In this document: positions 1-60,040 of the stretch, in pieces
Numbering within the stretch: position 1 is the first letter of the stretch
How the letters are laid out: each line of letters begins with the position of its first letter
From: a virus
Lineage: Duplodnaviria > Caudoviricetes
Reading direction: 5' to 3' (one strand)
Length of the DNA stretch: 60,040 bases
IMG/VR virus record: IMGVR_UViG_3300044825_000703
Coordinates: 1-60,040 of that record
The notes under the pieces: generated by a model
The model's database searches: none
Told to the model about the DNA's origin: nothing
What the model saw: only the letters and a program-made list of their open reading frames with translations
Translations under genes and position numbers: made by a program

Positions 1-130
1 TGAAGAAGGATAGTCTCCGGGCCTGCTTGAGACGGCACAGGGCTTCTACTCTCGTGGCTATCAAGACGTATACGCCCCGTATCTTCAATCTCCGTATGCG
101 GGCGCTGGTCGCGTGGCTGGCTTGGAAACA
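1..130. repeat. Direct terminal repeat (circular assembly overlap), left copy
   Basis: Matches 59911-60040 with one mismatch (G13 vs T59923). Confidence 0.97.
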
Positions 131-1207
131 GGTCCGGGCACGGCTGGTGGCCAGTTCTATAGCGGGATCATGGGGCTGACGCAACCTGGTGCATTTGGCG
201 CGGCACAGGGGTTGTTGGGCCAAGCTGGACAGGGCTTGGCGGGCGCTCTAGGGACGCAGTCGCAAAACGTAGCTGCACCATCGCTGACTCAGTATCAGAT
301 GGCACCCACGCAAATGGTTTCGCCCCAGCAGTTGCAGCAGTTTCAGATGGCTGCACCGGCGACCTTTGGTGAAGCGCAAGCCCAGCAGTACATGTCTCCG
401 TACATGCAGAACGTTGTGGATGTCGCCAAGCGGAAGGCGATGGAAGATGCACAGCGGGGACAGCTTCAGGCCAATCTCGGTGCGGGTCGCAGGGGCTCGC
501 TAGGATCCTCTGGTCAGCTTCTGGCGACGACTGAACGCGAGCGCAACCTAGGCACTCAACTGGGTGATATTCAGGCTCGCGGCCTTCAAGAGGCATACAC
601 CAGTGCTCAGACTCAGTTTGAGCGTGATCGTGCAGCGCAAATGCTCGCGCAACAAAGGAACCTTGAAGCCCAGCTTGGTGTTCAACAGTTGGGCTCTGGC
701 CAGGCATTGACCGCGCAACAGGCAAACCAACAAGCGGCCCTTGAGGCGGCTCGTCAGAATTTGTCAGCAGCACTGGGTGTTCAACAGCTTGGCGCAAGCC
801 AGTCATTGAGTGCTCAACAGGCGAATCAACAGGCGGCGCTTGAGGCAGCTCGTCAACGGATGGCGGCCGCACAGGGCCTTGGCTCTCTTGCATCACAGGC
901 TGGTCAACTAGGCACTCTTCAGCAGGCGGCAGACATTGACCGTCTCAAGATGCTCGGTGCGTATAGTGAGCTTGAGCGGGGCTTAGAGCAGCAGCGTCGT
1001 GATCTTGGGTATCAGGACCTGATGCGACAGGTTCAGTTCCCGGAACAGCAATTGATGGGTATGTCGAGCTTGCTTCGAGGAGTTCCGATGGGTGATCGTA
1101 TCGGTACCACCACTCAGGCAACGCCGCCTCCCAGTTTCTTGAGTCAGTTGTCTGGCCTAGGCTTGACTGGCCTGAGTCTCTACAATCTTGCTAATCCCAA
1201 TCGCTAA
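113..1207 (+). CDS. C-terminal part of the same Q/A/G-rich putative ejection/DNA-pilot protein
   Basis: Low-complexity helical sequence with YMSPYMQNVVD motif and internal repeat AQQANQQAALEAARQ; lies between tail genes and the giant protein. Confidence 0.65.
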   Translation: MAGLETGPGTAGGQFYSGIMGLTQPGAFGAAQGLLGQAGQGLAGALGTQSQNVAAPSLTQYQMAPTQMVSPQQLQQFQMAAPATFGEAQAQQYMSPYMQNVVDVAKRKAMEDAQRGQLQANLGAGRRGSLGSSGQLLATTERERNLGTQLGDIQARGLQEAYTSAQTQFERDRAAQMLAQQRNLEAQLGVQQLGSGQALTAQQANQQAALEAARQNLSAALGVQQLGASQSLSAQQANQQAALEAARQRMAAAQGLGSLASQAGQLGTLQQAADIDRLKMLGAYSELERGLEQQRRDLGYQDLMRQVQFPEQQLMGMSSLLRGVPMGDRIGTTTQATPPPSFLSQLSGLGLTGLSLYNLANPNR

Positions 1208-1216
1208 GGAATCGCT

Positions 1217-3070
1217 ATGAGCATTCTTGACGCTCTGCGAGTTCAACAGGCCGAGAATAGCTCGGTGCGTGATCTAGCCATGCTTCCCCAAGCGCAGATC
1301 ATCAAGCTCGCTCAGATGGGCCAGATCCCGCCTGCGGTGGTTCCTATCATCATCAGTGAGAAAGCCCGCATGTCGCAACAAGCGGCACAGATGCAGGCTG
1401 CTCAATCGCCAGCACCTCCGACGGTTTTGGAACAGGCTATGGCACAGAATGCCCAAGCTGAAGTTCCATTGACAGGCGTGGCCGCAATCCCAACGCAGAT
1501 GTTCAATGAGCAGAACTACGCATCGGGTGGGATCGTGGCGTTTGATGATGGCGGAGAGGTTCGGACCGGCGTCAGGAAAATGCCTAGTCCAACATTTGAT
1601 AAAGAAGAACAAGAGTTGATGGCGGAGTACCTTAAAAAGATCGACGATGGTCGTTTAATGGCCGCATTATCCAAGCGCGAAGGGATGCCAACTGTTGCAC
1701 AGCTTTTAGCAGCCAAGGCTCTTGGGGACGGCGAGGTTTCGGTAGGTGCAACTGGTACGCCCAAAGAGTTGCAGGCCATTATGGCAGGCTACTCGCGGCC
1801 GTTTGCAGGAGGACAATTGGGCGTCAATGCAGCCATTCCGGCAAGAAGCCCGAAAACTCCACAGTTGGGCTTGTCGTATGCAAGGCGGTTTAACAACGGT
1901 GGGATCGTAGCGTTTAGCCAGGGCGGTTTGTACTCCTCTCCCGGCGAAGCAGACATCTATGCCCCGAGCGAATCAGAGTACGTTGCACCGGGTCCTGCTG
2001 TAGGAAGTCTTGATGCCTACATCCGTGAAGCCGCAGCTCGTCGTGCTGAGGCGAGGAAGCCATCAGAAGCCATGCTGGCTCTTGAGAGGTCTCTAACAGA
2101 ACCCGGTCGTTTCCGTGAGGCCAAAGATGAAGCCCGTAACTTGGCGCTGTTGCAGGCCGGTCTAGGCATCCTCGGTGGCACATCACCGTATGCCCTCCAG
2201 AACATCGGCCGTGGTGCTGCGGGGGCCGTGGAGTCATACGGTACCCAGATGCGCGACATCCGTGGACAAGAGCGTGAAGCCTTGCGTCAACGTGCTGCAC
2301 TGGATCTGAAGAAGCAGGAGGCAGCTCTGGCCGACATCGCATCGGGTGAAGCCCAGTATACGGCTGCACAGAAGGCGGCTTTGGAAGAGAAGAAGCTGGC
2401 TTCGAGAGAAGAGATCGAACGCCAACGTGCCGAGTCTGCCGAGCGTCTTACAGAGCTGCGGAATGAAGCGCTCCTGCGCTCTATGGGTGGTGGCCGTGAA
2501 ACGGATCGCCGTGGCTTTGTGAGCGACTATGTGCAAGGAATGCGAGCAACAGGCGACACCAGGCCAGAGGAGATCCTGCGGCTTGAAGGGCAAAAGGAGT
2601 TCAATAACCAACAAGCTCGTTTTGGATTGGCCGAAACACAACTCCAAGCAACAATCATCAATCAAGTTGATAATGAGATTTTGCAGCGTCAACGCGAAAT
2701 GACCAGAAGCGATAAAGAGGCTCTGCGAGAATGGAAAAAGAGAGATGAAAACAATACAGCGGCTGATTACTGGAGAGCAGAACGAGATCGCAGGGTGACT
2801 GAAAAGTTTGCAGAACTTGCAGCTCGAACTGGTGCTGCACCTGCCGCTCAACCTGCTGCGCCAAGAACCCAACGCCAACCATCGAGTCAACCACCAGACT
2901 TCTCAAAGCTGCCAGGTTTCCCGCCGGGTGTCACTGCTGGAAAGTTTGTGCCAGGCAAAGGATGGGAAGTGCTTCAAAACGGCAAGCTGATTGGTCACGC
3001 TGAAGAAAGCCAGCCGATTCTTCCCGCAGAATCCAGCATCTCATCGTTTGTCAGAGGTCGAAAGGATTGA
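1217..3070 (+). CDS. Putative internal virion/ejection protein, 617 aa
   Basis: Coiled-coil rich; repeated GGIVAF motifs; position in the virion operon. Confidence 0.6.
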   Translation: MSILDALRVQQAENSSVRDLAMLPQAQIIKLAQMGQIPPAVVPIIISEKARMSQQAAQMQAAQSPAPPTVLEQAMAQNAQAEVPLTGVAAIPTQMFNEQNYASGGIVAFDDGGEVRTGVRKMPSPTFDKEEQELMAEYLKKIDDGRLMAALSKREGMPTVAQLLAAKALGDGEVSVGATGTPKELQAIMAGYSRPFAGGQLGVNAAIPARSPKTPQLGLSYARRFNNGGIVAFSQGGLYSSPGEADIYAPSESEYVAPGPAVGSLDAYIREAAARRAEARKPSEAMLALERSLTEPGRFREAKDEARNLALLQAGLGILGGTSPYALQNIGRGAAGAVESYGTQMRDIRGQEREALRQRAALDLKKQEAALADIASGEAQYTAAQKAALEEKKLASREEIERQRAESAERLTELRNEALLRSMGGGRETDRRGFVSDYVQGMRATGDTRPEEILRLEGQKEFNNQQARFGLAETQLQATIINQVDNEILQRQREMTRSDKEALREWKKRDENNTAADYWRAERDRRVTEKFAELAARTGAAPAAQPAAPRTQRQPSSQPPDFSKLPGFPPGVTAGKFVPGKGWEVLQNGKLIGHAEESQPILPAESSISSFVRGRKD

Positions 3071-3073
3071 GTT

Positions 3074-6000
3074 ATGCGCTTCGTTCCGCTTGATGCTGCT
3101 GAACAGTCGGTCACTCAATTTCGCTTCGTTCCACTTGATCAACCGGCTCCGGCAAAGGAGCCGCAGGTAATTGACCGTGCGCCAGAAGAGTTCCCGCCTG
3201 GTATTGCCAGTTCTAGCCCTATGCGGCTACCGAGAGATTTCTCAATCCCGGTAGAGACGCCTCCGGTCGCTGGGCTTCAGCCCGTTCAAGAGACGGAACC
3301 CATTCTGCCTCCAGAGGCCAGCATTTCGTCGTTCGTCAAAGGACGAGAGCCTGAGCTTACCGAGTACACGCCAACCCTCATGCAGCGGATTGCAGAGTTG
3401 CTGCCGAGCAACAGAGCAAGGGCGCTGAACGAATACATTGCACGTCAGATTGCCCGTGAACGCGGCATTCCTATTGAACAGGTCTACACCGAAGCGGGCG
3501 GCGCTCGGCCGATCTTCAACCCTGAAGGACGACCTCCAGTCACTGCGGCTGTTGAGGCGGCTGAAGTTGTTGCCAAGGAGATCCCAGAGATCCCGGCTGG
3601 TGCAGCCACGGCGGCATTGCGAGCGTATCGTGCGGGCGAGATTCCGGTTGCCGATCAATCATGGGTTGACCGTGCGATCACCGCGATGAACCCTGAGCGG
3701 CAGGGCAAACCGGACCCGAACTATCAAGCCTTCCAAGGTCTCGGGCCGTCTATTGGATTCAGTCTAGCCAACTTGGTTGCATCCGTTGTCGCTGGGTCTG
3801 CGGCCACCACTGTGACCGGCGGCAATCCTGTTGCCGGTGTTGCGGCCGGAATGGCGGCATCAGGGACTGTTGCTTATCGAGCAAGCAAGGATGAGTTCCT
3901 TGAGCGGGTCAAGAAGAAGCTCGATAAAGAATCAACAAACTTGTATGGCAAGCCACTGGGCAAAGATGACTGGGAGGCCGCAAAGGAAGAGTTTGACTCT
4001 GCTGCAACGCAATACGGCCTTTGGGAAGCCATTCCTGAAGCGGTCAGCAATGCGATCTTCCTGAAGGCGTTTTCCGGTCCTGCCAAGGGGATGTCGCAGT
4101 CGATGCTTGCGTCTGTTGGACAGAAAGCGGGTGCTCTCGCTGCGGAACAGGCTACCGAGACCGTCACGGCGCTCGGCCAGAACGCAGCCGAACGCAAGGC
4201 CAAGCTCACCGAACAAGAGCTGTCTGTTGCTGATGCCTTCCGTCAACAGTTCGTGCAAACCTTGTTGACCAGCGGCGTCATGGCTGGTGGCATGAAAGGC
4301 AAAGAGCTTGCCACTGATTTCTACCGGACCTATGTGGAGCCTCGCGTAGATCCGGCATCCGCGCTGGGTCGGGCAATTCAGGCCGATATTGAAGCAGTCG
4401 CTTTCAGTCCAGAGGCAATTCAACGGGAAGCGGCGTTCTTGATGGCCACAGGTGCTCGGCCACAAGGCTTGGCAGAGCTTGCTCGTGCAGTTGCTATACC
4501 TCCTGCCACCCCAGAAGAGCCAGAAGCCCCCGAGGCTCCTGAAGCGCCTGTTGTACGGGCTGAACCCACGCTGCCTGAAGTTACCCCCGAAGCGCCGGGC
4601 CGAGCTGAACCAACGCTTGAAACCGAGCCTACGGTTGACGGCCAGGCTGAACCTACTCTCCCGGCCGAAGAAGAGCCTGTTGTTCTCCGTCCTACCCGAC
4701 GAGGACCGCCGGTTGAAGAAGTCATTGAGGACGTTCCAGCCATTCCCGGAATGCCGAGCATTGAAGAACCGTCCTATGTGTTCACGCCGATTGATGGAGG
4801 TGTAACGCCTGTTGCACCAACGGCTGAAACGCCGCCTGCTGAGCCTTTAGTCACCCCTACCTCCGCCGCAGCAGCGGTTCCCGTAGAGCCGACTGTTCCA
4901 ACCTTCGTAAAAGCCAAGGAAACAGAACCCGAGCCGCCGAACCTTGAAGCGCAGGGTCTTGCTACGGTTGAAGTCCCACTCAACCAGCTCTCGCTATCCA
5001 AAGATGTTCCGCAGTTCAAGCTCGGGGCGACGGCCAAAGGCGTTGTTGAGCCTTTGGGTGGCAAGTTTGAGCGGACTGGTGTTGCACCGATTCAGGTCTG
5101 GCGCAGGCTGGACGGATCGCTTGAGGTGATCTCTGGTCGGCATCGGTTTGACTTGGCCCAGCGTAGTGGTGAGAAGACCATCCCGGCCCAGATTCACGAT
5201 GAAGCCCAAGGGTTTACCCGTGATCACGCAGCGGTACTCGACGCTGAACTAAACATTCGAGACGGACAAGGAAAGGCAAAAGACTATGTCAACTACTTCA
5301 AAGCGAGTGGCATCGACCGCGAGACAGCCGAGTCAAGAGGACTACTGGCAAGGGCGACGGGCAAGCGGGCTTACACAATCGCAACTCAAGGCAGTGATGA
5401 GCTCCTTGCCGCCCTTCGTGCCGACGCAATCCCAGAAGAAGCCGCGTTCTACATCGCGCTGAACGCTCCGAACGACTCTCGGATTCAGGCGGTCGGCATC
5501 AATGCCATGAACAATGGCAAGACGATGAACATGGCAGTCAACACCATGCAGGCCGTCCAGGCACTTGCGGGTGAGCAGGGTGTGACTGTAGACATGTTTG
5601 GGCTTGACGACAGTGCGATCCGCGAAGCTGAAGCGATGGCGAAGATCGCCTCACGCAAACAGCGAGAACTCCAAACTCGGCTATCAGCGATTACCGGTGC
5701 CTCAAAGAATCCGGCTCTTGCCAAGGCAGAAGGCATCGACATCAAGGATCCCGAAGCAGTCAAGCGTCGCATTGAAGAACTAAGGCAACAGAAGGCTGCG
5801 TGGGAGAACTGGCAGACCAATTCCGATTTGATTGCCGAGGTGCGTGCTGAACGCGGCACACCACCCCCGGAGCTTCAGCTTACCGGCGAAACGGAAGCAG
5901 AGATCAGGGCTCGTGAAGAAGCGGAACAAGCCGGTGCCACCGAAGCCGAGAAGAAGCGCCAAGCTGATCTTGCTCGGGATATGTTCGCGCTCGAAGGTGA

Positions 6001-9000
6001 AGCAGCCCCGACTGAGGTGAAGCCGCCTGAGCAAGCGGGCATGTTTGAGGAAACCCCGGTTATTGAACCAGTCGCGGAGCAAGCAGTGGAAGCTCCGGCC
6101 CCAGAAGCCCCCGCTGTTGCGCCCGAGATCGAGAGACTACAAAAGACCTACGACGACGCAAAGGCGGCACTAGACGCACTCGGCCCAGAGCCTCCCAAGC
6201 CTCGTACCGAGCGTCAGTTCTTCGGCAAGAATGGCCGAGAAGGTGCGGATCCCGAGACCGTCCGTCGATACGACGAGGGAGTGAAGAAGTACAACTCGTG
6301 GAAGCGTAAGTACGGCAAGCTCAAGAAGGACGAGGTTGATGCGAGTAACGCCTTGTTCCGTGCAACACAACCCACGAAGGCACAGGTCAAAGAAGAAACC
6401 AAACTCGTTGAAGACACAACCAAGGCCGTCCTTGAAGCCAAGCTCAATGACTTCATGGTGGGCGACCAAGTAAGGTTTGGTAATACTCCCGGAGTCGTGA
6501 TTGGTCTTGAAGGCGACTACGTTCGCTTCCGTCCTGATGCAGCTCGCTCGCCCAAAGCGTATCAGCGAGTGCCCAAGACATCCCTCACGATGGTCGCTCG
6601 ACCCGATACAACCAGTGAGGTTTCGTATTCAAAAGGCCAGGACAGCAAGTTTGGAGAAGAAGCGGGTCAACTGAATGCCGATATGGGCGGCTTGATCCAG
6701 TTGCTTGGCGCAAACATGTATGCGTCCAACTTGGCCGACGTCACCGTCAAGGAGCTGCTGCAAAACGCCTTCGATGCGGTCAAAGGTGCTGTGTCTTCCA
6801 AAAAAGGACCAGCGCTGTACAAGACCGGATCTATTGAGATCAAAGTTGACTCCGGTACGAGAACGATCTCAATCAAAGACAACGCTCGTGGCATGACGCC
6901 AGAGATTGTCCGTGATGCGTTCTTTACTATCGCCGGGTCAGAGAAGTCTGATCTTGATCCTAGCGAGCGCAGCGGTGGTCTTGGTCTAGCCAAGATGGGC
7001 TTCATGCTTGGATCGGATCGGCTTCAGCTTGATACGGTTCGAGACGGAGTTCGTATCAAGGTTGATACAACGGCCAAAGACATTGCAAACAACAACTTCA
7101 AGATTGTTAAGTCGCCCGCTCCAAAGAAAGAACACGGCACTACAGTGACCGTTACGATTCCTGAAAACTACACCGATCCAAGGACCGGAGAAGCAAAACC
7201 GATCTGGTTTCCGTGGAGTGTTCGTAGCATTTCGCCTCTGACCAAACCGTTGATTGGCCCAGTGAAGGTTGACGTTGACATCAATGGTGACAAGCAAACC
7301 CTTCCGGTAGGGACCAACTTTCCAGAAGACAAATATCAATCCTTCAAAGCAAACTTTGATTGGGGTTCAGCCGACATATACTTTGGAATCGAACGTAAGT
7401 CAGATACTTGGCAGACAAACCATCAAGTTCTTTCAAGCGGCGTTTATCAGTTTGATCAAGAATTCACGCTGAACAAAGAAAAGATTCCATACGACATCAT
7501 TGTCAATGTAAAACCAAATGTCGATGCAAAACACCCCGACTATCCGTTTGAGAACAGTCGAGAGCGGTTTAAGGGTAGGCTGAAAAACGACATTGGTTCG
7601 TTGACCAATTATCTCGGCACGATTGCCCGTGGCTATGAGGCTGCTGGACTACAGGAGTCTTTCAAGGGAATCGTCTCCATGCCTCGTGTCGAGGCTGGCG
7701 CTGACATAGCAGGGATGGCGGATAAGCTCAAGAAGAGCTTTGGCACACAGGGCGCTCAAGCCCCGTCAGAACTCAAGCCGTTGCCTAAAGAAGTCACCAT
7801 CACGCCTACTGAGGTGCGAGATACCAGAACTCAACAGGTTTTGGTAGACACCCAAAAAGCAGCAGAAAAAGAGAAGGCGTCCACATTCAAGGGTGAAAAG
7901 GTCAAAGAGTCCAAGGACTTTATGATCGACCTGAAGCAAGATCCAAAACTACCAATCTTCCACAACAACACCAACGTAGACTTCGTTGAGGTTGGTAGGG
8001 ACTATGGCGACCCTGAGCAGTTCTTTGCTGAACTCGGGACGCTGATGGTTGAGATGAAAGAGGATCTTGCCAAGAGCGGCATCTACGGCTACGAGAAGCT
8101 GTCACCTGACAACCTGTTCTTTGCTGGCATCTCGATTGACAAGGACTACGGTGGCGTACACATCAAGGTTCCGTACAAGGCCGTCTTGATCAATCCGTTC
8201 TATGACTGGGGTGCAAGAACCCTGTTTGGCGTTCGAGGCAACATCTTGAACACGATGATCCATGAGATCGCCCATACGGGTTCGATGGATCACGGCGTGG
8301 CTCACAACGGCCAGATGATCAAGGTCGAGCAGTACCTGAACGACGAAGGCTTGATGGATTACTATCGTGACGCGATCCTGGATGTGCTGCGTCGCCACGA
8401 GTCAACATTCACTGCAATGAGGGATGCTTATGGACGATCTACAACAAAGAACACTGCAAAGTCTCTTGAGGATGTCCAGAAAGACGCCGCCGCAGCATCG
8501 GCTAGAGGAGATCGAGGCCGGGGTGCGGACGAGGCTGGGACTGTACCGGCAGGAGAAGGACAAGGAAGGGGCGAAGGTGTACGAGCAACTGCTGCCAGTC
8601 GTGCTGAAGGCGAAGTCGGCGGCCGACCTGGAGAAGCTGGTCGCGTAGAGCCTGCCGACCAAGCAGAGCGCGAGCGTGTTGACGAGCTCCTAGATGAGTT
8701 CAACCGTCCCAAGGTGACTGGCCGAGAGCTGGAGACGGTTAAGTCTAGGCTGATGCCCAGCACATCGTCTATCCGATCCACCTTCAAGGAGATGGTTGAT
8801 AACCCGTCCCAAGCGGTCAACATGATCTTCGGGCCGTTGAATCGAGGGATTGCTCAGGCTCGGAACTATCTGTTCTTCTCCGGGGCCGGACTGGAAGAAG
8901 CCGATGCCAAGCGGTATGCAAATCAGGTCAGGACCGCCAACGATGAGGCCACGGCTACTTTGGCCCTCGACAACATGCTCCACGGCAACGGTATTGCCGT

Positions 9001-11482
9001 TCAGTTCCTGATGCAGGGTGGGCTTCGGTACAACCCGGAAACCAAGCGTATCGAAGCGCATCAAGCTGATGGCAGTATGCTCGATGTCTACATAAATGAG
9101 CGTGCGCTGAAGAACAAGCTCGGGGATGAGCGAGGGGCCATGCTGGCCCAGGGTTACTTTGAAGCCAAACGTTCCAAGAACATTCGTGATGAGATGGCCC
9201 AATTAGCCGAGGAGATCGAGGTCCAAAAAGAAGCTCTCGATGACGCCCGTGATCGTCTGCGTGAGCTTAAGAAGGAGAAGGCTGCTGATAGTGCAATCGA
9301 CCGACAACAGAAGGTCGTGGACCGTCTGGCTGATGAGTACAACGAGACCAAGACACAGCTCGATGAAATCGTTCGGATCAACGAAGAAAAGGTGTTGATG
9401 TCTGACGAAGAGATCGAGGCGTTCATTGATCAGGACGCCGTGTATCCCGAGCTTAGAAACATGATGGATGCTTGGATGGCAACCAATCGGCGGCTGCTGG
9501 GCATGATGCGACAAGTTCGCATGATCAGTGAAAAACGCTATAAGCGGCTCATGTCGATCAAGGACTATGTGCCCTGGCAGCGAGTCCAAGATGACGACGT
9601 AGACATTCACTACGTGGGGAATCCTCGGTCGGCTACGAACATCACGAAGGAAAGGGCGTTCAAAAAGGGCAAGGTCGAGCGTGCTGTTGCTTATATCCCA
9701 GACAACATGACGGACAACATCATCCGTCTGACTCAGAGCGTCCTGCGTCAGTACGCCGCTTTAAGGATAGTGGATGAGTACGCCACAAGGGACCCAGAGA
9801 CCGGGAAGATCAAGACCTTTGCCAAGGCAGACAGGAATAAAGGCCGATTCGACTACATCTCTGACGGTCGTCGAGTGGTTGTTGAGGTCAAAGATCCGGT
9901 GATTGCTGAAGCGGTGTATGGCCGGGATTCGGTGGATCTTCGAGCCCCAGAAGCGATTGCTGCGGCCACAAACTTCATGCGCCGGGCCATCACAATTGAC
10001 CCGTTCTTCCAGATGTCTCAGGTCATCAAGGATGCTCCTACTGCGGCCATTGTGACTGGTGTACGGAATCCTTGGGCTTTGATGGGCAGTGTGATGACGT
10101 CCTTTGCTAAGACGGTCGTCAATGCAGACCCTGTGGCAGACATCCTGCGGGCCAACGGTATCGGTGGCTTCCAAGCCATCACGCGGACGCCTGAAGCAGC
10201 GGTGAAACGGAAGAAGGGTCTGGTGAATCGGTCGGTGGGTGCCGCGACTCTGGAGTTGATGGATCACATTGGGGATGCGTCCGACTTCGCAGCCCGTATT
10301 GCGGCCTACAAGCGAACAATGGCTGAGACGGGTGATGAGGCGCTTGCTCTGTATCGAGCAGCTAATGTGATCAACTTCAACCGGCTTGGTTCGTCTGGTG
10401 CGATCAGGACGTTCGTGACCTACGTCAACTTTGCCAATGCCTACCTCCAGTCGATTGATACTCTGTTCACGGCTCTGACTGCACGAGGCGCACGGGGACG
10501 AGATACCAAGAAAGCTCTGGGCATCATGGCGGCAACGGTAGCTCAGCTCACAGCTCTGACCCTGGCATATAGCTGGCTGGTCGGTGGAGATGATGAGTAC
10601 GAGAAGCTGGACGACGCGACCAAGGTTCGTAACTTCTTCATCCCGAAGTCGGTCACTGGAACCGATAGTGGAATCCTGATTCCGATCAACACATCGGCGG
10701 CGTTCATCTTTAAGGCGATGCCTGAGCTGACCTACAACATGTTTGCCAGCCAGGCTACCAAAACGCCGATGGATGCGACTCGGTACAAGAAGGCTGTATC
10801 GGAAGCAGCGGCGGATGCGTTCTTTGGTCCTGAGCCTGTTCCGAGTGCTATCAGGCCGATCATTGAGATCGCCATGAACCGTAGCTTCTTCACCGAGCGC
10901 CCCCTGACCCCGCGCGGAACGGAGACCCTTGAGAAGTTCCAGCAGTTCACGGATCAAACCTCTGAGCTCGGCAAGTTGCTCGGCCAGGCTGGTGGCTTGA
11001 GTCCTATCGAGTGGGATCACTTGATCCGAGGAACCACCGGTGTCGCCGGGATGCTGGCCCAATACGGCTCCAACATGATCGGTGAGTATCTGAACGTCCG
11101 ACCCGAATCAACGGCCAAGCAGTTGCCGGGTGTTGGGAGGTTCATCGCCCCCGAGATTGGTCGCGGTCCTGAAGCTTTGTTCTACGATCTCCATGAAAGG
11201 GTTCGTAAGGCGACAGCAACCTACAAGGACCTGGAAGCAACGGGTCAGTACGAAAAGGCCGAGAAGTTTGATTCTGAGAAGAACCTGCTCATCGACCTGT
11301 CCCGTGAGATGAACCGGACTGAATCTAAGCTCAAGAAGATCAACGCCGAGATCCGAATGCTGTCGAGGGGTCGGGAAGAAGGGACGGCCAAGGAACGTCG
11401 CAGGGAAATCACGGAGCTTCAGAGAGACAAGCAGGAGCTGCTCGACGGGATTGAGATGCTGAGGAAGGAAGCGGGTCTGTAA
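3074..11482 (+). CDS. Giant polyvalent protein, 2802 aa: ParB-like domain, GHKL ATPase, HEXXH zincin-like peptidase, C-terminal LPD38-like domain
   Basis: VISGRHR (~5125); ELLQNAFDA, DNARGM, GGLGLAK, GTTV (6750-7150); HEIAH (8261-8275); DDEYEKL...NFFIP...IEIAMNRSFF...SPIEWDHLIRG (10590-11030). Confidence 0.8.
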   Translation: MRFVPLDAAEQSVTQFRFVPLDQPAPAKEPQVIDRAPEEFPPGIASSSPMRLPRDFSIPVETPPVAGLQPVQETEPILPPEASISSFVKGREPELTEYTPTLMQRIAELLPSNRARALNEYIARQIARERGIPIEQVYTEAGGARPIFNPEGRPPVTAAVEAAEVVAKEIPEIPAGAATAALRAYRAGEIPVADQSWVDRAITAMNPERQGKPDPNYQAFQGLGPSIGFSLANLVASVVAGSAATTVTGGNPVAGVAAGMAASGTVAYRASKDEFLERVKKKLDKESTNLYGKPLGKDDWEAAKEEFDSAATQYGLWEAIPEAVSNAIFLKAFSGPAKGMSQSMLASVGQKAGALAAEQATETVTALGQNAAERKAKLTEQELSVADAFRQQFVQTLLTSGVMAGGMKGKELATDFYRTYVEPRVDPASALGRAIQADIEAVAFSPEAIQREAAFLMATGARPQGLAELARAVAIPPATPEEPEAPEAPEAPVVRAEPTLPEVTPEAPGRAEPTLETEPTVDGQAEPTLPAEEEPVVLRPTRRGPPVEEVIEDVPAIPGMPSIEEPSYVFTPIDGGVTPVAPTAETPPAEPLVTPTSAAAAVPVEPTVPTFVKAKETEPEPPNLEAQGLATVEVPLNQLSLSKDVPQFKLGATAKGVVEPLGGKFERTGVAPIQVWRRLDGSLEVISGRHRFDLAQRSGEKTIPAQIHDEAQGFTRDHAAVLDAELNIRDGQGKAKDYVNYFKASGIDRETAESRGLLARATGKRAYTIATQGSDELLAALRADAIPEEAAFYIALNAPNDSRIQAVGINAMNNGKTMNMAVNTMQAVQALAGEQGVTVDMFGLDDSAIREAEAMAKIASRKQRELQTRLSAITGASKNPALAKAEGIDIKDPEAVKRRIEELRQQKAAWENWQTNSDLIAEVRAERGTPPPELQLTGETEAEIRAREEAEQAGATEAEKKRQADLARDMFALEGEAAPTEVKPPEQAGMFEETPVIEPVAEQAVEAPAPEAPAVAPEIERLQKTYDDAKAALDALGPEPPKPRTERQFFGKNGREGADPETVRRYDEGVKKYNSWKRKYGKLKKDEVDASNALFRATQPTKAQVKEETKLVEDTTKAVLEAKLNDFMVGDQVRFGNTPGVVIGLEGDYVRFRPDAARSPKAYQRVPKTSLTMVARPDTTSEVSYSKGQDSKFGEEAGQLNADMGGLIQLLGANMYASNLADVTVKELLQNAFDAVKGAVSSKKGPALYKTGSIEIKVDSGTRTISIKDNARGMTPEIVRDAFFTIAGSEKSDLDPSERSGGLGLAKMGFMLGSDRLQLDTVRDGVRIKVDTTAKDIANNNFKIVKSPAPKKEHGTTVTVTIPENYTDPRTGEAKPIWFPWSVRSISPLTKPLIGPVKVDVDINGDKQTLPVGTNFPEDKYQSFKANFDWGSADIYFGIERKSDTWQTNHQVLSSGVYQFDQEFTLNKEKIPYDIIVNVKPNVDAKHPDYPFENSRERFKGRLKNDIGSLTNYLGTIARGYEAAGLQESFKGIVSMPRVEAGADIAGMADKLKKSFGTQGAQAPSELKPLPKEVTITPTEVRDTRTQQVLVDTQKAAEKEKASTFKGEKVKESKDFMIDLKQDPKLPIFHNNTNVDFVEVGRDYGDPEQFFAELGTLMVEMKEDLAKSGIYGYEKLSPDNLFFAGISIDKDYGGVHIKVPYKAVLINPFYDWGARTLFGVRGNILNTMIHEIAHTGSMDHGVAHNGQMIKVEQYLNDEGLMDYYRDAILDVLRRHESTFTAMRDAYGRSTTKNTAKSLEDVQKDAAAASARGDRGRGADEAGTVPAGEGQGRGEGVRATAASRAEGEVGGRPGEAGRVEPADQAERERVDELLDEFNRPKVTGRELETVKSRLMPSTSSIRSTFKEMVDNPSQAVNMIFGPLNRGIAQARNYLFFSGAGLEEADAKRYANQVRTANDEATATLALDNMLHGNGIAVQFLMQGGLRYNPETKRIEAHQADGSMLDVYINERALKNKLGDERGAMLAQGYFEAKRSKNIRDEMAQLAEEIEVQKEALDDARDRLRELKKEKAADSAIDRQQKVVDRLADEYNETKTQLDEIVRINEEKVLMSDEEIEAFIDQDAVYPELRNMMDAWMATNRRLLGMMRQVRMISEKRYKRLMSIKDYVPWQRVQDDDVDIHYVGNPRSATNITKERAFKKGKVERAVAYIPDNMTDNIIRLTQSVLRQYAALRIVDEYATRDPETGKIKTFAKADRNKGRFDYISDGRRVVVEVKDPVIAEAVYGRDSVDLRAPEAIAAATNFMRRAITIDPFFQMSQVIKDAPTAAIVTGVRNPWALMGSVMTSFAKTVVNADPVADILRANGIGGFQAITRTPEAAVKRKKGLVNRSVGAATLELMDHIGDASDFAARIAAYKRTMAETGDEALALYRAANVINFNRLGSSGAIRTFVTYVNFANAYLQSIDTLFTALTARGARGRDTKKALGIMAATVAQLTALTLAYSWLVGGDDEYEKLDDATKVRNFFIPKSVTGTDSGILIPINTSAAFIFKAMPELTYNMFASQATKTPMDATRYKKAVSEAAADAFFGPEPVPSAIRPIIEIAMNRSFFTERPLTPRGTETLEKFQQFTDQTSELGKLLGQAGGLSPIEWDHLIRGTTGVAGMLAQYGSNMIGEYLNVRPESTAKQLPGVGRFIAPEIGRGPEALFYDLHERVRKATATYKDLEATGQYEKAEKFDSEKNLLIDLSREMNRTESKLKKINAEIRMLSRGREEGTAKERRREITELQRDKQELLDGIEMLRKEAGL

Positions 11483-11507
11483 AAAAACGGAGGGTCCAGC
11501 CCTCCGT
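11481..11507 (-). terminator. Intrinsic terminator ending the leftward middle operon
   Basis: ACGGAGGG-CTGGA-CCCTCCGT followed by a T run on the - strand, at the point where the two operons converge. Confidence 0.8.
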
Positions 11508-11533
11508 AAGACCACACAGCACCCGTAACACGT

Positions 11534-11881
11534 TCATTCTATGGGCGTGATCACTACGGTGCAAGATCCGCCCTTCTGAACCTCTTGCCGGATGAGATGT
11601 AGGTCATCTATGTCTGAGTCATCCTCGAAGCATCCAGCGTGCTGAAGTGCGTCCAGAAGAGCCTTGGTCACGTTATCGAGGTCTCGTGTCCTACGGTCGG
11701 GCGGATAGAGCGCCACGAAAACGGCGATCTTGCCCGTCATTGTTTGATACCCAGCCTCGGCTACACGCTCACTCACTTCCCTCCTGAACTCCATCCCTTT
11801 CTTCCCGACAAACCTCCGCATACCTTTCGTCCCCCAGTAGTGATTTACGGATGGCGGGTAAGGAAGCGTAAGGGTGATCAT
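11534..11881 (-). CDS. rusA: RusA-family Holliday junction resolvase
   Basis: LPYPPSVNHYW...PPDRRTRDLDNVTKALLDAL...EDDSDI. Confidence 0.9.
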   Translation of the reverse strand: MITLTLPYPPSVNHYWGTKGMRRFVGKKGMEFRREVSERVAEAGYQTMTGKIAVFVALYPPDRRTRDLDNVTKALLDALQHAGCFEDDSDIDDLHLIRQEVQKGGSCTVVITPIE

Positions 11882-11955
11882 TGAAGATGCTCCGAAGTTC
11901 TCGCAGGGCGAGCTTGGTGGATTCTGGGTACGCTCCTGACAATTCCTGATGTCGT

Positions 11956-12786
11956 TCAAGCAGCCTGATCAAGTCGATCACTAACATAGTTCAGCTTCCT
12001 CAGCCTGCTCTTCAGGCTCTTGATCGCAGACAGGAGTTCGGCGTTACGGTTCTGAAGATAGTCACGAGACTCGGTAAGTGTCTTCACTTCCAGCTCAAGC
12101 TCAACAATCCTCTTCCTCATCTCTTCCATACGCTCTTCGAGGTCGATCTTCTCGAACTCCGAACCATCGTATTGGCCGAGAGCGATCTTGTCCTTCAAAA
12201 CCTCGTTCTCACTGGCCAGGCTGTTAATCGTGTCTAGGAGCTCGTTTCCTTCCTGGGAAGGGGTAGGTACCACCTCGGTCTTTTCAACGTCTGGTAGAGG
12301 CTCTGAGATGGCCTTGGCTACCTCCTCGCGCTGCTTCTTTGGGATGCTGGCTGTGACGGCCACCATGCGCTTCTTGAGTCGGCCGATGGCGACGTCTGAG
12401 CAGTTGAGGTGCTTGGCGATCTGACGGTTGGACCATCCTTTCGTGACGGGGTGTTGCTCCATCTTCCGGAGGATGTTGATCTTGTCGTCCAAGGACAGGG
12501 ATAGGCCGCGCCGAGTGTTGGCAGCGAAGGCGAAGAGCCGCGCTTCTTCGAGCGTTCCCGTTTTGACTGTGGCCCCGATCTCAGTTGCGCCCGCCATTCG
12601 AGCGGCGAGAACCCGGTGGAATCCATCGGCCAGCCAGACGTCCTTCCCATCATTGAAGACAACGATGTCCTCGAAAGGAACACCGGTGAGCATCATCTGT
12701 GCAAAGTCTTCGACCTGCTCTTGGTCGATCTTCTTCCGTACCTGTGTATCGCCATCCAGCCGGATGATGGCCACATTAATCAGCAT
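11956..12786 (-). CDS. ParB/Srx-like N-terminal domain protein with HTH and coiled coil
   Basis: WLADGFHRV motif; WSNRQIAKHLNCS HTH. Confidence 0.75.
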   Translation of the reverse strand: MLINVAIIRLDGDTQVRKKIDQEQVEDFAQMMLTGVPFEDIVVFNDGKDVWLADGFHRVLAARMAGATEIGATVKTGTLEEARLFAFAANTRRGLSLSLDDKINILRKMEQHPVTKGWSNRQIAKHLNCSDVAIGRLKKRMVAVTASIPKKQREEVAKAISEPLPDVEKTEVVPTPSQEGNELLDTINSLASENEVLKDKIALGQYDGSEFEKIDLEERMEEMRKRIVELELEVKTLTESRDYLQNRNAELLSAIKSLKSRLRKLNYVSDRLDQAA

Positions 12787-13469
12787 CGCTACTCCTTGAA
12801 AGTGTCGCCCGTCCAAAGCGGGTCGTCTGGGAACAGTACGTCAAAAAGGTCGAGTTCCACTATAGGGGTAATCCCGTAGTGAACAAAATAAAGTTTTTGC
12901 TTGCCTTTTAAACGCAAAACGGAATGACGGCCAACGACGCAGTTACTGTAAGTCACGTTGCGTCGCCTTTGCTTTTGCCCTCGCAACCATTGGAAGTGAC
13001 CTGTCGTGTGTTGGAAGTGACGTTTGGCCTTGCGTGTTCGCGGAATGTAAGTTTTTGCTCGCTTTTCCGCTGGCCCGCTTCCTCTTCGGCCAAACTCGGG
13101 CAAAAGTCAGCCTAAGGGTGAGTGTTAGTTTATAACATCCCACCACCCGACTTTTTCCCGGTAAACCCGGTATGCGTCTCAGGGCAACTTATAACGCACT
13201 CAGGAGCTTTTCACCGTTGCCGGTGCCTACCACGGCCCCCTGCCAGTCCGCACTCCCCGATGCCATTCCGCCCCGGATGCGTCCTGAAACTCACCGCTTG
13301 CGCCTGGTTCTTCTGTGCGCTTACCTTGACAGCCAGAACGTTGAAGGATCCGACGCTTTCCGGCCTACCCCGACTCTGCGGCATCCACCGCTGCGGGTTC
13401 CTCCAGTAGCCCCCTACCATACCTAGCCCGATAGACTCTGCCAAGACCCAGCTACCTGCTGGGGAGGTT

Positions 13470-13742
13470 TTACTTCATAGGCTCATCCACCAACTTGCCG
13501 CGCTCAATACCGACTCGGTGTTTGATCTCGACGGCGTAATAGGTGAAGTCAAGATGGCCGTGGCTTACAGCGTTGGCTGCAAACTCACGGCACTTCTCGA
13601 TAGCCGTATCCATGCTTTCATGAAGGTACTTGAACTTTGCCGAGTGCCCAGAAGGAGAACGCATAAACACTGCGTACTTGGGATCGGTCGCTTCGTGCAG
13701 TTGATGCACGGCCTTCTTACGAGAACGAAATGCGCCTTCCAT
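13470..13742 (-). CDS. Hypothetical protein, 90 aa, downstream of the structured leader
   Basis: AAGGA RBS before ATG; clean ORF. Confidence 0.6.
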   Translation of the reverse strand: MEGAFRSRKKAVHQLHEATDPKYAVFMRSPSGHSAKFKYLHESMDTAIEKCREFAANAVSHGHLDFTYYAVEIKHRVGIERGKLVDEPMK

Positions 13743-13773
13743 GACTGTCCTTTGTTAGGGCGTGGAAGAGGCG

Positions 13774-13906
13774 AAAAAAAACCTTCTAGAATGACCCCGG
13801 AGAGAGAACCCTTTCGGGCTACCCCATTCGGGGTCGGAGTCGTTCTAGAAGGCTCTTAGTCAGTCTCTCTCACTAACTATGCTTCGCGTTGGTTTCGACA
13901 CCAACG
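13774..13906 (-). ncRNA. Structured leader/attenuator RNA ending in a terminator
   Basis: Hairpins CGTTGG/CCAACG and TAGTTAGT/ACTGACTA; long stem CCTTCTAGAA/TTCTAGAAGG enclosing two tetraloop hairpins, then T8. Confidence 0.75.
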
Positions 13907-13912
13907 GGATGA

Positions 13913-13941
13913 ATCATACCCACCCATCAACGACCCGTCAA
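13913..13941 (-). promoter_or_regulatory. Sigma70-type promoter
   Basis: TTGACG-N17-TATGAT. Confidence 0.8.
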
Positions 13942-13950
13942 GATGGGGAC

Positions 13951-14047
13951 AAAAAACTTGAAATTTAGAAAACGCCTCTGTAAGTCATTGAAAACAAACC
14001 ACAAAAGAGTGCAACATTGTTGCACCCCTACGACGAGTGTGGTTATT
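13951..14047 (+). repeat. 97-bp conserved element, copy A (inverted relative to 30146-30242)
   Basis: Gapless alignment with identical blocks of 17, 10, 25 and 7 bp; contains palindrome GTGCAACA-T-TGTTGCAC. Confidence 0.9.
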
Positions 14048-14625
14048 TAGACTTCATCCTTGAAGGCGACGAGGGCGATTTCGTACTGCTTCTGCCGCTC
14101 TTTGAGGTGCATTAGGGCTGGTCCGTTCACGATGCGGGTGACCTTAGTCATGTCGTCTGCGACCTCGTTGCAACCGTTCTCGTGCCAGAACCATGCGGCC
14201 GAGAGTGCCGCGTACTCCGGGGTTTTGAGGAGCTTCGGCTCGGCTACGAAGTCCACACCGAGGGCGTCACTACAGGCTTTGTAGTTTTTCTCCCAAGTGA
14301 GCTGGATCATGCCTCTGCCGTGATAGCCGTTGTAGAGCTTCTCGCTCAGGGCTAGGGGGTTCTCAACATACGGCGCTGCGGCCTTCGGGTCTCCGTTGAA
14401 GACACGCTTGAAGATGTTTGCCAGGCGATTCGCGTTCCGGTAGAAGAGGTTCTCCTCCATCCATCTGAGGCCACCGGTCTCGATGGTGATGGTGGCGATG
14501 AATGCGGCCTTCTGCTCCGGCGTGGAGATATTGAACCGTTCCATAGCGGCATTGAGCGGCTCAACGTACTTCTCGCAGGCCCACTGTGATGCGCCTGTGG
14601 CTTGCATCAGTTGCTCAAGCGTCAT
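14047..14625 (-). CDS. Endolysin, glycoside hydrolase family 19-like
   Basis: IETGGL...ENLFY, YHGRGMIQLTWEKNY, SAAWFW, VTRIVNG. Confidence 0.9.
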   Translation of the reverse strand: MTLEQLMQATGASQWACEKYVEPLNAAMERFNISTPEQKAAFIATITIETGGLRWMEENLFYRNANRLANIFKRVFNGDPKAAAPYVENPLALSEKLYNGYHGRGMIQLTWEKNYKACSDALGVDFVAEPKLLKTPEYAALSAAWFWHENGCNEVADDMTKVTRIVNGPALMHLKERQKQYEIALVAFKDEV

Positions 14626-15038
14626 GATTTGTTCCTGATGTTGAAGATCTTCTCTACCGTCCTGCCTCCAAAGTACGCCAGCATGATGAGCTGACCCCAT
14701 TCGCCCAGCAGCTTGACGTAAGACTCGTTGACGCTCCATCCAAACGCAGAGGCGGAGGCAAACGTGAAGTAGGCACACAGGATCGCTATGAGGGTCATGG
14801 GACGGATGTTTTTAGATAGCCAGCTATCCGACCCCATGTCTGACTGCCAGCGCTCCGTGGTGTTCTTTTCCTCGACCTCGAAGAGCTTGGTTTCGTTGGC
14901 AATCCGCGCCAGCTCGCCCGCTTGATGAAGCTGCTCAAGCTCGGCCTGCGCTTTGGCCTTGGCTTCCGGGTCTGGTAGGACCTTATCAAGAATCTTCCCT
15001 GCGAACGGTAGCAAGGCGGTCAGTGCAGGTAGCATCAT
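14622..15038 (-). CDS. Holin (3TM-type)
   Basis: SDSWLSKNIRP plus TM segments and YFGGRTVEK; adjacent to the endolysin. Confidence 0.8.
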   Translation of the reverse strand: MMLPALTALLPFAGKILDKVLPDPEAKAKAQAELEQLHQAGELARIANETKLFEVEEKNTTERWQSDMGSDSWLSKNIRPMTLIAILCAYFTFASASAFGWSVNESYVKLLGEWGQLIMLAYFGGRTVEKIFNIRNKS

Positions 15039-15053
15039 GCGCTCCTTCAAATG

Positions 15054-15117
15054 AAAACCCCGGCCGAAGCCGGGGCGAGGATGACCACTGCCAGGAGGTC
15101 ATGCCGAAGGGGTCGGC
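15054..15117 (-). ncRNA. Small RNA of three hairpins with an antisense seed loop UCCUGGCAGU
   Basis: Own promoter upstream; stems GCCGA/UCGGC and AUGACC/GGUCAU; terminator CCCCGGC-UUCG-GCCGGGG-UUUU. Confidence 0.8.
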
Positions 15118-15123
15118 CCGTCA

Positions 15124-15152
15124 ACTCTATAGAACCAGTCCATCACTGTCAA
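15124..15152 (-). promoter_or_regulatory. Sigma70 promoter for the sRNA
   Basis: TTGACA-N17-TAGAGT. Confidence 0.75.
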
Positions 15153-15450
15153 CAGGCTTCATAGAGACAACGAGGTGACCCTGCTCCAGGAGTCGCCTAA
15201 GTGTTCGCGCGTTCATCCTCTCGGCAAATTCGCGTTTTTCGTATCTGCTCATTTGGCGTCCCTGGTCGTACTCGGCGTGGCACTGGTGACACAGGTGCAT
15301 GATCGTGGCGTCAGAGGCTTTGATGCCCATGCCTTTGCCGTGATTTGAATGTGCGCTGACAACGGTGCCGTCACGGGTGCCACAGTTTACGCACGACTGA
15401 CCTTCGGCCAGTTGCAAGAGCTTAGGGTTTCTGTATGTTGTTGGCTTCAT
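15127..15450 (-). CDS. DUF1364/DUF968-like zinc-binding (His-Me finger) protein
   Basis: CVNCG...AHSNHGKGMGIKASD...LCHQCHAEYD. Confidence 0.75.
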   Translation of the reverse strand: MKPTTYRNPKLLQLAEGQSCVNCGTRDGTVVSAHSNHGKGMGIKASDATIMHLCHQCHAEYDQGRQMSRYEKREFAERMNARTLRRLLEQGHLVVSMKPVDSDGLVL

Positions 15451-16111
15451 GGTGAACCTTGTAGTCGTGAAGTACCAGTCCATTCTTTTTGAAGTCACCG
15501 ACTCGACACGGCTTCACCCAGACGCGACGGCCTTTGACAACTCGCCAGTGTCCTCGGCGCTCATGCGCTCTCGGGCTGGCATGGGTTCCCGTAGAAACGC
15601 CACTTTGTTTGGGGTTGCGAGCTTTGACAGTAACGGTGCGCCACTCAAAGGACGGCGCTTTTCCTTTGGCGAGTTTGCGTTGATTGGTGAATGTTTTACG
15701 GACCTCCGTTTTGTATGCAGTCATGTCGTTGGTATCAAGACGTGAGACTAGCAATTGGATGACACCAACAATCTTAAGATTTTCTTCTCGGCTACCGACT
15801 GTGTTGTCGCGCCGATACACGCCTAGGTTGCCTTCTGGAGTTAGATTGCATATCAACGCCGGAAGTCGAACAAACTTGGGGGTTAGGGCAAAGCCTGCCG
15901 CAACGATTTGATTTGTGCCCGAGGATGCTGCAAAGATTACAAACGGCCCGCTTAGTCCTCGGCCAACGATATTGATGTTGTCAAATGGAAGGTGCGTGAT
16001 AAGTTCCGGATCAAGTTCGAACTCAAAAGTGTCCAGGCTTCCAACATCAAACCAGGTTCCCTTGTGCGGCTCGGGAACCAGCTTCCACATTGATTGAATG
16101 AGTGGTGTCAT
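15422..16111 (-). CDS. Conserved phage hypothetical protein, 229 aa
   Basis: C-terminal HASPRAHERRGHWR...VWVKPCRVG motif typical of phage proteins. Confidence 0.65.
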   Translation of the reverse strand: MTPLIQSMWKLVPEPHKGTWFDVGSLDTFEFELDPELITHLPFDNINIVGRGLSGPFVIFAASSGTNQIVAAGFALTPKFVRLPALICNLTPEGNLGVYRRDNTVGSREENLKIVGVIQLLVSRLDTNDMTAYKTEVRKTFTNQRKLAKGKAPSFEWRTVTVKARNPKQSGVSTGTHASPRAHERRGHWRVVKGRRVWVKPCRVGDFKKNGLVLHDYKVHHEANNIQKP

Positions 16112-16141
16112 GCTTCCTCCTACCAGGGCGCGTCGCCTACA

Positions 16142-16684
16142 TCAGACGATTGCCGAAAACCAGCTTTGCTGGGTGATCGTCCGCTTCGGTGGTTTAGTGG
16201 GACGTGTGAGGTTCTGGGCATAGCCATCAGTTCCTCGACGGTCGGGAAAGGCCACATGGGGGTTGCGCCGCCACGAGACGGGATCGTTGGGTGTGGCTGC
16301 TTTGTTTCGGATGAGGTAGCTTTTTGCTGTGAGTTCATTGAGTGCCTTTTTGATGGTTGCAGCGTGAAGGTTGAGGATTTTGGCTAAATCGGCCGCGGTG
16401 CGGGACAGGAAGTCTTTGGCGAAGATTTCGAATAGCGCTTGCTCGGTACTATTCCAGCGCTCCTTGGTGTCCTCGCCGGGTCCAAAGGCGTAGACTGCCG
16501 AGTATTGGCTGTCATGGAAGTCCCACCACACGATGTGAGCTAGCCCTTCCTTGTGCATGGCCTCGCAGAAGAGGTGCACGCCGTCACGACCGAGGCCGGT
16601 CACTTCAATCAGCTCCATGGCGCTGCGGGGCTGCTCCATCAGGGCCTTGAGTAGCTTGGGTAGCGTTGTAGCGGAGAGTCTCAC
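16142..16684 (-). CDS. Tandem winged-helix DNA-binding protein
   Basis: SAMELIEVTGL and TAADLAKILNLHAATIKKAL; start uncertain (GTG overlapping the upstream stop). Confidence 0.55.
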   Translation of the reverse strand: MRLSATTLPKLLKALMEQPRSAMELIEVTGLGRDGVHLFCEAMHKEGLAHIVWWDFHDSQYSAVYAFGPGEDTKERWNSTEQALFEIFAKDFLSRTAADLAKILNLHAATIKKALNELTAKSYLIRNKAATPNDPVSWRRNPHVAFPDRRGTDGYAQNLTRPTKPPKRTITQQSWFSAIV

Positions 16685-16890
16685 TGTCGCTTTCCTCCGG
16701 GGTTGATGGGGTCGAACTGGTCCATATTTAGACTCATGATCGGAATCTCGTAAGAGCCGAATGTCAGTCCGCATCCGGTGCAAGTCCTCCTGCGATAGGT
16801 GAAACCGTATCGTGTATCCATCCTCGTCTCGCGGACCTCGGACCCGGTGCCTTGTGGGCAGTCGCATTCTGGGTGATCAAGTCGCTTCAT
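16681..16890 (-). CDS. NrdR N-terminal-like zinc ribbon protein
   Basis: SEVRETR...YRRRTCTGCGLTFGSYE. Confidence 0.65.
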   Translation of the reverse strand: MKRLDHPECDCPQGTGSEVRETRMDTRYGFTYRRRTCTGCGLTFGSYEIPIMSLNMDQFDPINPGGKRQ

Positions 16891-19595
16891 TCTTCTCCTT
16901 CAGCTTTGCTTCGATAGTTTCAAGCCCGTTAATCCAAGCATCGAGCCTACTGTGCAGCTCGTCTCGTGTTGCTTGTCCAATAGTACGTCCGTCGGAGATC
17001 TTCAATTGGTTGTTTATATGCTCCTCAAACAACGGTCCTTTTTCAAATGTGATGTAAGACAAATCTTTTGCAGTCTTAATAGTGTATTCATGCCCTTCAA
17101 GGCTGATTCCCATTTCCGTATTCATCGGTTCTTCTCCTTCAGTTTTGCTTCAATCTGATCAAATAACTTTCTCGTATATCCTTTGATCGGAGTCTCGCCC
17201 CACGGTCCGATGATCTCTTTGATTTCGTCGTCAGCCAGTCCGACCCATTGGCGCGGTGCGGTGTAAAACGGAACGCCTTCGCTGCTATCACGGTTCTGTA
17301 CCCACGCATCAAAATGCGGCGCGTACTGAAAATATCCAAACGGCTCCTGCTTCTCTGCCTGTTCGATAGCGGTGCGGAGGGCGGTTACAGCACCAATGGC
17401 TTTCTGCATTGCGGTGTCATAGTCGCCAGAAACCTGACCCAATCCCATTTCCAACGCCTCCAGCGCCTGCTTCATTGCGTCAATGCTCATGCTTTGCATT
17501 CCTTATAAATTCTTTCCCACCGTTCTGGATGCCGATCAACGTCCGCAGGTCGATGCGTTATGACAACCCCCTCGATTTGATTGTGCATCCAACCGACCGG
17601 CTCAACTGGTAAGTAATTCTTACCAGTTGGATCCTGCTTCTCTGCCTGTTCGATGGCGGTGCGCCCTGCGCTCAGGGCTTCAAGCATCCTCGCCGTGTGC
17701 GGAATGTTGAACAGCTTGAGGTCGGCCTCGACAGCCTCGACCATCTGCTTCATTGCTTCAATGCTCATCCTCTTCTCCTCCACAAAAAGCTCAGTGTCAT
17801 ACCGTCGATCACGGCTCGTTTGAACCGCGTCTCAGGTGCCCAGATCAGATAGCCGACCGCTATACCTGCTGCGTAGACTAGTAGGGTTTCAGTCATCTCT
17901 CACCTTTGCTTAAAACCAAGACGCCGTATCCCGAGTTCGATCAGCATGGCTGCGTCCTCAAGACCGTTGTCTGAACTGCTGAATCCAGTCTGCCATTCGC
18001 CACCGATCCGCTTGCCAATCAGCCCAACAGAAATCAGTTCTCCGTTCTTGGCGTCCTCCAGCCACTGCTCAAGCATTGCAATCGCGTCGGAGTTGTCGGG
18101 CGTAGTGGCTTTGATAAATGGTTTGATGTTGTCGGTCATTTCTCACCTCTTGTTCGGATGGCATAAGCAATTGTGTGCCCGATCAACCAGTTCTCTGCCA
18201 CCTTCGCACACGCCTCACGTTCATCCATTTCCGCCAAATTGACAAGCCAGTACAAAAAGTCAATGTTGTCCATGATGGTTTTTTCGTGATGACCAAATCC
18301 AGTTATCTTTCCATCCTCAGCAGAAAGCCTTATAGCTCTGGATGCCAAATCCCTGATGCGTCGTTCGAGGTGCTCTTGCAACCCCTCACGGTGTTCATTT
18401 CCGCTGTCCCACCAAACATCAATGCCAGCCTCTCGCGCCATCTTGATGATGTCATCTCGTGTCATTTCTCACCCCTTGCTTCAAGCATGGCGTCTGCCAT
18501 TACCCAGCTTGCCTCTGCTAGTGTTTTTACCGGCTCTTCTTGGCGTTCCATAAATCGACGAGCATCGCGGTCAAGACCCGCAAGCAAGCCCTGCATCGCC
18601 TTCGCCGCAAAATAATCGCGCAGCGTCATGCCTTGATATGCCGTCCCCGTTGGAAACGCTGGGCCTCCTGTTGGTTTACTCATCTCTCACCCCTTGCTTT
18701 CTTCAACGCCGCCCGCGCTCGTGTAAACGTCGCATCAAGATGCTCCCATCCCGTATCAGTCGCATCGACGATCTCCTTGAGTGCTTCGTATAGATCAGGC
18801 GCGGCTGCGATCAGACGGGCGTCGGCTGCTTTGACATCGCCGGTCGTGTAGTTCACGTTTTCTCCGATCCTCACGAAGCGGAGCTTTTTCCCCCACATAG
18901 ACGGCCTGTGCTTCCACGGCCCCGGTGTGTAGTTCATTTGCGCCTCCAAGTGTCAAGTAATACTTGACGGTTGATCCAGCGTTTTTTCCTTGCACCATTT
19001 ACAGATAAAACCCGTTCGAGTAGCAAACGCAGACACGCCATATCTGTTTTTGCACTTACGGCATACGCGGGTTGCCTTGGATCTAAAATGTGCGCTCATT
19101 GGTTTCCCCTTGCTCTGATGGCTTCGGCGATGGCTGCATACTTTTCTTCAGTGGTATGCCCATCCCACGGTTTTGTGTAAGGCGGCAAATGTGCAAACAT
19201 CTGCTCATCGTCTGAGTGGTAGTGCCATGAAGCCTGCCCCCAAGGGAAGTCAATGTAAACACACCCGTGCCACGCCTCGTCCCAGCCCTCAATGGCGGTC
19301 TTGGCCTTGCCTGATGGAAACAACGTGGACAACAAAGCCACCAATTGGTTGCGCTCTTTGTAGACTGAATCGCAGTTCATGCTTCACCCCTTGCTCGGAT
19401 GGCTTTTGCGGCTTCTTCCTTGGTAATCCAGTTTCCATTGCGCTCAAAATTTTCGACCAACTTCGCACACGCCTCACGTTCGGCAGCCGCGACAAGGGCG
19501 GCGAAGCGTTCCATTGCAGCCCAATACATCCAGTCGGATTCAGGCTCATCAATTCCAGCCTCACGCGCCATCCGGATGATGTCGTCTTGTGTCAT
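16877..19595 (-). other. Array of about 11 short, mostly translationally coupled hypothetical genes (e.g. 16877-17125, 17122-17490, 17487-17768, 17900-18139, 18136-18465, 18462-18683, 18680-18937, 19096-19380, 19377-19595)
   Basis: ATGA overlaps; shared N- and C-terminal peptide blocks; 19096-19380 carries a PWDGHT (WDGH-type) motif. Confidence 0.75.
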
Positions 19596-20230
19596 TCCCC
19601 ATCTCCAAAGAACGCGCTCATCGTGATCGGAGCGACCGTACGAAGCTCCCTCAATACCGACTCGGCTAGCAATCGGTGTTCCTTCTGTGTGGTCGGATCT
19701 AACCTCTGCTTGAGGTAAAAGATCCACGAGCGCATGTTGCCGTTCATGTACATCCTGCTCGGCGTCAGACCCTCCGGCAACAAAGCTCTTGCTTGTTCCT
19801 TGGCGATGCCAGCAAGGAGGGCAGACCTGTAATACGCGTTGGCCTGCTCGTACACCTCGCGCTGCAATCGCTCCCATCGGTCTCGCAAGACTTGGTCGTT
19901 TGTCTCAATGCTGTTCTGACGGTTTGTCGGATCTTGTAGTCGGGCCTCCCGTAGAGCGACCGGCGTCAACTGCGACGCATCCGCATATCTCTGTGAGAAC
20001 TCCTGAAATGAAAACGATCTGTGCCGCAGGATCTGCCTCCCGATGTCTCGTGTGGTCTCGATCTCAAGGCAGACATTTGCCATCTCAAACGGGCTGACGT
20101 GACCATGCTCCATCAGATATCGCATAAGTCCTGTCTTGCCTGATGATTGGTTATCAGGGTTCGAGACCCTTGCGATATACAAGAGCTGCTGATCAAGATC
20201 AGGCGTCGCCCACTGAATCTTTACGTTCAT
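19592..20230 (-). CDS. thyX: FAD-dependent thymidylate synthase
   Basis: GHVSPFE and QILRHRSFSFQEFSQRY (RHRX7S) motifs. Confidence 0.95.
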   Translation of the reverse strand: MNVKIQWATPDLDQQLLYIARVSNPDNQSSGKTGLMRYLMEHGHVSPFEMANVCLEIETTRDIGRQILRHRSFSFQEFSQRYADASQLTPVALREARLQDPTNRQNSIETNDQVLRDRWERLQREVYEQANAYYRSALLAGIAKEQARALLPEGLTPSRMYMNGNMRSWIFYLKQRLDPTTQKEHRLLAESVLRELRTVAPITMSAFFGDGE

Positions 20231-20528
20231 CTCTCAGCTCCTTCATGTAGTACTTCATCTCAACAATCCGGGCGCACTCACGCAGCTTCCCGATGTTCGT
20301 CCGCTTCATTACTTCTATTGCAATCGCAACGAAGGTCTCGACCTCGGCCCGCTCGTCGTCGCCCCACCCGATCAGCGTCGCAATACAAGCCTTCAGACGC
20401 TCGTCTTTCATCCGCTCGACCTTCTCGACCAGATAGGACATATCGTCTTCGGGCAGTGCGGCCCTCATCTGAAGCAGCTCACGCATGCGCCGAGCTTGCT
20501 CTTCGACGAAGTGTTTGTCGGGTTTCAT
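20199..20528 (-). CDS. Hypothetical protein
   Basis: ATGA-coupled to the MazG gene. Confidence 0.55.
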   Translation of the reverse strand: MKPDKHFVEEQARRMRELLQMRAALPEDDMSYLVEKVERMKDERLKACIATLIGWGDDERAEVETFVAIAIEVMKRTNIGKLRECARIVEMKYYMKELRDERKDSVGDA

Positions 20529-20830
20529 TCTTCTTTCACGAACACGCCGTTGGGCATGAGGAACCCTTTGCGGTCCTTGATTTCGTTGTAGGCCCCTTCC
20601 AGGCACTTCACGATGTCTAGGCCCGAGAGTTCACAGAAGTTGATCAGGCAGACCAGAACGTCGCCCACAGCGTCGGCGGTGGCACCGATGTCCTTTTTAG
20701 CCAAAGCATCGGCCAGTTCTCCCATCTCAGATGCGGCCTTCAGGTACTGGGCCGTTGCCGTGCTGTTCGGGATGATCTGCCGGTCTCGGCTCCACTTGAT
20801 CACGCGCACGTGCAGTTCATCAAAGGTCAT
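20525..20830 (-). CDS. mazG: MazG-like nucleoside triphosphate pyrophosphohydrolase
   Basis: SEMGELADA...DAVGDVLVCL...AYNEIKDRKG. Confidence 0.85.
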   Translation of the reverse strand: MTFDELHVRVIKWSRDRQIIPNSTATAQYLKAASEMGELADALAKKDIGATADAVGDVLVCLINFCELSGLDIVKCLEGAYNEIKDRKGFLMPNGVFVKEE

Positions 20831-21053
20831 TGCAAAGCTCCTCTTCGATCCGTTGAATGTCTTTGTCTGTCATTTTTGCTTCGAGCCACGGTGCGGGGCG
20901 GCCACGTTGATCAAGCACAGTGAATGACTCCACTTCAACCCAGCCGTGATAATCCCAGTCACTCGGTGCGTTTCGGCTATACGAACCCGTTTGGACATGG
21001 ACCTGTGCCTCAATCAGGCAGGGAATCCCGGCGATTCGCGTTTCTATGATCAT
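20820..21053 (-). CDS. Conserved phage hypothetical protein
   Basis: RIAGIPC...APSDWDYHG...LDQRGRPAPWLE. Confidence 0.6.
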   Translation of the reverse strand: MIIETRIAGIPCLIEAQVHVQTGSYSRNAPSDWDYHGWVEVESFTVLDQRGRPAPWLEAKMTDKDIQRIEEELCNDL

Positions 21054-21055
21054 CT

Positions 21056-21295
21056 TCAGTCTCCAAGAAGGTTGCCGATGTTTGTTTTGTAGCTCGGCTC
21101 TACCAGCTCGCGGATTTCAGGAGGGATCTTAGGTAGCGGATACCAGCCTACGAACCATTTGTCTTTCCCGTCCCACCATCCGGTGCTCGCAATTCCAGCT
21201 TTGTTCAAGAGCAATACCTTTGGTCCAGTCGGGCAGTCATCCATGCTTCGGAAGAAGAGACCTGGATCTGTGATGGCGTCCTTGTTGGTGGTCAT
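21056..21295 (-). CDS. Hypothetical protein (DUF551-like)
   Basis: CPTGPKVLLL...WYPLPKIP. Confidence 0.5.
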   Translation of the reverse strand: MTTNKDAITDPGLFFRSMDDCPTGPKVLLLNKAGIASTGWWDGKDKWFVGWYPLPKIPPEIRELVEPSYKTNIGNLLGD

Positions 21296-21328
21296 AAGGA
21301 TCTCCTGGAGGGGTTTCCCCCTCCGTGT

Positions 21329-21553
21329 TTACGCTGCGATTGCGGCCGGTGCGGATACGGCCACTGCCACCTTGGAGGCATTCTTCCTGCCAGGCGGACG
21401 GCCACGGCGTTTTGCGGGCTTGATTGCTACCGGCTTGGGTTTGGCAACCGCCGGGCTTTCCACCATATCCACGATTGATCGGTCGGTGTAATCGCGCAGT
21501 GCTTTGACGATGATGGGTAGCAGCTCAGAATCAATTTTCAATGTGACTTTCAT
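21329..21553 (-). CDS. Small DNA-binding protein with AT-hook
   Basis: KRRGRPPGRK motif. Confidence 0.55.
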   Translation of the reverse strand: MKVTLKIDSELLPIIVKALRDYTDRSIVDMVESPAVAKPKPVAIKPAKRRGRPPGRKNASKVAVAVSAPAAIAA

Positions 21554-22143
21554 GATTGTCCTTTCTGTAAAAATGTTCCAAAGAGTGACTGTGCTTCTTT
21601 GTCTATCGTGCTCATAACCTCCTGAGATAAAACATCGGTTAAAGTCCACTGCTTGCCAGAATGCTCGATCCACACCTTTTCAAGCATTACGCAGTAGGTG
21701 TCGCTTTCTTCCCGGTAAAACACGCCGACTTGTGCATGACATGGCGTGTCGCACTTAGGAAGTTTGTAATCAAAGACAAACGTATGCGGTCCAAGCCAGT
21801 TCATTTGTCGGTCGCCTGTATCGTGATTTGATGATTCACGGATCGGGTCTCGACAATAATGGCTAGACACAAGTCTCTTGCCTTGGCGTATTCATTGTTC
21901 CGACAAGCCTCTTCCAGCTCTGCCAAGTTCTTTCTGATCGCCAAGATGCCTTCGATGTAATCAACCATTTGATGCTCCGATCTTTGTTGGTTCTTTTGCT
22001 TTCTTCCACTTCTCTTGATAGGCCGGGTCCTGTGAGGGCGGCTCCCAGCCGAATCGCTTCCAAGTTTCAGCGACATCGGTGGCGGCGCTGATCTTGTAAA
22101 ACACATCGGTGGAAAAGTCATTTTGATAATCATGGTCTCTCAT
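21550..22143 (-). CDS. Three short hypothetical genes (21550-21804, 21801-21968, 21961-22143)
   Basis: Overlapping start/stop junctions. Confidence 0.5.
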
Positions 22144-22732
22144 ACTTGCCTCCTAGTTTTTGAACAACCATGTGATACCCAAGAAACACAACCTGCATCT
22201 CATCTCCGAACAACATCATGAAAGCGTCAATAGCTGCTTTGGGGCGGTGCAGCACATCCCGAGGATGGCCCCATAAATAGTCATCCCATACCAGGAAACC
22301 GCTTTTGTTTAACAGTTTCCAAGCCATGCACGAATCTGTCAGCACATCTTTGGCTTGGTGAGAGCCGTCGATGTAGATGAAGTCATAGCTGTATCCGCCG
22401 CTGATCAACTCGGCCATTGCCATGTGGGATAGTTGCTTGATCTTATGGACGTTGCGCTCTGGAAACTTCTTTTGTGCGACCGCGACGTTTCGATCAAAGC
22501 GAAGTTCGACTTGCCGCATATCATCTGCTTCATGCTCTTCGCCGCCAGCCCAAGTGTCGATGCAGGTGATCTCTCCGCCGTCGCCCATCATGTGTTCAAC
22601 GGTCCAGACAGTTGACCTGCCTTCGTATGATCCGATCTCCAAGAAGTTCATGTTCTTGGACATCATCTTGCGGACCTCGGGCCACACATGCTCGCCGGTC
22701 TTGAACCAGTCACGGGTAAACTCGTATTTAAT
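22130..22732 (-). CDS. Class I SAM-dependent methyltransferase (Methyltransf_24-like)
   Basis: FLEIGSYEGRS, CIDTW, YDFIYIDGSH, WDDYLW; apparent start codon is ATT. Confidence 0.85.
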   Translation of the reverse strand: MKYEFTRDWFKTGEHVWPEVRKMMSKNMNFLEIGSYEGRSTVWTVEHMMGDGGEITCIDTWAGGEEHEADDMRQVELRFDRNVAVAQKKFPERNVHKIKQLSHMAMAELISGGYSYDFIYIDGSHQAKDVLTDSCMAWKLLNKSGFLVWDDYLWGHPRDVLHRPKAAIDAFMMLFGDEMQVVFLGYHMVVQKLGGKYERP

Positions 22733-23013
22733 TTGGGCTCCAATGCAATGATCTGTTTGTGCAGGAGTTGGCCGAGGTCTTTGTTCTCGACCCGAAGCAT
22801 CTTGGCGTGGGTGTTGTTGCTCACAATGTGAGCGGCGTCTGCCAGTCCAGCTTTGTATCCAGTTTTGTAGACATCCGAGCCATCCAGGATCATTGCGATG
22901 GCATTGCGTACTAGGGTGGACGCCTGACGATTCTTTCCAGCTTTTTTGAGCTTGGCGTGGATGTCAGGCGGCAGATATACCGAGTACGGTATCAGCCGTT
23001 TTTTTGCTTCCAT
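22663..23013 (-). CDS. Ribbon-helix-helix-like DNA-binding protein
   Basis: PYSVYLPPDIHAKLK...ASTLVRNAI. Confidence 0.5.
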   Translation of the reverse strand: MEAKKRLIPYSVYLPPDIHAKLKKAGKNRQASTLVRNAIAMILDGSDVYKTGYKAGLADAAHIVSNNTHAKMLRVENKDLGQLLHKQIIALEPKLNTSLPVTGSRPASMCGPRSAR

Positions 23014-23414
23014 GACATGAAGTCCTTGTTGACGCGAGCCAGTAAGTCACGGGCGGTTGCGTTGGTTTTGAGTTCGGATCTTGAGGAGACGTTCAGGAAG
23101 TCGCGCAGCCATTCAGTTGCGGCCTCCTCGCTCTCCTCGAAGACCAGTGCTTCATCGTTCAAGTAAGCCCAGAACTCAGGGTCACGGCACAGAACTCCGG
23201 CCAGTCGGACAGCCTTTGTGCCGTCAAACTCGTGACGATCCATAGGCTGTTCTTCGCCGTTCAGTCGAACCATGACGACCTGATACCTTGATCCAACGAA
23301 GTCCCTGAGAAGATCCTCGGGGGCGTCGTCGGGGTGTAGGCACAAGGTCAGGATGTACCCGTCCTTGTTTTGTTTGAGGGCCACCTTCACGGCCTCGAAC
23401 TGGATGGTTTTCAT
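22992..23414 (-). CDS. Conserved phage hypothetical protein
   Basis: FEAVKVALKQNKDG...AGVLCRDPEF...SRSELK. Confidence 0.6.
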   Translation of the reverse strand: MKTIQFEAVKVALKQNKDGYILTLCLHPDDAPEDLLRDFVGSRYQVVMVRLNGEEQPMDRHEFDGTKAVRLAGVLCRDPEFWAYLNDEALVFEESEEAATEWLRDFLNVSSRSELKTNATARDLLARVNKDFMSWKQKNG

Positions 23415-23578
23415 TACCACAGCCCAAACCAGATGCCGGTGCCGTGAACCCAAGCTACAGGGAAGAAGATCGCGCCCGCAATCAGAAACCCCCAAGATCC
23501 TTCGATCAAACAGGTTCCAACGTGTGTAATCCACGCGGCCACAACCCACACCAATATTGATACGCCAATCCAACTCAT
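23414..23578 (-). CDS. Small membrane protein, 54 aa
   Basis: Manual translation MSWIGVSILVWVVAAWITHV...HGTGIWFGLW; GGAG RBS. Confidence 0.55.
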   Translation of the reverse strand: MSWIGVSILVWVVAAWITHVGTCLIEGSWGFLIAGAIFFPVAWVHGTGIWFGLW

Positions 23579-23587
23579 GTGAGTCTC

Positions 23588-23854
23588 CTAAAAAGGCAGG
23601 TCTTCTTCGTCTTCCTGTGCCTTCGGGGCTGACTTTACGTATGGCTCCGAGATAGACAGGGACAGGGCTTTCTTGCCAGCAATCTCTTTCCTCCAGCCCG
23701 ATACGGAGAGCTTGACCTGCTCGCCATCGGCCTGGGAGATGAGCTTCTTCAGCAGAGAGATCTCGACAAAGATGTCGCCGCGAACGTCGGGGTGGTTATC
23801 TGAGCGCTTCTCATTGGGCCAAAGGGTGCCGGTGTTAGGACGGGGAACGAACAT
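23588..23854 (-). CDS. Putative single-stranded DNA-binding protein (OB-like, acidic DLPF tail)
   Basis: GTLWPN...HPDVRG...SGWRK...EDEEDLPF; next to ERF. Confidence 0.6.
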   Translation of the reverse strand: MFVPRPNTGTLWPNEKRSDNHPDVRGDIFVEISLLKKLISQADGEQVKLSVSGWRKEIAGKKALSLSISEPYVKSAPKAQEDEEDLPF

Positions 23855-23856
23855 GC

Positions 23857-24534
23857 TTACTCCTTGACGAACTTCTTTTTGGTTTCGGTGAACGTGGACA
23901 TCAGGGACTTCCACAGGGATGCGTCGGCTTCTTTGACCAGATCGAACAATTGCTTGTTGACCTTGAAGATAGACATGACATCGGCCTCGCTTGTAGCCAT
24001 ATCGAGCGCGGTCTGCACTGCACCCGGCACGGAATCAAGCCATTCCGGTTCTTCGCCAACACCTTCAACCGTGATCTGCCACGGACCGGCTTTTCCTTCG
24101 ACCTTCTTCGGAAGCTTGGGTTCGGGCTTCGGCTCCGCTTTTTTGGGTCGATCTACCGTGACATCGGTAGCGGAATCAAGGGCATCGTGCTCTACGATCT
24201 CGAAGGCATTTGTCCAAAGGTACCGACGCAAATAGGTCTGCACTGCACCCAGGTTCTGAACATCGTGGCAACCTTTGAGTTCAGCCTTGGCCATAGGGGA
24301 GGTGAACTCAATGAACACTCCGCTTTCCACGTCGAAGATGGCAAGCTTGGCTTCGTCGCTGGTAAAGGTCACAACGCCACACAGACCGACCTCGTTGCAG
24401 ATCTCCTGAATGCGAGGCAGGAAGTCACCCAGCTCAAAGTATTCGTAGCCTGCGAACTTGTTCTTGCCGCTCTTGGTGAGCTTCGATCCTTGCAGCTTTA
24501 CGCGAGCTGCTTGAAGCTTTTGATAGACAGTCAT
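23857..24534 (-). CDS. erf: ERF-family single-strand annealing recombinase
   Basis: KSGKNKFAGYEYFEL; QNLGAVQTYLRRYLW. Confidence 0.88.
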   Translation of the reverse strand: MTVYQKLQAARVKLQGSKLTKSGKNKFAGYEYFELGDFLPRIQEICNEVGLCGVVTFTSDEAKLAIFDVESGVFIEFTSPMAKAELKGCHDVQNLGAVQTYLRRYLWTNAFEIVEHDALDSATDVTVDRPKKAEPKPEPKLPKKVEGKAGPWQITVEGVGEEPEWLDSVPGAVQTALDMATSEADVMSIFKVNKQLFDLVKEADASLWKSLMSTFTETKKKFVKE

Positions 24535-24806
24535 CCTTGTACCTCTTTCAGTTTCTGAATGTAGTGACGAGCCTTCTCAGCGTCGTCAGATCCTTTCAAG
24601 CCTTGCCGCATTGCGTACTTGATTGCGGATCCTTTCAAGAACCCAATGAACTCTTCTCGTGTCAACAATCCCTCCATGACTTCCCACGGCTCGATGCCGA
24701 GCTTCTTGTAGTGATCCCCGCCCACCTGCCGGGTGTTTGCGGCAACGTATTTCCAAGCCTCCTCCTCGGCTTCGCTAATATCGAACTCTTCTTTCAGCGT
24801 TGTCAT
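24531..24806 (-). CDS. DUF3310/SaV-like protein
   Basis: QVGGDHYK...FLKGSAIKY...DAEKARHY. Confidence 0.8.
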   Translation of the reverse strand: MTTLKEEFDISEAEEEAWKYVAANTRQVGGDHYKKLGIEPWEVMEGLLTREEFIGFLKGSAIKYAMRQGLKGSDDAEKARHYIQKLKEVQG

Positions 24807-25696
24807 GCTTGCTCCTTTTCAAATCGAACGCCGTCTTGGTAATCGCGCCACTGGGCGCACCATGTGTTGACCGGACAAAAGTTTGCACAGCGTGTGCGCT
24901 CTCCATGCCGGGTCTGAACTTCGTAATCTCCGCCGAGTCTGTTGGCTTCAGAGATGGCCGAGAGTTCGTCTCCGAAAAGAGCCTTGGCCCTCACGCCACC
25001 TTTCTTCATCACAGCCCAGACCGTTGGCTTTTCCCACATCTCCTCCGGGGTGCAAGGCGGCAGAAGCTCTTCAGCCTCAAGCGCGAAGTCAGCCTCGGCG
25101 TGTTTGTGGATCCTCTCAGCTACGAATGCCTCACGTTCCTCAAAAGTCCACAGCTTGATCGGGAGTTCCTTGATCGGTGCCTGCGGATACTCTTCCTTGC
25201 GCTCGGCCTCCCGGCGGCTCCAGTCGCGGATGATTGCCACGATACCGATGTCCAAAACTTGGACACCCTTGACCTTCTCGACCAGCCAAGCGTAGAGATT
25301 GAGCTGTTGCTCCCACTCGATCTTTTCGTTCATCACAGACCAGGATGAGCAGGTCTTGTAGTCCCGGATTGAGACGCCGCCCTCGCGTTTGATCTGAAGA
25401 TCGATAGCACCGGAGATCGTCCATCCATCCACTACAGCAGACAGGCGCTCCTCAATGACGTGCGTGTCGTCTTTGCCGTGCTCCAGAACCTTGTGAACAG
25501 CAGAGCCGAAGAGTGACCAGACCATATCGGCCACGTCAGATTCGATCTCGTCCTGGAACCGTTCAGTCAATGCTACGATCTTTGGGGAGTTGATGAGCTG
25601 CGTCACCGAGCGGTGAGCCTTGCCCTTGGAATAGGTCGGCCTCCGAAGGACATTGACAAATGTCTCAGGGATGCCATGCTTATTGGTGAGCTTCAT
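24803..25696 (-). CDS. PD-(D/E)XK exonuclease (Cas4/RecB-like)
   Basis: GSAVH, ISGAID, DYK, QLNLY, C-terminal Cys cluster RCANFCPVNTWC. Confidence 0.85.
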   Translation of the reverse strand: MKLTNKHGIPETFVNVLRRPTYSKGKAHRSVTQLINSPKIVALTERFQDEIESDVADMVWSLFGSAVHKVLEHGKDDTHVIEERLSAVVDGWTISGAIDLQIKREGGVSIRDYKTCSSWSVMNEKIEWEQQLNLYAWLVEKVKGVQVLDIGIVAIIRDWSRREAERKEEYPQAPIKELPIKLWTFEEREAFVAERIHKHAEADFALEAEELLPPCTPEEMWEKPTVWAVMKKGGVRAKALFGDELSAISEANRLGGDYEVQTRHGERTRCANFCPVNTWCAQWRDYQDGVRFEKEQA

Positions 25697-25723
25697 GTTG
25701 ACTCCGTTGGCAGTGGAGCTTTG

Positions 25724-25752
25724 ATGGTGACAGCTTTTTTCTGGCATGTCAA
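25724..25752 (-). promoter_or_regulatory. Probable sigma70 promoter of the middle operon
   Basis: TTGACA-N17-CACCAT. Confidence 0.55.
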
Positions 25753-25845
25753 CACATTGTTCCCATGCCATCTCATGTGTGGTATTGTATCGCTAGGTGC
25801 TCACAGCACCGGCCCAAGCCGAGGGGATCTCGGTCGTTAGGAGAG

Positions 25846-28308
25846 ATGATGGATCTTCAACTTAGACCGCACCAGATGAAGTGCGTTGAGGAGCTTCGAG
25901 AGGGGTTCCGAGCTGGTCATAGGGTGCAATTGCTCTATGCCCCAACAGGATTCGGGAAGTGCTTAGGTCGAGACACGCCCGTGATGATGGCGGACGGCAC
26001 GATCAAGGCCGTTCAGGATGTCGTGACGGGCGACTGTGTGATGTCTCCCACCGGAGAGCCGAGGCGTGTGTATGGCACGACCAAGGGCGTCTCAATGCTC
26101 TATCGGGTTACGCCCACCAAAGGATCTCCATACGTCGTCAATGACGAGCACATCTTGTCTCTGAGAATGACTCAGACGGGCGAGATCGTGAACGTATCCA
26201 TCAAGGATTACTTCTCTCGCAGTGCGACCTTCAGGCATGAGGCTAAGGGTTGGCGAGCAGATGCGCTGCCCTTCGAGGAGAGAGAGCTTCTCATCGATCC
26301 GTACATCTTCGGCGTCTGGCTTGGGGATGGGACTTCAAAAGAACCGGCCATCACAACGGCTGACGAAGAGGTTGTCAAAGCCATAGAGGAGTATTCGGCC
26401 CGTACAGGAGGCCGAGTGAGTGTATCTCCTGGCCGGGGGTGCAACACCTATCGGCTGTGCGGTGGGTTGGTTCTGGATGCCTTGAGAGAGCTTAATGTTC
26501 TCGGTAACAAGCACATCCCGCATGAGTACAAAACGGCATCTATCGAGCAGCGGCTCCAGTTGCTCGCCGGGATTGTTGATGCTGACGGGTATCTCAATAG
26601 ATCCGGCTATGAGCTTACCTTCGTGCATGAAAGGCTGGCCGAGGATGTGGCGTTTTTGGCGAGATCGTTAGGCTTTGCGGCCTACGTCAAGCCGTGCAAG
26701 AAAGGGATTCGTTCTACTGGATTCGAGGGTACGTACTACAGAATCTCTATCAGTGGACACGCGGATAAGATTCCTTGCAAGGTAGCACGTCGCAAGGCTA
26801 AGCCAAGAAAGATCAACAAGAACGTCTTGAACGTCGGCATCACTGTCGAGAGGATTGGCGAGGGCGAATACTTCGGGTTCGCTATTGACGGACCGGACAA
26901 GCTCTTCTTGCTTGGTGACTTTACGGTCACACACAATACCGAAGTAGCGATCTATCTCATGAAAGCCGCCGCAGAGAAAATGTCTCGGACTGCGATCATT
27001 ATGGATCGTATCGTGCTGGTGGATCAGACGAGCGACCGGCTAACCCGGTACGCTATCCCTCATGGCGTCTTGCAGGCAAGCCACTGGAACTATGCACCGA
27101 AAAGATTGATCCAAGTCTGTTCGGCGCAAACGCTTGAGAGCCGCGACGAGTTTCCAGAGTTCTCACTGGCAATCATTGATGAGTGTCATTTGGCCCGCAA
27201 GTCAATTACGAACTTCATACGCGAACGTCCAAACATGAAGGTTATCGGCTTGACGGCCACACCGTTTACCAAGGGCCTCGGGCAGATCTATGAGCATGTT
27301 GTCACGGGTGCGAGCACAGAGTTCCTGGTGACAAAGGAATGGCTTGCCCCTCTGAAGGTCTACATCGCCAAGCAGATCGACATGACGGGTGCGAAGAAGG
27401 TGGCAGGCGAATGGTCTCAGGATGTGGCTACAGAGCGCGGCATGAAGCTCACGGGCGACATTGTGGCCGAGTGGATCAAGAAGACCCACGAGATATTTGA
27501 CGGGCCTCGTAAGACGATTGTGTTCTGTTCTGGCGTCGCTCACGGTGCAGACCTTGCCCAGCAGTTCGCCAAGCAGGGCTATCAATTCATCCCGATCTCG
27601 TATAAAGACAACGACGAGTTCAAAAGGGAAGCAATTGCTGACTTTTCCAAGCCGGATACTAAGATCAATGGGCTGATTGCAACTGACATCCTGACCCGAG
27701 GGTTTGATGTGCCGGATGTGATGATCGGCGTATCGGCGAGGCCATTCTCAAAGTCTTTGTCCAGTCACATCCAGCAGCTTGGCCGCGTGATGAGATCGCA
27801 TCCCTCGAAGAAGTTCGGTGTGTGGCTTTGTCACAGCGGGAACTTCATGCGGTTTATGGATACCTGGGATGACGTCTATTCCAACGGCGTTCACGAATTG
27901 AAGGATGATGCTGAGAAGCCTCGACGGGAGCCGACTGATGCCGAGAAGTACAAGTCCAAGTGCCCCAAATGCGGCTTGCTCTGGGTCAAAGGTGCGTTGA
28001 CGTGTGCGGGGTGTGGTTACGAGAAGAAGCCCCCGAGGAGTCAAATCGAGTCTGTAGCGGGCCGAATGGAAGAGCTGGCACGTTGGCACAAGGCAAACGA
28101 TTGGAACCCGCAGAAGTTCTATAGCGAGCTTCTGTGGTACGCCCAGCAGAAGAACTACAACCCCAACTGGGCAGCACACAAGTTCAAAGAGAAATTCGGC
28201 AACTGGCCGAGGGGTTTGAGCACGCAGCCTTCGCCGCCGTCGGCTCAGACCGTGGGATGGATTCGTTCGAGAATGATTGCATATGCCAAATCGAGGAGAT
28301 TCGCGTGA
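25846..28308 (+). CDS. SF2 (DExH, SSL2-like) helicase with intein and C-terminal zinc finger
   Basis: APTGFGK|intein|T, IDECH, GLTATP, QQLGRVMR, CPKC...CAGC. Confidence 0.92.
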   Translation: MMDLQLRPHQMKCVEELREGFRAGHRVQLLYAPTGFGKCLGRDTPVMMADGTIKAVQDVVTGDCVMSPTGEPRRVYGTTKGVSMLYRVTPTKGSPYVVNDEHILSLRMTQTGEIVNVSIKDYFSRSATFRHEAKGWRADALPFEERELLIDPYIFGVWLGDGTSKEPAITTADEEVVKAIEEYSARTGGRVSVSPGRGCNTYRLCGGLVLDALRELNVLGNKHIPHEYKTASIEQRLQLLAGIVDADGYLNRSGYELTFVHERLAEDVAFLARSLGFAAYVKPCKKGIRSTGFEGTYYRISISGHADKIPCKVARRKAKPRKINKNVLNVGITVERIGEGEYFGFAIDGPDKLFLLGDFTVTHNTEVAIYLMKAAAEKMSRTAIIMDRIVLVDQTSDRLTRYAIPHGVLQASHWNYAPKRLIQVCSAQTLESRDEFPEFSLAIIDECHLARKSITNFIRERPNMKVIGLTATPFTKGLGQIYEHVVTGASTEFLVTKEWLAPLKVYIAKQIDMTGAKKVAGEWSQDVATERGMKLTGDIVAEWIKKTHEIFDGPRKTIVFCSGVAHGADLAQQFAKQGYQFIPISYKDNDEFKREAIADFSKPDTKINGLIATDILTRGFDVPDVMIGVSARPFSKSLSSHIQQLGRVMRSHPSKKFGVWLCHSGNFMRFMDTWDDVYSNGVHELKDDAEKPRREPTDAEKYKSKCPKCGLLWVKGALTCAGCGYEKKPPRSQIESVAGRMEELARWHKANDWNPQKFYSELLWYAQQKNYNPNWAAHKFKEKFGNWPRGLSTQPSPPSAQTVGWIRSRMIAYAKSRRFA
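25960..26937 (+). mobile_element. Class 1 intein (326 aa) with LAGLIDADG endonuclease, inserted in the helicase Walker A
   Basis: Starts CLGRDTPV, ends VTHN with +1 Thr; GVWLGDG and LAGIVDADG blocks. Confidence 0.93.
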
Positions 28309-29078
28309 TTACGAACATGCAAGAGCTGATTGTTGCGCTGCGGAAAAAGAACGCTGAAAACCAAACGTCGATCATGCTGGCCGTGCCGATGTTCGGGGGC
28401 ATGTGTCACGGCGACTTCGCGTTGTCGCTGATGCACTCGATTCAGAAGCTTACGGCTTGCGGGTATCACGTTTGCATCGAGGTCATGATGGGGGATTCTT
28501 TGATCCCTCGGGCGCGGAACAGCCTGGCGAAGAAGTTTCTTGATTCCGACATGGATTACCTGATGTTCCTGGATGCTGACATAGTGTTCAATGAGTGGGA
28601 CATATTAAAGCTAATACTTGCAAATCGTGAGTTGTGCGCCGCGAGCTACCCCCGGAAGCGGCTGAATCTTGAGGCATACAAAGAGGCTGTTTTGAAGCTG
28701 AAAGACAGCCCGGAGGATTGGCTTGGGTCATATATCTTCAAGCCCGTTGGACTTGAGGATTCTGACGATGATGGAATGATCGAGGTTAGTCATGCGCCGA
28801 CCGGATTTATGTTGATTCATTCGAGCGTGTTTGAAACGCTGTCCAAGGTTGCAACCCCTTATCAAGATGTGGTGGACGGCCAACTGATCGACGGGTTTGA
28901 TTTCTTTCCCGCTGGGCCAGGGCCGAATGGTATGTACACCTCGGAGGATTACGGCTTCTGCAATCTGTGGACACAGACCGGGGGCAAGATCTACCTCAAT
29001 CCATTTATCCGGCTGAAGCACATTGGATCGTATGCGTTTGACGGTAGCCTTGCGCGACAGGGTTCGGAGGCGCTATGA
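28305..29078 (+). CDS. GT-A fold glycosyltransferase-like protein
   Basis: SLIPRARN, FLDADI (DxD), TGFMLI, SEDYGFC, LKHIG. Confidence 0.8.
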   Translation: MITNMQELIVALRKKNAENQTSIMLAVPMFGGMCHGDFALSLMHSIQKLTACGYHVCIEVMMGDSLIPRARNSLAKKFLDSDMDYLMFLDADIVFNEWDILKLILANRELCAASYPRKRLNLEAYKEAVLKLKDSPEDWLGSYIFKPVGLEDSDDDGMIEVSHAPTGFMLIHSSVFETLSKVATPYQDVVDGQLIDGFDFFPAGPGPNGMYTSEDYGFCNLWTQTGGKIYLNPFIRLKHIGSYAFDGSLARQGSEAL

Positions 29079-29902
29079 CCTTCCAAGAGTTTGCGACCTC
29101 GTTCGGGTTGATCTTGGGGCCGCTTGAGATTGGTCGCTGGGTCTCTGTGCCGACCTTGGACCATCCTCACAAAAAAAATGGCCGATATAAGTTCCTTGGG
29201 GATCGCGGTTGGGTTCAGAACTGGGCGCAGATGATGGAGCCGCAGATGTGGAGGGGCGAATCCTCGGAAGCCGTGGACTTTCGCCGGATCACGGCCAGAG
29301 TTGAGGCCGAGCGCAAATATGCGGCAGAAAGGGCGGCACGAAAGGCCGCGTGGATACTGCACCAGGCCAAGCGCGAAACCCACCCTTATCTGGCATCAAA
29401 GGGCTTTCCGCAAGAACTCGGCCCGGTATGGAACGGCCTCCTATGCGTCCCAATGAGATTGAGCGGTCGGCTTGTTGGTTGTCAGTTCATCACCGACCAG
29501 GGGGAAAAACGTTTCCTCAAGGGTCAGGTCACGAAGGGGGCAAGCCTCACATTCGACGCAGGCGGGGTCGATGTCTTTTGCGAGGGCTTTGCGACCGGCC
29601 TTAGCATCCGCGCTGCCCTCAAAGGGGCAAAGATCCGCTATCGTCTCCACGTCTGCTTTTCCGCAGGGAACATGCAGTTTATAGCGAAGGGCTTCGAGCG
29701 GGGGTTCATAGTGGCTGACCATGATCCGCATGGTGCCGGGGAACTCGCTGCTCGGCTGACAGGTCACCCATATTGGATTTCGCCCGCACTCGGCGAGGAT
29801 TTCAACGATTTTCAGCATCGGGTTGGTCTCTTTTCGTCGGCACAATCCCTACTTGAACGCCTACCGCTGCAACACGGAGAAACTGCTCTTCAATCTGCCT
29901 GA
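29075..29902 (+). CDS. Toprim-domain primase
   Basis: YLASKG, CEGFATG, AGNM, ADHD, DFND motifs. Confidence 0.85.
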   Translation: MTFQEFATSFGLILGPLEIGRWVSVPTLDHPHKKNGRYKFLGDRGWVQNWAQMMEPQMWRGESSEAVDFRRITARVEAERKYAAERAARKAAWILHQAKRETHPYLASKGFPQELGPVWNGLLCVPMRLSGRLVGCQFITDQGEKRFLKGQVTKGASLTFDAGGVDVFCEGFATGLSIRAALKGAKIRYRLHVCFSAGNMQFIAKGFERGFIVADHDPHGAGELAARLTGHPYWISPALGEDFNDFQHRVGLFSSAQSLLERLPLQHGETALQSA

Positions 29903-30119
29903 CCCGCTCGGCGGTCATGCCGTATGCGTTGGCGATCTCCCACAGTGTAGCCCCGTTCGCTCGCATTCTGAGAATGTGCCAATTGCGCTCAGTGTGCCGC
30001 GCCTGCTTCTTGAATAGCTTCCTGAAGTCGTCAAACTCGGGGAACGGTACGAATCGGAACGGTCGATCTGGGCTGCGCTGGGGGATCGGGATCAGCCCGT
30101 TACACTTTCTAAGGTGCAT
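29802..30119 (-). CDS. Sigma70 region-4-like HTH regulator
   Basis: GATLWEIANAYGMTAERVRQIEE. Confidence 0.75.
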   Translation of the reverse strand: MHLRKCNGLIPIPQRSPDRPFRFVPFPEFDDFRKLFKKQARHTERNWHILRMRANGATLWEIANAYGMTAERVRQIEEQFLRVAAVGVQVGIVPTKRDQPDAENR

Positions 30120-30145
30120 TTTTCGCCTCTACTTTAGGGTGCGAC

Positions 30146-30242
30146 AATAACCCTACGGAGCGTAGGGGTGCAACAATGTTGCACTGAAAAACCCTTGCGA
30201 ATCAATGACTTGCAAGGGTGTTTTTTAAATTTCAAGTTTTTT
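30146..30242 (-). repeat. 97-bp conserved element, copy B
   Basis: Reverse complement aligns without gaps to 13951-14047; AATCAATGACTTG (30200-30212) fits the IHF consensus WATCAANNNNTTR. Confidence 0.9.
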
Positions 30243-33088
30243 TCCGCTCCGGCTCGGCCTCGATCAGGGTAGATCGGAGGGCGTGTTCGATGTCGCGCCA
30301 CGCCTCGAATAGTTCTTGTTCTGAGGGTCCGCCTTCTGGTCGGTGCCGTGATACGAGGTTCACGCACCACAGAGCGGTTGCTAGGGCTTTTGCGTTGATC
30401 ATGTTTTCCGCCTTTGCTCGGCTATAAAAAAGGGTGCGCCCCCGGAGGGGCGGGCGTGTTCACAGTGTTGCGCGGTCCGCGAGGGCGTCGGAAATCTCGC
30501 CGGTGCGGTGCAAGTGGTCTACAAAGTCGCAGAAGGCCGCGCGAATATCGGCGGGGCATTCGTTGTGTGTGGCGTACCGGTAGAGTCCGGGCCGGGTTTC
30601 GATCAGTGGGCGGCGTAGTCCGGTTGATTGCCAGAAGGCCGCTCTAACTTGGCGTTGGGTTGTGTGTGTGTACATGGTCACATGTCCTGAATGGCGGCTT
30701 GAATCTTGGCGCGGGTTTCGGGGCTAAATTGCTGGCGAAGGTGTTTCGCAATGTCGCAGCATGCCTTGTAGGTATTCAGGGCCTTGATTGAGTCGTCCGA
30801 ATAGCCCAAGTTATCGCACCAATCCGAAAAGCTTTCGTCTGCCGCGCTCGCGTCATTGAATAGACTATGCAGGACATCCGCCACAGTGGGCCGGACTGGT
30901 CGACCGGTGCGCTTGTTGCGTAGGCCGGTCCCGGTGTAATAGGTCGTAACCCATTGCCCCGCCTTATTGCTCCATTCCTTGCCGACGGTGACCTTCCAGG
31001 CGTCAACGGTGCTCGGCTTGTCATCGCTCCACGGGCTTGGCATTTCCCCGATTAGGTCAATTTTTACGGGCAAGGCTTCAAGGTCGAAAGCGGTTTCGGT
31101 TGTGTGTGTCATGATGTCATTCCCCTTTGTTGATGAAATCAGCGAACAGCCAGACGGATGCGGGAACCCCGCTTGAATCGTGGCGCAAATGCTCGGCGGG
31201 TTTGTCGGTCCCCAGCGGGAAGGTGACCAATCGGGAGCAGGTGAACCCGTGCCGCTCCAGCTCGGCCATGGTGGCCCCGAGGCGGGTCCGTCCGATTGCA
31301 ACCCGGAACCCGTTCGGCAGTCGCTCATAGAATGCGGAGCCCGCAGCGGCGCAGGCGTCCATGATCGCGCTGCGCTCCGGCCAGGGTCGATCAGCGTAGG
31401 CGGTCATTCTGCGGCTTCCAAGTTTGCAAGGGCAGTCCTAGCATGATCGAGGGCGCTGCGCTCGGCGTGACTCAATCCGCCCGACCCGGTCGGACGCATC
31501 GTTACCGCTAAATGCAAGCCCCTCAGTGCTGCGGCCGCGTTTGAGTAGTTGTCCATTGCGACGGCCAATCGCATCAACTCGGCGCGGGCGGCGGCGGATT
31601 CGTCGCCATAGTCACCGTTCCGGGCTATTGAGTCGATCAATAGCGGCATGACCGCTGTCCAGGTCGGGCAGATAAACCACGGGCGGGCCGTGATGCTGTC
31701 TTTCGTTTCCATGTGATCCCCTTTGGCAGTGAGGCGCAAAACACGCCCGAGAGCACCCCGCGAGGCGCTCCCGGTCGGGCTTTACTCCAGCTCGGCGGCG
31801 TAGTCCTCCAGGCTAGTGACCAGTCCGTCGAAATCTTCGGACGGTCCCAGCATTGTGGCCATGAGGTAGACCGTGCGCGGGTCAAGCCCCAGCTCGTCGG
31901 CGAGTGAATCGAGATAGTCGCGGCGGGTCTGAAATCCGTTTTCCTGATAGATCGTCATTTGGCAGTGCTCCAGAGTTTGCGCGCGCCAGTGGCGGCGAGG
32001 GTTAGCCCGATGAGGGCGAGGGGTGCTACAAGGGACAGAGGCGCATGGTCGGCATCAACGGCGGCCATACAAAGCACGACGCCGAGAATGAGCCGGATCA
32101 TTGCGCCACCTCGAATCGCGGAAGGCGTCGAATCCACGCGTCGCCGTCGCGGTAGCTGTAGGGCGTTATCGTGTCGGCTATCCCGAGAGATTGAAGGCGG
32201 TGCATGTCGGCGGCAATCCAGCCGTGACCGGGGTCCTGTACATAGTCCAGTGTCATCATGGTTTCCTCGTGGCAGTGTGACGCAAGGCGCGCCCGTGTGC
32301 CCCCGAAGGGGCAAGCGGTCGGGTCTTACATGTAAACGGCGTGGATCGTGACGCAGGCGCCCATAATGCCGGTGGCCTCGCATCGCGCGAACTCGTCGCG
32401 GTCATCTGTGACGCGCCAGTGCGAGAATGAGAGCTCTCCGGGGGCGTTATCCATGGCGTACGCTTCCAGCCCTTCAATCGCGGCTGTTTCCTCGTCGGTC
32501 AGGTCGGCCTCGCCGTAGGCAATCCACGGGATGAAGTATTCACCGATGCGATAAGCAATGGTCTCTGTGGTCATGATCAAGCCTCCGGGTTAAGGTGGGC
32601 GCGGAGTTCGGCGCGGGTGACGGGTTCACCGTACAGCATAATCGTCCAGGTACAGTCGCGGCCGTCCGCCGCCATATACATGCCGGCCGTGGCATCGCCG
32701 TCGGTGTACTGGTAGGCGATTGCATCCCATGCCCAAGTGTCACCGAGCCACTCCGCGAGCGTGGCGGCGTGTTCGTCATCAAGGTGAGGAATGACTTCCT
32801 CGATCCACTCGGGCCGGGAGATCTCCACAGGGACGCAGGTCAAGGGGAGAGCAAGGGTCCGATGCTCGCACGTCAAGTACAGGTACATGATCATTCCCTC
32901 TCATGGATGAAGTGCCAGACTTGCGAAGGGTGAACCGTCCGAGTCTCGTATTCCGTCCGGGGCTCTAGGTTCCCTGTACGAATGAATACAGGATCCAGAA
33001 CCCGAATGTATCCAGGCAGAACAGTAGAGGGGGAAGCACGATACCCAGCACGATGAAGGGCAGCTATAGCGTCAGCGATTGTCATCAT
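30232..33088 (-). other. Early-gene cluster of short hypothetical ORFs (30232-30402, 30460-30681, 30678-31112, 31117-31407, 31404-31712, 31782-31958, 31955-32101, 32098-32259, 32326-32580, 32577-32894, 32891-33088)
   Basis: Head-to-tail ORFs with RBS or ATGA coupling; 32098-32259 (DPGHGW motif) and 31782-31958 (YQENG...EDFDGLV) were translated manually. Confidence 0.7.
30425..30458 (-). terminator. Probable terminator of the early operon
   Basis: CGCCCC-TCCG-GGGGCG followed by a T run on the - strand. Confidence 0.55.
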
Positions 33089-33302
33089 GAACTCCAGTTG
33101 GCAGTGGAAACGATAGTGTGCCACAAAATTGTGCAAAAGGTTGAAATTTCAAGGGTTCGACCGCATAGGGGAAACCCTAAGAAAAATGTTGTTTTTGCAC
33201 AACACTTTTGCCCCTTTCGTCTCACATTGTGATACTCAACTGCCCCCTGAAACCGTCACGGTATTGTCTGGCGATACCTTGCCTGTTCGCGTTGTGTGGT
33301 CA

Positions 33303-33318
33303 TGTTTCAAGTGAAACA
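33303..33318. promoter_or_regulatory. parS-like palindrome
   Basis: TGTTTCAAGTGAAACA, 15/16 match to chromosomal parS TGTTTCACGTGAAACA. Confidence 0.65.
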
Positions 33319-33544
33319 GTGTCGTGTTATGCCGTCGCAGTGGTAGCCGGGGCGATGGCAGACAGTCGCTGGGCAGGCAATGCAACGCGTATTGTGTGGC
33401 GATACCGTCAGACAGTCGCGGCATGCGTCGCGTCATGATGCGTGGCGGCGGACCGGGGACGTCATGCGGGAGGCGGGGACGGAGACCCCACCGGAGGGGG
33501 ACCCCGTCGTGCGCCCGCGCCTGCGCCCACCCGTATACATTGGA

Positions 33545-33695
33545 ATCCGCACACTTGATGTTCAATATGTACTGACTGGGTCCGCACATTCGACGTCTTA
33601 CTTTTGTCAACTTAGATCCGCGCACTTGATGCTTAACCTTTGTTGATATGGCCTGCCCGTCATCCAAGACGACTTGATACTTGTGTATCCGCATC
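33545..33695 (+). repeat. Degenerate ~35-36-bp periodic repeats
   Basis: (A/G)TCCGC(A/G)C-like starts at 33545, 33580, 33616 and 33687; ACTTGAT recurs. Confidence 0.6.
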
Positions 33696-33771
33696 TACTA
33701 CCTTGGTATTGTTTCTTGATATTTTGACAGTTGGTACGTTCCGATGGGAATATTCGGAGTGGAGGTGTTGT

Positions 33772-34140
33772 ATGAGTAAGTGGAAGGAGGTGTTGGAGAG
33801 TGCGGAGCCGTTGAATCCTGTGCAGATACGGGCGTTGGTGGTGGAGCGTTTGTTGCAACATGCTGTGGATGAAGAGATTAGTCCGGCGCAGAGGTTGAAG
33901 GCTTTGGGGATGTTGGGGAAGGTTACGGAGGTAGGGGCCTTTACTGAGAGGAAGCAGGTAGAGCATGTGAAGGATCCTGGGGTGGTGAAGGATGAGTTGA
34001 TTAGTGCGTTGAGGGCTGCGTTGAAGAATCCGCAGAAAGCGTTGGAGGGGTTGAGGAGGGAGGAGAACAGGGATGTTGTGATAGACCCCCCTCCCCCTGA
34101 AGAAGTTGTGGATGTAGACCCCACCACCCCTGAGAAGTGA
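33772..34140 (+). CDS. Probable terminase small subunit
   Basis: RLKALGMLGK...AFTER motif; GGAGG RBS; upstream of terL. Confidence 0.7.
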   Translation: MSKWKEVLESAEPLNPVQIRALVVERLLQHAVDEEISPAQRLKALGMLGKVTEVGAFTERKQVEHVKDPGVVKDELISALRAALKNPQKALEGLRREENRDVVIDPPPPEEVVDVDPTTPEK

Positions 34141-34159
34141 AATAGGCCCCCTTGTGGAT

Positions 34160-34366
34160 ATGACACCCCGTCAAAAGGAACTGTATGTTGCTATACAGGC
34201 GTTTTGGGATCAGTACGGTTATGGTCCTTCTGTGGATGAGTTACAGAGGATGATTGGGGCCAGGAGTAGGGGCTGGGTGTATGCAACGATGATGAAGCTC
34301 GTTGATCGAGGGCACTGCACGTATTTGAAGAACCAACACCGATCCATCCGGCCAGTCAATGGATAA
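34160..34366 (+). CDS. LexA-type DNA-binding domain protein (no peptidase domain)
   Basis: MTPRQKE...GYGPSVDEL...IGARS. Confidence 0.8.
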   Translation: MTPRQKELYVAIQAFWDQYGYGPSVDELQRMIGARSRGWVYATMMKLVDRGHCTYLKNQHRSIRPVNG

Positions 34367-36854
34367 AGACCTCGTACAAATCCTGAAAGGTCTGGATGAG
34401 AGCAAGCTCCCGGACTTTGTAGAACAACTCCCTGCTATTGAGAGACAGATACTGCTCAATACACTGAAGGAGTATCAGGAGCTTACAGAGAGGGAGAAGA
34501 GCCAGCAGGACTTCATGTCGTATGTGAAGACGGTCTGGCCAGCGTTTATACCGGGCAGACATCACTCCATCATCGCCTCGAAGTTCGAGGAGATCGCCGA
34601 AGGAAAGAAAAAGCGCCTGATCATCTGCCTCCCACCTCGGCATGCTCTTCTTACATCTACAAAGATCCCCACAACAGAAGGCTTCAAACGCCTCTCAGAA
34701 CTTCAAGTGGGAGATCACGTCTTCGGCCCAGACGGCAAACCTACCAAGGTCATCGGAAAATCTGAAGTCTTCAAGAACAGAACGCTCTATAGAGTGATTA
34801 CAGACGACGGAGCGTTCCTTGATGTGGACGGAGAACACCTCTGGACAGTAGGCAACGTCACCAAACCCCTCGAAGTCACTATGACCACCGAGGAACTCTA
34901 TAAGAGACAGCAGTCAGGAAAGGTCAGCAAACCTAGACTGCCGTATGTAGAGCCCGTCGAGTACCCCAAGAAAAGACTCCCAATCGACCCATACGTCCTC
35001 GGCGTGTTCTTGGGAGACCACCATCCTCTGTATGGAAGCATCCGACACAAACTCAAAGACGCCCCGTATATCAGGAAAGAGATCCTCCGAAGAAAGTACA
35101 AGATCGAAAAGCAGTTTCGGTTCCACAACTACCACCTCGAACGCTTCAAACCCCACATCGCCAAGCTACAGGTGATGCGAAGAAAACATATCCCACCGGC
35201 CTATCTCACAGCTTCTATTGAACAGAGAAAAGACCTGCTGATGGGATTGATTGATAACCGCAGTGTCGTGAACCACAAAGGCCAGATATTCATCGGCCAA
35301 ACTCAAAAACAAATGGTGCTCGACCTGTGTCAGTTGTTATCAAGTCTTGGTATCAAGCCCCATGTTTATAAGATCAAGGTCAACAAACCAAACAAAGATT
35401 ATGGTGAGTTGTGGCGGGTTATGTTCTATGCACCGGGATTAACTAAGATCCCGAGAAAGCTAGAACGAATGAGGGAGCCTGACAAAATAGGCCGATATAT
35501 TCGAGTTGAGAAACTACATACTACTGGTGATGTCCAGTGTATTAAGGTTGATCGAAGGGATGGATTATTCCTGGCTGGAGAGGAATATATCTGCACACAT
35601 AATACCAAGAGTGAGTTTGCGAGCTATTTATTACCTGCTTGGTATTTGGGAAAGTACCCAGACAAGAAGATTATCCAGTGCTCAAACACAGCCGAACTTG
35701 CAGTGGGCTTTGGGCGGAAAGTCAGGAACCTTGTAAACAGTGATCTGTACGCCAAGGTGTTCCCTGGTGTGAAGCTGAGACAGGACTCTAAAGCGGCAGG
35801 TAGGTGGTCTACGAACGCCAACGGTGAGTATTTTGCTATTGGTGCTGGGGGCACGGTGACGGGCAAGGGCGCGGATCTGTTGATCATTGACGACCCACAC
35901 TCTGAGCAGGAGGCCGCACTGGCCGCTCATGATCCGAAGGTCTACGACAAGGTGTATGAGTGGTACACCTCTGGCCCTCGTCAGCGTTTACAGCCTGGCG
36001 GGGCCATCATCGTGGTCATGACTCGATGGGGGAAGCGGGATCTGGTGGGTCAGGTTTTGAAGGCCGCCGCACAAAGGGGTGGTGAAGACTGGGAGGTGGT
36101 GGAGTTCCCAGCAATCATGCCATCCGGCAAGCCTGTGTGGCCTGAGTTCTGGAGTTTGAAGGAACTCGAAGCCCTCCGAGAAGAGCTGCCTAACAGTAAG
36201 TGGCAAGCCCAGTATCAGCAGAACCCGGTCTCAGAAGAGGCTGCGGTCATCAAACGAGAGTGGTGGCAGCGATGGGAGGATGAAGATCCGCCAAGCTGTG
36301 AGTTCGTGCTGCAAGCGTGGGATACAGCTTTTGAGAAACACCAGCGGGCTGACTACTCGGCCTGTACAACATGGGGCGTCTTTTATAGAGCCGATGATCA
36401 CGGTGAGACTCAGGCCAACATCATCCTGTTGAATGCTGTCAGGGACAAGGTTGAGTTCCCTGATTTGAAGAAAATGGTGATGGAGCAGTACAAGGAATGG
36501 GATCCTGACTCTGTGATCATTGAGAAACGTGCTTCTGGCGCTCCATTGATCTATGAGTTGCGAGCCATGAATGTGATGGTTCAAGAGTTTACGCCCGCGA
36601 AGGGGAACGATAAGATAAGTCGGCTGAATGCCGTTTCAGACATCTTTGCTTCTGGACGAGTTTGGGCTCCTAACACTTCATGGGCAGAAGAGGTAATCGA
36701 CGAAGTGGCCGGTTTTCCTAACTCTGAACACGATGACTATGTGGATACAGTCTCGTTGGCACTCATGAGATTTCGTCGTGGAGGGTACATTCGTACCGCT
36801 ATGGACGAAGATGATGAGCCCTCCTACAACCGTAGACGCCCTGCGTACTACTAA
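34359..36854 (+). CDS. terL: Terminase large subunit with intein
   Basis: PPRH|intein|TKSE, IIDDP, MTRW, AQYQQNP, WDTA, HDDYVD. Confidence 0.95.
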   Translation: MDKDLVQILKGLDESKLPDFVEQLPAIERQILLNTLKEYQELTEREKSQQDFMSYVKTVWPAFIPGRHHSIIASKFEEIAEGKKKRLIICLPPRHALLTSTKIPTTEGFKRLSELQVGDHVFGPDGKPTKVIGKSEVFKNRTLYRVITDDGAFLDVDGEHLWTVGNVTKPLEVTMTTEELYKRQQSGKVSKPRLPYVEPVEYPKKRLPIDPYVLGVFLGDHHPLYGSIRHKLKDAPYIRKEILRRKYKIEKQFRFHNYHLERFKPHIAKLQVMRRKHIPPAYLTASIEQRKDLLMGLIDNRSVVNHKGQIFIGQTQKQMVLDLCQLLSSLGIKPHVYKIKVNKPNKDYGELWRVMFYAPGLTKIPRKLERMREPDKIGRYIRVEKLHTTGDVQCIKVDRRDGLFLAGEEYICTHNTKSEFASYLLPAWYLGKYPDKKIIQCSNTAELAVGFGRKVRNLVNSDLYAKVFPGVKLRQDSKAAGRWSTNANGEYFAIGAGGTVTGKGADLLIIDDPHSEQEAALAAHDPKVYDKVYEWYTSGPRQRLQPGGAIIVVMTRWGKRDLVGQVLKAAAQRGGEDWEVVEFPAIMPSGKPVWPEFWSLKELEALREELPNSKWQAQYQQNPVSEEAAVIKREWWQRWEDEDPPSCEFVLQAWDTAFEKHQRADYSACTTWGVFYRADDHGETQANIILLNAVRDKVEFPDLKKMVMEQYKEWDPDSVIIEKRASGAPLIYELRAMNVMVQEFTPAKGNDKISRLNAVSDIFASGRVWAPNTSWAEEVIDEVAGFPNSEHDDYVDTVSLALMRFRRGGYIRTAMDEDDEPSYNRRRPAYY
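34644..35603 (+). mobile_element. Class 3 (Ala1, WCT) intein, 320 aa, with a degenerate LAGLIDADG domain
   Basis: Starts ALLTSTKIPT; block B EHLW, block F VQCIKV, block G THN; +1 Thr. Confidence 0.88.
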
Positions 36855-36863
36855 GGAAACACA

Positions 36864-39272
36864 ATGATTGACAAGTCGTTTTACCAAGCGCCCCAAGGCA
36901 TGATTGACTTGGAAGAGCCAGAAGTTGAGATTGTTATTGAGGATCCCGAGTCGGTTGGCATCAAAATCGGCGATGTTGAACTGTCCATTGAAAAGGAAGA
37001 ACCCGACTTTGGCGAGAATCTAGCCGAAAGCATGGATTCTCAGGCACTGGCTCATCTTGCCGGTGAGTTGCTGAGCGACTTTGAAATGGATCTTTCGTCC
37101 AGAAAAGACTGGATCCAGACGTATGTAGACGGCCTCGAACTCCTTGGCATGAAGATCGAGGACCGGACGGAGCCTTGGCCTGGTGCTTGTGGCGTCTACC
37201 ACCCACTTCTGGCTGAAACGCTTGTGAAGTTCCAAGCAGAAACGATCATGGAGACCTTCCCGGCTCAGGGTCCGGTCAAGACACAGATCATCGGCAAGGA
37301 AACGCCCGAGAAAAAAGATGCAGCGGTTCGTGTCAAAGATGACATGAACTACCGTTTGACGGATCAGATGGCCGAATACCGGCCTGAACACGAGCGAATG
37401 CTGTGGGGCCTGGGTCTCGCGGGTAATGCTTTCAAAAAGGTCTACTACGATCCGAACTTTGAGCGGCCCGTGGCCACCTTTGTTCCGGCCGAAGACATGG
37501 TTGTGCCATACGGCGCATCTAGTCTTGCGACGGCAGAGCGTGTTACCCATGTAATGCGGAAGACGAAGAACGAGATTGTGCGTCTTCAGGCAGCAGGGTT
37601 CTATCGTGACGTGGAACTGGGTGATCCCGTTGCAACACTGGACGAGGTGGAGAAGAAGATTGCCGAGAAGATGGGCTTCCAGGCCACCTCGGATGACCGC
37701 TTCAAGCTCCTTGAGATGCACGTCAACCTGGATCTTCCGGGATATGAAGACATGGAAGACGGAGAGCCGACTGGCATTGCTCTTCCGTATGTGGTCACCC
37801 TAGAGAAGAACACTCAAACGATTCTGGCCATTCGACGGAACTGGCACCCGGATGATCCGCTGCAACTCAAGCGCAATCACTTTGTCCACTACGGCTATGT
37901 TCCTGGATTCGGCTTCTATCATTTCGGCCTGATCCATCTCATCGGGGCGTTTGCCAAGTCAGGCACATCTCTCATCCGGCAATTGGTCGATGCCGGAACG
38001 CTCTCGAATCTGCCCGGTGGATTCAAAACCCGTGGTCTGCGAGTCAAAGGCGATGACACCCCAATCTCTCCGGCAGAGTGGCGAGACGTGGATGTTGCTT
38101 CCGGGACGATCAAAGACAACATCCTGCCGCTTCCATACAAGGAGCCCAGTCAGGTTTTGGCAGGATTGCTGGACAAGATCATTGATGAGGGACGGAGGTT
38201 TGCGTCTGCGGCCGATCTAAAGGTTGCGGACATGTCAGCGCAGAGTCCTGTTGGGACGACGCTGGCGATTCTGGAGCGGACCCTCAAGATCATGTCCGCC
38301 ATTCAGGCCCGTATTCACTACTCAATGAAGCAGGAGTTCAAGCTCCTGAAGGACATCATTCGGGACTACACACCGGAAGAGTATGACTATCAGCCGGTAG
38401 AAGGAACGCCGAGGGCCAAGAAGGCGGACTACGACCAGGTTGACGTGATTCCTGTGTCCGATCCAAACGCTGCAACGATGTCGCAGAAGGTGGTTCAGTA
38501 TCAGGCGGTGTTGCAGCTAGCTCAATCGGCTCCTCAGTTGTACGACTTGGCTCAGCTACATCGTCAGATGTTGGATGTCTTGGGGGTCAAGAACGCATCC
38601 AAGCTCGTCAAAGTTGAAGATGACGAAAAACCGACAGATCCGATCACCGAGAACATGAACATGCTTCGTATGAAGCCGCTCAAGGCGTTCTCGTTCCAAG
38701 ACCAAGACGCTCATATTGCAGCGCACCAAGCGTTCTTGCAGGATCCGAAGACGGCCCAGATGATCGGCCAGAATCCGTTGGCCAATCAGATGATGGCGGC
38801 GATGCAGGCTCACATTGCAGAGCACTACGCCTTCTCGTACAGGAACATGATTGAGCAGCAAGTGGGTGGACCGTTGCTCCAGACCGGTGAGGATGAGCCT
38901 CTGCCGCCGGATATGGAGAACGCCGTCGCACGGATGGTTGCCCAAGCGGCCCAGCAGCTTACACAGAAGCACATGGCCGAAGCCCAGCAACAGCAGGCGC
39001 AGCAACAAGCACAAGATCCGATCATTCAGATGCAGATGCAGGAACTCCAGCTCAAAGGACAGGAGATCCAGCGTAAAGCACAGAAAGATCAGATTGATGC
39101 ACAACTTAGGATGCAGCAACAACAGATCGAGCAGGAGCGCATTGCCTCACAGGAAAGGCAGGCGACCGCAGCAATGCAGTCCCGAGAAGAGATCGAGGGG
39201 CTAAAGATTGGCGTAGACATCGCCAAAAGCACCGAAGCCAGACCGGCTAAGGGCACAACCGAGGAGCGTTAA
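36864..39272 (+). CDS. Portal protein (P22-like, with Q-rich C-terminal barrel)
   Basis: Follows terL; EPWPGACGVYHP, LVDAGTLSNLPGG; long Q-rich coiled coil. Confidence 0.85.
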   Translation: MIDKSFYQAPQGMIDLEEPEVEIVIEDPESVGIKIGDVELSIEKEEPDFGENLAESMDSQALAHLAGELLSDFEMDLSSRKDWIQTYVDGLELLGMKIEDRTEPWPGACGVYHPLLAETLVKFQAETIMETFPAQGPVKTQIIGKETPEKKDAAVRVKDDMNYRLTDQMAEYRPEHERMLWGLGLAGNAFKKVYYDPNFERPVATFVPAEDMVVPYGASSLATAERVTHVMRKTKNEIVRLQAAGFYRDVELGDPVATLDEVEKKIAEKMGFQATSDDRFKLLEMHVNLDLPGYEDMEDGEPTGIALPYVVTLEKNTQTILAIRRNWHPDDPLQLKRNHFVHYGYVPGFGFYHFGLIHLIGAFAKSGTSLIRQLVDAGTLSNLPGGFKTRGLRVKGDDTPISPAEWRDVDVASGTIKDNILPLPYKEPSQVLAGLLDKIIDEGRRFASAADLKVADMSAQSPVGTTLAILERTLKIMSAIQARIHYSMKQEFKLLKDIIRDYTPEEYDYQPVEGTPRAKKADYDQVDVIPVSDPNAATMSQKVVQYQAVLQLAQSAPQLYDLAQLHRQMLDVLGVKNASKLVKVEDDEKPTDPITENMNMLRMKPLKAFSFQDQDAHIAAHQAFLQDPKTAQMIGQNPLANQMMAAMQAHIAEHYAFSYRNMIEQQVGGPLLQTGEDEPLPPDMENAVARMVAQAAQQLTQKHMAEAQQQQAQQQAQDPIIQMQMQELQLKGQEIQRKAQKDQIDAQLRMQQQQIEQERIASQERQATAAMQSREEIEGLKIGVDIAKSTEARPAKGTTEER

Positions 39273-39466
39273 TGAGCAAAGACCTTCTAATGTATCTCTC
39301 AAAAAAGATACAGGAAGAGATGGAGCAGATTGAAAACGACCTACCGATGGGCACAGCAAAGGACATCAGCGACTACAAATATGCGTGTGGTGTCTACCGT
39401 GGCTTGATGGTAGCCAACAACATCTTGGCCGAAACCGCAGAACGGTGGGAGAGCATAGATGAGTGA
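39272..39466 (+). CDS. Small conserved head-region protein
   Basis: GTAKDISDYKYACGVYRGL. Confidence 0.6.
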   Translation: MSKDLLMYLSKKIQEEMEQIENDLPMGTAKDISDYKYACGVYRGLMVANNILAETAERWESIDE

Positions 39467-39869
39467 ACTTCTAATCGGGACAGACCCCGACAATCCAGAG
39501 GCTGCAACGGTGTTACCTGACACCGCAGAACGCAAAGCGAAGCAGTTGCCCGATCCGTCAGGCTACCGAATCCTTTGTGCCATTCCTGAAATTGAGGACA
39601 AGTTTGATAGCGGTATTGTCAAAGCCGACGTCACGATGCAGCACGAAGAGTTGCTTACGACCGTGTTGTTTGTGGTGAAGCTTGGACCGGACTGCTACAA
39701 GGATGAGAAGCGTTTTCCAAGTGGTCCTTGGTGCAAAGAGGGCGACTTCGTGTTGGTGCGCCCCCATGCTGGCACTCGGCTCAAGATCCACGGCCGAGAG
39801 TTCAGGATTATCAACGACGATTCTGTCGAGGGGGTTGTTGAAGATCCTCGCGGCATTAGTCGCAAATAA
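39459..39869 (+). CDS. groES: GroES-like co-chaperonin
   Basis: PSGYRIL, VVKLGPDCY, WCKEGDFV, FRIINDD. Confidence 0.85.
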   Translation: MSELLIGTDPDNPEAATVLPDTAERKAKQLPDPSGYRILCAIPEIEDKFDSGIVKADVTMQHEELLTTVLFVVKLGPDCYKDEKRFPSGPWCKEGDFVLVRPHAGTRLKIHGREFRIINDDSVEGVVEDPRGISRK

Positions 39870-39878
39870 GGAGTGACG

Positions 39879-40760
39879 ATGAATACAAAGCCCATCCCTG
39901 ACATTGATGTTGAGATCGAAGAGACTCAAATCGAGATTGAAGACGACACTCCTCCTGAAGACCGAGGACGCGAGCCCCTGCCCGGTGAGATTGTGCAGGA
40001 GCTTGAGAAGGACGACCTTGAGGACTACTCGGAAAAGGTTAAGGTTCGCCTGAAGCAGATGAAGAAGGTTTGGCATGACGAACGTCGCGCCAAAGAGGCC
40101 GCAGATCGTGAGCGCCAAGAGGCAATTGCCTTTGCTCAACGGGTTTTGGCCGAGAATCAAAAGCTGAAAGAGCGGGTATCAGACTCAACCAAGGAGCGCA
40201 TCGAGCGCGAATTGGAGAAGGCCCGACAGGAGCATCAAGAGGCGTTTGCGGCTGGTGACAGTGAAAGATTGTCCGAAGCTAGCGAGAAACTCGCCCTGGC
40301 CCGAGTTCGGATGGAGAGTATTAAAGAGGCACCCTCTTTACAAGAAACCGAAGTTGATGTAAATACTCAGCCACAGGTTCCAGTTCCTGATCAAAAAGCG
40401 TTGACGTGGCAAGAGCGTAATCGCTGGTTTGGTACAAACCGTCTTATGACGGGTATGGCACTGGGTCTTCACGAGGAGCTTGTGCAGCAACACGGACCTG
40501 CCTATGCTTCGACTGATGAGTATTACGCGCGTATTGACAAAGCAATGCGCGAGAGGTTTCCCGAGCAGTTTCGGGAAGAAACGCAGACTGGGGGCGGCAA
40601 GCCTAGTCAGCGCACACCTGCCAATGTAGTAGCTCCGGCTTCGCGTAGCACCGCCCCCAAAAAGGTGATGTTGAAGCAAAGCCAAGTTGAGTTGGCCCGC
40701 AAACTTGGAATCCCTCCCGAAGCTTATGCTCGGGAATATGCAAAGCTGATGGAGCGTTGA
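39879..40760 (+). CDS. Probable capsid scaffolding protein
   Basis: Acidic N-terminus, coiled coil, C-terminal ARKLGIPPEAYA. Confidence 0.7.
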   Translation: MNTKPIPDIDVEIEETQIEIEDDTPPEDRGREPLPGEIVQELEKDDLEDYSEKVKVRLKQMKKVWHDERRAKEAADRERQEAIAFAQRVLAENQKLKERVSDSTKERIERELEKARQEHQEAFAAGDSERLSEASEKLALARVRMESIKEAPSLQETEVDVNTQPQVPVPDQKALTWQERNRWFGTNRLMTGMALGLHEELVQQHGPAYASTDEYYARIDKAMRERFPEQFREETQTGGGKPSQRTPANVVAPASRSTAPKKVMLKQSQVELARKLGIPPEAYAREYAKLMER

Positions 40761-40761
40761 A

Positions 40762-41211
40762 ATGGCAGAAAATAGACTTGCACGCAGTGTAGAAACCCGA
40801 GAGTCATCCATGCGGTTGGAATCGTGGCGTCGTCCAGAGGCGCTTCCTGAGCCCGACAAGCAGCCTGGATACAACTATCGGTGGATTCGGGTGACGTATC
40901 TCAATCGTCCCGATACCAAGAACATCTCGGCTAAGCTGCGAGAAGGTTGGGAACCGGTGCGTATTGAAGAGCAGCCCAAGTTCAAGTTTTTCCTTGACCC
41001 TGATAGTCGATTCAAAGACAACATCGAGGTCGCTGGACTGTTGCTCTGCAAGATGCCGGAAGAGTTTGTTGAACAACGTAGTGCTTACTACGCGAAGCAT
41101 ACGAAGGACAACATGACGGCAGTGGACAACAACTTTATGAAGGAAAGCGATCCTAGGATGCCTCTGTTCGCAGAGAAGCAGACCAAGGTACGCTTTGGCA
41201 AAGGCAATTAA
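40762..41211 (+). CDS. Conserved head-region protein
   Basis: YRWIR...LREGWEPV...GLLLCKMP. Confidence 0.6.
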   Translation: MAENRLARSVETRESSMRLESWRRPEALPEPDKQPGYNYRWIRVTYLNRPDTKNISAKLREGWEPVRIEEQPKFKFFLDPDSRFKDNIEVAGLLLCKMPEEFVEQRSAYYAKHTKDNMTAVDNNFMKESDPRMPLFAEKQTKVRFGKGN

Positions 41212-41224
41212 CAAGGAGTCTTAA

Positions 41225-41854
41225 ATGGCTTACCCTTCCGTTGAAGGCCCTTACGGGCTGATTCCGATCAATCTGATCGGCGGTCAGGTGTTTGCCGGTG
41301 CAACTCGCCAGATCCCCATTTCGGCCAGTTCGGCCACCGCCATTTACTATGGTGACGTGGTTAAGCTGACGGATGCGGGTACGCTGGGCAAGGAAACCGG
41401 TACCGCCACCGCTACCCCTGTTGGCGTGTTCCTCGGCTGTTCATACACCGATCCGACGTTCGGCAAGGTTTTCCGGCAGTATTACCCCGGTGGCCTGTCC
41501 GCAACCGACATCATGGCGTATGTGCAAGATGACCCGGATGCGCTGTTCAAAGTTGCTGTGACGAGTGCTGGCACTTCGACCATCAGCTTTGTGAATCGCA
41601 CGGCTGTTGGCAACAACTCTGCGCTGATTCAAGGCACGGGCTCGACGACCACTGGCAACTCGGCTGTTTCTATCAGCGCGACGACTGCGACTGCGGCTAC
41701 GCTGCCGGTTCGTATCATCGACGTTGTGCCTGAGACGGCGATTGCTGGATTCCCCGGCTCGTACACGGAAGTGATCGTGAAGTGGAACGCACCTAACGTC
41801 ACTGGTCAAACTGTCGCGGGCGGGCATCAGTATCTGAACCCGACCGGCGTTTAA
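41225..41854 (+). CDS. Probable minor capsid/decoration protein
   Basis: Strong codon bias; directly upstream of the major capsid gene. Confidence 0.6.
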   Translation: MAYPSVEGPYGLIPINLIGGQVFAGATRQIPISASSATAIYYGDVVKLTDAGTLGKETGTATATPVGVFLGCSYTDPTFGKVFRQYYPGGLSATDIMAYVQDDPDALFKVAVTSAGTSTISFVNRTAVGNNSALIQGTGSTTTGNSAVSISATTATAATLPVRIIDVVPETAIAGFPGSYTEVIVKWNAPNVTGQTVAGGHQYLNPTGV

Positions 41855-41864
41855 GGAGTGACAC

Positions 41865-42773
41865 ATGGCTATTTCACGCGCACAACTGCTGAAAGAGCTG
41901 CTCCCTGGACTGAACGCACTGTTCGGTATGGAGTACGCTCGCTATGGTGAAGAGCACAAGGAGATTTTCGATACGGAAAGCTCCGAGCGTTCGTTTGAAG
42001 AGGAAACCAAACTGTCTGGCTTCTCCGCCGCTCCGGTGAAGAACGAGGGCAGCGCGATTGCCTACGATAACGGCCAAGAGGCTTGGACCGCTCGCTACAC
42101 GCACGAGACCATTGCGCTCGGTTTCTCGCTGACGGAAGAGGCTATTGAGGACAACCTCTATGACTCGCTGTCGTCGCGTTACACGAAGGCGCTGGCCCGT
42201 GCGATGGCGTACACCAAGCAGACCAAAGCTGCTGCGGTTCTGAACAACGGCTTCAACTCCACCTACAAGGGTGGCGATGGTGTCGAGCTGTTCAGCACGC
42301 TGCACCCGCTGGTGTCTGGTGGTACGAACTCCAACGAGCCCTCGACCCCGGCTGACCTGAACGAAACCTCCCTTGAGGCGGCTGTCATTCAGATCGCTGG
42401 CTGGACCGATGAGCGTGGTCTGCTGATCGCGGCCAAACCGCGTAAGCTGATCGTCCCCCCGTCGCTTCAGTTCGTCGCAACCCGTCTGCTCGAAACCGAG
42501 CTGCGCGTTGGTACGACTGACAACGACGTGAACGCTCTGAAGACCAACGGGTCGATCCCCGAAGGCTACCGTGTCAACCACTTCCTGACCGACCCGGACG
42601 CGTGGTTCCTCACCACCGACGTTCCCAACGGTCTGAAGCACTTCGTCCGTACCCCGATGAGCACCTCGATGGACGGCGACTTCGATACCGGTAACGTGCG
42701 CTACAAGGCACGTGAGAGGTATTCATTCGGTTGGTCGGACCCGTTGGGGGTCTTTGGAAGCCCTGGCGCTTGA
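41865..42773 (+). CDS. Major capsid protein
   Basis: MAISRAQLLKELLPGLNALFG...ITEEA-like...ARERYSFGWSD; AAGGAG RBS; high-expression codon bias. Confidence 0.9.
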   Translation: MAISRAQLLKELLPGLNALFGMEYARYGEEHKEIFDTESSERSFEEETKLSGFSAAPVKNEGSAIAYDNGQEAWTARYTHETIALGFSLTEEAIEDNLYDSLSSRYTKALARAMAYTKQTKAAAVLNNGFNSTYKGGDGVELFSTLHPLVSGGTNSNEPSTPADLNETSLEAAVIQIAGWTDERGLLIAAKPRKLIVPPSLQFVATRLLETELRVGTTDNDVNALKTNGSIPEGYRVNHFLTDPDAWFLTTDVPNGLKHFVRTPMSTSMDGDFDTGNVRYKARERYSFGWSDPLGVFGSPGA

Positions 42774-42798
42774 GTACACAGGGATTTGACGCTACAAT
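42770..42798 (+). promoter_or_regulatory. Sigma70 promoter for the homing endonuclease
   Basis: TTGAGT-N17-TACAAT, then AGGAGG RBS. Confidence 0.7.
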
Positions 42799-42822
42799 AG
42801 TCCATAGTGCTCAGGAGGTGCT

Positions 42823-43689
42823 ATGGACTACAAAGAGTGTTCAGAACTAGGGTGTACAAACCATGTGTTTGCGAGAGGTATTTGTCGCAAGCACTACGAA
42901 CAGGTGCGGTTGGAAACAGCCGCACCTTGTTCTTTTGAGGGGTGCACAGCGCCGTCGTATCGAGGCGACTTGTGTTCTACCCATTACCGTCTATTTACTC
43001 TTAGCAAGCGGCCCAAGTGCATCATTCCAGGCTGCAATGACCCGCAACACAGTCTCTCCAAAGGTCTGTGCAACAAGCATGACTTTCGGATGAGACGGCA
43101 TGGTCACGCCGAACAAACTAGGCAAGTGGATTGGGGTGCCAGAGAAAGCCATCCGTTGTACTCAAGCTGGGTATGGCACAAGCGTCGCGGTGCGGCTGGA
43201 ATGTGTGATGAGTGGCGGAACAACTTCTGGGCTTTTGTTGAGGCTGTACAGGCTAGACCTGCCAATCATCATCTTCTCAAGCTAGACATCCATAAGCCAA
43301 TCGGCCCAGGCAATTGGCACTGGAGCGAAAAGATACAGTCTGCGGACAAGGCTGCCCGTCAGAGAGAATGGCGCAAAAGAAACATAGAGAAAGCAACCGG
43401 TTATGATCTAAAACGCCGGTTTGGTTTGTCTATAGCTCAGTATGAGGCTATGGCAGATACTCAGAACGGTGTCTGTGCTATCTGCAAACAGCCTGAGCGT
43501 TCGCTGGACAAGGACGGTGGTCCTCGCCGAATGCCGGTAGACCATTGTCACACTACAGGCAAGGTTCGTGGCTTACTTTGCACCGCATGCAATCGTGCGC
43601 TAGGACTATTCAAGGATAGTCCTGACATCTTAGCAAGCGCGATCTCCTACCTAAACAACTCGCTTGACACTAGCCTGCAAACCAAGTAA
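42823..43689 (+). CDS. Free-standing endonuclease VII-family homing endonuclease with three N-terminal zinc fingers
   Basis: QNGVCAICK...VDHCHTTGKVRGLLCTACNRALG; three CxxxxC...CxxH repeats. Confidence 0.88.
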   Translation: MDYKECSELGCTNHVFARGICRKHYEQVRLETAAPCSFEGCTAPSYRGDLCSTHYRLFTLSKRPKCIIPGCNDPQHSLSKGLCNKHDFRMRRHGHAEQTRQVDWGARESHPLYSSWVWHKRRGAAGMCDEWRNNFWAFVEAVQARPANHHLLKLDIHKPIGPGNWHWSEKIQSADKAARQREWRKRNIEKATGYDLKRRFGLSIAQYEAMADTQNGVCAICKQPERSLDKDGGPRRMPVDHCHTTGKVRGLLCTACNRALGLFKDSPDILASAISYLNNSLDTSLQTK

Positions 43690-43700
43690 AAGGTTAGAAA

Positions 43701-43766
43701 CTAGGTATTGCTTGCATCGACTGGCCTAGCAGACGTTGTAGAGACGATGCGAGCGAGTGCTACAAC
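43701..43766 (+). ncRNA. Pseudoknotted cis-regulatory RNA in a 5' UTR
   Basis: Three interleaved helices of 5, 10 and 7 bp; preceded by TTGACA-N17-TAAAAG (43664-43692). Confidence 0.65.
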
Positions 43767-43777
43767 ACGAGGTCAAA

Positions 43778-44266
43778 ATGAGTGTACGTCCTTCTACCAC
43801 GCAGGGCATCTGGCGTTCGGGTGCTGATGCGTCGCGTCAAGCCTATTGCGGTTCGATGGTGATGACGGCCCAGTTCTACATCGCTGATGTAGGCCCCGCC
43901 GCTACCGCCCGCGTCAAAGTTTCTTCTGCTACTGGTGCCCCCGATCTCATCCTCCCGGCCAATGCCGTTGTGATGTCGGTCGTGGTGAGCGCGGTGACTG
44001 ACGCCACTGGCACCTTCGATCTCGGCTGGGCCACCGTGTCTGGTGATGCCTCGGATACCGATGGTCTGGTTGATGGCTACACCAGTGCTGTGGGTACCGT
44101 GACTGTTGGCACCGCTACCACGGCCGGTAATGATCTCGGTCTTGCGATGGATACCACCGAGAACGTGTATATAACCGTGACGGATGGCACGTCGGGTGGT
44201 GGCACGGCGTCGGGTTACTTGGTGTACTACGTCATTGACCCGCTGGTCGGCCAGCAAAGCGCCTGA
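43778..44266 (+). CDS. Putative structural protein
   Basis: T/G/A-rich beta protein with capsid-like codon bias. Confidence 0.6.
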   Translation: MSVRPSTTQGIWRSGADASRQAYCGSMVMTAQFYIADVGPAATARVKVSSATGAPDLILPANAVVMSVVVSAVTDATGTFDLGWATVSGDASDTDGLVDGYTSAVGTVTVGTATTAGNDLGLAMDTTENVYITVTDGTSGGGTASGYLVYYVIDPLVGQQSA

Positions 44267-44278
44267 TAGGAGGCTGTT

Positions 44279-44755
44279 ATGCCTTCAATGCAGTATGACG
44301 TAAAGTCACAACACGCCGGCGCGTCCGGCTTGATGGTGCCTTATCGAGTTCGTCTAAAGGGTGCGGTGATGTTCCCCTTTTCTGGGGTAACGGAATACAC
44401 AACCTTTGTGAACGACGTAAGCGCCGCTGGGACTTACGCACGCGCAACAACCACGGCGACCATTACGCTTGCTAATCATGGTTTGCGTACTGGTCAGTGG
44501 GTGTATCTTGACTGGAATCTGGCTGACAATCCTTATCAGGTCACGGTTGTAGACGCAAATTCATTCACTGTCACGGTCGCTGATACTGGCGGTGCAAGTG
44601 GGAATGTAACGGTTTGGTATGAGGTGCTTCTGCAAGCAGATGCCTCCAATCAGACCGCTTACAGCATTTTGATTCCCGGCGAGGGCATCTTGGCAGAGCA
44701 AGGCATCCGCGTGTTTCTGCCAGCGAATATGCACTGCACAGTCTTCTATGGGTGA
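44279..44755 (+). CDS. Putative structural protein
   Basis: AGGAGG RBS; NHGLRTG beta insert; IPGEGIL motif. Confidence 0.55.
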   Translation: MPSMQYDVKSQHAGASGLMVPYRVRLKGAVMFPFSGVTEYTTFVNDVSAAGTYARATTTATITLANHGLRTGQWVYLDWNLADNPYQVTVVDANSFTVTVADTGGASGNVTVWYEVLLQADASNQTAYSILIPGEGILAEQGIRVFLPANMHCTVFYG

Positions 44756-44758
44756 CCC

Positions 44759-45484
44759 ATGCAGAACAACAAGAGTTACACGCTCTCGGGACGAAAGCTT
44801 TTCATAGCGATTCCCGCGTATGACTTCAAGGTTTCCTTGAAGCTTGCAATCTCGTTGGCGCATTTTGCTCAGCAGGCTGGGCAGTACGGCATCGAGATTC
44901 AGATCGGCAGTATCTGTGGATGTTCTGTCGTATCGAGGGCGCGTAACCTGTTGGTCAAGGACTTGATGGAGTCCGATTGCACGGATCTCCTGTTTATCGA
45001 CGCCGACATCAACTTCAAAGCGGACGACGTGTTCCGTTTATTGGCCTGGGCGTCTGATCCCAAGAAAGGCATTGTTGCCGGGGTTCCTAGGACCCGCAAG
45101 GCTGACAAGGTGTACATCGCCACATTGGATCAGGATGACCAAGGTCTCACGATGAACGGGATGGGTTTGGTACGCGCCAAACGTGTTGCCACGGCCTTCA
45201 TGATGGTTCGCCGGGAAGTCTTTGAGAAGATGATCGAGGCTCACCCTGAGTGGAACTACTTCGACAATAACTCCGGGCGACACCTTCACGCTGTCTTTGA
45301 TTTCAAAGTCACGGAAGAGGGTTACATGGGCGAGGACTTCTTGTTTTGTGACCGTGCCCGTGAGATGGGATATGAAGTTTGGATTGACCCGACGATCAAG
45401 CTGGGTCACATGGGCGTACAGGAGTACGAAGGCGACTTCGGTCGTGACTGCCTGTATCCCATGATTGTTCCGCAGGCGGCGTGA
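44759..45484 (+). CDS. GT-A fold glycosyltransferase-like protein (paralog of 28305-29078)
   Basis: SVVSRARN, FIDADI, GEDFLFC, LGHMG. Confidence 0.8.
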   Translation: MQNNKSYTLSGRKLFIAIPAYDFKVSLKLAISLAHFAQQAGQYGIEIQIGSICGCSVVSRARNLLVKDLMESDCTDLLFIDADINFKADDVFRLLAWASDPKKGIVAGVPRTRKADKVYIATLDQDDQGLTMNGMGLVRAKRVATAFMMVRREVFEKMIEAHPEWNYFDNNSGRHLHAVFDFKVTEEGYMGEDFLFCDRAREMGYEVWIDPTIKLGHMGVQEYEGDFGRDCLYPMIVPQAA

Positions 45485-45485
45485 C

Positions 45486-47480
45486 GTGGCTAAGAAAGGC
45501 ATGGGCATAGCCACCTCTGTGAAGTCGGGCAACTTCCGTCCGACGAAACAAGGCGCTGGCATGACTGAGAAAGGCGTCAAAGCCTATCGAAAAGCCAACC
45601 CAGGCTCTAAGCTACAAACTGCGGTGACGGAAGACAAACCGTCACCTGAACGAGCAAAGCGTCGAAAGTCCTTCTGTGCGCGATCTGCTGGCCAGATGAA
45701 GATGTTTCCCGAAGCTGCAAAAGATCCCAACAGCCGTATTCGGCAAGCACGACGTAGATGGAAGTGTTGACATGAGCGATATAAACCCAAAGGAGTTTGG
45801 TGCCTTGGAAGCTGACGTTCGTAACCTGATGAACGAAATTCATCTTCTGCGGCAAGACATGAAGGTCATGAAGGAAACGATTGACCAGACCAAGGGTGGT
45901 ATCTGGGTCGTGATGGCTATTGCCGGTACGGTCGGCAGTGCTATTACGCTGGGCCTCAAACGTTTGTTTGGTGGGTGACGTGGTGCCTTCCAAGACCCGG
46001 AAGCAACACATGTTCATGGAGGCCGTGTCTCACAACCCGGCCTTTGCCAAGAAAGTGGGCGTTCCACAATCGGTGGGGCGTGAATTCGTCAGGGCCGACA
46101 AAGGCCGCAAATTTGCAGAGGGTGGTGAAATGAAAGAGTCCAAGGCGATGGTCAAGAAAGAGATTGCTGCCATGAAACGCGGCAAGGCTCCGGCTGCTCT
46201 CATCAAGCATGAGATGGCCGAGATGAAGGGCATGAAATACGGTGGCAAGGTCAAGAAGATGGCTTCTGGTGGCCTTGCTGCGGGTCACAAGAGTGCCGAC
46301 GGTGTTGCTCACAAAGGCAAGACCAAAGGCATGCAAGTGAAGATGCGTAAAGGCGGGATGTGCTGACATGTCTGATAAACGCAAACCTCGCGTTGTAGGC
46401 CCTTTCCAAGGGGTCACGCCGCCTGCGATGGGTGCAGATGAACTCGCGGCTCGCAATCGTCGCCCTGTTGCTGACACGCAACAAATGACTCCTGCTAACC
46501 AACGGATGATGGAGCAAATGCTTCGTGATCAAGAGGAGCAGGAAGCAGCAGATCGTGCGGCCGAGATCTCCCGTAGAAGCTCGATGGGGACGTTGAAGAA
46601 GGCCAAGGGCGGGATGGTGAATTCGGCATCCAAGCGGGCTGACGGCTGTGCAATGCGCGGCAAAACTCGCGGGAAGATGGTGTAACCATGCGAGTGTCTC
46701 GTGGCATGGGGAAGATCAACCCCGCCAAGATTCGCGCTATCAAGAAGCGTGATGGTAATGAGCCTGTGACGTTGTTCGCTGAAGGCGGCGAGTCGCGGGT
46801 GAATGAGGCGGGGAACTACACCAAGCCGGGGATGCGGAAGCGACTGTTTGAGTCAATCAAGGCTGGCGGCAAGGGTGGTGCTCCGGGTCAATGGAGCGCA
46901 CGTAAGGCGCAGATGTTGGCCAAGCAGTACAAGAGTCAGGGCGGAGGGTATCGTGGCTGAGAAGTGGATTCAGAAGGCGATCTCGAAGAAGGGTGCTCTG
47001 CGTAAGGCGTTGGGTGTCAAGGCTGGAGCTACTATTCCTGCCAAGAAGCTCGAAGCAGCAGCAAAGAAGCCTGGCAAGCTTGGGCAGCGGGCAAGGCTGG
47101 CAAAGACGCTCAAGAGCTTCAAGTGAAGCCTCCGAAGTTTCCAGTCTTTGCGGGTGGCTGCAACGTGTTTGACTGGATTTTGGTTGAGGCTCAGAAGCTG
47201 AGGGTCGTGCGCCAACAGGAGAACTGGAATGCTGCGAAAGCCGCAAAAGAGTCTGAAAAACTGGAGCTCAGAAAACTGGCGCACAAAGAGCGGCAAGCCG
47301 TCGACGCAGGGACCGCAAGCTACCGGCGAGCGTTATCTTCCCGCTTCAGCAATCAAGGCTCTGAGTCCGCAGGAGTACGCGGCAACAACCCGAGCCAAGC
47401 GAGCGGGTAAGGCGGCAGGCAAGCAGTTTGTAGCGCAGCCCAAGGGCATCGCCAAGAAGACGGCAAAGTTTAGGAGCTAA
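45486..47480 (+). other. Cluster of small, mostly Lys/Arg-rich proteins (45486-45770, 45772-45978 with a TM segment, 45983-46366, 46368-46685, 46688-46960, 46953-47126, 47229-47480)
   Basis: Contiguous ORFs; GQWSARKAQ and QKSLKNW...ERYLP motifs resemble the two halves of DUF5872. Confidence 0.7.
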
Positions 47481-47482
47481 CT

Positions 47483-48082
47483 GTGTTTGGGTTTCCAATG
47501 TTCAATCCGATGATGGGTGGGTACGGCCAGATGCCTGCCTATGGAAACCCGTATGTTGGCCTAGGTTCGCTCGGGTTCAATCCAATGATGGGTCAGCAGT
47601 TCATGCAGCCCTACGGTGTATACGGCGGCGGATACGGCGGCGGGTATGGTGGTTTTAACATGCAGCCGCTCATGCAGCCCGCGTATGGTGGATATGGTCA
47701 AGGCCAGATGGGTGGTTTCTTTGGGAACAACCCCCAAGGTCAGTTCAATACCCAACAGCCAGCGCAACAGTCAGTTCAGCCACCACCTCCTCCGCAAGAG
47801 TTTATGGATCTTCAGCGTAGCGTGTTTGAGCGTAGTCGCCAGGGCCAGGGACCGACCCCAGAAGAGATCCAGAGACTTCAGCAGATGCAGAATCAGCACT
47901 TCAACAGCCCTGAGTATCAAAAGGCTCGTGATCAATACATGAGCCAGCAGTTTTCCAGCCCCATGGGATACGGAATCGGGATGCTTGGCATGTCGAGATT
48001 CGCTCCGCAGAACGCCATGGGTCCGATTAACAATCAGGCTATGATGAGTCAAATCCAGTCCTTCTTGTCGAGAATGAGATAA
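47483..48082 (+). CDS. G/Y/M/Q/P-rich low-complexity protein
   Basis: GGAG RBS; GGYGGGYGG, QQPAQQ. Confidence 0.65.
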   Translation: MFGFPMFNPMMGGYGQMPAYGNPYVGLGSLGFNPMMGQQFMQPYGVYGGGYGGGYGGFNMQPLMQPAYGGYGQGQMGGFFGNNPQGQFNTQQPAQQSVQPPPPPQEFMDLQRSVFERSRQGQGPTPEEIQRLQQMQNQHFNSPEYQKARDQYMSQQFSSPMGYGIGMLGMSRFAPQNAMGPINNQAMMSQIQSFLSRMR

Positions 48083-48084
48083 GC

Positions 48085-48996
48085 ATGTCTACATCAGGAA
48101 CCACCTCATTCAACCTTGACCTGAATAATCTGGTCGAGGAGGCGTTTGAACGCGCCGGTCGAGAGGTGCGTTCTGGGTATGACATGCGTACTGCCCGTCG
48201 CAGTCTGAACCTGATGACGGTGGAATGGGCAAACCGTGGCATTAACCTGTGGACCATTGAGCAGGGAACGATACCTCTCAATCAGTCTCAGATCACCTAC
48301 GCGCTCCCGATTGATACGATTGATCTCTTGGATCACGTTGTTCGCACTCAGACTGGCCTTAATCAGACCGACATCAACATCACCCGGATCAGCGTATCGA
48401 CCTACGCCACGATCCCAAACAAAAACGCTCAGGGACGACCCATTCAGGTTTGGATCAACCGGCAGTCTGGCTCGACCAGTGCAACCACACTTACATTGGC
48501 TGCTGACATTAGTGCAAGTGACACGACAATCACGTTGAGTGCAACGGATGGGCTGTCGGCGGTGGGCTATGTGCGGATTGGTGCAGAAATCATCAGCTAT
48601 ACCGGAAAGACTGCAACGACGCTTACCGGGTGTCTGAGAGGTCAGGCCGATACCACTGCGGCCGGTCATTTGACTGGTGCTTCTGTGTCAGTGCCCTATC
48701 TTCCGAACATCAACGTCTGGCCGTCCCCGGATCAGAGCAACTTTTACACATTTGTGTACTGGCGTTTGAAGAGGATCCAGGATGCTGGAAATGGTCCAAC
48801 CGACCAGCAGATCCCGTTCCGGTTCTTGAATTGCATGGTGGCGGGCTTGGCGTACTACATTGCCATGAAGATTCCCGAAGGCCAGGACAAGCTGGATCGG
48901 TTGAAGATGGACTATGCCGAGCAGTGGATGCTGGCGGCTGATGAAGACCGGGAGAAGGCTGCGCTTCGGCTTGCTCCAAGGCAGATGTTCATCTAA
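48085..48996 (+). CDS. Probable head-tail adaptor/tail tubular protein
   Basis: EEAFERAG...ARRSLNL...WANRGINLW; position in the operon. Confidence 0.6.
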   Translation: MSTSGTTSFNLDLNNLVEEAFERAGREVRSGYDMRTARRSLNLMTVEWANRGINLWTIEQGTIPLNQSQITYALPIDTIDLLDHVVRTQTGLNQTDINITRISVSTYATIPNKNAQGRPIQVWINRQSGSTSATTLTLAADISASDTTITLSATDGLSAVGYVRIGAEIISYTGKTATTLTGCLRGQADTTAAGHLTGASVSVPYLPNINVWPSPDQSNFYTFVYWRLKRIQDAGNGPTDQQIPFRFLNCMVAGLAYYIAMKIPEGQDKLDRLKMDYAEQWMLAADEDREKAALRLAPRQMFI

Positions 48997-48998
48997 TC

Positions 48999-49815
48999 AT
49001 GCCGAACAGGTTTGCGTCAGGGCGCTGGGCGATTGCCCAATGTGATCGCTGTAATTTTCGCTACAAACTGAAAGAGTTGAAGCAACTGGTCATCAAGACC
49101 AAGAATGTGAACTTGTTGGTGTGTCCGTCGTGCTGGGAGCCGGATCAACCGCAGCTTCAGTTGGGTATGTATCCGGTGGATGATCCGCAGGCGTTGCGTA
49201 ATCCTCGGCCTGATAACAGCTACGTCACGTCTGGATTGAATGGGTTGCAGACGGATCCGTTGACAGCACCACCAACCAGTACGGCGGCATTTGGCACACC
49301 GGAGGGTGGCAGTAGGATCATTCAGTGGGGCTGGAATCCTGTGGGCTTGAACAATCCATTGCAACTTGCTGGATTGGAGGATAATCTCCAAGCACAAGGT
49401 TCAGTGGGAACCGTGACCATAACGGTCAGTTAGGAGTGATCATGAAGAAGTACATGTCTGGTGGCGATGTTAAGAAGGTGAAGAAGATCGCCAAGGCCGA
49501 GGTTGAGGGCCACGAGAAGCGGATGCACAAGTTTGCCAAGGGCGGTGTGACGAATGCCCAGCGCAAACAGTACGGTCGCAATATGGCTCGCGTCATGAAC
49601 CAGCGGAGCAGCTCATGAGCAAGGCAAACGATCAGTGCCACTTCTTCCCTGCGGAGACTAAGGATCCGATTGGGAAGTACACGCAGCCTCGTCCGTACAC
49701 CGATACGATGGGTAAGAATGGCTATCCGAACGCCATTCCTAACACTCAAACTTTGCGTACCCGTGGGACGAAGAACACTACCCGTGGGAACAGCAGCTCG
49801 ACCAAGATGGGTTGA
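48999..49815 (+). CDS. Zinc-finger protein (48999-49433) and two small basic proteins (49436-49618, 49615-49815)
   Basis: CDRC...CPSC motif; contiguous ORFs. Confidence 0.6.
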
Positions 49816-50498
49816 ACGTGAACTACGCGACGCTCTTTGAGACGATCAAAGGATTCCTTGAGAATGATTTTCCAAGCACGACCTGGACAAATTCGGCTGA
49901 AACCGGAACGGTAACGTTTTCGTCTACTGAGCAGATCAACACGTTTATTCGTCAGGCCGAGCAGCGGATCTACAACACGGTACAGCTTCCAGCACTTCGC
50001 AAGAATGTGACTGGCAACTGCACGATCAACAACAAGTACCTAGCCATGCCGTCTGACTGGCTGGCGATGTACTCGTTATCTGTGATCCGTTCTGACGGTT
50101 CCCAGCATTTCCTGTTGAACAAAGACGTTGAGTACATCCGCGAGTCTTTCCCGAATCCATCGGACAAGGGCGAGCCCACGCATTACGCCATCTTTGACAA
50201 CGATACGATGATTCTTGGCCCTACCCCGGATGATTCGTACAGCATGGAGATGCACTACTACTATTACCCAGAGTCGATTGTGACCGCAAACACAACGTGG
50301 CTGGGTGATCACTTTGACAGCACGTTGCTTTATGGGTCGCTGGTTGAGGGATACACATTCATGAAGGGCGAGCCCGACATGGTTGCGTTGTACTCAAAGC
50401 GATACGAAGAGGCAATGCTGCTGCTCAAGAAACTTGGCGATGGCAAGGATCGTCAAGACACCTATCGGTCTGGACAAGTGAGGTATCAAGTCACATGA
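49812..50498 (+). CDS. Probable virion connector/tail protein
   Basis: FIRQAEQRIY...GPTPD...LLYGSLVE. Confidence 0.6.
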   Translation: MNVNYATLFETIKGFLENDFPSTTWTNSAETGTVTFSSTEQINTFIRQAEQRIYNTVQLPALRKNVTGNCTINNKYLAMPSDWLAMYSLSVIRSDGSQHFLLNKDVEYIRESFPNPSDKGEPTHYAIFDNDTMILGPTPDDSYSMEMHYYYYPESIVTANTTWLGDHFDSTLLYGSLVEGYTFMKGEPDMVALYSKRYEEAMLLLKKLGDGKDRQDTYRSGQVRYQVT

Positions 50499-51224
50499 TT
50501 ATGAATGACGTTGGGGTTCTCCTTGGAGGGCTCGTTCAAGTACAAACGACACAAAACCGTGGGCTTACAGCCGAGGAAGTTGCGGAGCGTGCCGTTGATC
50601 GAATCATTTCCGTGGGCCAGAATTCCCACCCGGCCATTCGTGATCAAGCTCATGCGTTCAGGGAACACATTCAAGCGGTAGTATCCTTCTACATGAAGGA
50701 AGCGATCAAAAACGATCGGGCTACGCTTGCCATCCGGCTTAGAGATGCGGGGCATCCTGAGCTTGTCAAACTCTTGGAGAACTAACATGCCGTTTACCGG
50801 AAACTTTATGTGCACCAGCTTCAAAGTCGAGCTGATGCGCAGTATTCACAACTTCACCGCCAGCACGGGCAACACGTTCAAGCTGGCGCTCTACACCAAC
50901 AGTGCATCGTTCACTGCTGCTACGACCGCGTATACGACCACCAACGAAGTCACCGCTTCGGGTTCTTATGCGGCTGGTGGTGGCACACTGACCAACGTGA
51001 CTCCGACTTCGAGCGGTACCACGGCGTTCACCGACTTTGCGGACATTAGCTTTACTACGGCCACCATCACGGCTCGTGGTGCGCTGATTTACAATGACAC
51101 GGCTACGGGTGACCCGACGGTTGTGGTGTTGGACTTCGGTTCAGACAAGACCTCGACCTCGGGAACCTTCCAGGTCATCTTCCCGACTGCGGACAGTTCT
51201 AGTGCCATTATAAGGATTGCATGA
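50495..51224 (+). CDS. Two tail-region proteins (50495-50785, 50787-51224)
   Basis: FKLALY...TARGALIYN...LDFG motif in the second. Confidence 0.6.
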
Positions 51225-51298
51225 GATTGCATTAATTGTGTAAATGTCTATAACGGCGGCCTTCTACGGAAGGTCGCCAGTTTGTCGTGGGAGTGTAA

Positions 51299-53530
51299 GT
51301 GGCCGATGTCAACGTCGGGTTTACTGGTTGGGGTGCGTCTGGCGTAACCTGGGGTGAAGACCCTTGGGGCCAGAGCGTTGCATCCTTACCGACCGGAACC
51401 GGGCAGGTTGGCAGTGTCACTGTTGCGGCAAATGCCAATGTAACTGTTACGGGCCTGTCTGCTACCGGGCAGGTCGGCAGCGTTACGGTTACTGGTTCTG
51501 CCAATGTCACGTTGACGGGCGTATCTGCCACAGGCAACGTTGGCAGCGTCACCGTTACAGGTGATTCCAATACAAACGTCACCGGCCTGTCTGCGACCGG
51601 ACAGGTTGGTTCGGTCACGGTTACTGCTGACTCAAATACTGATGTCACGGGCCTGTCCGCAACGGGCCAGGTTGGTACTGTTGCGGTCACGGGTGATTCC
51701 AATACTACCGTTACAGGGGTCTCGGGCACAGGAGAAACCGGCACTGTTAATGTAGACGCCAGTGCTGATGTACCGGTAACTGGTTTGTCTGCAACCGGAG
51801 AGGTTGGGACCGTCGCAGTCACGGGCGACGCGAATGTTGACGTGACTGGCGTGTTTGGCACGGGCCAAGTCGGCCAGGTTGATGTTGTCGCCACTCAAGA
51901 CGTTGATGTCAACCTGACGGGCGCTTCTGCGACTGGCCAGGTTGGAACGGTTGCGTTAACCGGCGATGCTAATGTCGATGTCACTGGTGTGTTCGGCACC
52001 GGTCAAGTCGGCACCGTCGCGGTTACTGGAGACGCCAATACCAACGTCACGGGACTATCAGCAACTGGCCAAGTAGGGTCAGTCACGGTTGAAGCAAGCG
52101 CTGATGTTCCAGTTACGGGCCTGTCTGCTACCGGGCAAGTCGGCTCCGTCACCGTCACAGGCGACGCCAATACTGATGTCACCGGACTTCAAGCGACTGG
52201 TTTGGTGGGCTCTGTTGCCGTCCAAGGTGACGCCAATGTGCCCGTCACGGGTCTGAGCGCCACGGGTCAGGTTGGCTCTGTCACGGTGACAGCCGATTCC
52301 AATGTACCGGTGACTGGCCTGTCTGCTACAGGGCAAGTTGGATCAGTCACTGTCACGGGTGACGCCAATGTCAGCGTTACAGGCGTCTTTGGAACCGGCC
52401 AAGTTGGGACTGTAACTGTCGCGGGCGATGCGATTGTCCCGGTGACAGGTCTGTCTGCTACTGGTCAAGTTGGGACGGTTGTAGTTGAAGCGGGCGCTGG
52501 AGTAAATGTCACCGGCCTGGTAGCCACTGGCAATGTAGGAAGTGTCACGGTTTCGGCTGGTGCGAATGTTGATGCCACCGGTTCGGCTGGCACCGGTCAG
52601 GTTGGCAGCGTCACGATTGAGCTCACCACGCCAGTCAACGTGACTGGTGTATCGGCCACAGGACAGGTTGGATCTGCGAATGCCACCGGAGGTGCGGATG
52701 TCACAGCTACCGGCCTGTCGGCTACTGGGCAAGTTGGTACAGTGCAGATCAACACTGGGGCAATTGTTGACGTTACGGGTGTTGCCGGTTCTGGTCAGGT
52801 TGGATCTGTTGCTATTGCCGGTAATGCAGATGTTTCGGCAACCGGACTAAGCGCGACGGGTTTGGTTGGTTCAGTAACAGTCACAGGTGACGCAAATGTT
52901 GACGTGACTGGCGTGACAGGAACAGGCGCTGTTGGATCGGTCACGGTTGATGCGGGTACACAGGTTGAGGTGTCTGGGCTATCTGCAACCGGATCGGTGA
53001 GAAGCGTTACGGTTACAGGCTCGGCGGATGTCAGTCTTACGGGGTCATCGGCTACAGGTCAGGTCGGAACGGTTGATGTTGAGGTTGGTGTTGTTGTTGA
53101 CCTGACCGGCGTATCTGCAAGCGGCTTGGTTGGCGATGTTGCCATCTCAGGCAATGCCAATGTCGATGTCTTTGGCGTCTCGGTCACTGGTTCGGTTGGT
53201 GATGTTGCGGTTGGTATTAATGCCGCAGTTGATGTCACCGGTGTAGAGGCGACAGGAGCGGTTGGATCGGTTACAGTAGGCATTGGGCCTGATGTTGAAG
53301 TGACCGGTGTTTCAGCAACTGGCACGGTTGGGTCCGTTGTTGTAACTGGAGACTGTAATGTCTTCCCGGTCGGCGTTGCTGGCATCGGACAAGTAGGAAC
53401 AGTCTTGGTCTGGGGTTTGATTGATGAGAATCAGACGCCAAACTGGATTAACATCAACGACAGTCAAGGTTCCACTTGGACCGCTGTCAACGAAGCTCAG
53501 GTTCCCGATTGGGAAGAGATATTAGCGTAG
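51299..53530 (+). CDS. T/V/G/S-rich repeat fibre-like protein, 743 aa
   Basis: About 30 copies of a ~22-aa unit VTGLSATGQVGSVTVTGDANVx. Confidence 0.8.
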   Translation: MADVNVGFTGWGASGVTWGEDPWGQSVASLPTGTGQVGSVTVAANANVTVTGLSATGQVGSVTVTGSANVTLTGVSATGNVGSVTVTGDSNTNVTGLSATGQVGSVTVTADSNTDVTGLSATGQVGTVAVTGDSNTTVTGVSGTGETGTVNVDASADVPVTGLSATGEVGTVAVTGDANVDVTGVFGTGQVGQVDVVATQDVDVNLTGASATGQVGTVALTGDANVDVTGVFGTGQVGTVAVTGDANTNVTGLSATGQVGSVTVEASADVPVTGLSATGQVGSVTVTGDANTDVTGLQATGLVGSVAVQGDANVPVTGLSATGQVGSVTVTADSNVPVTGLSATGQVGSVTVTGDANVSVTGVFGTGQVGTVTVAGDAIVPVTGLSATGQVGTVVVEAGAGVNVTGLVATGNVGSVTVSAGANVDATGSAGTGQVGSVTIELTTPVNVTGVSATGQVGSANATGGADVTATGLSATGQVGTVQINTGAIVDVTGVAGSGQVGSVAIAGNADVSATGLSATGLVGSVTVTGDANVDVTGVTGTGAVGSVTVDAGTQVEVSGLSATGSVRSVTVTGSADVSLTGSSATGQVGTVDVEVGVVVDLTGVSASGLVGDVAISGNANVDVFGVSVTGSVGDVAVGINAAVDVTGVEATGAVGSVTVGIGPDVEVTGVSATGTVGSVVVTGDCNVFPVGVAGIGQVGTVLVWGLIDENQTPNWININDSQGSTWTAVNEAQVPDWEEILA

Positions 53531-53539
53531 GGGTTCAAC

Positions 53540-55324
53540 ATGGCGATCAATTACACCACCCTCCTCGGCCTCGCCCAACCCGTTACCGGCACCGAATCCG
53601 GTGTGTGGGGCGATGTCGTCAACAACCAGATCACCTCGTTGTTGGAAGATGCAATCGCAAACGCAGCAACCATCAACGTTACGAGCGCAAACGTCACGCT
53701 GACCGATAACAACGGCGCGGCCGACCAATCTCGCATGGCGATCCTGCTTGTGACGGGCACTCCCGGCACTACGCGCAATATCGTGGCACCAAGCACGAGC
53801 AAGTGGTACATCGTCAGGAACGGATCGAACGCAGCGGTGGTCATTAAGGGATCAGCTACCACGGGCGTAACCATCCCTACCGGCTCAGATGCTCTGGTCT
53901 TCTGGAACGGATCAGACTTTGAAGTAGGTGCCGTAGCAGGCCCCGCAAGCTCTACCGATAACGCAGTAGTACGGTACGACGGCACCACAGGGAAGGTTGT
54001 TCAGAACTCTGGCGTCACGATTGACGACTCGAACAATGTGGGTGGTCTGGCTAACCTGAACTTCTCTGGGACAGGAAACAGGATAACCGGCGACTTTAGT
54101 AATGCTACTGCTGCTAATCGTGTGATGTTTCAGACTAGCACAAGCAACAGCAACACAATTTTAAGCGCGATACCGACCGGAACGGGCAACACATCTGCGC
54201 TTCGGTTGTTCAACGCGGCTGATTCCGCTAACAGTGCGAGCGCTTTGATTTCTGTGTCTTCGACGGCAGCAACGCTTGAGTCTCAAATCTCCGGCACAGG
54301 AACTTACGTACCGCTTATTTTTTCCACCGGTGGCTCCGAGCGCGTCAGGGTAAGTACGTCAGGTAATGTAGGGATTGGGACGAGTACCTCGACAAGCCCT
54401 CTATCGGTAAAAACAGATTCCGATTTTGTGATTTCGATGCGTACAACTGCTGCTTCAACTGGTGCGCGTGTTGTTGCGTTAAATCTTGCTGAGAATGCGT
54501 ACAAAGATCTTGTAGTAGACGGGACAACAGTTCAAATAGCTACGGGCGGCACAGAACGCATGCGTATCACGTCTGGCGGCGATGTCGGGATAGGAGTTAC
54601 TTCGACAGCAGCTAAGCTGGATGTTTTAGGAGCAGCGACCGCCCCCGGACTTCGTATTCTAGGCGGTGGCAATAGTGGCATCAATATTGCAACATTTGCT
54701 GACGCAGGCGGGGCAGGACAAGTTACGATAAACCCAAGTGGGAACCTTTTGGTTGGGACGACGACTTCCGCCGGCAAGTTAACTGTTACAACATCTTCAG
54801 GTCAGGGAGGGCATTTTTCAGTATCCGGCGGGACTGGTTTCCCAGTTGTAGCCAGTGTTAATTTTGTGTCTAGCACAGCAACCGCAGGAGTGCGTGTTCT
54901 TAAATATGACAACAACACAACAACATCACAAGTTTTTGTTCAGTTTGCTGTTAATCAAGACGGCGCAAATTGTGGGCAAATCAACGCAAACGGGACTAAC
55001 ACAGCGGCGTTTGGCACATATTCAGACGCTCGGTTAAAAGAAAACATTACCGATCTGCCGTCCCAGTTAGCCAGCATATTGGCACTCAGGCCGGTGGAGT
55101 TTGACTACATTCAATCCGAAGGCGGCGGGCACCAGATTGGATTCATTGCTCAGGAGATGGAGCAGGTATACCCGGACGTTGTTGGAGAGCGGGCAGATGG
55201 TATGAAAACCATTACTGCTTGGAGCAAGACGGAAGCTCGGTTGGTTAAAGCCATCCAAGAACAGCAAGCCATCATCGAACAACTTACGCAGCGCATTGCT
55301 GCACTTGAGAACAAAGGAGCCTAA
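53540..55324 (+). CDS. Tail fibre with C-terminal intramolecular chaperone (peptidase S74) domain
   Basis: ERMRITSGGDVGIG repeats; YSDARLKENI...GFIAQE. Confidence 0.88.
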   Translation: MAINYTTLLGLAQPVTGTESGVWGDVVNNQITSLLEDAIANAATINVTSANVTLTDNNGAADQSRMAILLVTGTPGTTRNIVAPSTSKWYIVRNGSNAAVVIKGSATTGVTIPTGSDALVFWNGSDFEVGAVAGPASSTDNAVVRYDGTTGKVVQNSGVTIDDSNNVGGLANLNFSGTGNRITGDFSNATAANRVMFQTSTSNSNTILSAIPTGTGNTSALRLFNAADSANSASALISVSSTAATLESQISGTGTYVPLIFSTGGSERVRVSTSGNVGIGTSTSTSPLSVKTDSDFVISMRTTAASTGARVVALNLAENAYKDLVVDGTTVQIATGGTERMRITSGGDVGIGVTSTAAKLDVLGAATAPGLRILGGGNSGINIATFADAGGAGQVTINPSGNLLVGTTTSAGKLTVTTSSGQGGHFSVSGGTGFPVVASVNFVSSTATAGVRVLKYDNNTTTSQVFVQFAVNQDGANCGQINANGTNTAAFGTYSDARLKENITDLPSQLASILALRPVEFDYIQSEGGGHQIGFIAQEMEQVYPDVVGERADGMKTITAWSKTEARLVKAIQEQQAIIEQLTQRIAALENKGA

Positions 55325-55326
55325 TC

Positions 55327-55855
55327 ATGGCAACGTGGATTATTGAATGGATGAACACCACGCCGTCTACTGCCACTCCCGCCGAGCGTGTTATTACGGC
55401 CGGATGGAGATGCAACGGTGAGCAGGGTGGTTTCACCGCCACCGTCTACGGATCGGCTGGATTCACTTACACCGAAGGCGAACCGTTCACGCCGTTCAAC
55501 CAACTGACCCAAGAGCAAGTGCTTGGCTGGGTATGGGCGAGCGGTGTAGACAAGGCCGAGGTCGAGGCGAACATCCAGCGTCAACTTGACGATCAAATCA
55601 ACCCGCCGATTATTCAACCGCCGCTGCCGTGGGCTTAACATGATCAAGATGGTAGAAGCGCACGACAAGGGTGAGTCAATCGAGCCCAAGCACACCGTGG
55701 AGATTCTGTGTCCAGCGTGTGATCGGGATGTTGACGCCCAAGAGTTGTTCGACCTGAAGTGCAATGACTGCGGACAAGACCTGTCAGAGCCGAAGCAGAA
55801 CGTAGCAATCTTTGCGACGACCGTTCCGGCAGCCGGAGGCGGTACGTTGCTCTAA
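55327..55855 (+). CDS. Tail-fibre accessory protein (55327-55638) and small zinc-finger protein (55640-55855)
   Basis: FTPFNQLTQEQVLGWV...LPW; CPAC...CNDC. Confidence 0.6.
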
Positions 55856-55868
55856 AGGAAGCTGAGGG

Positions 55869-57779
55869 ATGGCCTTCATCAAACTCCAGTTTCGACCGGG
55901 CTTGAATCGAGATCAGACGAACTACACGAACGAGGGTGGTTGGTTTGACTGCGACAAGATTCGGTTTCGTTCCGGGTATCCACAGAAGCTTGGTGGATGG
56001 GTTGCGGCCACCTCTCAGACCTTCCTGGGTGTGTGTCGTCAGTTGTTTGGGTGGATCACAAGCTTCGGCGACAACCTGCTCGCTTTAGGAACGAGCAAGA
56101 AGGTCTACATCGAGGTTGGTGCTCAGTATTACGACATCACGCCGTATGAGAGCATCACCTCGGCTGGAGATGTGACGTTTGCTGCTACGAACGGCAGCTC
56201 ATCCATCACTGTGTACGACACCAATGCCAATCCTGTTGTGGGCAACTATGTGACGTTCAGCGGGGCGACGTCTCTTGGTGGCAACATCACGGCCGCTGTG
56301 CTCAATCAGAACTACGAGATCGCTACGGTTGTAGATGCTGATGAGTACACGATCATCGCCAAAAGCCCAACAACCGGGGCGGCTGTTACGGCTAATGCGT
56401 CCGACACTGGAAATGGTGGTGCGGCTACTGTTGGATCGTATGAGATCGACGTAGGGTATGACTTTGCCACCTTTGGTTATGGATGGGGTACGTCAACATG
56501 GGGAACGGTGCCTTGGGGGCTAGGATCCGCGTCACCCATCATCCTGCCACAACGCGACTGGTTCTTCGATCAGTTCGACAATGATCTGGTGATGAACTAT
56601 CGGAATGGGCCGATGTTCTACTGGGCGCGTGGCACAGGCGGCATTGATCCGTCCTTGAATACGAGGGCAGTCTTCATTTCCGATCTTCCTGGTGCGGCTG
56701 ATGTTCCGGGACAGGTCATGCAGTGCCTAGTCTCCCAGAACGATAGGCATTTGTTGGCATTTGGCTGCATCCCGTATGGCTCCACGTCAAACGTCGACTT
56801 TGATCCGATGCTGATTCGCTGGGCCTCTCAGGACGCCCCGGAGTTCTGGACGCCTGGGTTTGTTACCGTGCCTTCTACAGGAACTCTCAGCAGCGCCGGG
56901 TTCCGTCGTGTATCGCGTGGTTCTCGAATCGTCCGGGCGATTCCAACTCGGCAAACGATTCTAGTCTTCACTGATACCCACCTCTACTCTTTACAGTTTC
57001 TTGGAACAACAGACGTCTTTGACCTCCAAGAGTACGCAGACAACATCTCCATCATCAGTCCACGGGCTGTATCGACGGCCAGCAACGTGACGTACTGGAT
57101 GGGGACGGATAAGTTCTACGCCTACGGTGGTGTTGTTGATACATTGCCTTGCACGCTCAGGAATCATGTATTCAACAACCTGAACTACGACCAGACGGAT
57201 CAGATTGTTTCTGGAACCAATGAAGGATTCCACGAGATCTGGTGGTTCTATCCTAGTGCGAATGCCCAGTACAACGACAGCTACGTTGTGTACAACTATC
57301 TGGAGAAGATTTGGTACTTTGGGTCGATTGATAGGACGGCCTGGCTCGATGCAGCCCAGCGTGAGTTCCCGCAGGCTGTAGGGACTGAGAACATCCTCTA
57401 CGATCACGAGAGGGGCGTGGATGCCAACGGTGGTCCGATGGAGGCTTACATCCAGTCCTCAGACTTCGATATTGGTGACGGCGAGAACTTCATGTTGAGC
57501 CGACGGGTGATCCCGGACATCAACTTCACCGGCTCTACTGCCGCAACCCCGGAAGTGGACTTCATTATCCGGCCGCGTAACTTCCCTGGATCTCAGTTCC
57601 AAAGCGATTCGTTTGACAATCAACCGGTTGTTCAGAGTTCCGTGAATGTCTATACCGATCAGATATTCATACGAGCCCGAGCGCGTCAAATGGCGTTGAA
57701 GATCCAGTCGGATGGTTTGGGTGTGACATGGCAGTTGGGTTCGCCTCGACTTGATGTGACGAAAGACGGACGGCGGTAA
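55869..57779 (+). CDS. Probable tail hub/nozzle (P22 gp10-like) protein
   Basis: Size, beta-propeller-like sequence, IRWASQD motif and position. Confidence 0.6.
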   Translation: MAFIKLQFRPGLNRDQTNYTNEGGWFDCDKIRFRSGYPQKLGGWVAATSQTFLGVCRQLFGWITSFGDNLLALGTSKKVYIEVGAQYYDITPYESITSAGDVTFAATNGSSSITVYDTNANPVVGNYVTFSGATSLGGNITAAVLNQNYEIATVVDADEYTIIAKSPTTGAAVTANASDTGNGGAATVGSYEIDVGYDFATFGYGWGTSTWGTVPWGLGSASPIILPQRDWFFDQFDNDLVMNYRNGPMFYWARGTGGIDPSLNTRAVFISDLPGAADVPGQVMQCLVSQNDRHLLAFGCIPYGSTSNVDFDPMLIRWASQDAPEFWTPGFVTVPSTGTLSSAGFRRVSRGSRIVRAIPTRQTILVFTDTHLYSLQFLGTTDVFDLQEYADNISIISPRAVSTASNVTYWMGTDKFYAYGGVVDTLPCTLRNHVFNNLNYDQTDQIVSGTNEGFHEIWWFYPSANAQYNDSYVVYNYLEKIWYFGSIDRTAWLDAAQREFPQAVGTENILYDHERGVDANGGPMEAYIQSSDFDIGDGENFMLSRRVIPDINFTGSTAATPEVDFIIRPRNFPGSQFQSDSFDNQPVVQSSVNVYTDQIFIRARARQMALKIQSDGLGVTWQLGSPRLDVTKDGRR

Positions 57780-58504
57780 TGGCGCTGGAGAATTTCAGAG
57801 CACCTCCGCTTCCTCTGCCTGGGGATCAGTACGACAAGCGGTACGTACAGCAGTTGATTCGTGCATTGACGCTGTACTTCAACCTATTGGACTCTGCGGC
57901 TCCGAACCAGGCGCAGTCGTACAGAGCAGATGCGTTCTACGGCGGGGTATTTGAAGGCGACGGCCGAGGCATATCTCGGCCTCACGGAAGCTACTTCAGT
58001 AATGTTGATCAGGCGATAGCCGCGATTAACACGCCGTATCCAGTCACAGTCAACCAGGTGGAGTCTGAGATTGGCGTGATTGTTCAAGATGGATCTAAGG
58101 TCGTCGTACCCTATGACGGGGTGTACAACTTCGAGTTTTCGGCGCAGGTGGTCAAGGCGTCTGGCAGTGCTGGCAAGGTGTACTTTTGGCCTCGGATCAA
58201 CGGGGTGGATGTTCCAAGCTCCAACACAGAGATTACGGTTCAAGGGTCCAGTGCGTCGGCGGTGGCGGCATGGAACTTCATGTTGACTATGAATGCCGGG
58301 GAGTTTTTTCAGCTCATGTGGGCTGGGGATGCCACAGACATTACGTTAGAGCATAACGATACTCCGACAGTTGGGCCTGCGATTCCGTCTGTCATTTTGA
58401 CGGTCGATATGGTCTCCAGCCTGACCACTCCGTCTCTGTTTGCCGAACCGATTGGGACCGTATCTGCTGGACTTGTGGGCAGAGTAACGGTGACAATTAC
58501 ATAG
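57779..58504 (+). CDS. Tail-associated protein with a C1q/TNF-like beta domain
   Basis: GVYNFEFSAQ...AAWNF...IPSVILTV. Confidence 0.5.
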   Translation: MALENFRAPPLPLPGDQYDKRYVQQLIRALTLYFNLLDSAAPNQAQSYRADAFYGGVFEGDGRGISRPHGSYFSNVDQAIAAINTPYPVTVNQVESEIGVIVQDGSKVVVPYDGVYNFEFSAQVVKASGSAGKVYFWPRINGVDVPSSNTEITVQGSSASAVAAWNFMLTMNAGEFFQLMWAGDATDITLEHNDTPTVGPAIPSVILTVDMVSSLTTPSLFAEPIGTVSAGLVGRVTVTIT

Positions 58505-58527
58505 TGAGATCAAGAAGGGATTTAGAC

Positions 58528-59811
58528 ATGATGTATTACCAAGGACGGCCAGGGCCGTTGTTTGCAGGTGGTGGACTAGCCAGTCTTGCAGCCAAGGGGC
58601 GTGGCGGCGACTCCATTTTGGTTCACATGTCGCCCGATGAGGTGATGAATCTTCAGCAGATGGCCCGTATGCGAGGCCAGACGATGACGATCAATCCTGA
58701 TACCGGGCTCCCCGAGGCGTTCAAACTACGGAAACTGCTTCGTGGTCTCGCCACCCTCGCGCCGATTGCTGCGGCGTTCTTCCCTCCCCTTGCGGCGGCG
58801 CTTCCAGCTCTCGCCACACCGTTGGGTGCTGGTGCGGCGGGTGCGATTGCGGGCGGACTATCGGGTGATAAGGGGTTTGATCTCAAACGTGGTTTGACGG
58901 GTGGCCTGTTGTCGTATGGCCTGAGCTCAGCCATGCAGGGATTGAAAGCGGCTGGTGGTGTAGGTGAAGCGGCAGGTGCAGCGGCAGGTGATACAACGGC
59001 GGCGGCTACCTTGGCGGGGCAGGAAGCTGGGATTGCAGGACTGCAAGGGGTGAGCGGTGCTCCTGTGCCCATGACAGTGGCTCCGGTGCCGGCATCGACC
59101 GGCCCCCAATTCACAGCATCTGAGCTCTCGTCCCTTAGCCCGCAAGCTCGGGCAGCAGTCGCCAGTGCGCCCGCATCGTCAGCGGTAATGGGTAGCCCGA
59201 TTGATGGGATTAGCAACCTTATGTCGAGCGATGCGGCAACCCGTTCTGCGGCGCAACAAGCGTTCTCAACTCAGTTTGGGCGTGGTGCATTGATGGCGAC
59301 TGGTGTTGGTGCACTTGGAACAATGGCGCTAGATGAACAAGAGAAGTTTGCCAAACAGGCGCTGGCCGAGGGTAAGATTGCACAGGCCGAGTACGATGCC
59401 ATGATGGCACGTATCAATGCCGCCCGTTCAAACGCCGAACGCGCAATGCAAGCGAATCCGTACCGGCTGTATGCTGCCGGTGGTGATGTTGGTGATGACC
59501 AAGAAGATCCGATGTTCAACCCGGTAAGCTTCCGTCGTGGTGGTCTTGGCTCTCTTCCTCCTCGATACATTGACGGCAAGGGCGACGGAATGAGCGACTC
59601 CGTGCCTGCTGTGATTTCCAACAAACAACCCGCAAGACTGGCCGATGGGGAGTTCGTCATCCCGGCAGACGTGGTCAGTCATCTCGGCAACGGGTCAAGC
59701 AAAGCCGGGGCCAAACAGCTCTACTCCATGATGGATCGTGTTCGTAAAGCCAGGACCGGCAACCCGCGTCAAGGGAAGGCAATCAATGCTCCCCGAATGA
59801 TGCCCGCGTGA
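58528..59811 (+). CDS. Putative internal virion/ejection protein
   Basis: GRGGDSILVH...INPDTGLPEAF; hydrophobic Gly/Ala segment; GDGMSDSVPA...LADGEFVIPADVV. Confidence 0.65.
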   Translation: MMYYQGRPGPLFAGGGLASLAAKGRGGDSILVHMSPDEVMNLQQMARMRGQTMTINPDTGLPEAFKLRKLLRGLATLAPIAAAFFPPLAAALPALATPLGAGAAGAIAGGLSGDKGFDLKRGLTGGLLSYGLSSAMQGLKAAGGVGEAAGAAAGDTTAAATLAGQEAGIAGLQGVSGAPVPMTVAPVPASTGPQFTASELSSLSPQARAAVASAPASSAVMGSPIDGISNLMSSDAATRSAAQQAFSTQFGRGALMATGVGALGTMALDEQEKFAKQALAEGKIAQAEYDAMMARINAARSNAERAMQANPYRLYAAGGDVGDDQEDPMFNPVSFRRGGLGSLPPRYIDGKGDGMSDSVPAVISNKQPARLADGEFVIPADVVSHLGNGSSKAGAKQLYSMMDRVRKARTGNPRQGKAINAPRMMPA

Positions 59812-59821
59812 GAGGTACACA

Positions 59822-60040
59822 ATGAGTAACGGAACCACCACTACAGTTCGTGAGCTGAATGCCATCCCGGCAGAACTACAGCCGTTCTTTGTAAGCTCAA
59901 AAAAACCGGGTGAAGAAGGATATTCTCCGGGCCTGCTTGAGACGGCACAGGGCTTCTACTCTCGTGGCTATCAAGACGTATACGCCCCGTATCTTCAATC
60001 TCCGTATGCGGGCGCTGGTCGCGTGGCTGGCTTGGAAACA
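59822..60040 (+). CDS. N-terminal part of a Q/A/G-rich internal virion (ejection-type) protein that spans the circular junction
   Basis: ATG 59822 after GAGAGG; reads MSNGTTTTVREL...AGRVAGLET, in frame with ORF 113..1207. Confidence 0.8.
   Translation, partial: MSNGTTTTVRELNAIPAELQPFFVSSKKPGEEGYSPGLLETAQGFYSRGYQDVYAPYLQSPYAGAGRVAGLET
59911..60040. repeat. Direct terminal repeat, right copy
   Basis: Identical to 1-130 except one base. Confidence 0.97.

What the first reader, a model, noticed from the sequence alone, without database searches (positions are those of the whole stretch)
15054..15152. Phage-encoded trans-acting sRNA whose seed loop is antisense to the ribosome-binding regions of five phage genes
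Seen: on the - strand, TTGACA-N17-TAGAGT (15152-15124) precedes a ~64-nt RNA, GCCGACCCCUUCGGC AUGACC-UCCUGGCAGU-GGUCAU CCUCG CCCCGGCUUCGGCCGGGG UUUU. The middle hairpin presents CCUCCUGGCAGUGG. Its complement CACUGCCA lies at the start of five - strand genes: CCACUGCCA-AC-GGAG-UCAAC-AUG (exonuclease, site 25708-25716), CACUGCCA-AA-GGGG-AUCAC-AUG (31724-31731), GGAG-CACUGCCA-A-AUG (31960-31967), CACUGCCA-C-GAGG-AAACC-AUG (32270-32277) and CCACUGCCA-ACU-GGAG-UUC-AUG (33099-33107). In four of these, the adjacent CUCC/CCUC of the sRNA could extend the duplex over the Shine-Dalgarno. About one copy of an 8-mer is expected per strand of 60 kb. By eye I saw no copy inside a - strand coding region apart from the coupled 31960 junction. 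The targets include the first gene of both leftward operons. Inference: one sRNA shuts off translation of early and recombination genes, acting as a temporal switch, a dormancy control or an RNA-based superinfection immunity. It is analogous to, but not recognisably the same as, P1 C4 or P4 CI RNA.
Basis: partly seen in the sequence, partly recalled or inferred. Interest (0 to 1): 0.93.

Follow-up and report, generated by a model that had tools for sequence, protein, structure and literature searches.

The report
Phage sRNA targeting its own genes
An uncultured freshwater phage carries a short RNA gene whose exposed loop is complementary to the ribosome-binding regions of several of its own early and DNA-metabolism genes, and loop and targets change together in related phages, which points to an RNA switch that turns those genes off.

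Summary
On the - strand, TTGACA-N17-TAGAGT (15152-15124) precedes a 64-nt, three-hairpin RNA (15117-15054) that ends in the strongest terminator of the region. CACTGCCA, the complement of the middle loop, occurs 9 times against 2.96 expected. Five of the seven - strand copies lie 1-11 nt before start codons.

The window is a whole phage record with no cultured relative. At least 13 carry the same module: promoter, anti-Shine-Dalgarno-like loop, terminator. In each, the loop matches 8-13 nt of the 5'UTR and Shine-Dalgarno site of the first gene of the exonuclease operon. Three kinds of change occur in loop and UTR together.

The module is not tied to lysis genes and matches no Rfam family.

My best reading, at 0.7, is a trans-acting sRNA that blocks translation of the phage's own genes. 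In this phage it is probably also the leader of the holin-endolysin transcript.

Nothing is shown experimentally and no RNA run holds the sequence. Three of the five targets are absent in the nearest relative. It is a new variant of a known kind, closest in mechanism to P1 c4 RNA.

The parts
15124..15152 (-). sigma70-type promoter of the sRNA: TTGACA, 17-nt spacer, TAGAGT. The -10 overlaps the stop codon of the upstream YbcO/HNH-like gene.
   Evidence: All 13 homologues examined have a TTGACA-like -35 and a -10 at 16-18 nt spacing.
15054..15117 (-). Predicted 64-nt sRNA: 5' hairpin, seed hairpin, short linker, terminator.
   Evidence: Fold -32.5 kcal/mol, z -3.27. No Rfam family matches. Homologues are 57-108 nt.
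15103..15117 (-). 5' hairpin with a C-rich loop (CCCCT).
   Evidence: A second C/U-rich loop is present in the homologues as well (read by eye).
15081..15102 (-). Seed hairpin: stem ATGACC/GGTCAT, loop TCCTGGCAGT (15096-15087). The CCTCC part is complementary to GGAGG-type Shine-Dalgarno sites. TGGCAGTG is complementary to CACTGCCA.
   Evidence: Mean P(unpaired) of the seed core is 0.84 against 0.38 for the rest. The enclosing stem beats all but 3 of 1000 shuffled-flank controls.
15054..15076 (-). Intrinsic terminator: 8-pair G+C-rich stem, TTCG loop, TTTT. It lies 15 nt before the holin start codon.
   Evidence: top-ranked terminator-like site in 11400-31000.
25694..25716 (-). Target 1: CCACTGCCA-ac-GGAG-tcaac-ATG, the translation start region of the PD-(D/E)XK exonuclease, first gene of the long leftward operon.
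   Evidence: Conserved as a target in 12 of 12 UTR-seed pairs compared (8-13 nt) and in L283 (10 nt).
25724..25752 (-). Exonuclease-operon promoter: TTGACA, 17-nt spacer, CACCAT. It puts the transcript start at about the first base of the motif.
   Evidence: It was not flagged by the consensus scan, but TTGACA-N17-(cacaat/cataat-like) stands at the same place upstream of the exonuclease gene in most of the 80 relatives printed (by eye).
33086..33107 (-). Target 2: CCACTGCCA-act-GGAG-ttc-ATG, first gene (65 aa) of the leftward early operon.
   Evidence: In L092 the homologue has CCACTGCTA behind TTGACA-N17-TATTCT. Ranked 2 of 177 by duplex energy.
32257..32277 (-). Target 3: CACTGCCA-c-GAGG-aaacc-ATG (53-aa gene), behind a G+C-rich hairpin.
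   Evidence: The motif is not present at the L092 homologue.
31956..31967 (-). Target 4: GGAG-CACTGCCA-a-ATG (58-aa gene), inside the end of a possible 48-aa upstream ORF (ATGA overlap).
   Evidence: The motif is absent in L092. The homologous gene is a seed match in G002 (15 nt with one G.U) and in G003 (10 nt).
31710..31731 (-). Target 5: CACTGCCA-aa-GGGG-atcac-ATG (102-aa gene), behind a terminator-like hairpin (31774-31747).
14622..15038 (-). Holin gene directly behind the sRNA terminator, followed by a GH19-type endolysin (within 14047-14778).
   Evidence: PF11351 and phrog_3427; PF00182 and phrog_181. No other promoter-like site lies between 15124 and the holin start.

Best explanation
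This is a small-RNA gene with its own promoter and terminator. It belongs to a family found in a group of uncultured, apparently virulent freshwater phages.

The RNA presents, in a hairpin loop, a CCUCC core followed by a phage-specific extension of about 7 nt. That loop base-pairs with the 5'UTR and Shine-Dalgarno region of the first gene of the early operon and of the exonuclease (DNA-metabolism) operon. In this phage it also matches three internal early genes.

Pairing should keep the 30S subunit off those starts, and may trigger mRNA decay, so the RNA acts as a translational repressor.

In relatives the gene sits at the 3' end of the exonuclease operon. The likeliest logic is therefore a delayed shut-off or negative feedback of early and middle genes as the RNA builds up.

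In this phage the same promoter-terminator unit lies 15 nt before the holin gene. Read-through of its terminator probably also supplies the lysis transcript.

Shown by computation: the gene's anatomy, its conservation, and the complementarity with its co-variation. Inferred: expression, repression, timing and the lysis link.
For: 1. Anatomy.
- Best promoter and best terminator of the region; stable three-hairpin fold.
- The seed is unpaired in the fold.

2. Family.
- 13 homologues were taken from related records. All 13 have a TTGACA-like -35 with a -10, a terminator, and a seed with P(unpaired) 0.63-0.92 against 0.34-0.54 for the rest of the RNA.
- The seed CCTCCTAGCAGTGG is identical in six homologues (L093, G001, L144, G002, G006, L197) whose flanks differ.
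- 11 of 11 tested have a 6-10 bp stem enclosing the seed, better than shuffled flanks (1 to 58 of 1000 shuffles as good). Stem sequences differ between lineages.

3. Targets.
- In all 8 genomes scanned, the longest or joint-longest match to the seed's complement, other than the sRNA gene itself, lies directly before a start codon.
- Start-codon matches per genome: G001 two of 11 nt; G005 11, 10, 10 and 10 nt; G008 12, 10 and 9 nt; G006 11 nt; G003 10 nt; G002 two of 9 nt; G009 9 nt; window 9, 9, 8, 8 and 8 nt.
- Targets lie on either DNA strand but are always sense to their gene. The sRNA copy is always antisense to its own direction of transcription.

4. Co-variation.
- Own-seed versus other-seed matrix for 12 UTR-seed pairs: diagonal sum 119 against a permutation mean of 96.2 (sd 5.3). 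Two of 20,000 permutations reached it.
- Three kinds of joint change: C/G versus U/A; loss of TGC in both; CGCUAGGAGA with UCUCCUAGCG.
- Three sites differ from a perfect match only by a U opposite G, which still pairs in RNA: L092 first early gene, G002 58-aa gene, and the G001-type exonuclease UTR.

5. Autonomy.
- The flanking genes differ between relatives.
- None of the 80 printed holin relatives has the module upstream (by eye).
Against: - No expression data: no RNA run holds the stretch.
- In the window the contiguous match is only 8-9 nt, and 1-3 unpaired bases separate it from the Shine-Dalgarno pairing.
- Plain duplex energy does not single out the targets. They rank 2, 9, 19, 28 and 63 of 177 candidate start regions. 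A genome-wide energy scan is noisy.
- Three of the five window targets lack the motif in the nearest relative, L092.
- A fixed-column test of the seed stem on an ungapped alignment shows no covariation: 59% of cells paired, 184 of 500 shuffles as high. The stems are in different registers, so support for the hairpin rests on per-sequence folds.
- The genomes are related, so the co-variation amounts to about three or four independent events.
- In the matrix, 3 of 12 UTRs (G002, G008, L139) match a foreign seed better than their own, and the window UTR matches L087's seed by one base more.
- Of the 20 further exonuclease loci with at least 5 kb downstream, 4 showed a promoter-terminator candidate (3 distinct sequences). 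None has a clear match of 9 nt or more; the best is 8 nt in L112.
- The sRNA promoter looks as constitutive as the target promoters, so the timing logic is not explained.
Confidence: 0.7

Rival explanations
1. It is only a cis-acting leader and attenuator of the lysis genes. A constitutive promoter and terminator stand in front of holin and endolysin, read through late, as with lambda PR'-tR'. The short RNA is a by-product and the complementarity has no function.
For: The terminator ends 15 nt before the holin start, and no other promoter-like site precedes holin. Holin and endolysin are bracketed by a second terminator-like site at 14029-14005. The upstream gene is of a type (YbcO/DUF968/HNH) found in lambdoid nin regions (the nin association is recalled).
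Against: In G001-G009 the module is not followed by lysis genes. It is followed by ParB-like, helicase and primase genes. None of the 80 printed holin relatives has it upstream. A mere attenuator would not need a conserved loop that co-varies with distant start regions. No Q-like antiterminator was recognised next to it. The two roles are not exclusive; I rate the attenuator role as an added role in this phage as likely.
Confidence: 0.12
2. The shared motif is a double-stranded DNA site for a phage DNA-binding protein, such as the 70-aa LexA-type or the 105-aa sigma70-region-4-type protein. It would act as an operator just downstream of promoters, and the copy in the sRNA gene would be one more operator.
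For: At 25708 and 33099 the motif sits at about +1 of a promoter. The relatives' version is nearly palindromic around CTAG: CTGCTAGGAG against its reverse complement CTCCTAGCAG, 8 of 10 (my reading). Small DNA-binding proteins are encoded. Co-variation of all sites with a protein's specificity would look the same at the sequence level.
Against: The sites follow start codons, not promoters. Several lie inside operons without a promoter: G002 exonuclease, the ParB-like genes of G002, G005, G006 and G008, and window 31960. The match always includes or abuts the Shine-Dalgarno site. Orientation is always sense at targets and antisense in the sRNA gene. The copy in the sRNA gene is held in a hairpin loop whose stems differ in sequence. 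Some departures are G.U-compatible. The window version is not palindromic.
Confidence: 0.08
3. It is a real sRNA, but its main targets are host mRNAs, or translation in general, through its two C/U-rich loops complementary to Shine-Dalgarno sites. The matches to phage genes are secondary.
For: The CCUCC core plus a second C/U-rich loop in every homologue (by eye) would fit many Shine-Dalgarno sites. Known phage sRNAs often act on host genes, for example PreS, StxS and DicF (review PMC12197685, sections read; StxS passages).
Against: The host is unknown, so this could not be tested. The phage-specific extension beyond the core co-varies with phage UTRs, which a host-directed seed would not require.
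Confidence: 0.07
4. It is chance. An 8-mer enriched near starts happens to be complementary to a loop in a terminator-proximal leader.
For: 8-9 nt matches are short. One of 100 shuffles reached 9 copies. Energy ranking is unremarkable.
Against: The position bias of 5 of 7 copies at starts. The repetition of the same relation, with changed letters, in at least 12 other phage records.
Confidence: 0.03

Closest known systems
c4 antisense RNA of phages P1 and P7 (immI immunity system)
   Same: A phage-encoded, trans-acting short RNA. Complementary sequences sit in loops and pair around the ribosome-binding site of a phage gene to block translation. Loop and target differ together between related phages, as in P1/P7 heteroimmunity. 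Source: review PMC12197685, section 7, read; the two-loop detail is recalled.
   Different: There is no match to any Rfam model, C4 included. Here there are several targets in different operons rather than one downstream target in the same transcript. I found no antirepressor, integrase or lysogeny context. The RNA has its own promoter and terminator rather than being processed from an operon leader (processing is recalled).
Lambda 6S RNA and StxS (the short PR'-tR' transcript of lambdoid and Shiga-toxin phages)
   Same: A constitutive-looking promoter with an immediate terminator stands just upstream of the lysis genes. For StxS, the short RNA was shown to be a trans-acting base-pairing regulator (PMC7547250, abstract and passages seen).
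   Different: StxS acts on host rpoS and on stx1B and belongs to temperate phages controlled by the Q antiterminator. Here no Q gene was recognised, the targets are the phage's own early and middle genes, and in relatives the module is not next to lysis genes.
sar RNA of P22, OOP and aQ RNAs of lambda
   Same: Short phage RNAs that lower expression of a phage regulatory gene by pairing (review PMC12197685, section 2).
   Different: Those are cis-encoded antisense RNAs, fully complementary to the overlapping gene. This RNA is encoded 10-18 kb from its targets and matches only 8-13 nt.
T4 RegA translational repressor (a protein)
   Same: Works like it: one phage product occupying the translation start regions of many early mRNAs to shut them off (recalled; the T4 review PMC3014915 was seen only as a search listing).
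   Different: RegA is a protein. Here the specificity would be carried by RNA-RNA pairing.
Bacterial sRNAs with C-rich loops that pair with Shine-Dalgarno sites (for example RsaE/RoxS, RNAIII) and sRNAs made from operon 3' ends
   Same: C/U-rich loops directed at Shine-Dalgarno sequences. Placement at the end of an operon with an internal promoter. Both resemblances are recalled, not tested.
   Different: Those are host-encoded and unrelated in sequence. No family match was found.

Membership tests
Trans-encoded base-pairing sRNA (generic class) | Own promoter and Rho-independent terminator delimiting a short non-coding transcript | tested here: met
   13 of 13 homologues have the same layout. 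The only ORF inside (38 aa from ATG 15102) has no Shine-Dalgarno site, and the ATG is missing in L093.
Trans-encoded base-pairing sRNA (generic class) | Conserved, accessible seed | tested here: met
   The seed is identical in six homologues with different flanks. P(unpaired) is 0.63-0.92. An enclosing stem is present in 11 of 11. The fixed-column covariation test was not significant.
Trans-encoded base-pairing sRNA (generic class) | Complementarity to target start regions that co-varies with the seed | tested here: met
   Permutation: 2 of 20,000.
Trans-encoded base-pairing sRNA (generic class) | The transcript exists and regulates its targets; chaperone dependence | not testable with these tools
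   No RNA holder was listed. There are no experiments.
C4 antisense RNA family (P1/P7 c4, P4 CI; Rfam model, name recalled) | Match to the family's covariance model | tested here: not met
   0 matches at gathering score in the window. At E<=10 in 14950-15250 there were 5 weak matches, none of them to C4.
C4 antisense RNA family (P1/P7 c4, P4 CI; Rfam model, name recalled) | Immunity context: lies in the leader of the operon it controls, upstream of an antirepressor, in a temperate phage or plasmid prophage | tested here: not met
   The targets lie in other operons 10-18 kb away. No PF00589 integrase. No integrated relatives. A ParB-like gene is present, but partition function was not examined.
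Lambdoid PR'-tR' short transcript (6S RNA, StxS) | Promoter and terminator directly upstream of the lysis cassette | tested here: met
   for the window only. Not so in G001-G009.
Lambdoid PR'-tR' short transcript (6S RNA, StxS) | A Q-type antiterminator gene immediately upstream, acting at the promoter | tested here: not met
   The upstream gene matches YbcO, DUF968 and phrog_131 (HNH). The next two upstream genes have no Q-family match in Pfam or PHROGs.

The most novel reading that the evidence does not exclude
A family of virulent-phage sRNAs combines a CCUCC core, complementary to Shine-Dalgarno sites, with a lineage-specific 'address' of about 7 nt. It out-competes ribosomes at the first genes of the phage's own early and middle operons. 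This would be an RNA counterpart of protein translational repressors that sets the early-to-late switch. Because address and targets co-evolve in discrete types, the RNA made by a resident infection would also silence the early genes of a superinfecting phage of the same type but not of another type. That would be RNA-based superinfection exclusion with heteroimmunity among lytic phages.
Probability: 0.3. Interest if true: 0.85.

Novelty: new variant of a known kind. Interest (0 to 1): 0.72.

Why it matters
Known phage sRNAs mostly come from temperate coliphages. They act on one phage gene in cis or on host genes (review PMC12197685, sections read). A trans-acting sRNA that controls several of a virulent phage's own operons at their ribosome-binding sites does not appear in those sections or in my three literature searches.

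Here the case rests on natural compensatory changes across uncultured phages. That gives a ready-made set of seed and target variants for reporter tests. If confirmed, it adds an RNA layer to the temporal programme of lytic phages. It would also show that such regulators can be found from metagenomic sequence alone.

Tried and rejected
- Holin relatives as a route to homologues. 597 relatives were found and the best 80 fetched. None of the 80 printed upstream stretches showed the module. The lysis cassette is mosaic, so I switched to exonuclease relatives.
- Nucleotide searches of cultured phages. Megablast of 13000-17000 gave no match. Blastn of the sRNA region gave only a 31-nt match over the terminator in Caulobacter phage CcrBL9, with no feature annotated.
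- Exact scans of IMG/VR. The 22-nt hairpin gave 0 hits. The 14-nt seed of the relatives gave 82 stretches; 80 were printed, and only 12 rows had promoter or terminator context. The rest were coding DNA. Two further seed patterns gave 8 stretches each, of which 2 each were true.
- Pattern search with 2 mismatches in five records was no better than the reversed-pattern control.
- Duplex-energy scans were noisy in this G+C-rich DNA.
- The fixed-register covariation count on alignment A1 showed no signal. I did not build a structure-aware alignment or a covariance model.
- A promoter-terminator hunt in the 20 remaining exonuclease loci gave 4 candidates (3 distinct), none with a convincing match. 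Five of these loci carry the window-type or G001-type UTR (L082, L084, L085, L127) or are too short to reach the expected position.
- Expression: no RNA holder was listed.
- An antisense gene on the + strand (CACTGCCA-GGAGG-tc-ATG at 15086-15103) was rejected. The spacing is 2 nt, the ORF is not conserved, and the ATG is absent in L093.
- The 142-aa ORF 31955-32383 was rejected as a gene: 0 hits.
- Lysogeny: no tyrosine integrase. Serine recombinases were not searched. The 5 relatives in species genomes are short MAG contigs of discordant taxa.
- Supplements of papers were not consulted.
Full report
WHAT IS THERE. The window is one complete IMG/VR virus record (60,040 bp, 97% complete). On the - strand, TTGACA (15152-15147), a 17-nt spacer and TAGAGT (15129-15124) form the best sigma70-type match among the 6 found in 11400-31000 (10 of 12). 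Seven bases further on starts a 64-nt stretch (15117-15054) that folds into three hairpins: -32.5 kcal/mol, z -3.27, 1 of 200 shuffles as good. These are a 5' hairpin with a C-rich loop; a hairpin ATGACC / TCCTGGCAGT / GGTCAT; and, after the linker CCTC, the top-ranked terminator-like hairpin of the region followed by TTTT.

The upstream gene (15127-15498) matches YbcO, DUF968 and phrog_131 (HNH endonuclease). Its stop codon lies inside the -10. The downstream gene starts 15 nt after the T-run. It is a three-TM holin (PF11351, phrog_3427) followed by a GH19-type endolysin. Rfam gives no match at gathering score in the whole window. With permissive settings on 14950-15250 it gives only five far sub-threshold matches, none to C4.

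THE MOTIF. CACTGCCA, the complement of the loop's TGGCAGTG, occurs 9 times against 2.96 +/- 1.91 expected. Seven copies are on the - strand. Five of them end 11, 11, 1, 10 and 10 nt before ATG codons that open ORFs of 297, 102, 58, 53 and 65 aa. The 297-aa product is a PD-(D/E)XK exonuclease. The four small products have protein relatives in related phages (1, 7, 10 and 1 hits). A 142-aa ORF that would cover one site has none. The remaining two - strand copies lie opposite + strand genes.

THE GENOME. I saw no cultured relative; the exonuclease is at most 40% identical to any INPHARED record. The - strand carries an early operon of small genes (about 33.1 to 30.4 kb). It also carries a long operon that starts with the exonuclease at 25.7 kb and runs through a methyltransferase, ThyX and the YbcO-like gene to the sRNA. 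Holin, endolysin, a ParB-like gene and RusA follow, down to a strong terminator at 11.5 kb. There is no tyrosine integrase. The five relatives found in 185,579 species genomes are short MAG contigs assigned to discordant phyla, not integrated prophages. I therefore treat the phage as probably virulent.

RELATIVES: THE DECISIVE TEST. Holin relatives (597 found; 80 fetched) do not carry the module. Exonuclease relatives (322 found; 80 fetched; identity 100% down to 66%) do.

Upstream of the exonuclease gene, most of them have TTGACA-N17-(cacaat/cataat-like), then about 7 nt, then a short conserved UTR that runs into the Shine-Dalgarno site. In the window this promoter is TTGACA (25752-25747) with CACCAT (25729-25724), which places the mRNA 5' end at about the first base of CCACTGCCA.

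In the relatives the UTR reads cTACTGCTAGGAG, ccACTGCTAGGAG, CCACTAGGAG, ATCGCTAGGAGA, and so on. On the same strand, 3-9 kb downstream, there is a promoter, then a hairpin whose loop carries the reverse complement of that UTR, then a terminator.

I collected 13 such RNAs (57-108 nt). All 13 have a TTGACA-like -35 with a -10 at 16-18 nt. In all of them the seed core is predicted to be unpaired (0.63-0.92) while the rest is not (0.34-0.54). Six homologues with different flanks share the identical 14-nt seed CCTCCTAGCAGTGG. A fourteenth RNA, with a tandem second candidate, lies on a MAG contig.

CO-VARIATION. Scoring the longest exact complementarity of 12 exonuclease-operon UTRs against the 12 seeds gives a diagonal sum of 119 against a permutation mean of 96.2 (sd 5.3). 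Two of 20,000 permutations reached it. The joint changes are of three kinds:
- Window and L087: CTGCCA with TGGCAG, against CTGCTA with TAGCAG elsewhere.
- G003 and G009: loss of TGC in both partners.
- G005: CGCTAGGAGA with TCTCCTAGCG.

The test is not clean. G002, G008 and L139 match a foreign seed by one or two bases more than their own. The genomes are related, so these are a few events, not twelve.

I then scanned eight full or partial genomes for exact matches of at least 8 nt to each genome's own seed complement. In all eight, the longest or joint-longest match other than the sRNA gene itself lies directly before a start codon:
- G001: two of 11 nt, both behind sigma70-type promoters.
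- G005: 11, 10, 10 and 10 nt.
- G008: 12, 10 and 9 nt.
- G006: 11 nt.
- G003: 10 nt.
- G002: two of 9 nt, plus a 15-nt match with one G.U.
- G009: 9 nt.

Recurrent targets are the first gene behind the exonuclease promoter, the first gene of an early operon, the homologue of the window's 58-aa gene, and the ParB-like gene. Targets lie on either DNA strand but are always sense to their gene.

WHY RNA AND NOT DNA. A DNA operator recognised by a phage protein would also co-vary, so this rival has to be taken seriously. The relatives' motif is nearly palindromic around CTAG, and the phage encodes a LexA-type and a sigma-region-4-type small protein. Four points argue against it:
- The sites track start codons rather than promoters, and several are internal to operons.
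- They always include or abut the Shine-Dalgarno site.
- The orientation rule has no exception among the sites seen.
- Three departures from perfect complementarity are U opposite G.

In addition, the copy in the sRNA gene sits in a loop closed by stems of different sequence: ATGACC/GGTCAT, CCATGAA/TTCATGG, GTCCTA/TAGGAC and GTCCGTG/CATGGAC. All 11 tested have 6-10 enclosing pairs and beat shuffled flanks (1-58 of 1000 as good). A fixed-column count on an ungapped alignment shows no covariation, because the stems are in different registers. The hairpin argument therefore rests on per-sequence folds and is weaker than the seed-target argument.

MECHANISM. The loop combines a CCUCC core, complementary to the GGAGG-type Shine-Dalgarno sites it pairs with, with a lineage-specific extension. 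I recall that the core resembles the 3' end of 16S rRNA; I did not test this. Pairing would cover the Shine-Dalgarno site and the bases 5' of it, at or near the 5' end of the mRNA. The expected effect is exclusion of the 30S subunit, that is, repression. This is inference.

In relatives the gene sits at the 3' end of the exonuclease operon, before the ParB-like, helicase and primase genes. Its terminator therefore also ends that operon, and its product feeds back on the operon's first gene and on early genes. That reads as a delayed shut-off.

In the window the replication genes have moved to the other strand and holin-endolysin follow the terminator. Since no other promoter-like site precedes holin, lysis-gene transcription probably depends on read-through of this terminator. 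This is the lambda PR'-tR' layout, but without a recognisable Q. How read-through is timed, and why an sRNA with a constitutive-looking promoter does not silence its targets from the start, remain unexplained.

WEAK POINTS.
- There is no expression evidence.
- In the window itself the contiguous match is only 8-9 nt, with a 1-3 nt gap before the Shine-Dalgarno pairing.
- Duplex energy ranks the five sites 2, 9, 19, 28 and 63 of 177 candidate start regions.
- In the nearest relative that holds the early region (L092), only the first early gene (CCACTGCTA, a G.U variant) and the exonuclease keep the motif. The 53-aa and 58-aa genes do not.
- In 20 further exonuclease loci with at least 5 kb downstream, I found no convincing homologue. 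Some are too short to reach the expected place.

COMPARISON WITH WHAT IS KNOWN. By mechanism the closest is c4 RNA of P1 and P7: loops pairing around a ribosome-binding site, with specificity types between related phages (review PMC12197685). Membership fails on the model match and on the immunity context.

By position in this phage the closest is lambda 6S RNA and StxS, a PR'-tR' by-product shown to be a trans-acting sRNA (PMC7547250, abstract and passages). But no Q gene is present, and the link to lysis genes is not conserved.

The 2025 review of phage sRNAs (sections 2, 4 and 7 read) and three full-text searches showed no trans-acting sRNA that controls several operons of a virulent phage at their start sites. 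Supplements were not seen.

VERDICT. This is a new variant of a known kind. Confidence in the base-pairing regulator is 0.7. Interest is 0.72.

Noticed in passing
window 21362-21384 (read on the - strand): Inside the 3' end of the - strand ORF 21329-21673, the mRNA-sense strand reads CCTCC-aagg-TGGCAGTG(G). This is a second, seed-like copy within the exonuclease operon transcript. In the near-identical contig L082 the TGGCAGTGG part is kept but CCTCC reads CTTCC. It may be chance or an internal cis-pairing element.
   Followed up: partly
window 31747-31790 and 32278-32330 (- strand); G008 about 3120-3178: Targets 31724 and 32270 are each preceded by a G+C-rich hairpin and a shared GGGCG(C/T)G...TTGCG(C/T)C stretch. 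A similar cassette precedes the 12-nt target in G008. These may be intra-operon attenuators or RNA-processing sites that create 5' ends next to the sRNA target.
   Followed up: no
sRNA homologues, e.g. window 15103-15117: Every homologue has a second hairpin or single-stranded stretch with a C/U-rich loop (CCCCT, CCCTC, CTCTCC, CCTCCT, TCCTCGC, TCCCTCCTC). In the window, loop 1 (CCCCTT) is complementary to AAGGGG, which sits next to CACTGCCA at the 31724 target. That would allow a two-loop contact in the right polarity.
   Followed up: no
L283 about 13745-13900: About 200 nt downstream of its sRNA gene, this relative has a second promoter, CCTCCTAG-containing stretch and terminator. This may be a tandem second sRNA gene.
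   Followed up: no
window 25753-25775 and the same place in L100-L161: A conserved block (atgggtacaacctg-like; catgggaacaatgtg in the window) abuts the -35 of the exonuclease promoter in most relatives. It could be an upstream promoter element, a regulator site, or the start of the divergent gene.
   Followed up: no
window 25765-28308 (+) and 34359-36854 (+): The helicase and the large terminase are much longer than their relatives. The helicase is 847 aa against about 495 aa in G001-G009. Both contain stretches that look like inteins with homing-endonuclease inserts (my reading of the translations; not tested against families).
   Followed up: no
window 3074-11482 (+): A 2802-aa protein with an LPD38 domain and a GHKL-type ATPase domain. 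It is conserved (50-61% identity) at 2,900-4,000 aa in G002, G003, G006, G008 and G009.
   Followed up: no
window 29802-30119 (-) and 34154-34366 (+): A 105-aa protein with a sigma70 region-4 fold signature (23 tblastn hits in the fetched loci) and a 70-aa LexA-type DNA-binding domain protein. Both are candidate transcription regulators of this phage group.
   Followed up: no
L283-L287: Relatives of this phage sit on short contigs binned into MAGs labelled Microbacteriaceae, Bacteroidetes and Gammaproteobacteria. This is probably mis-binned phage DNA, so it gives no clue to the host.
   Followed up: no
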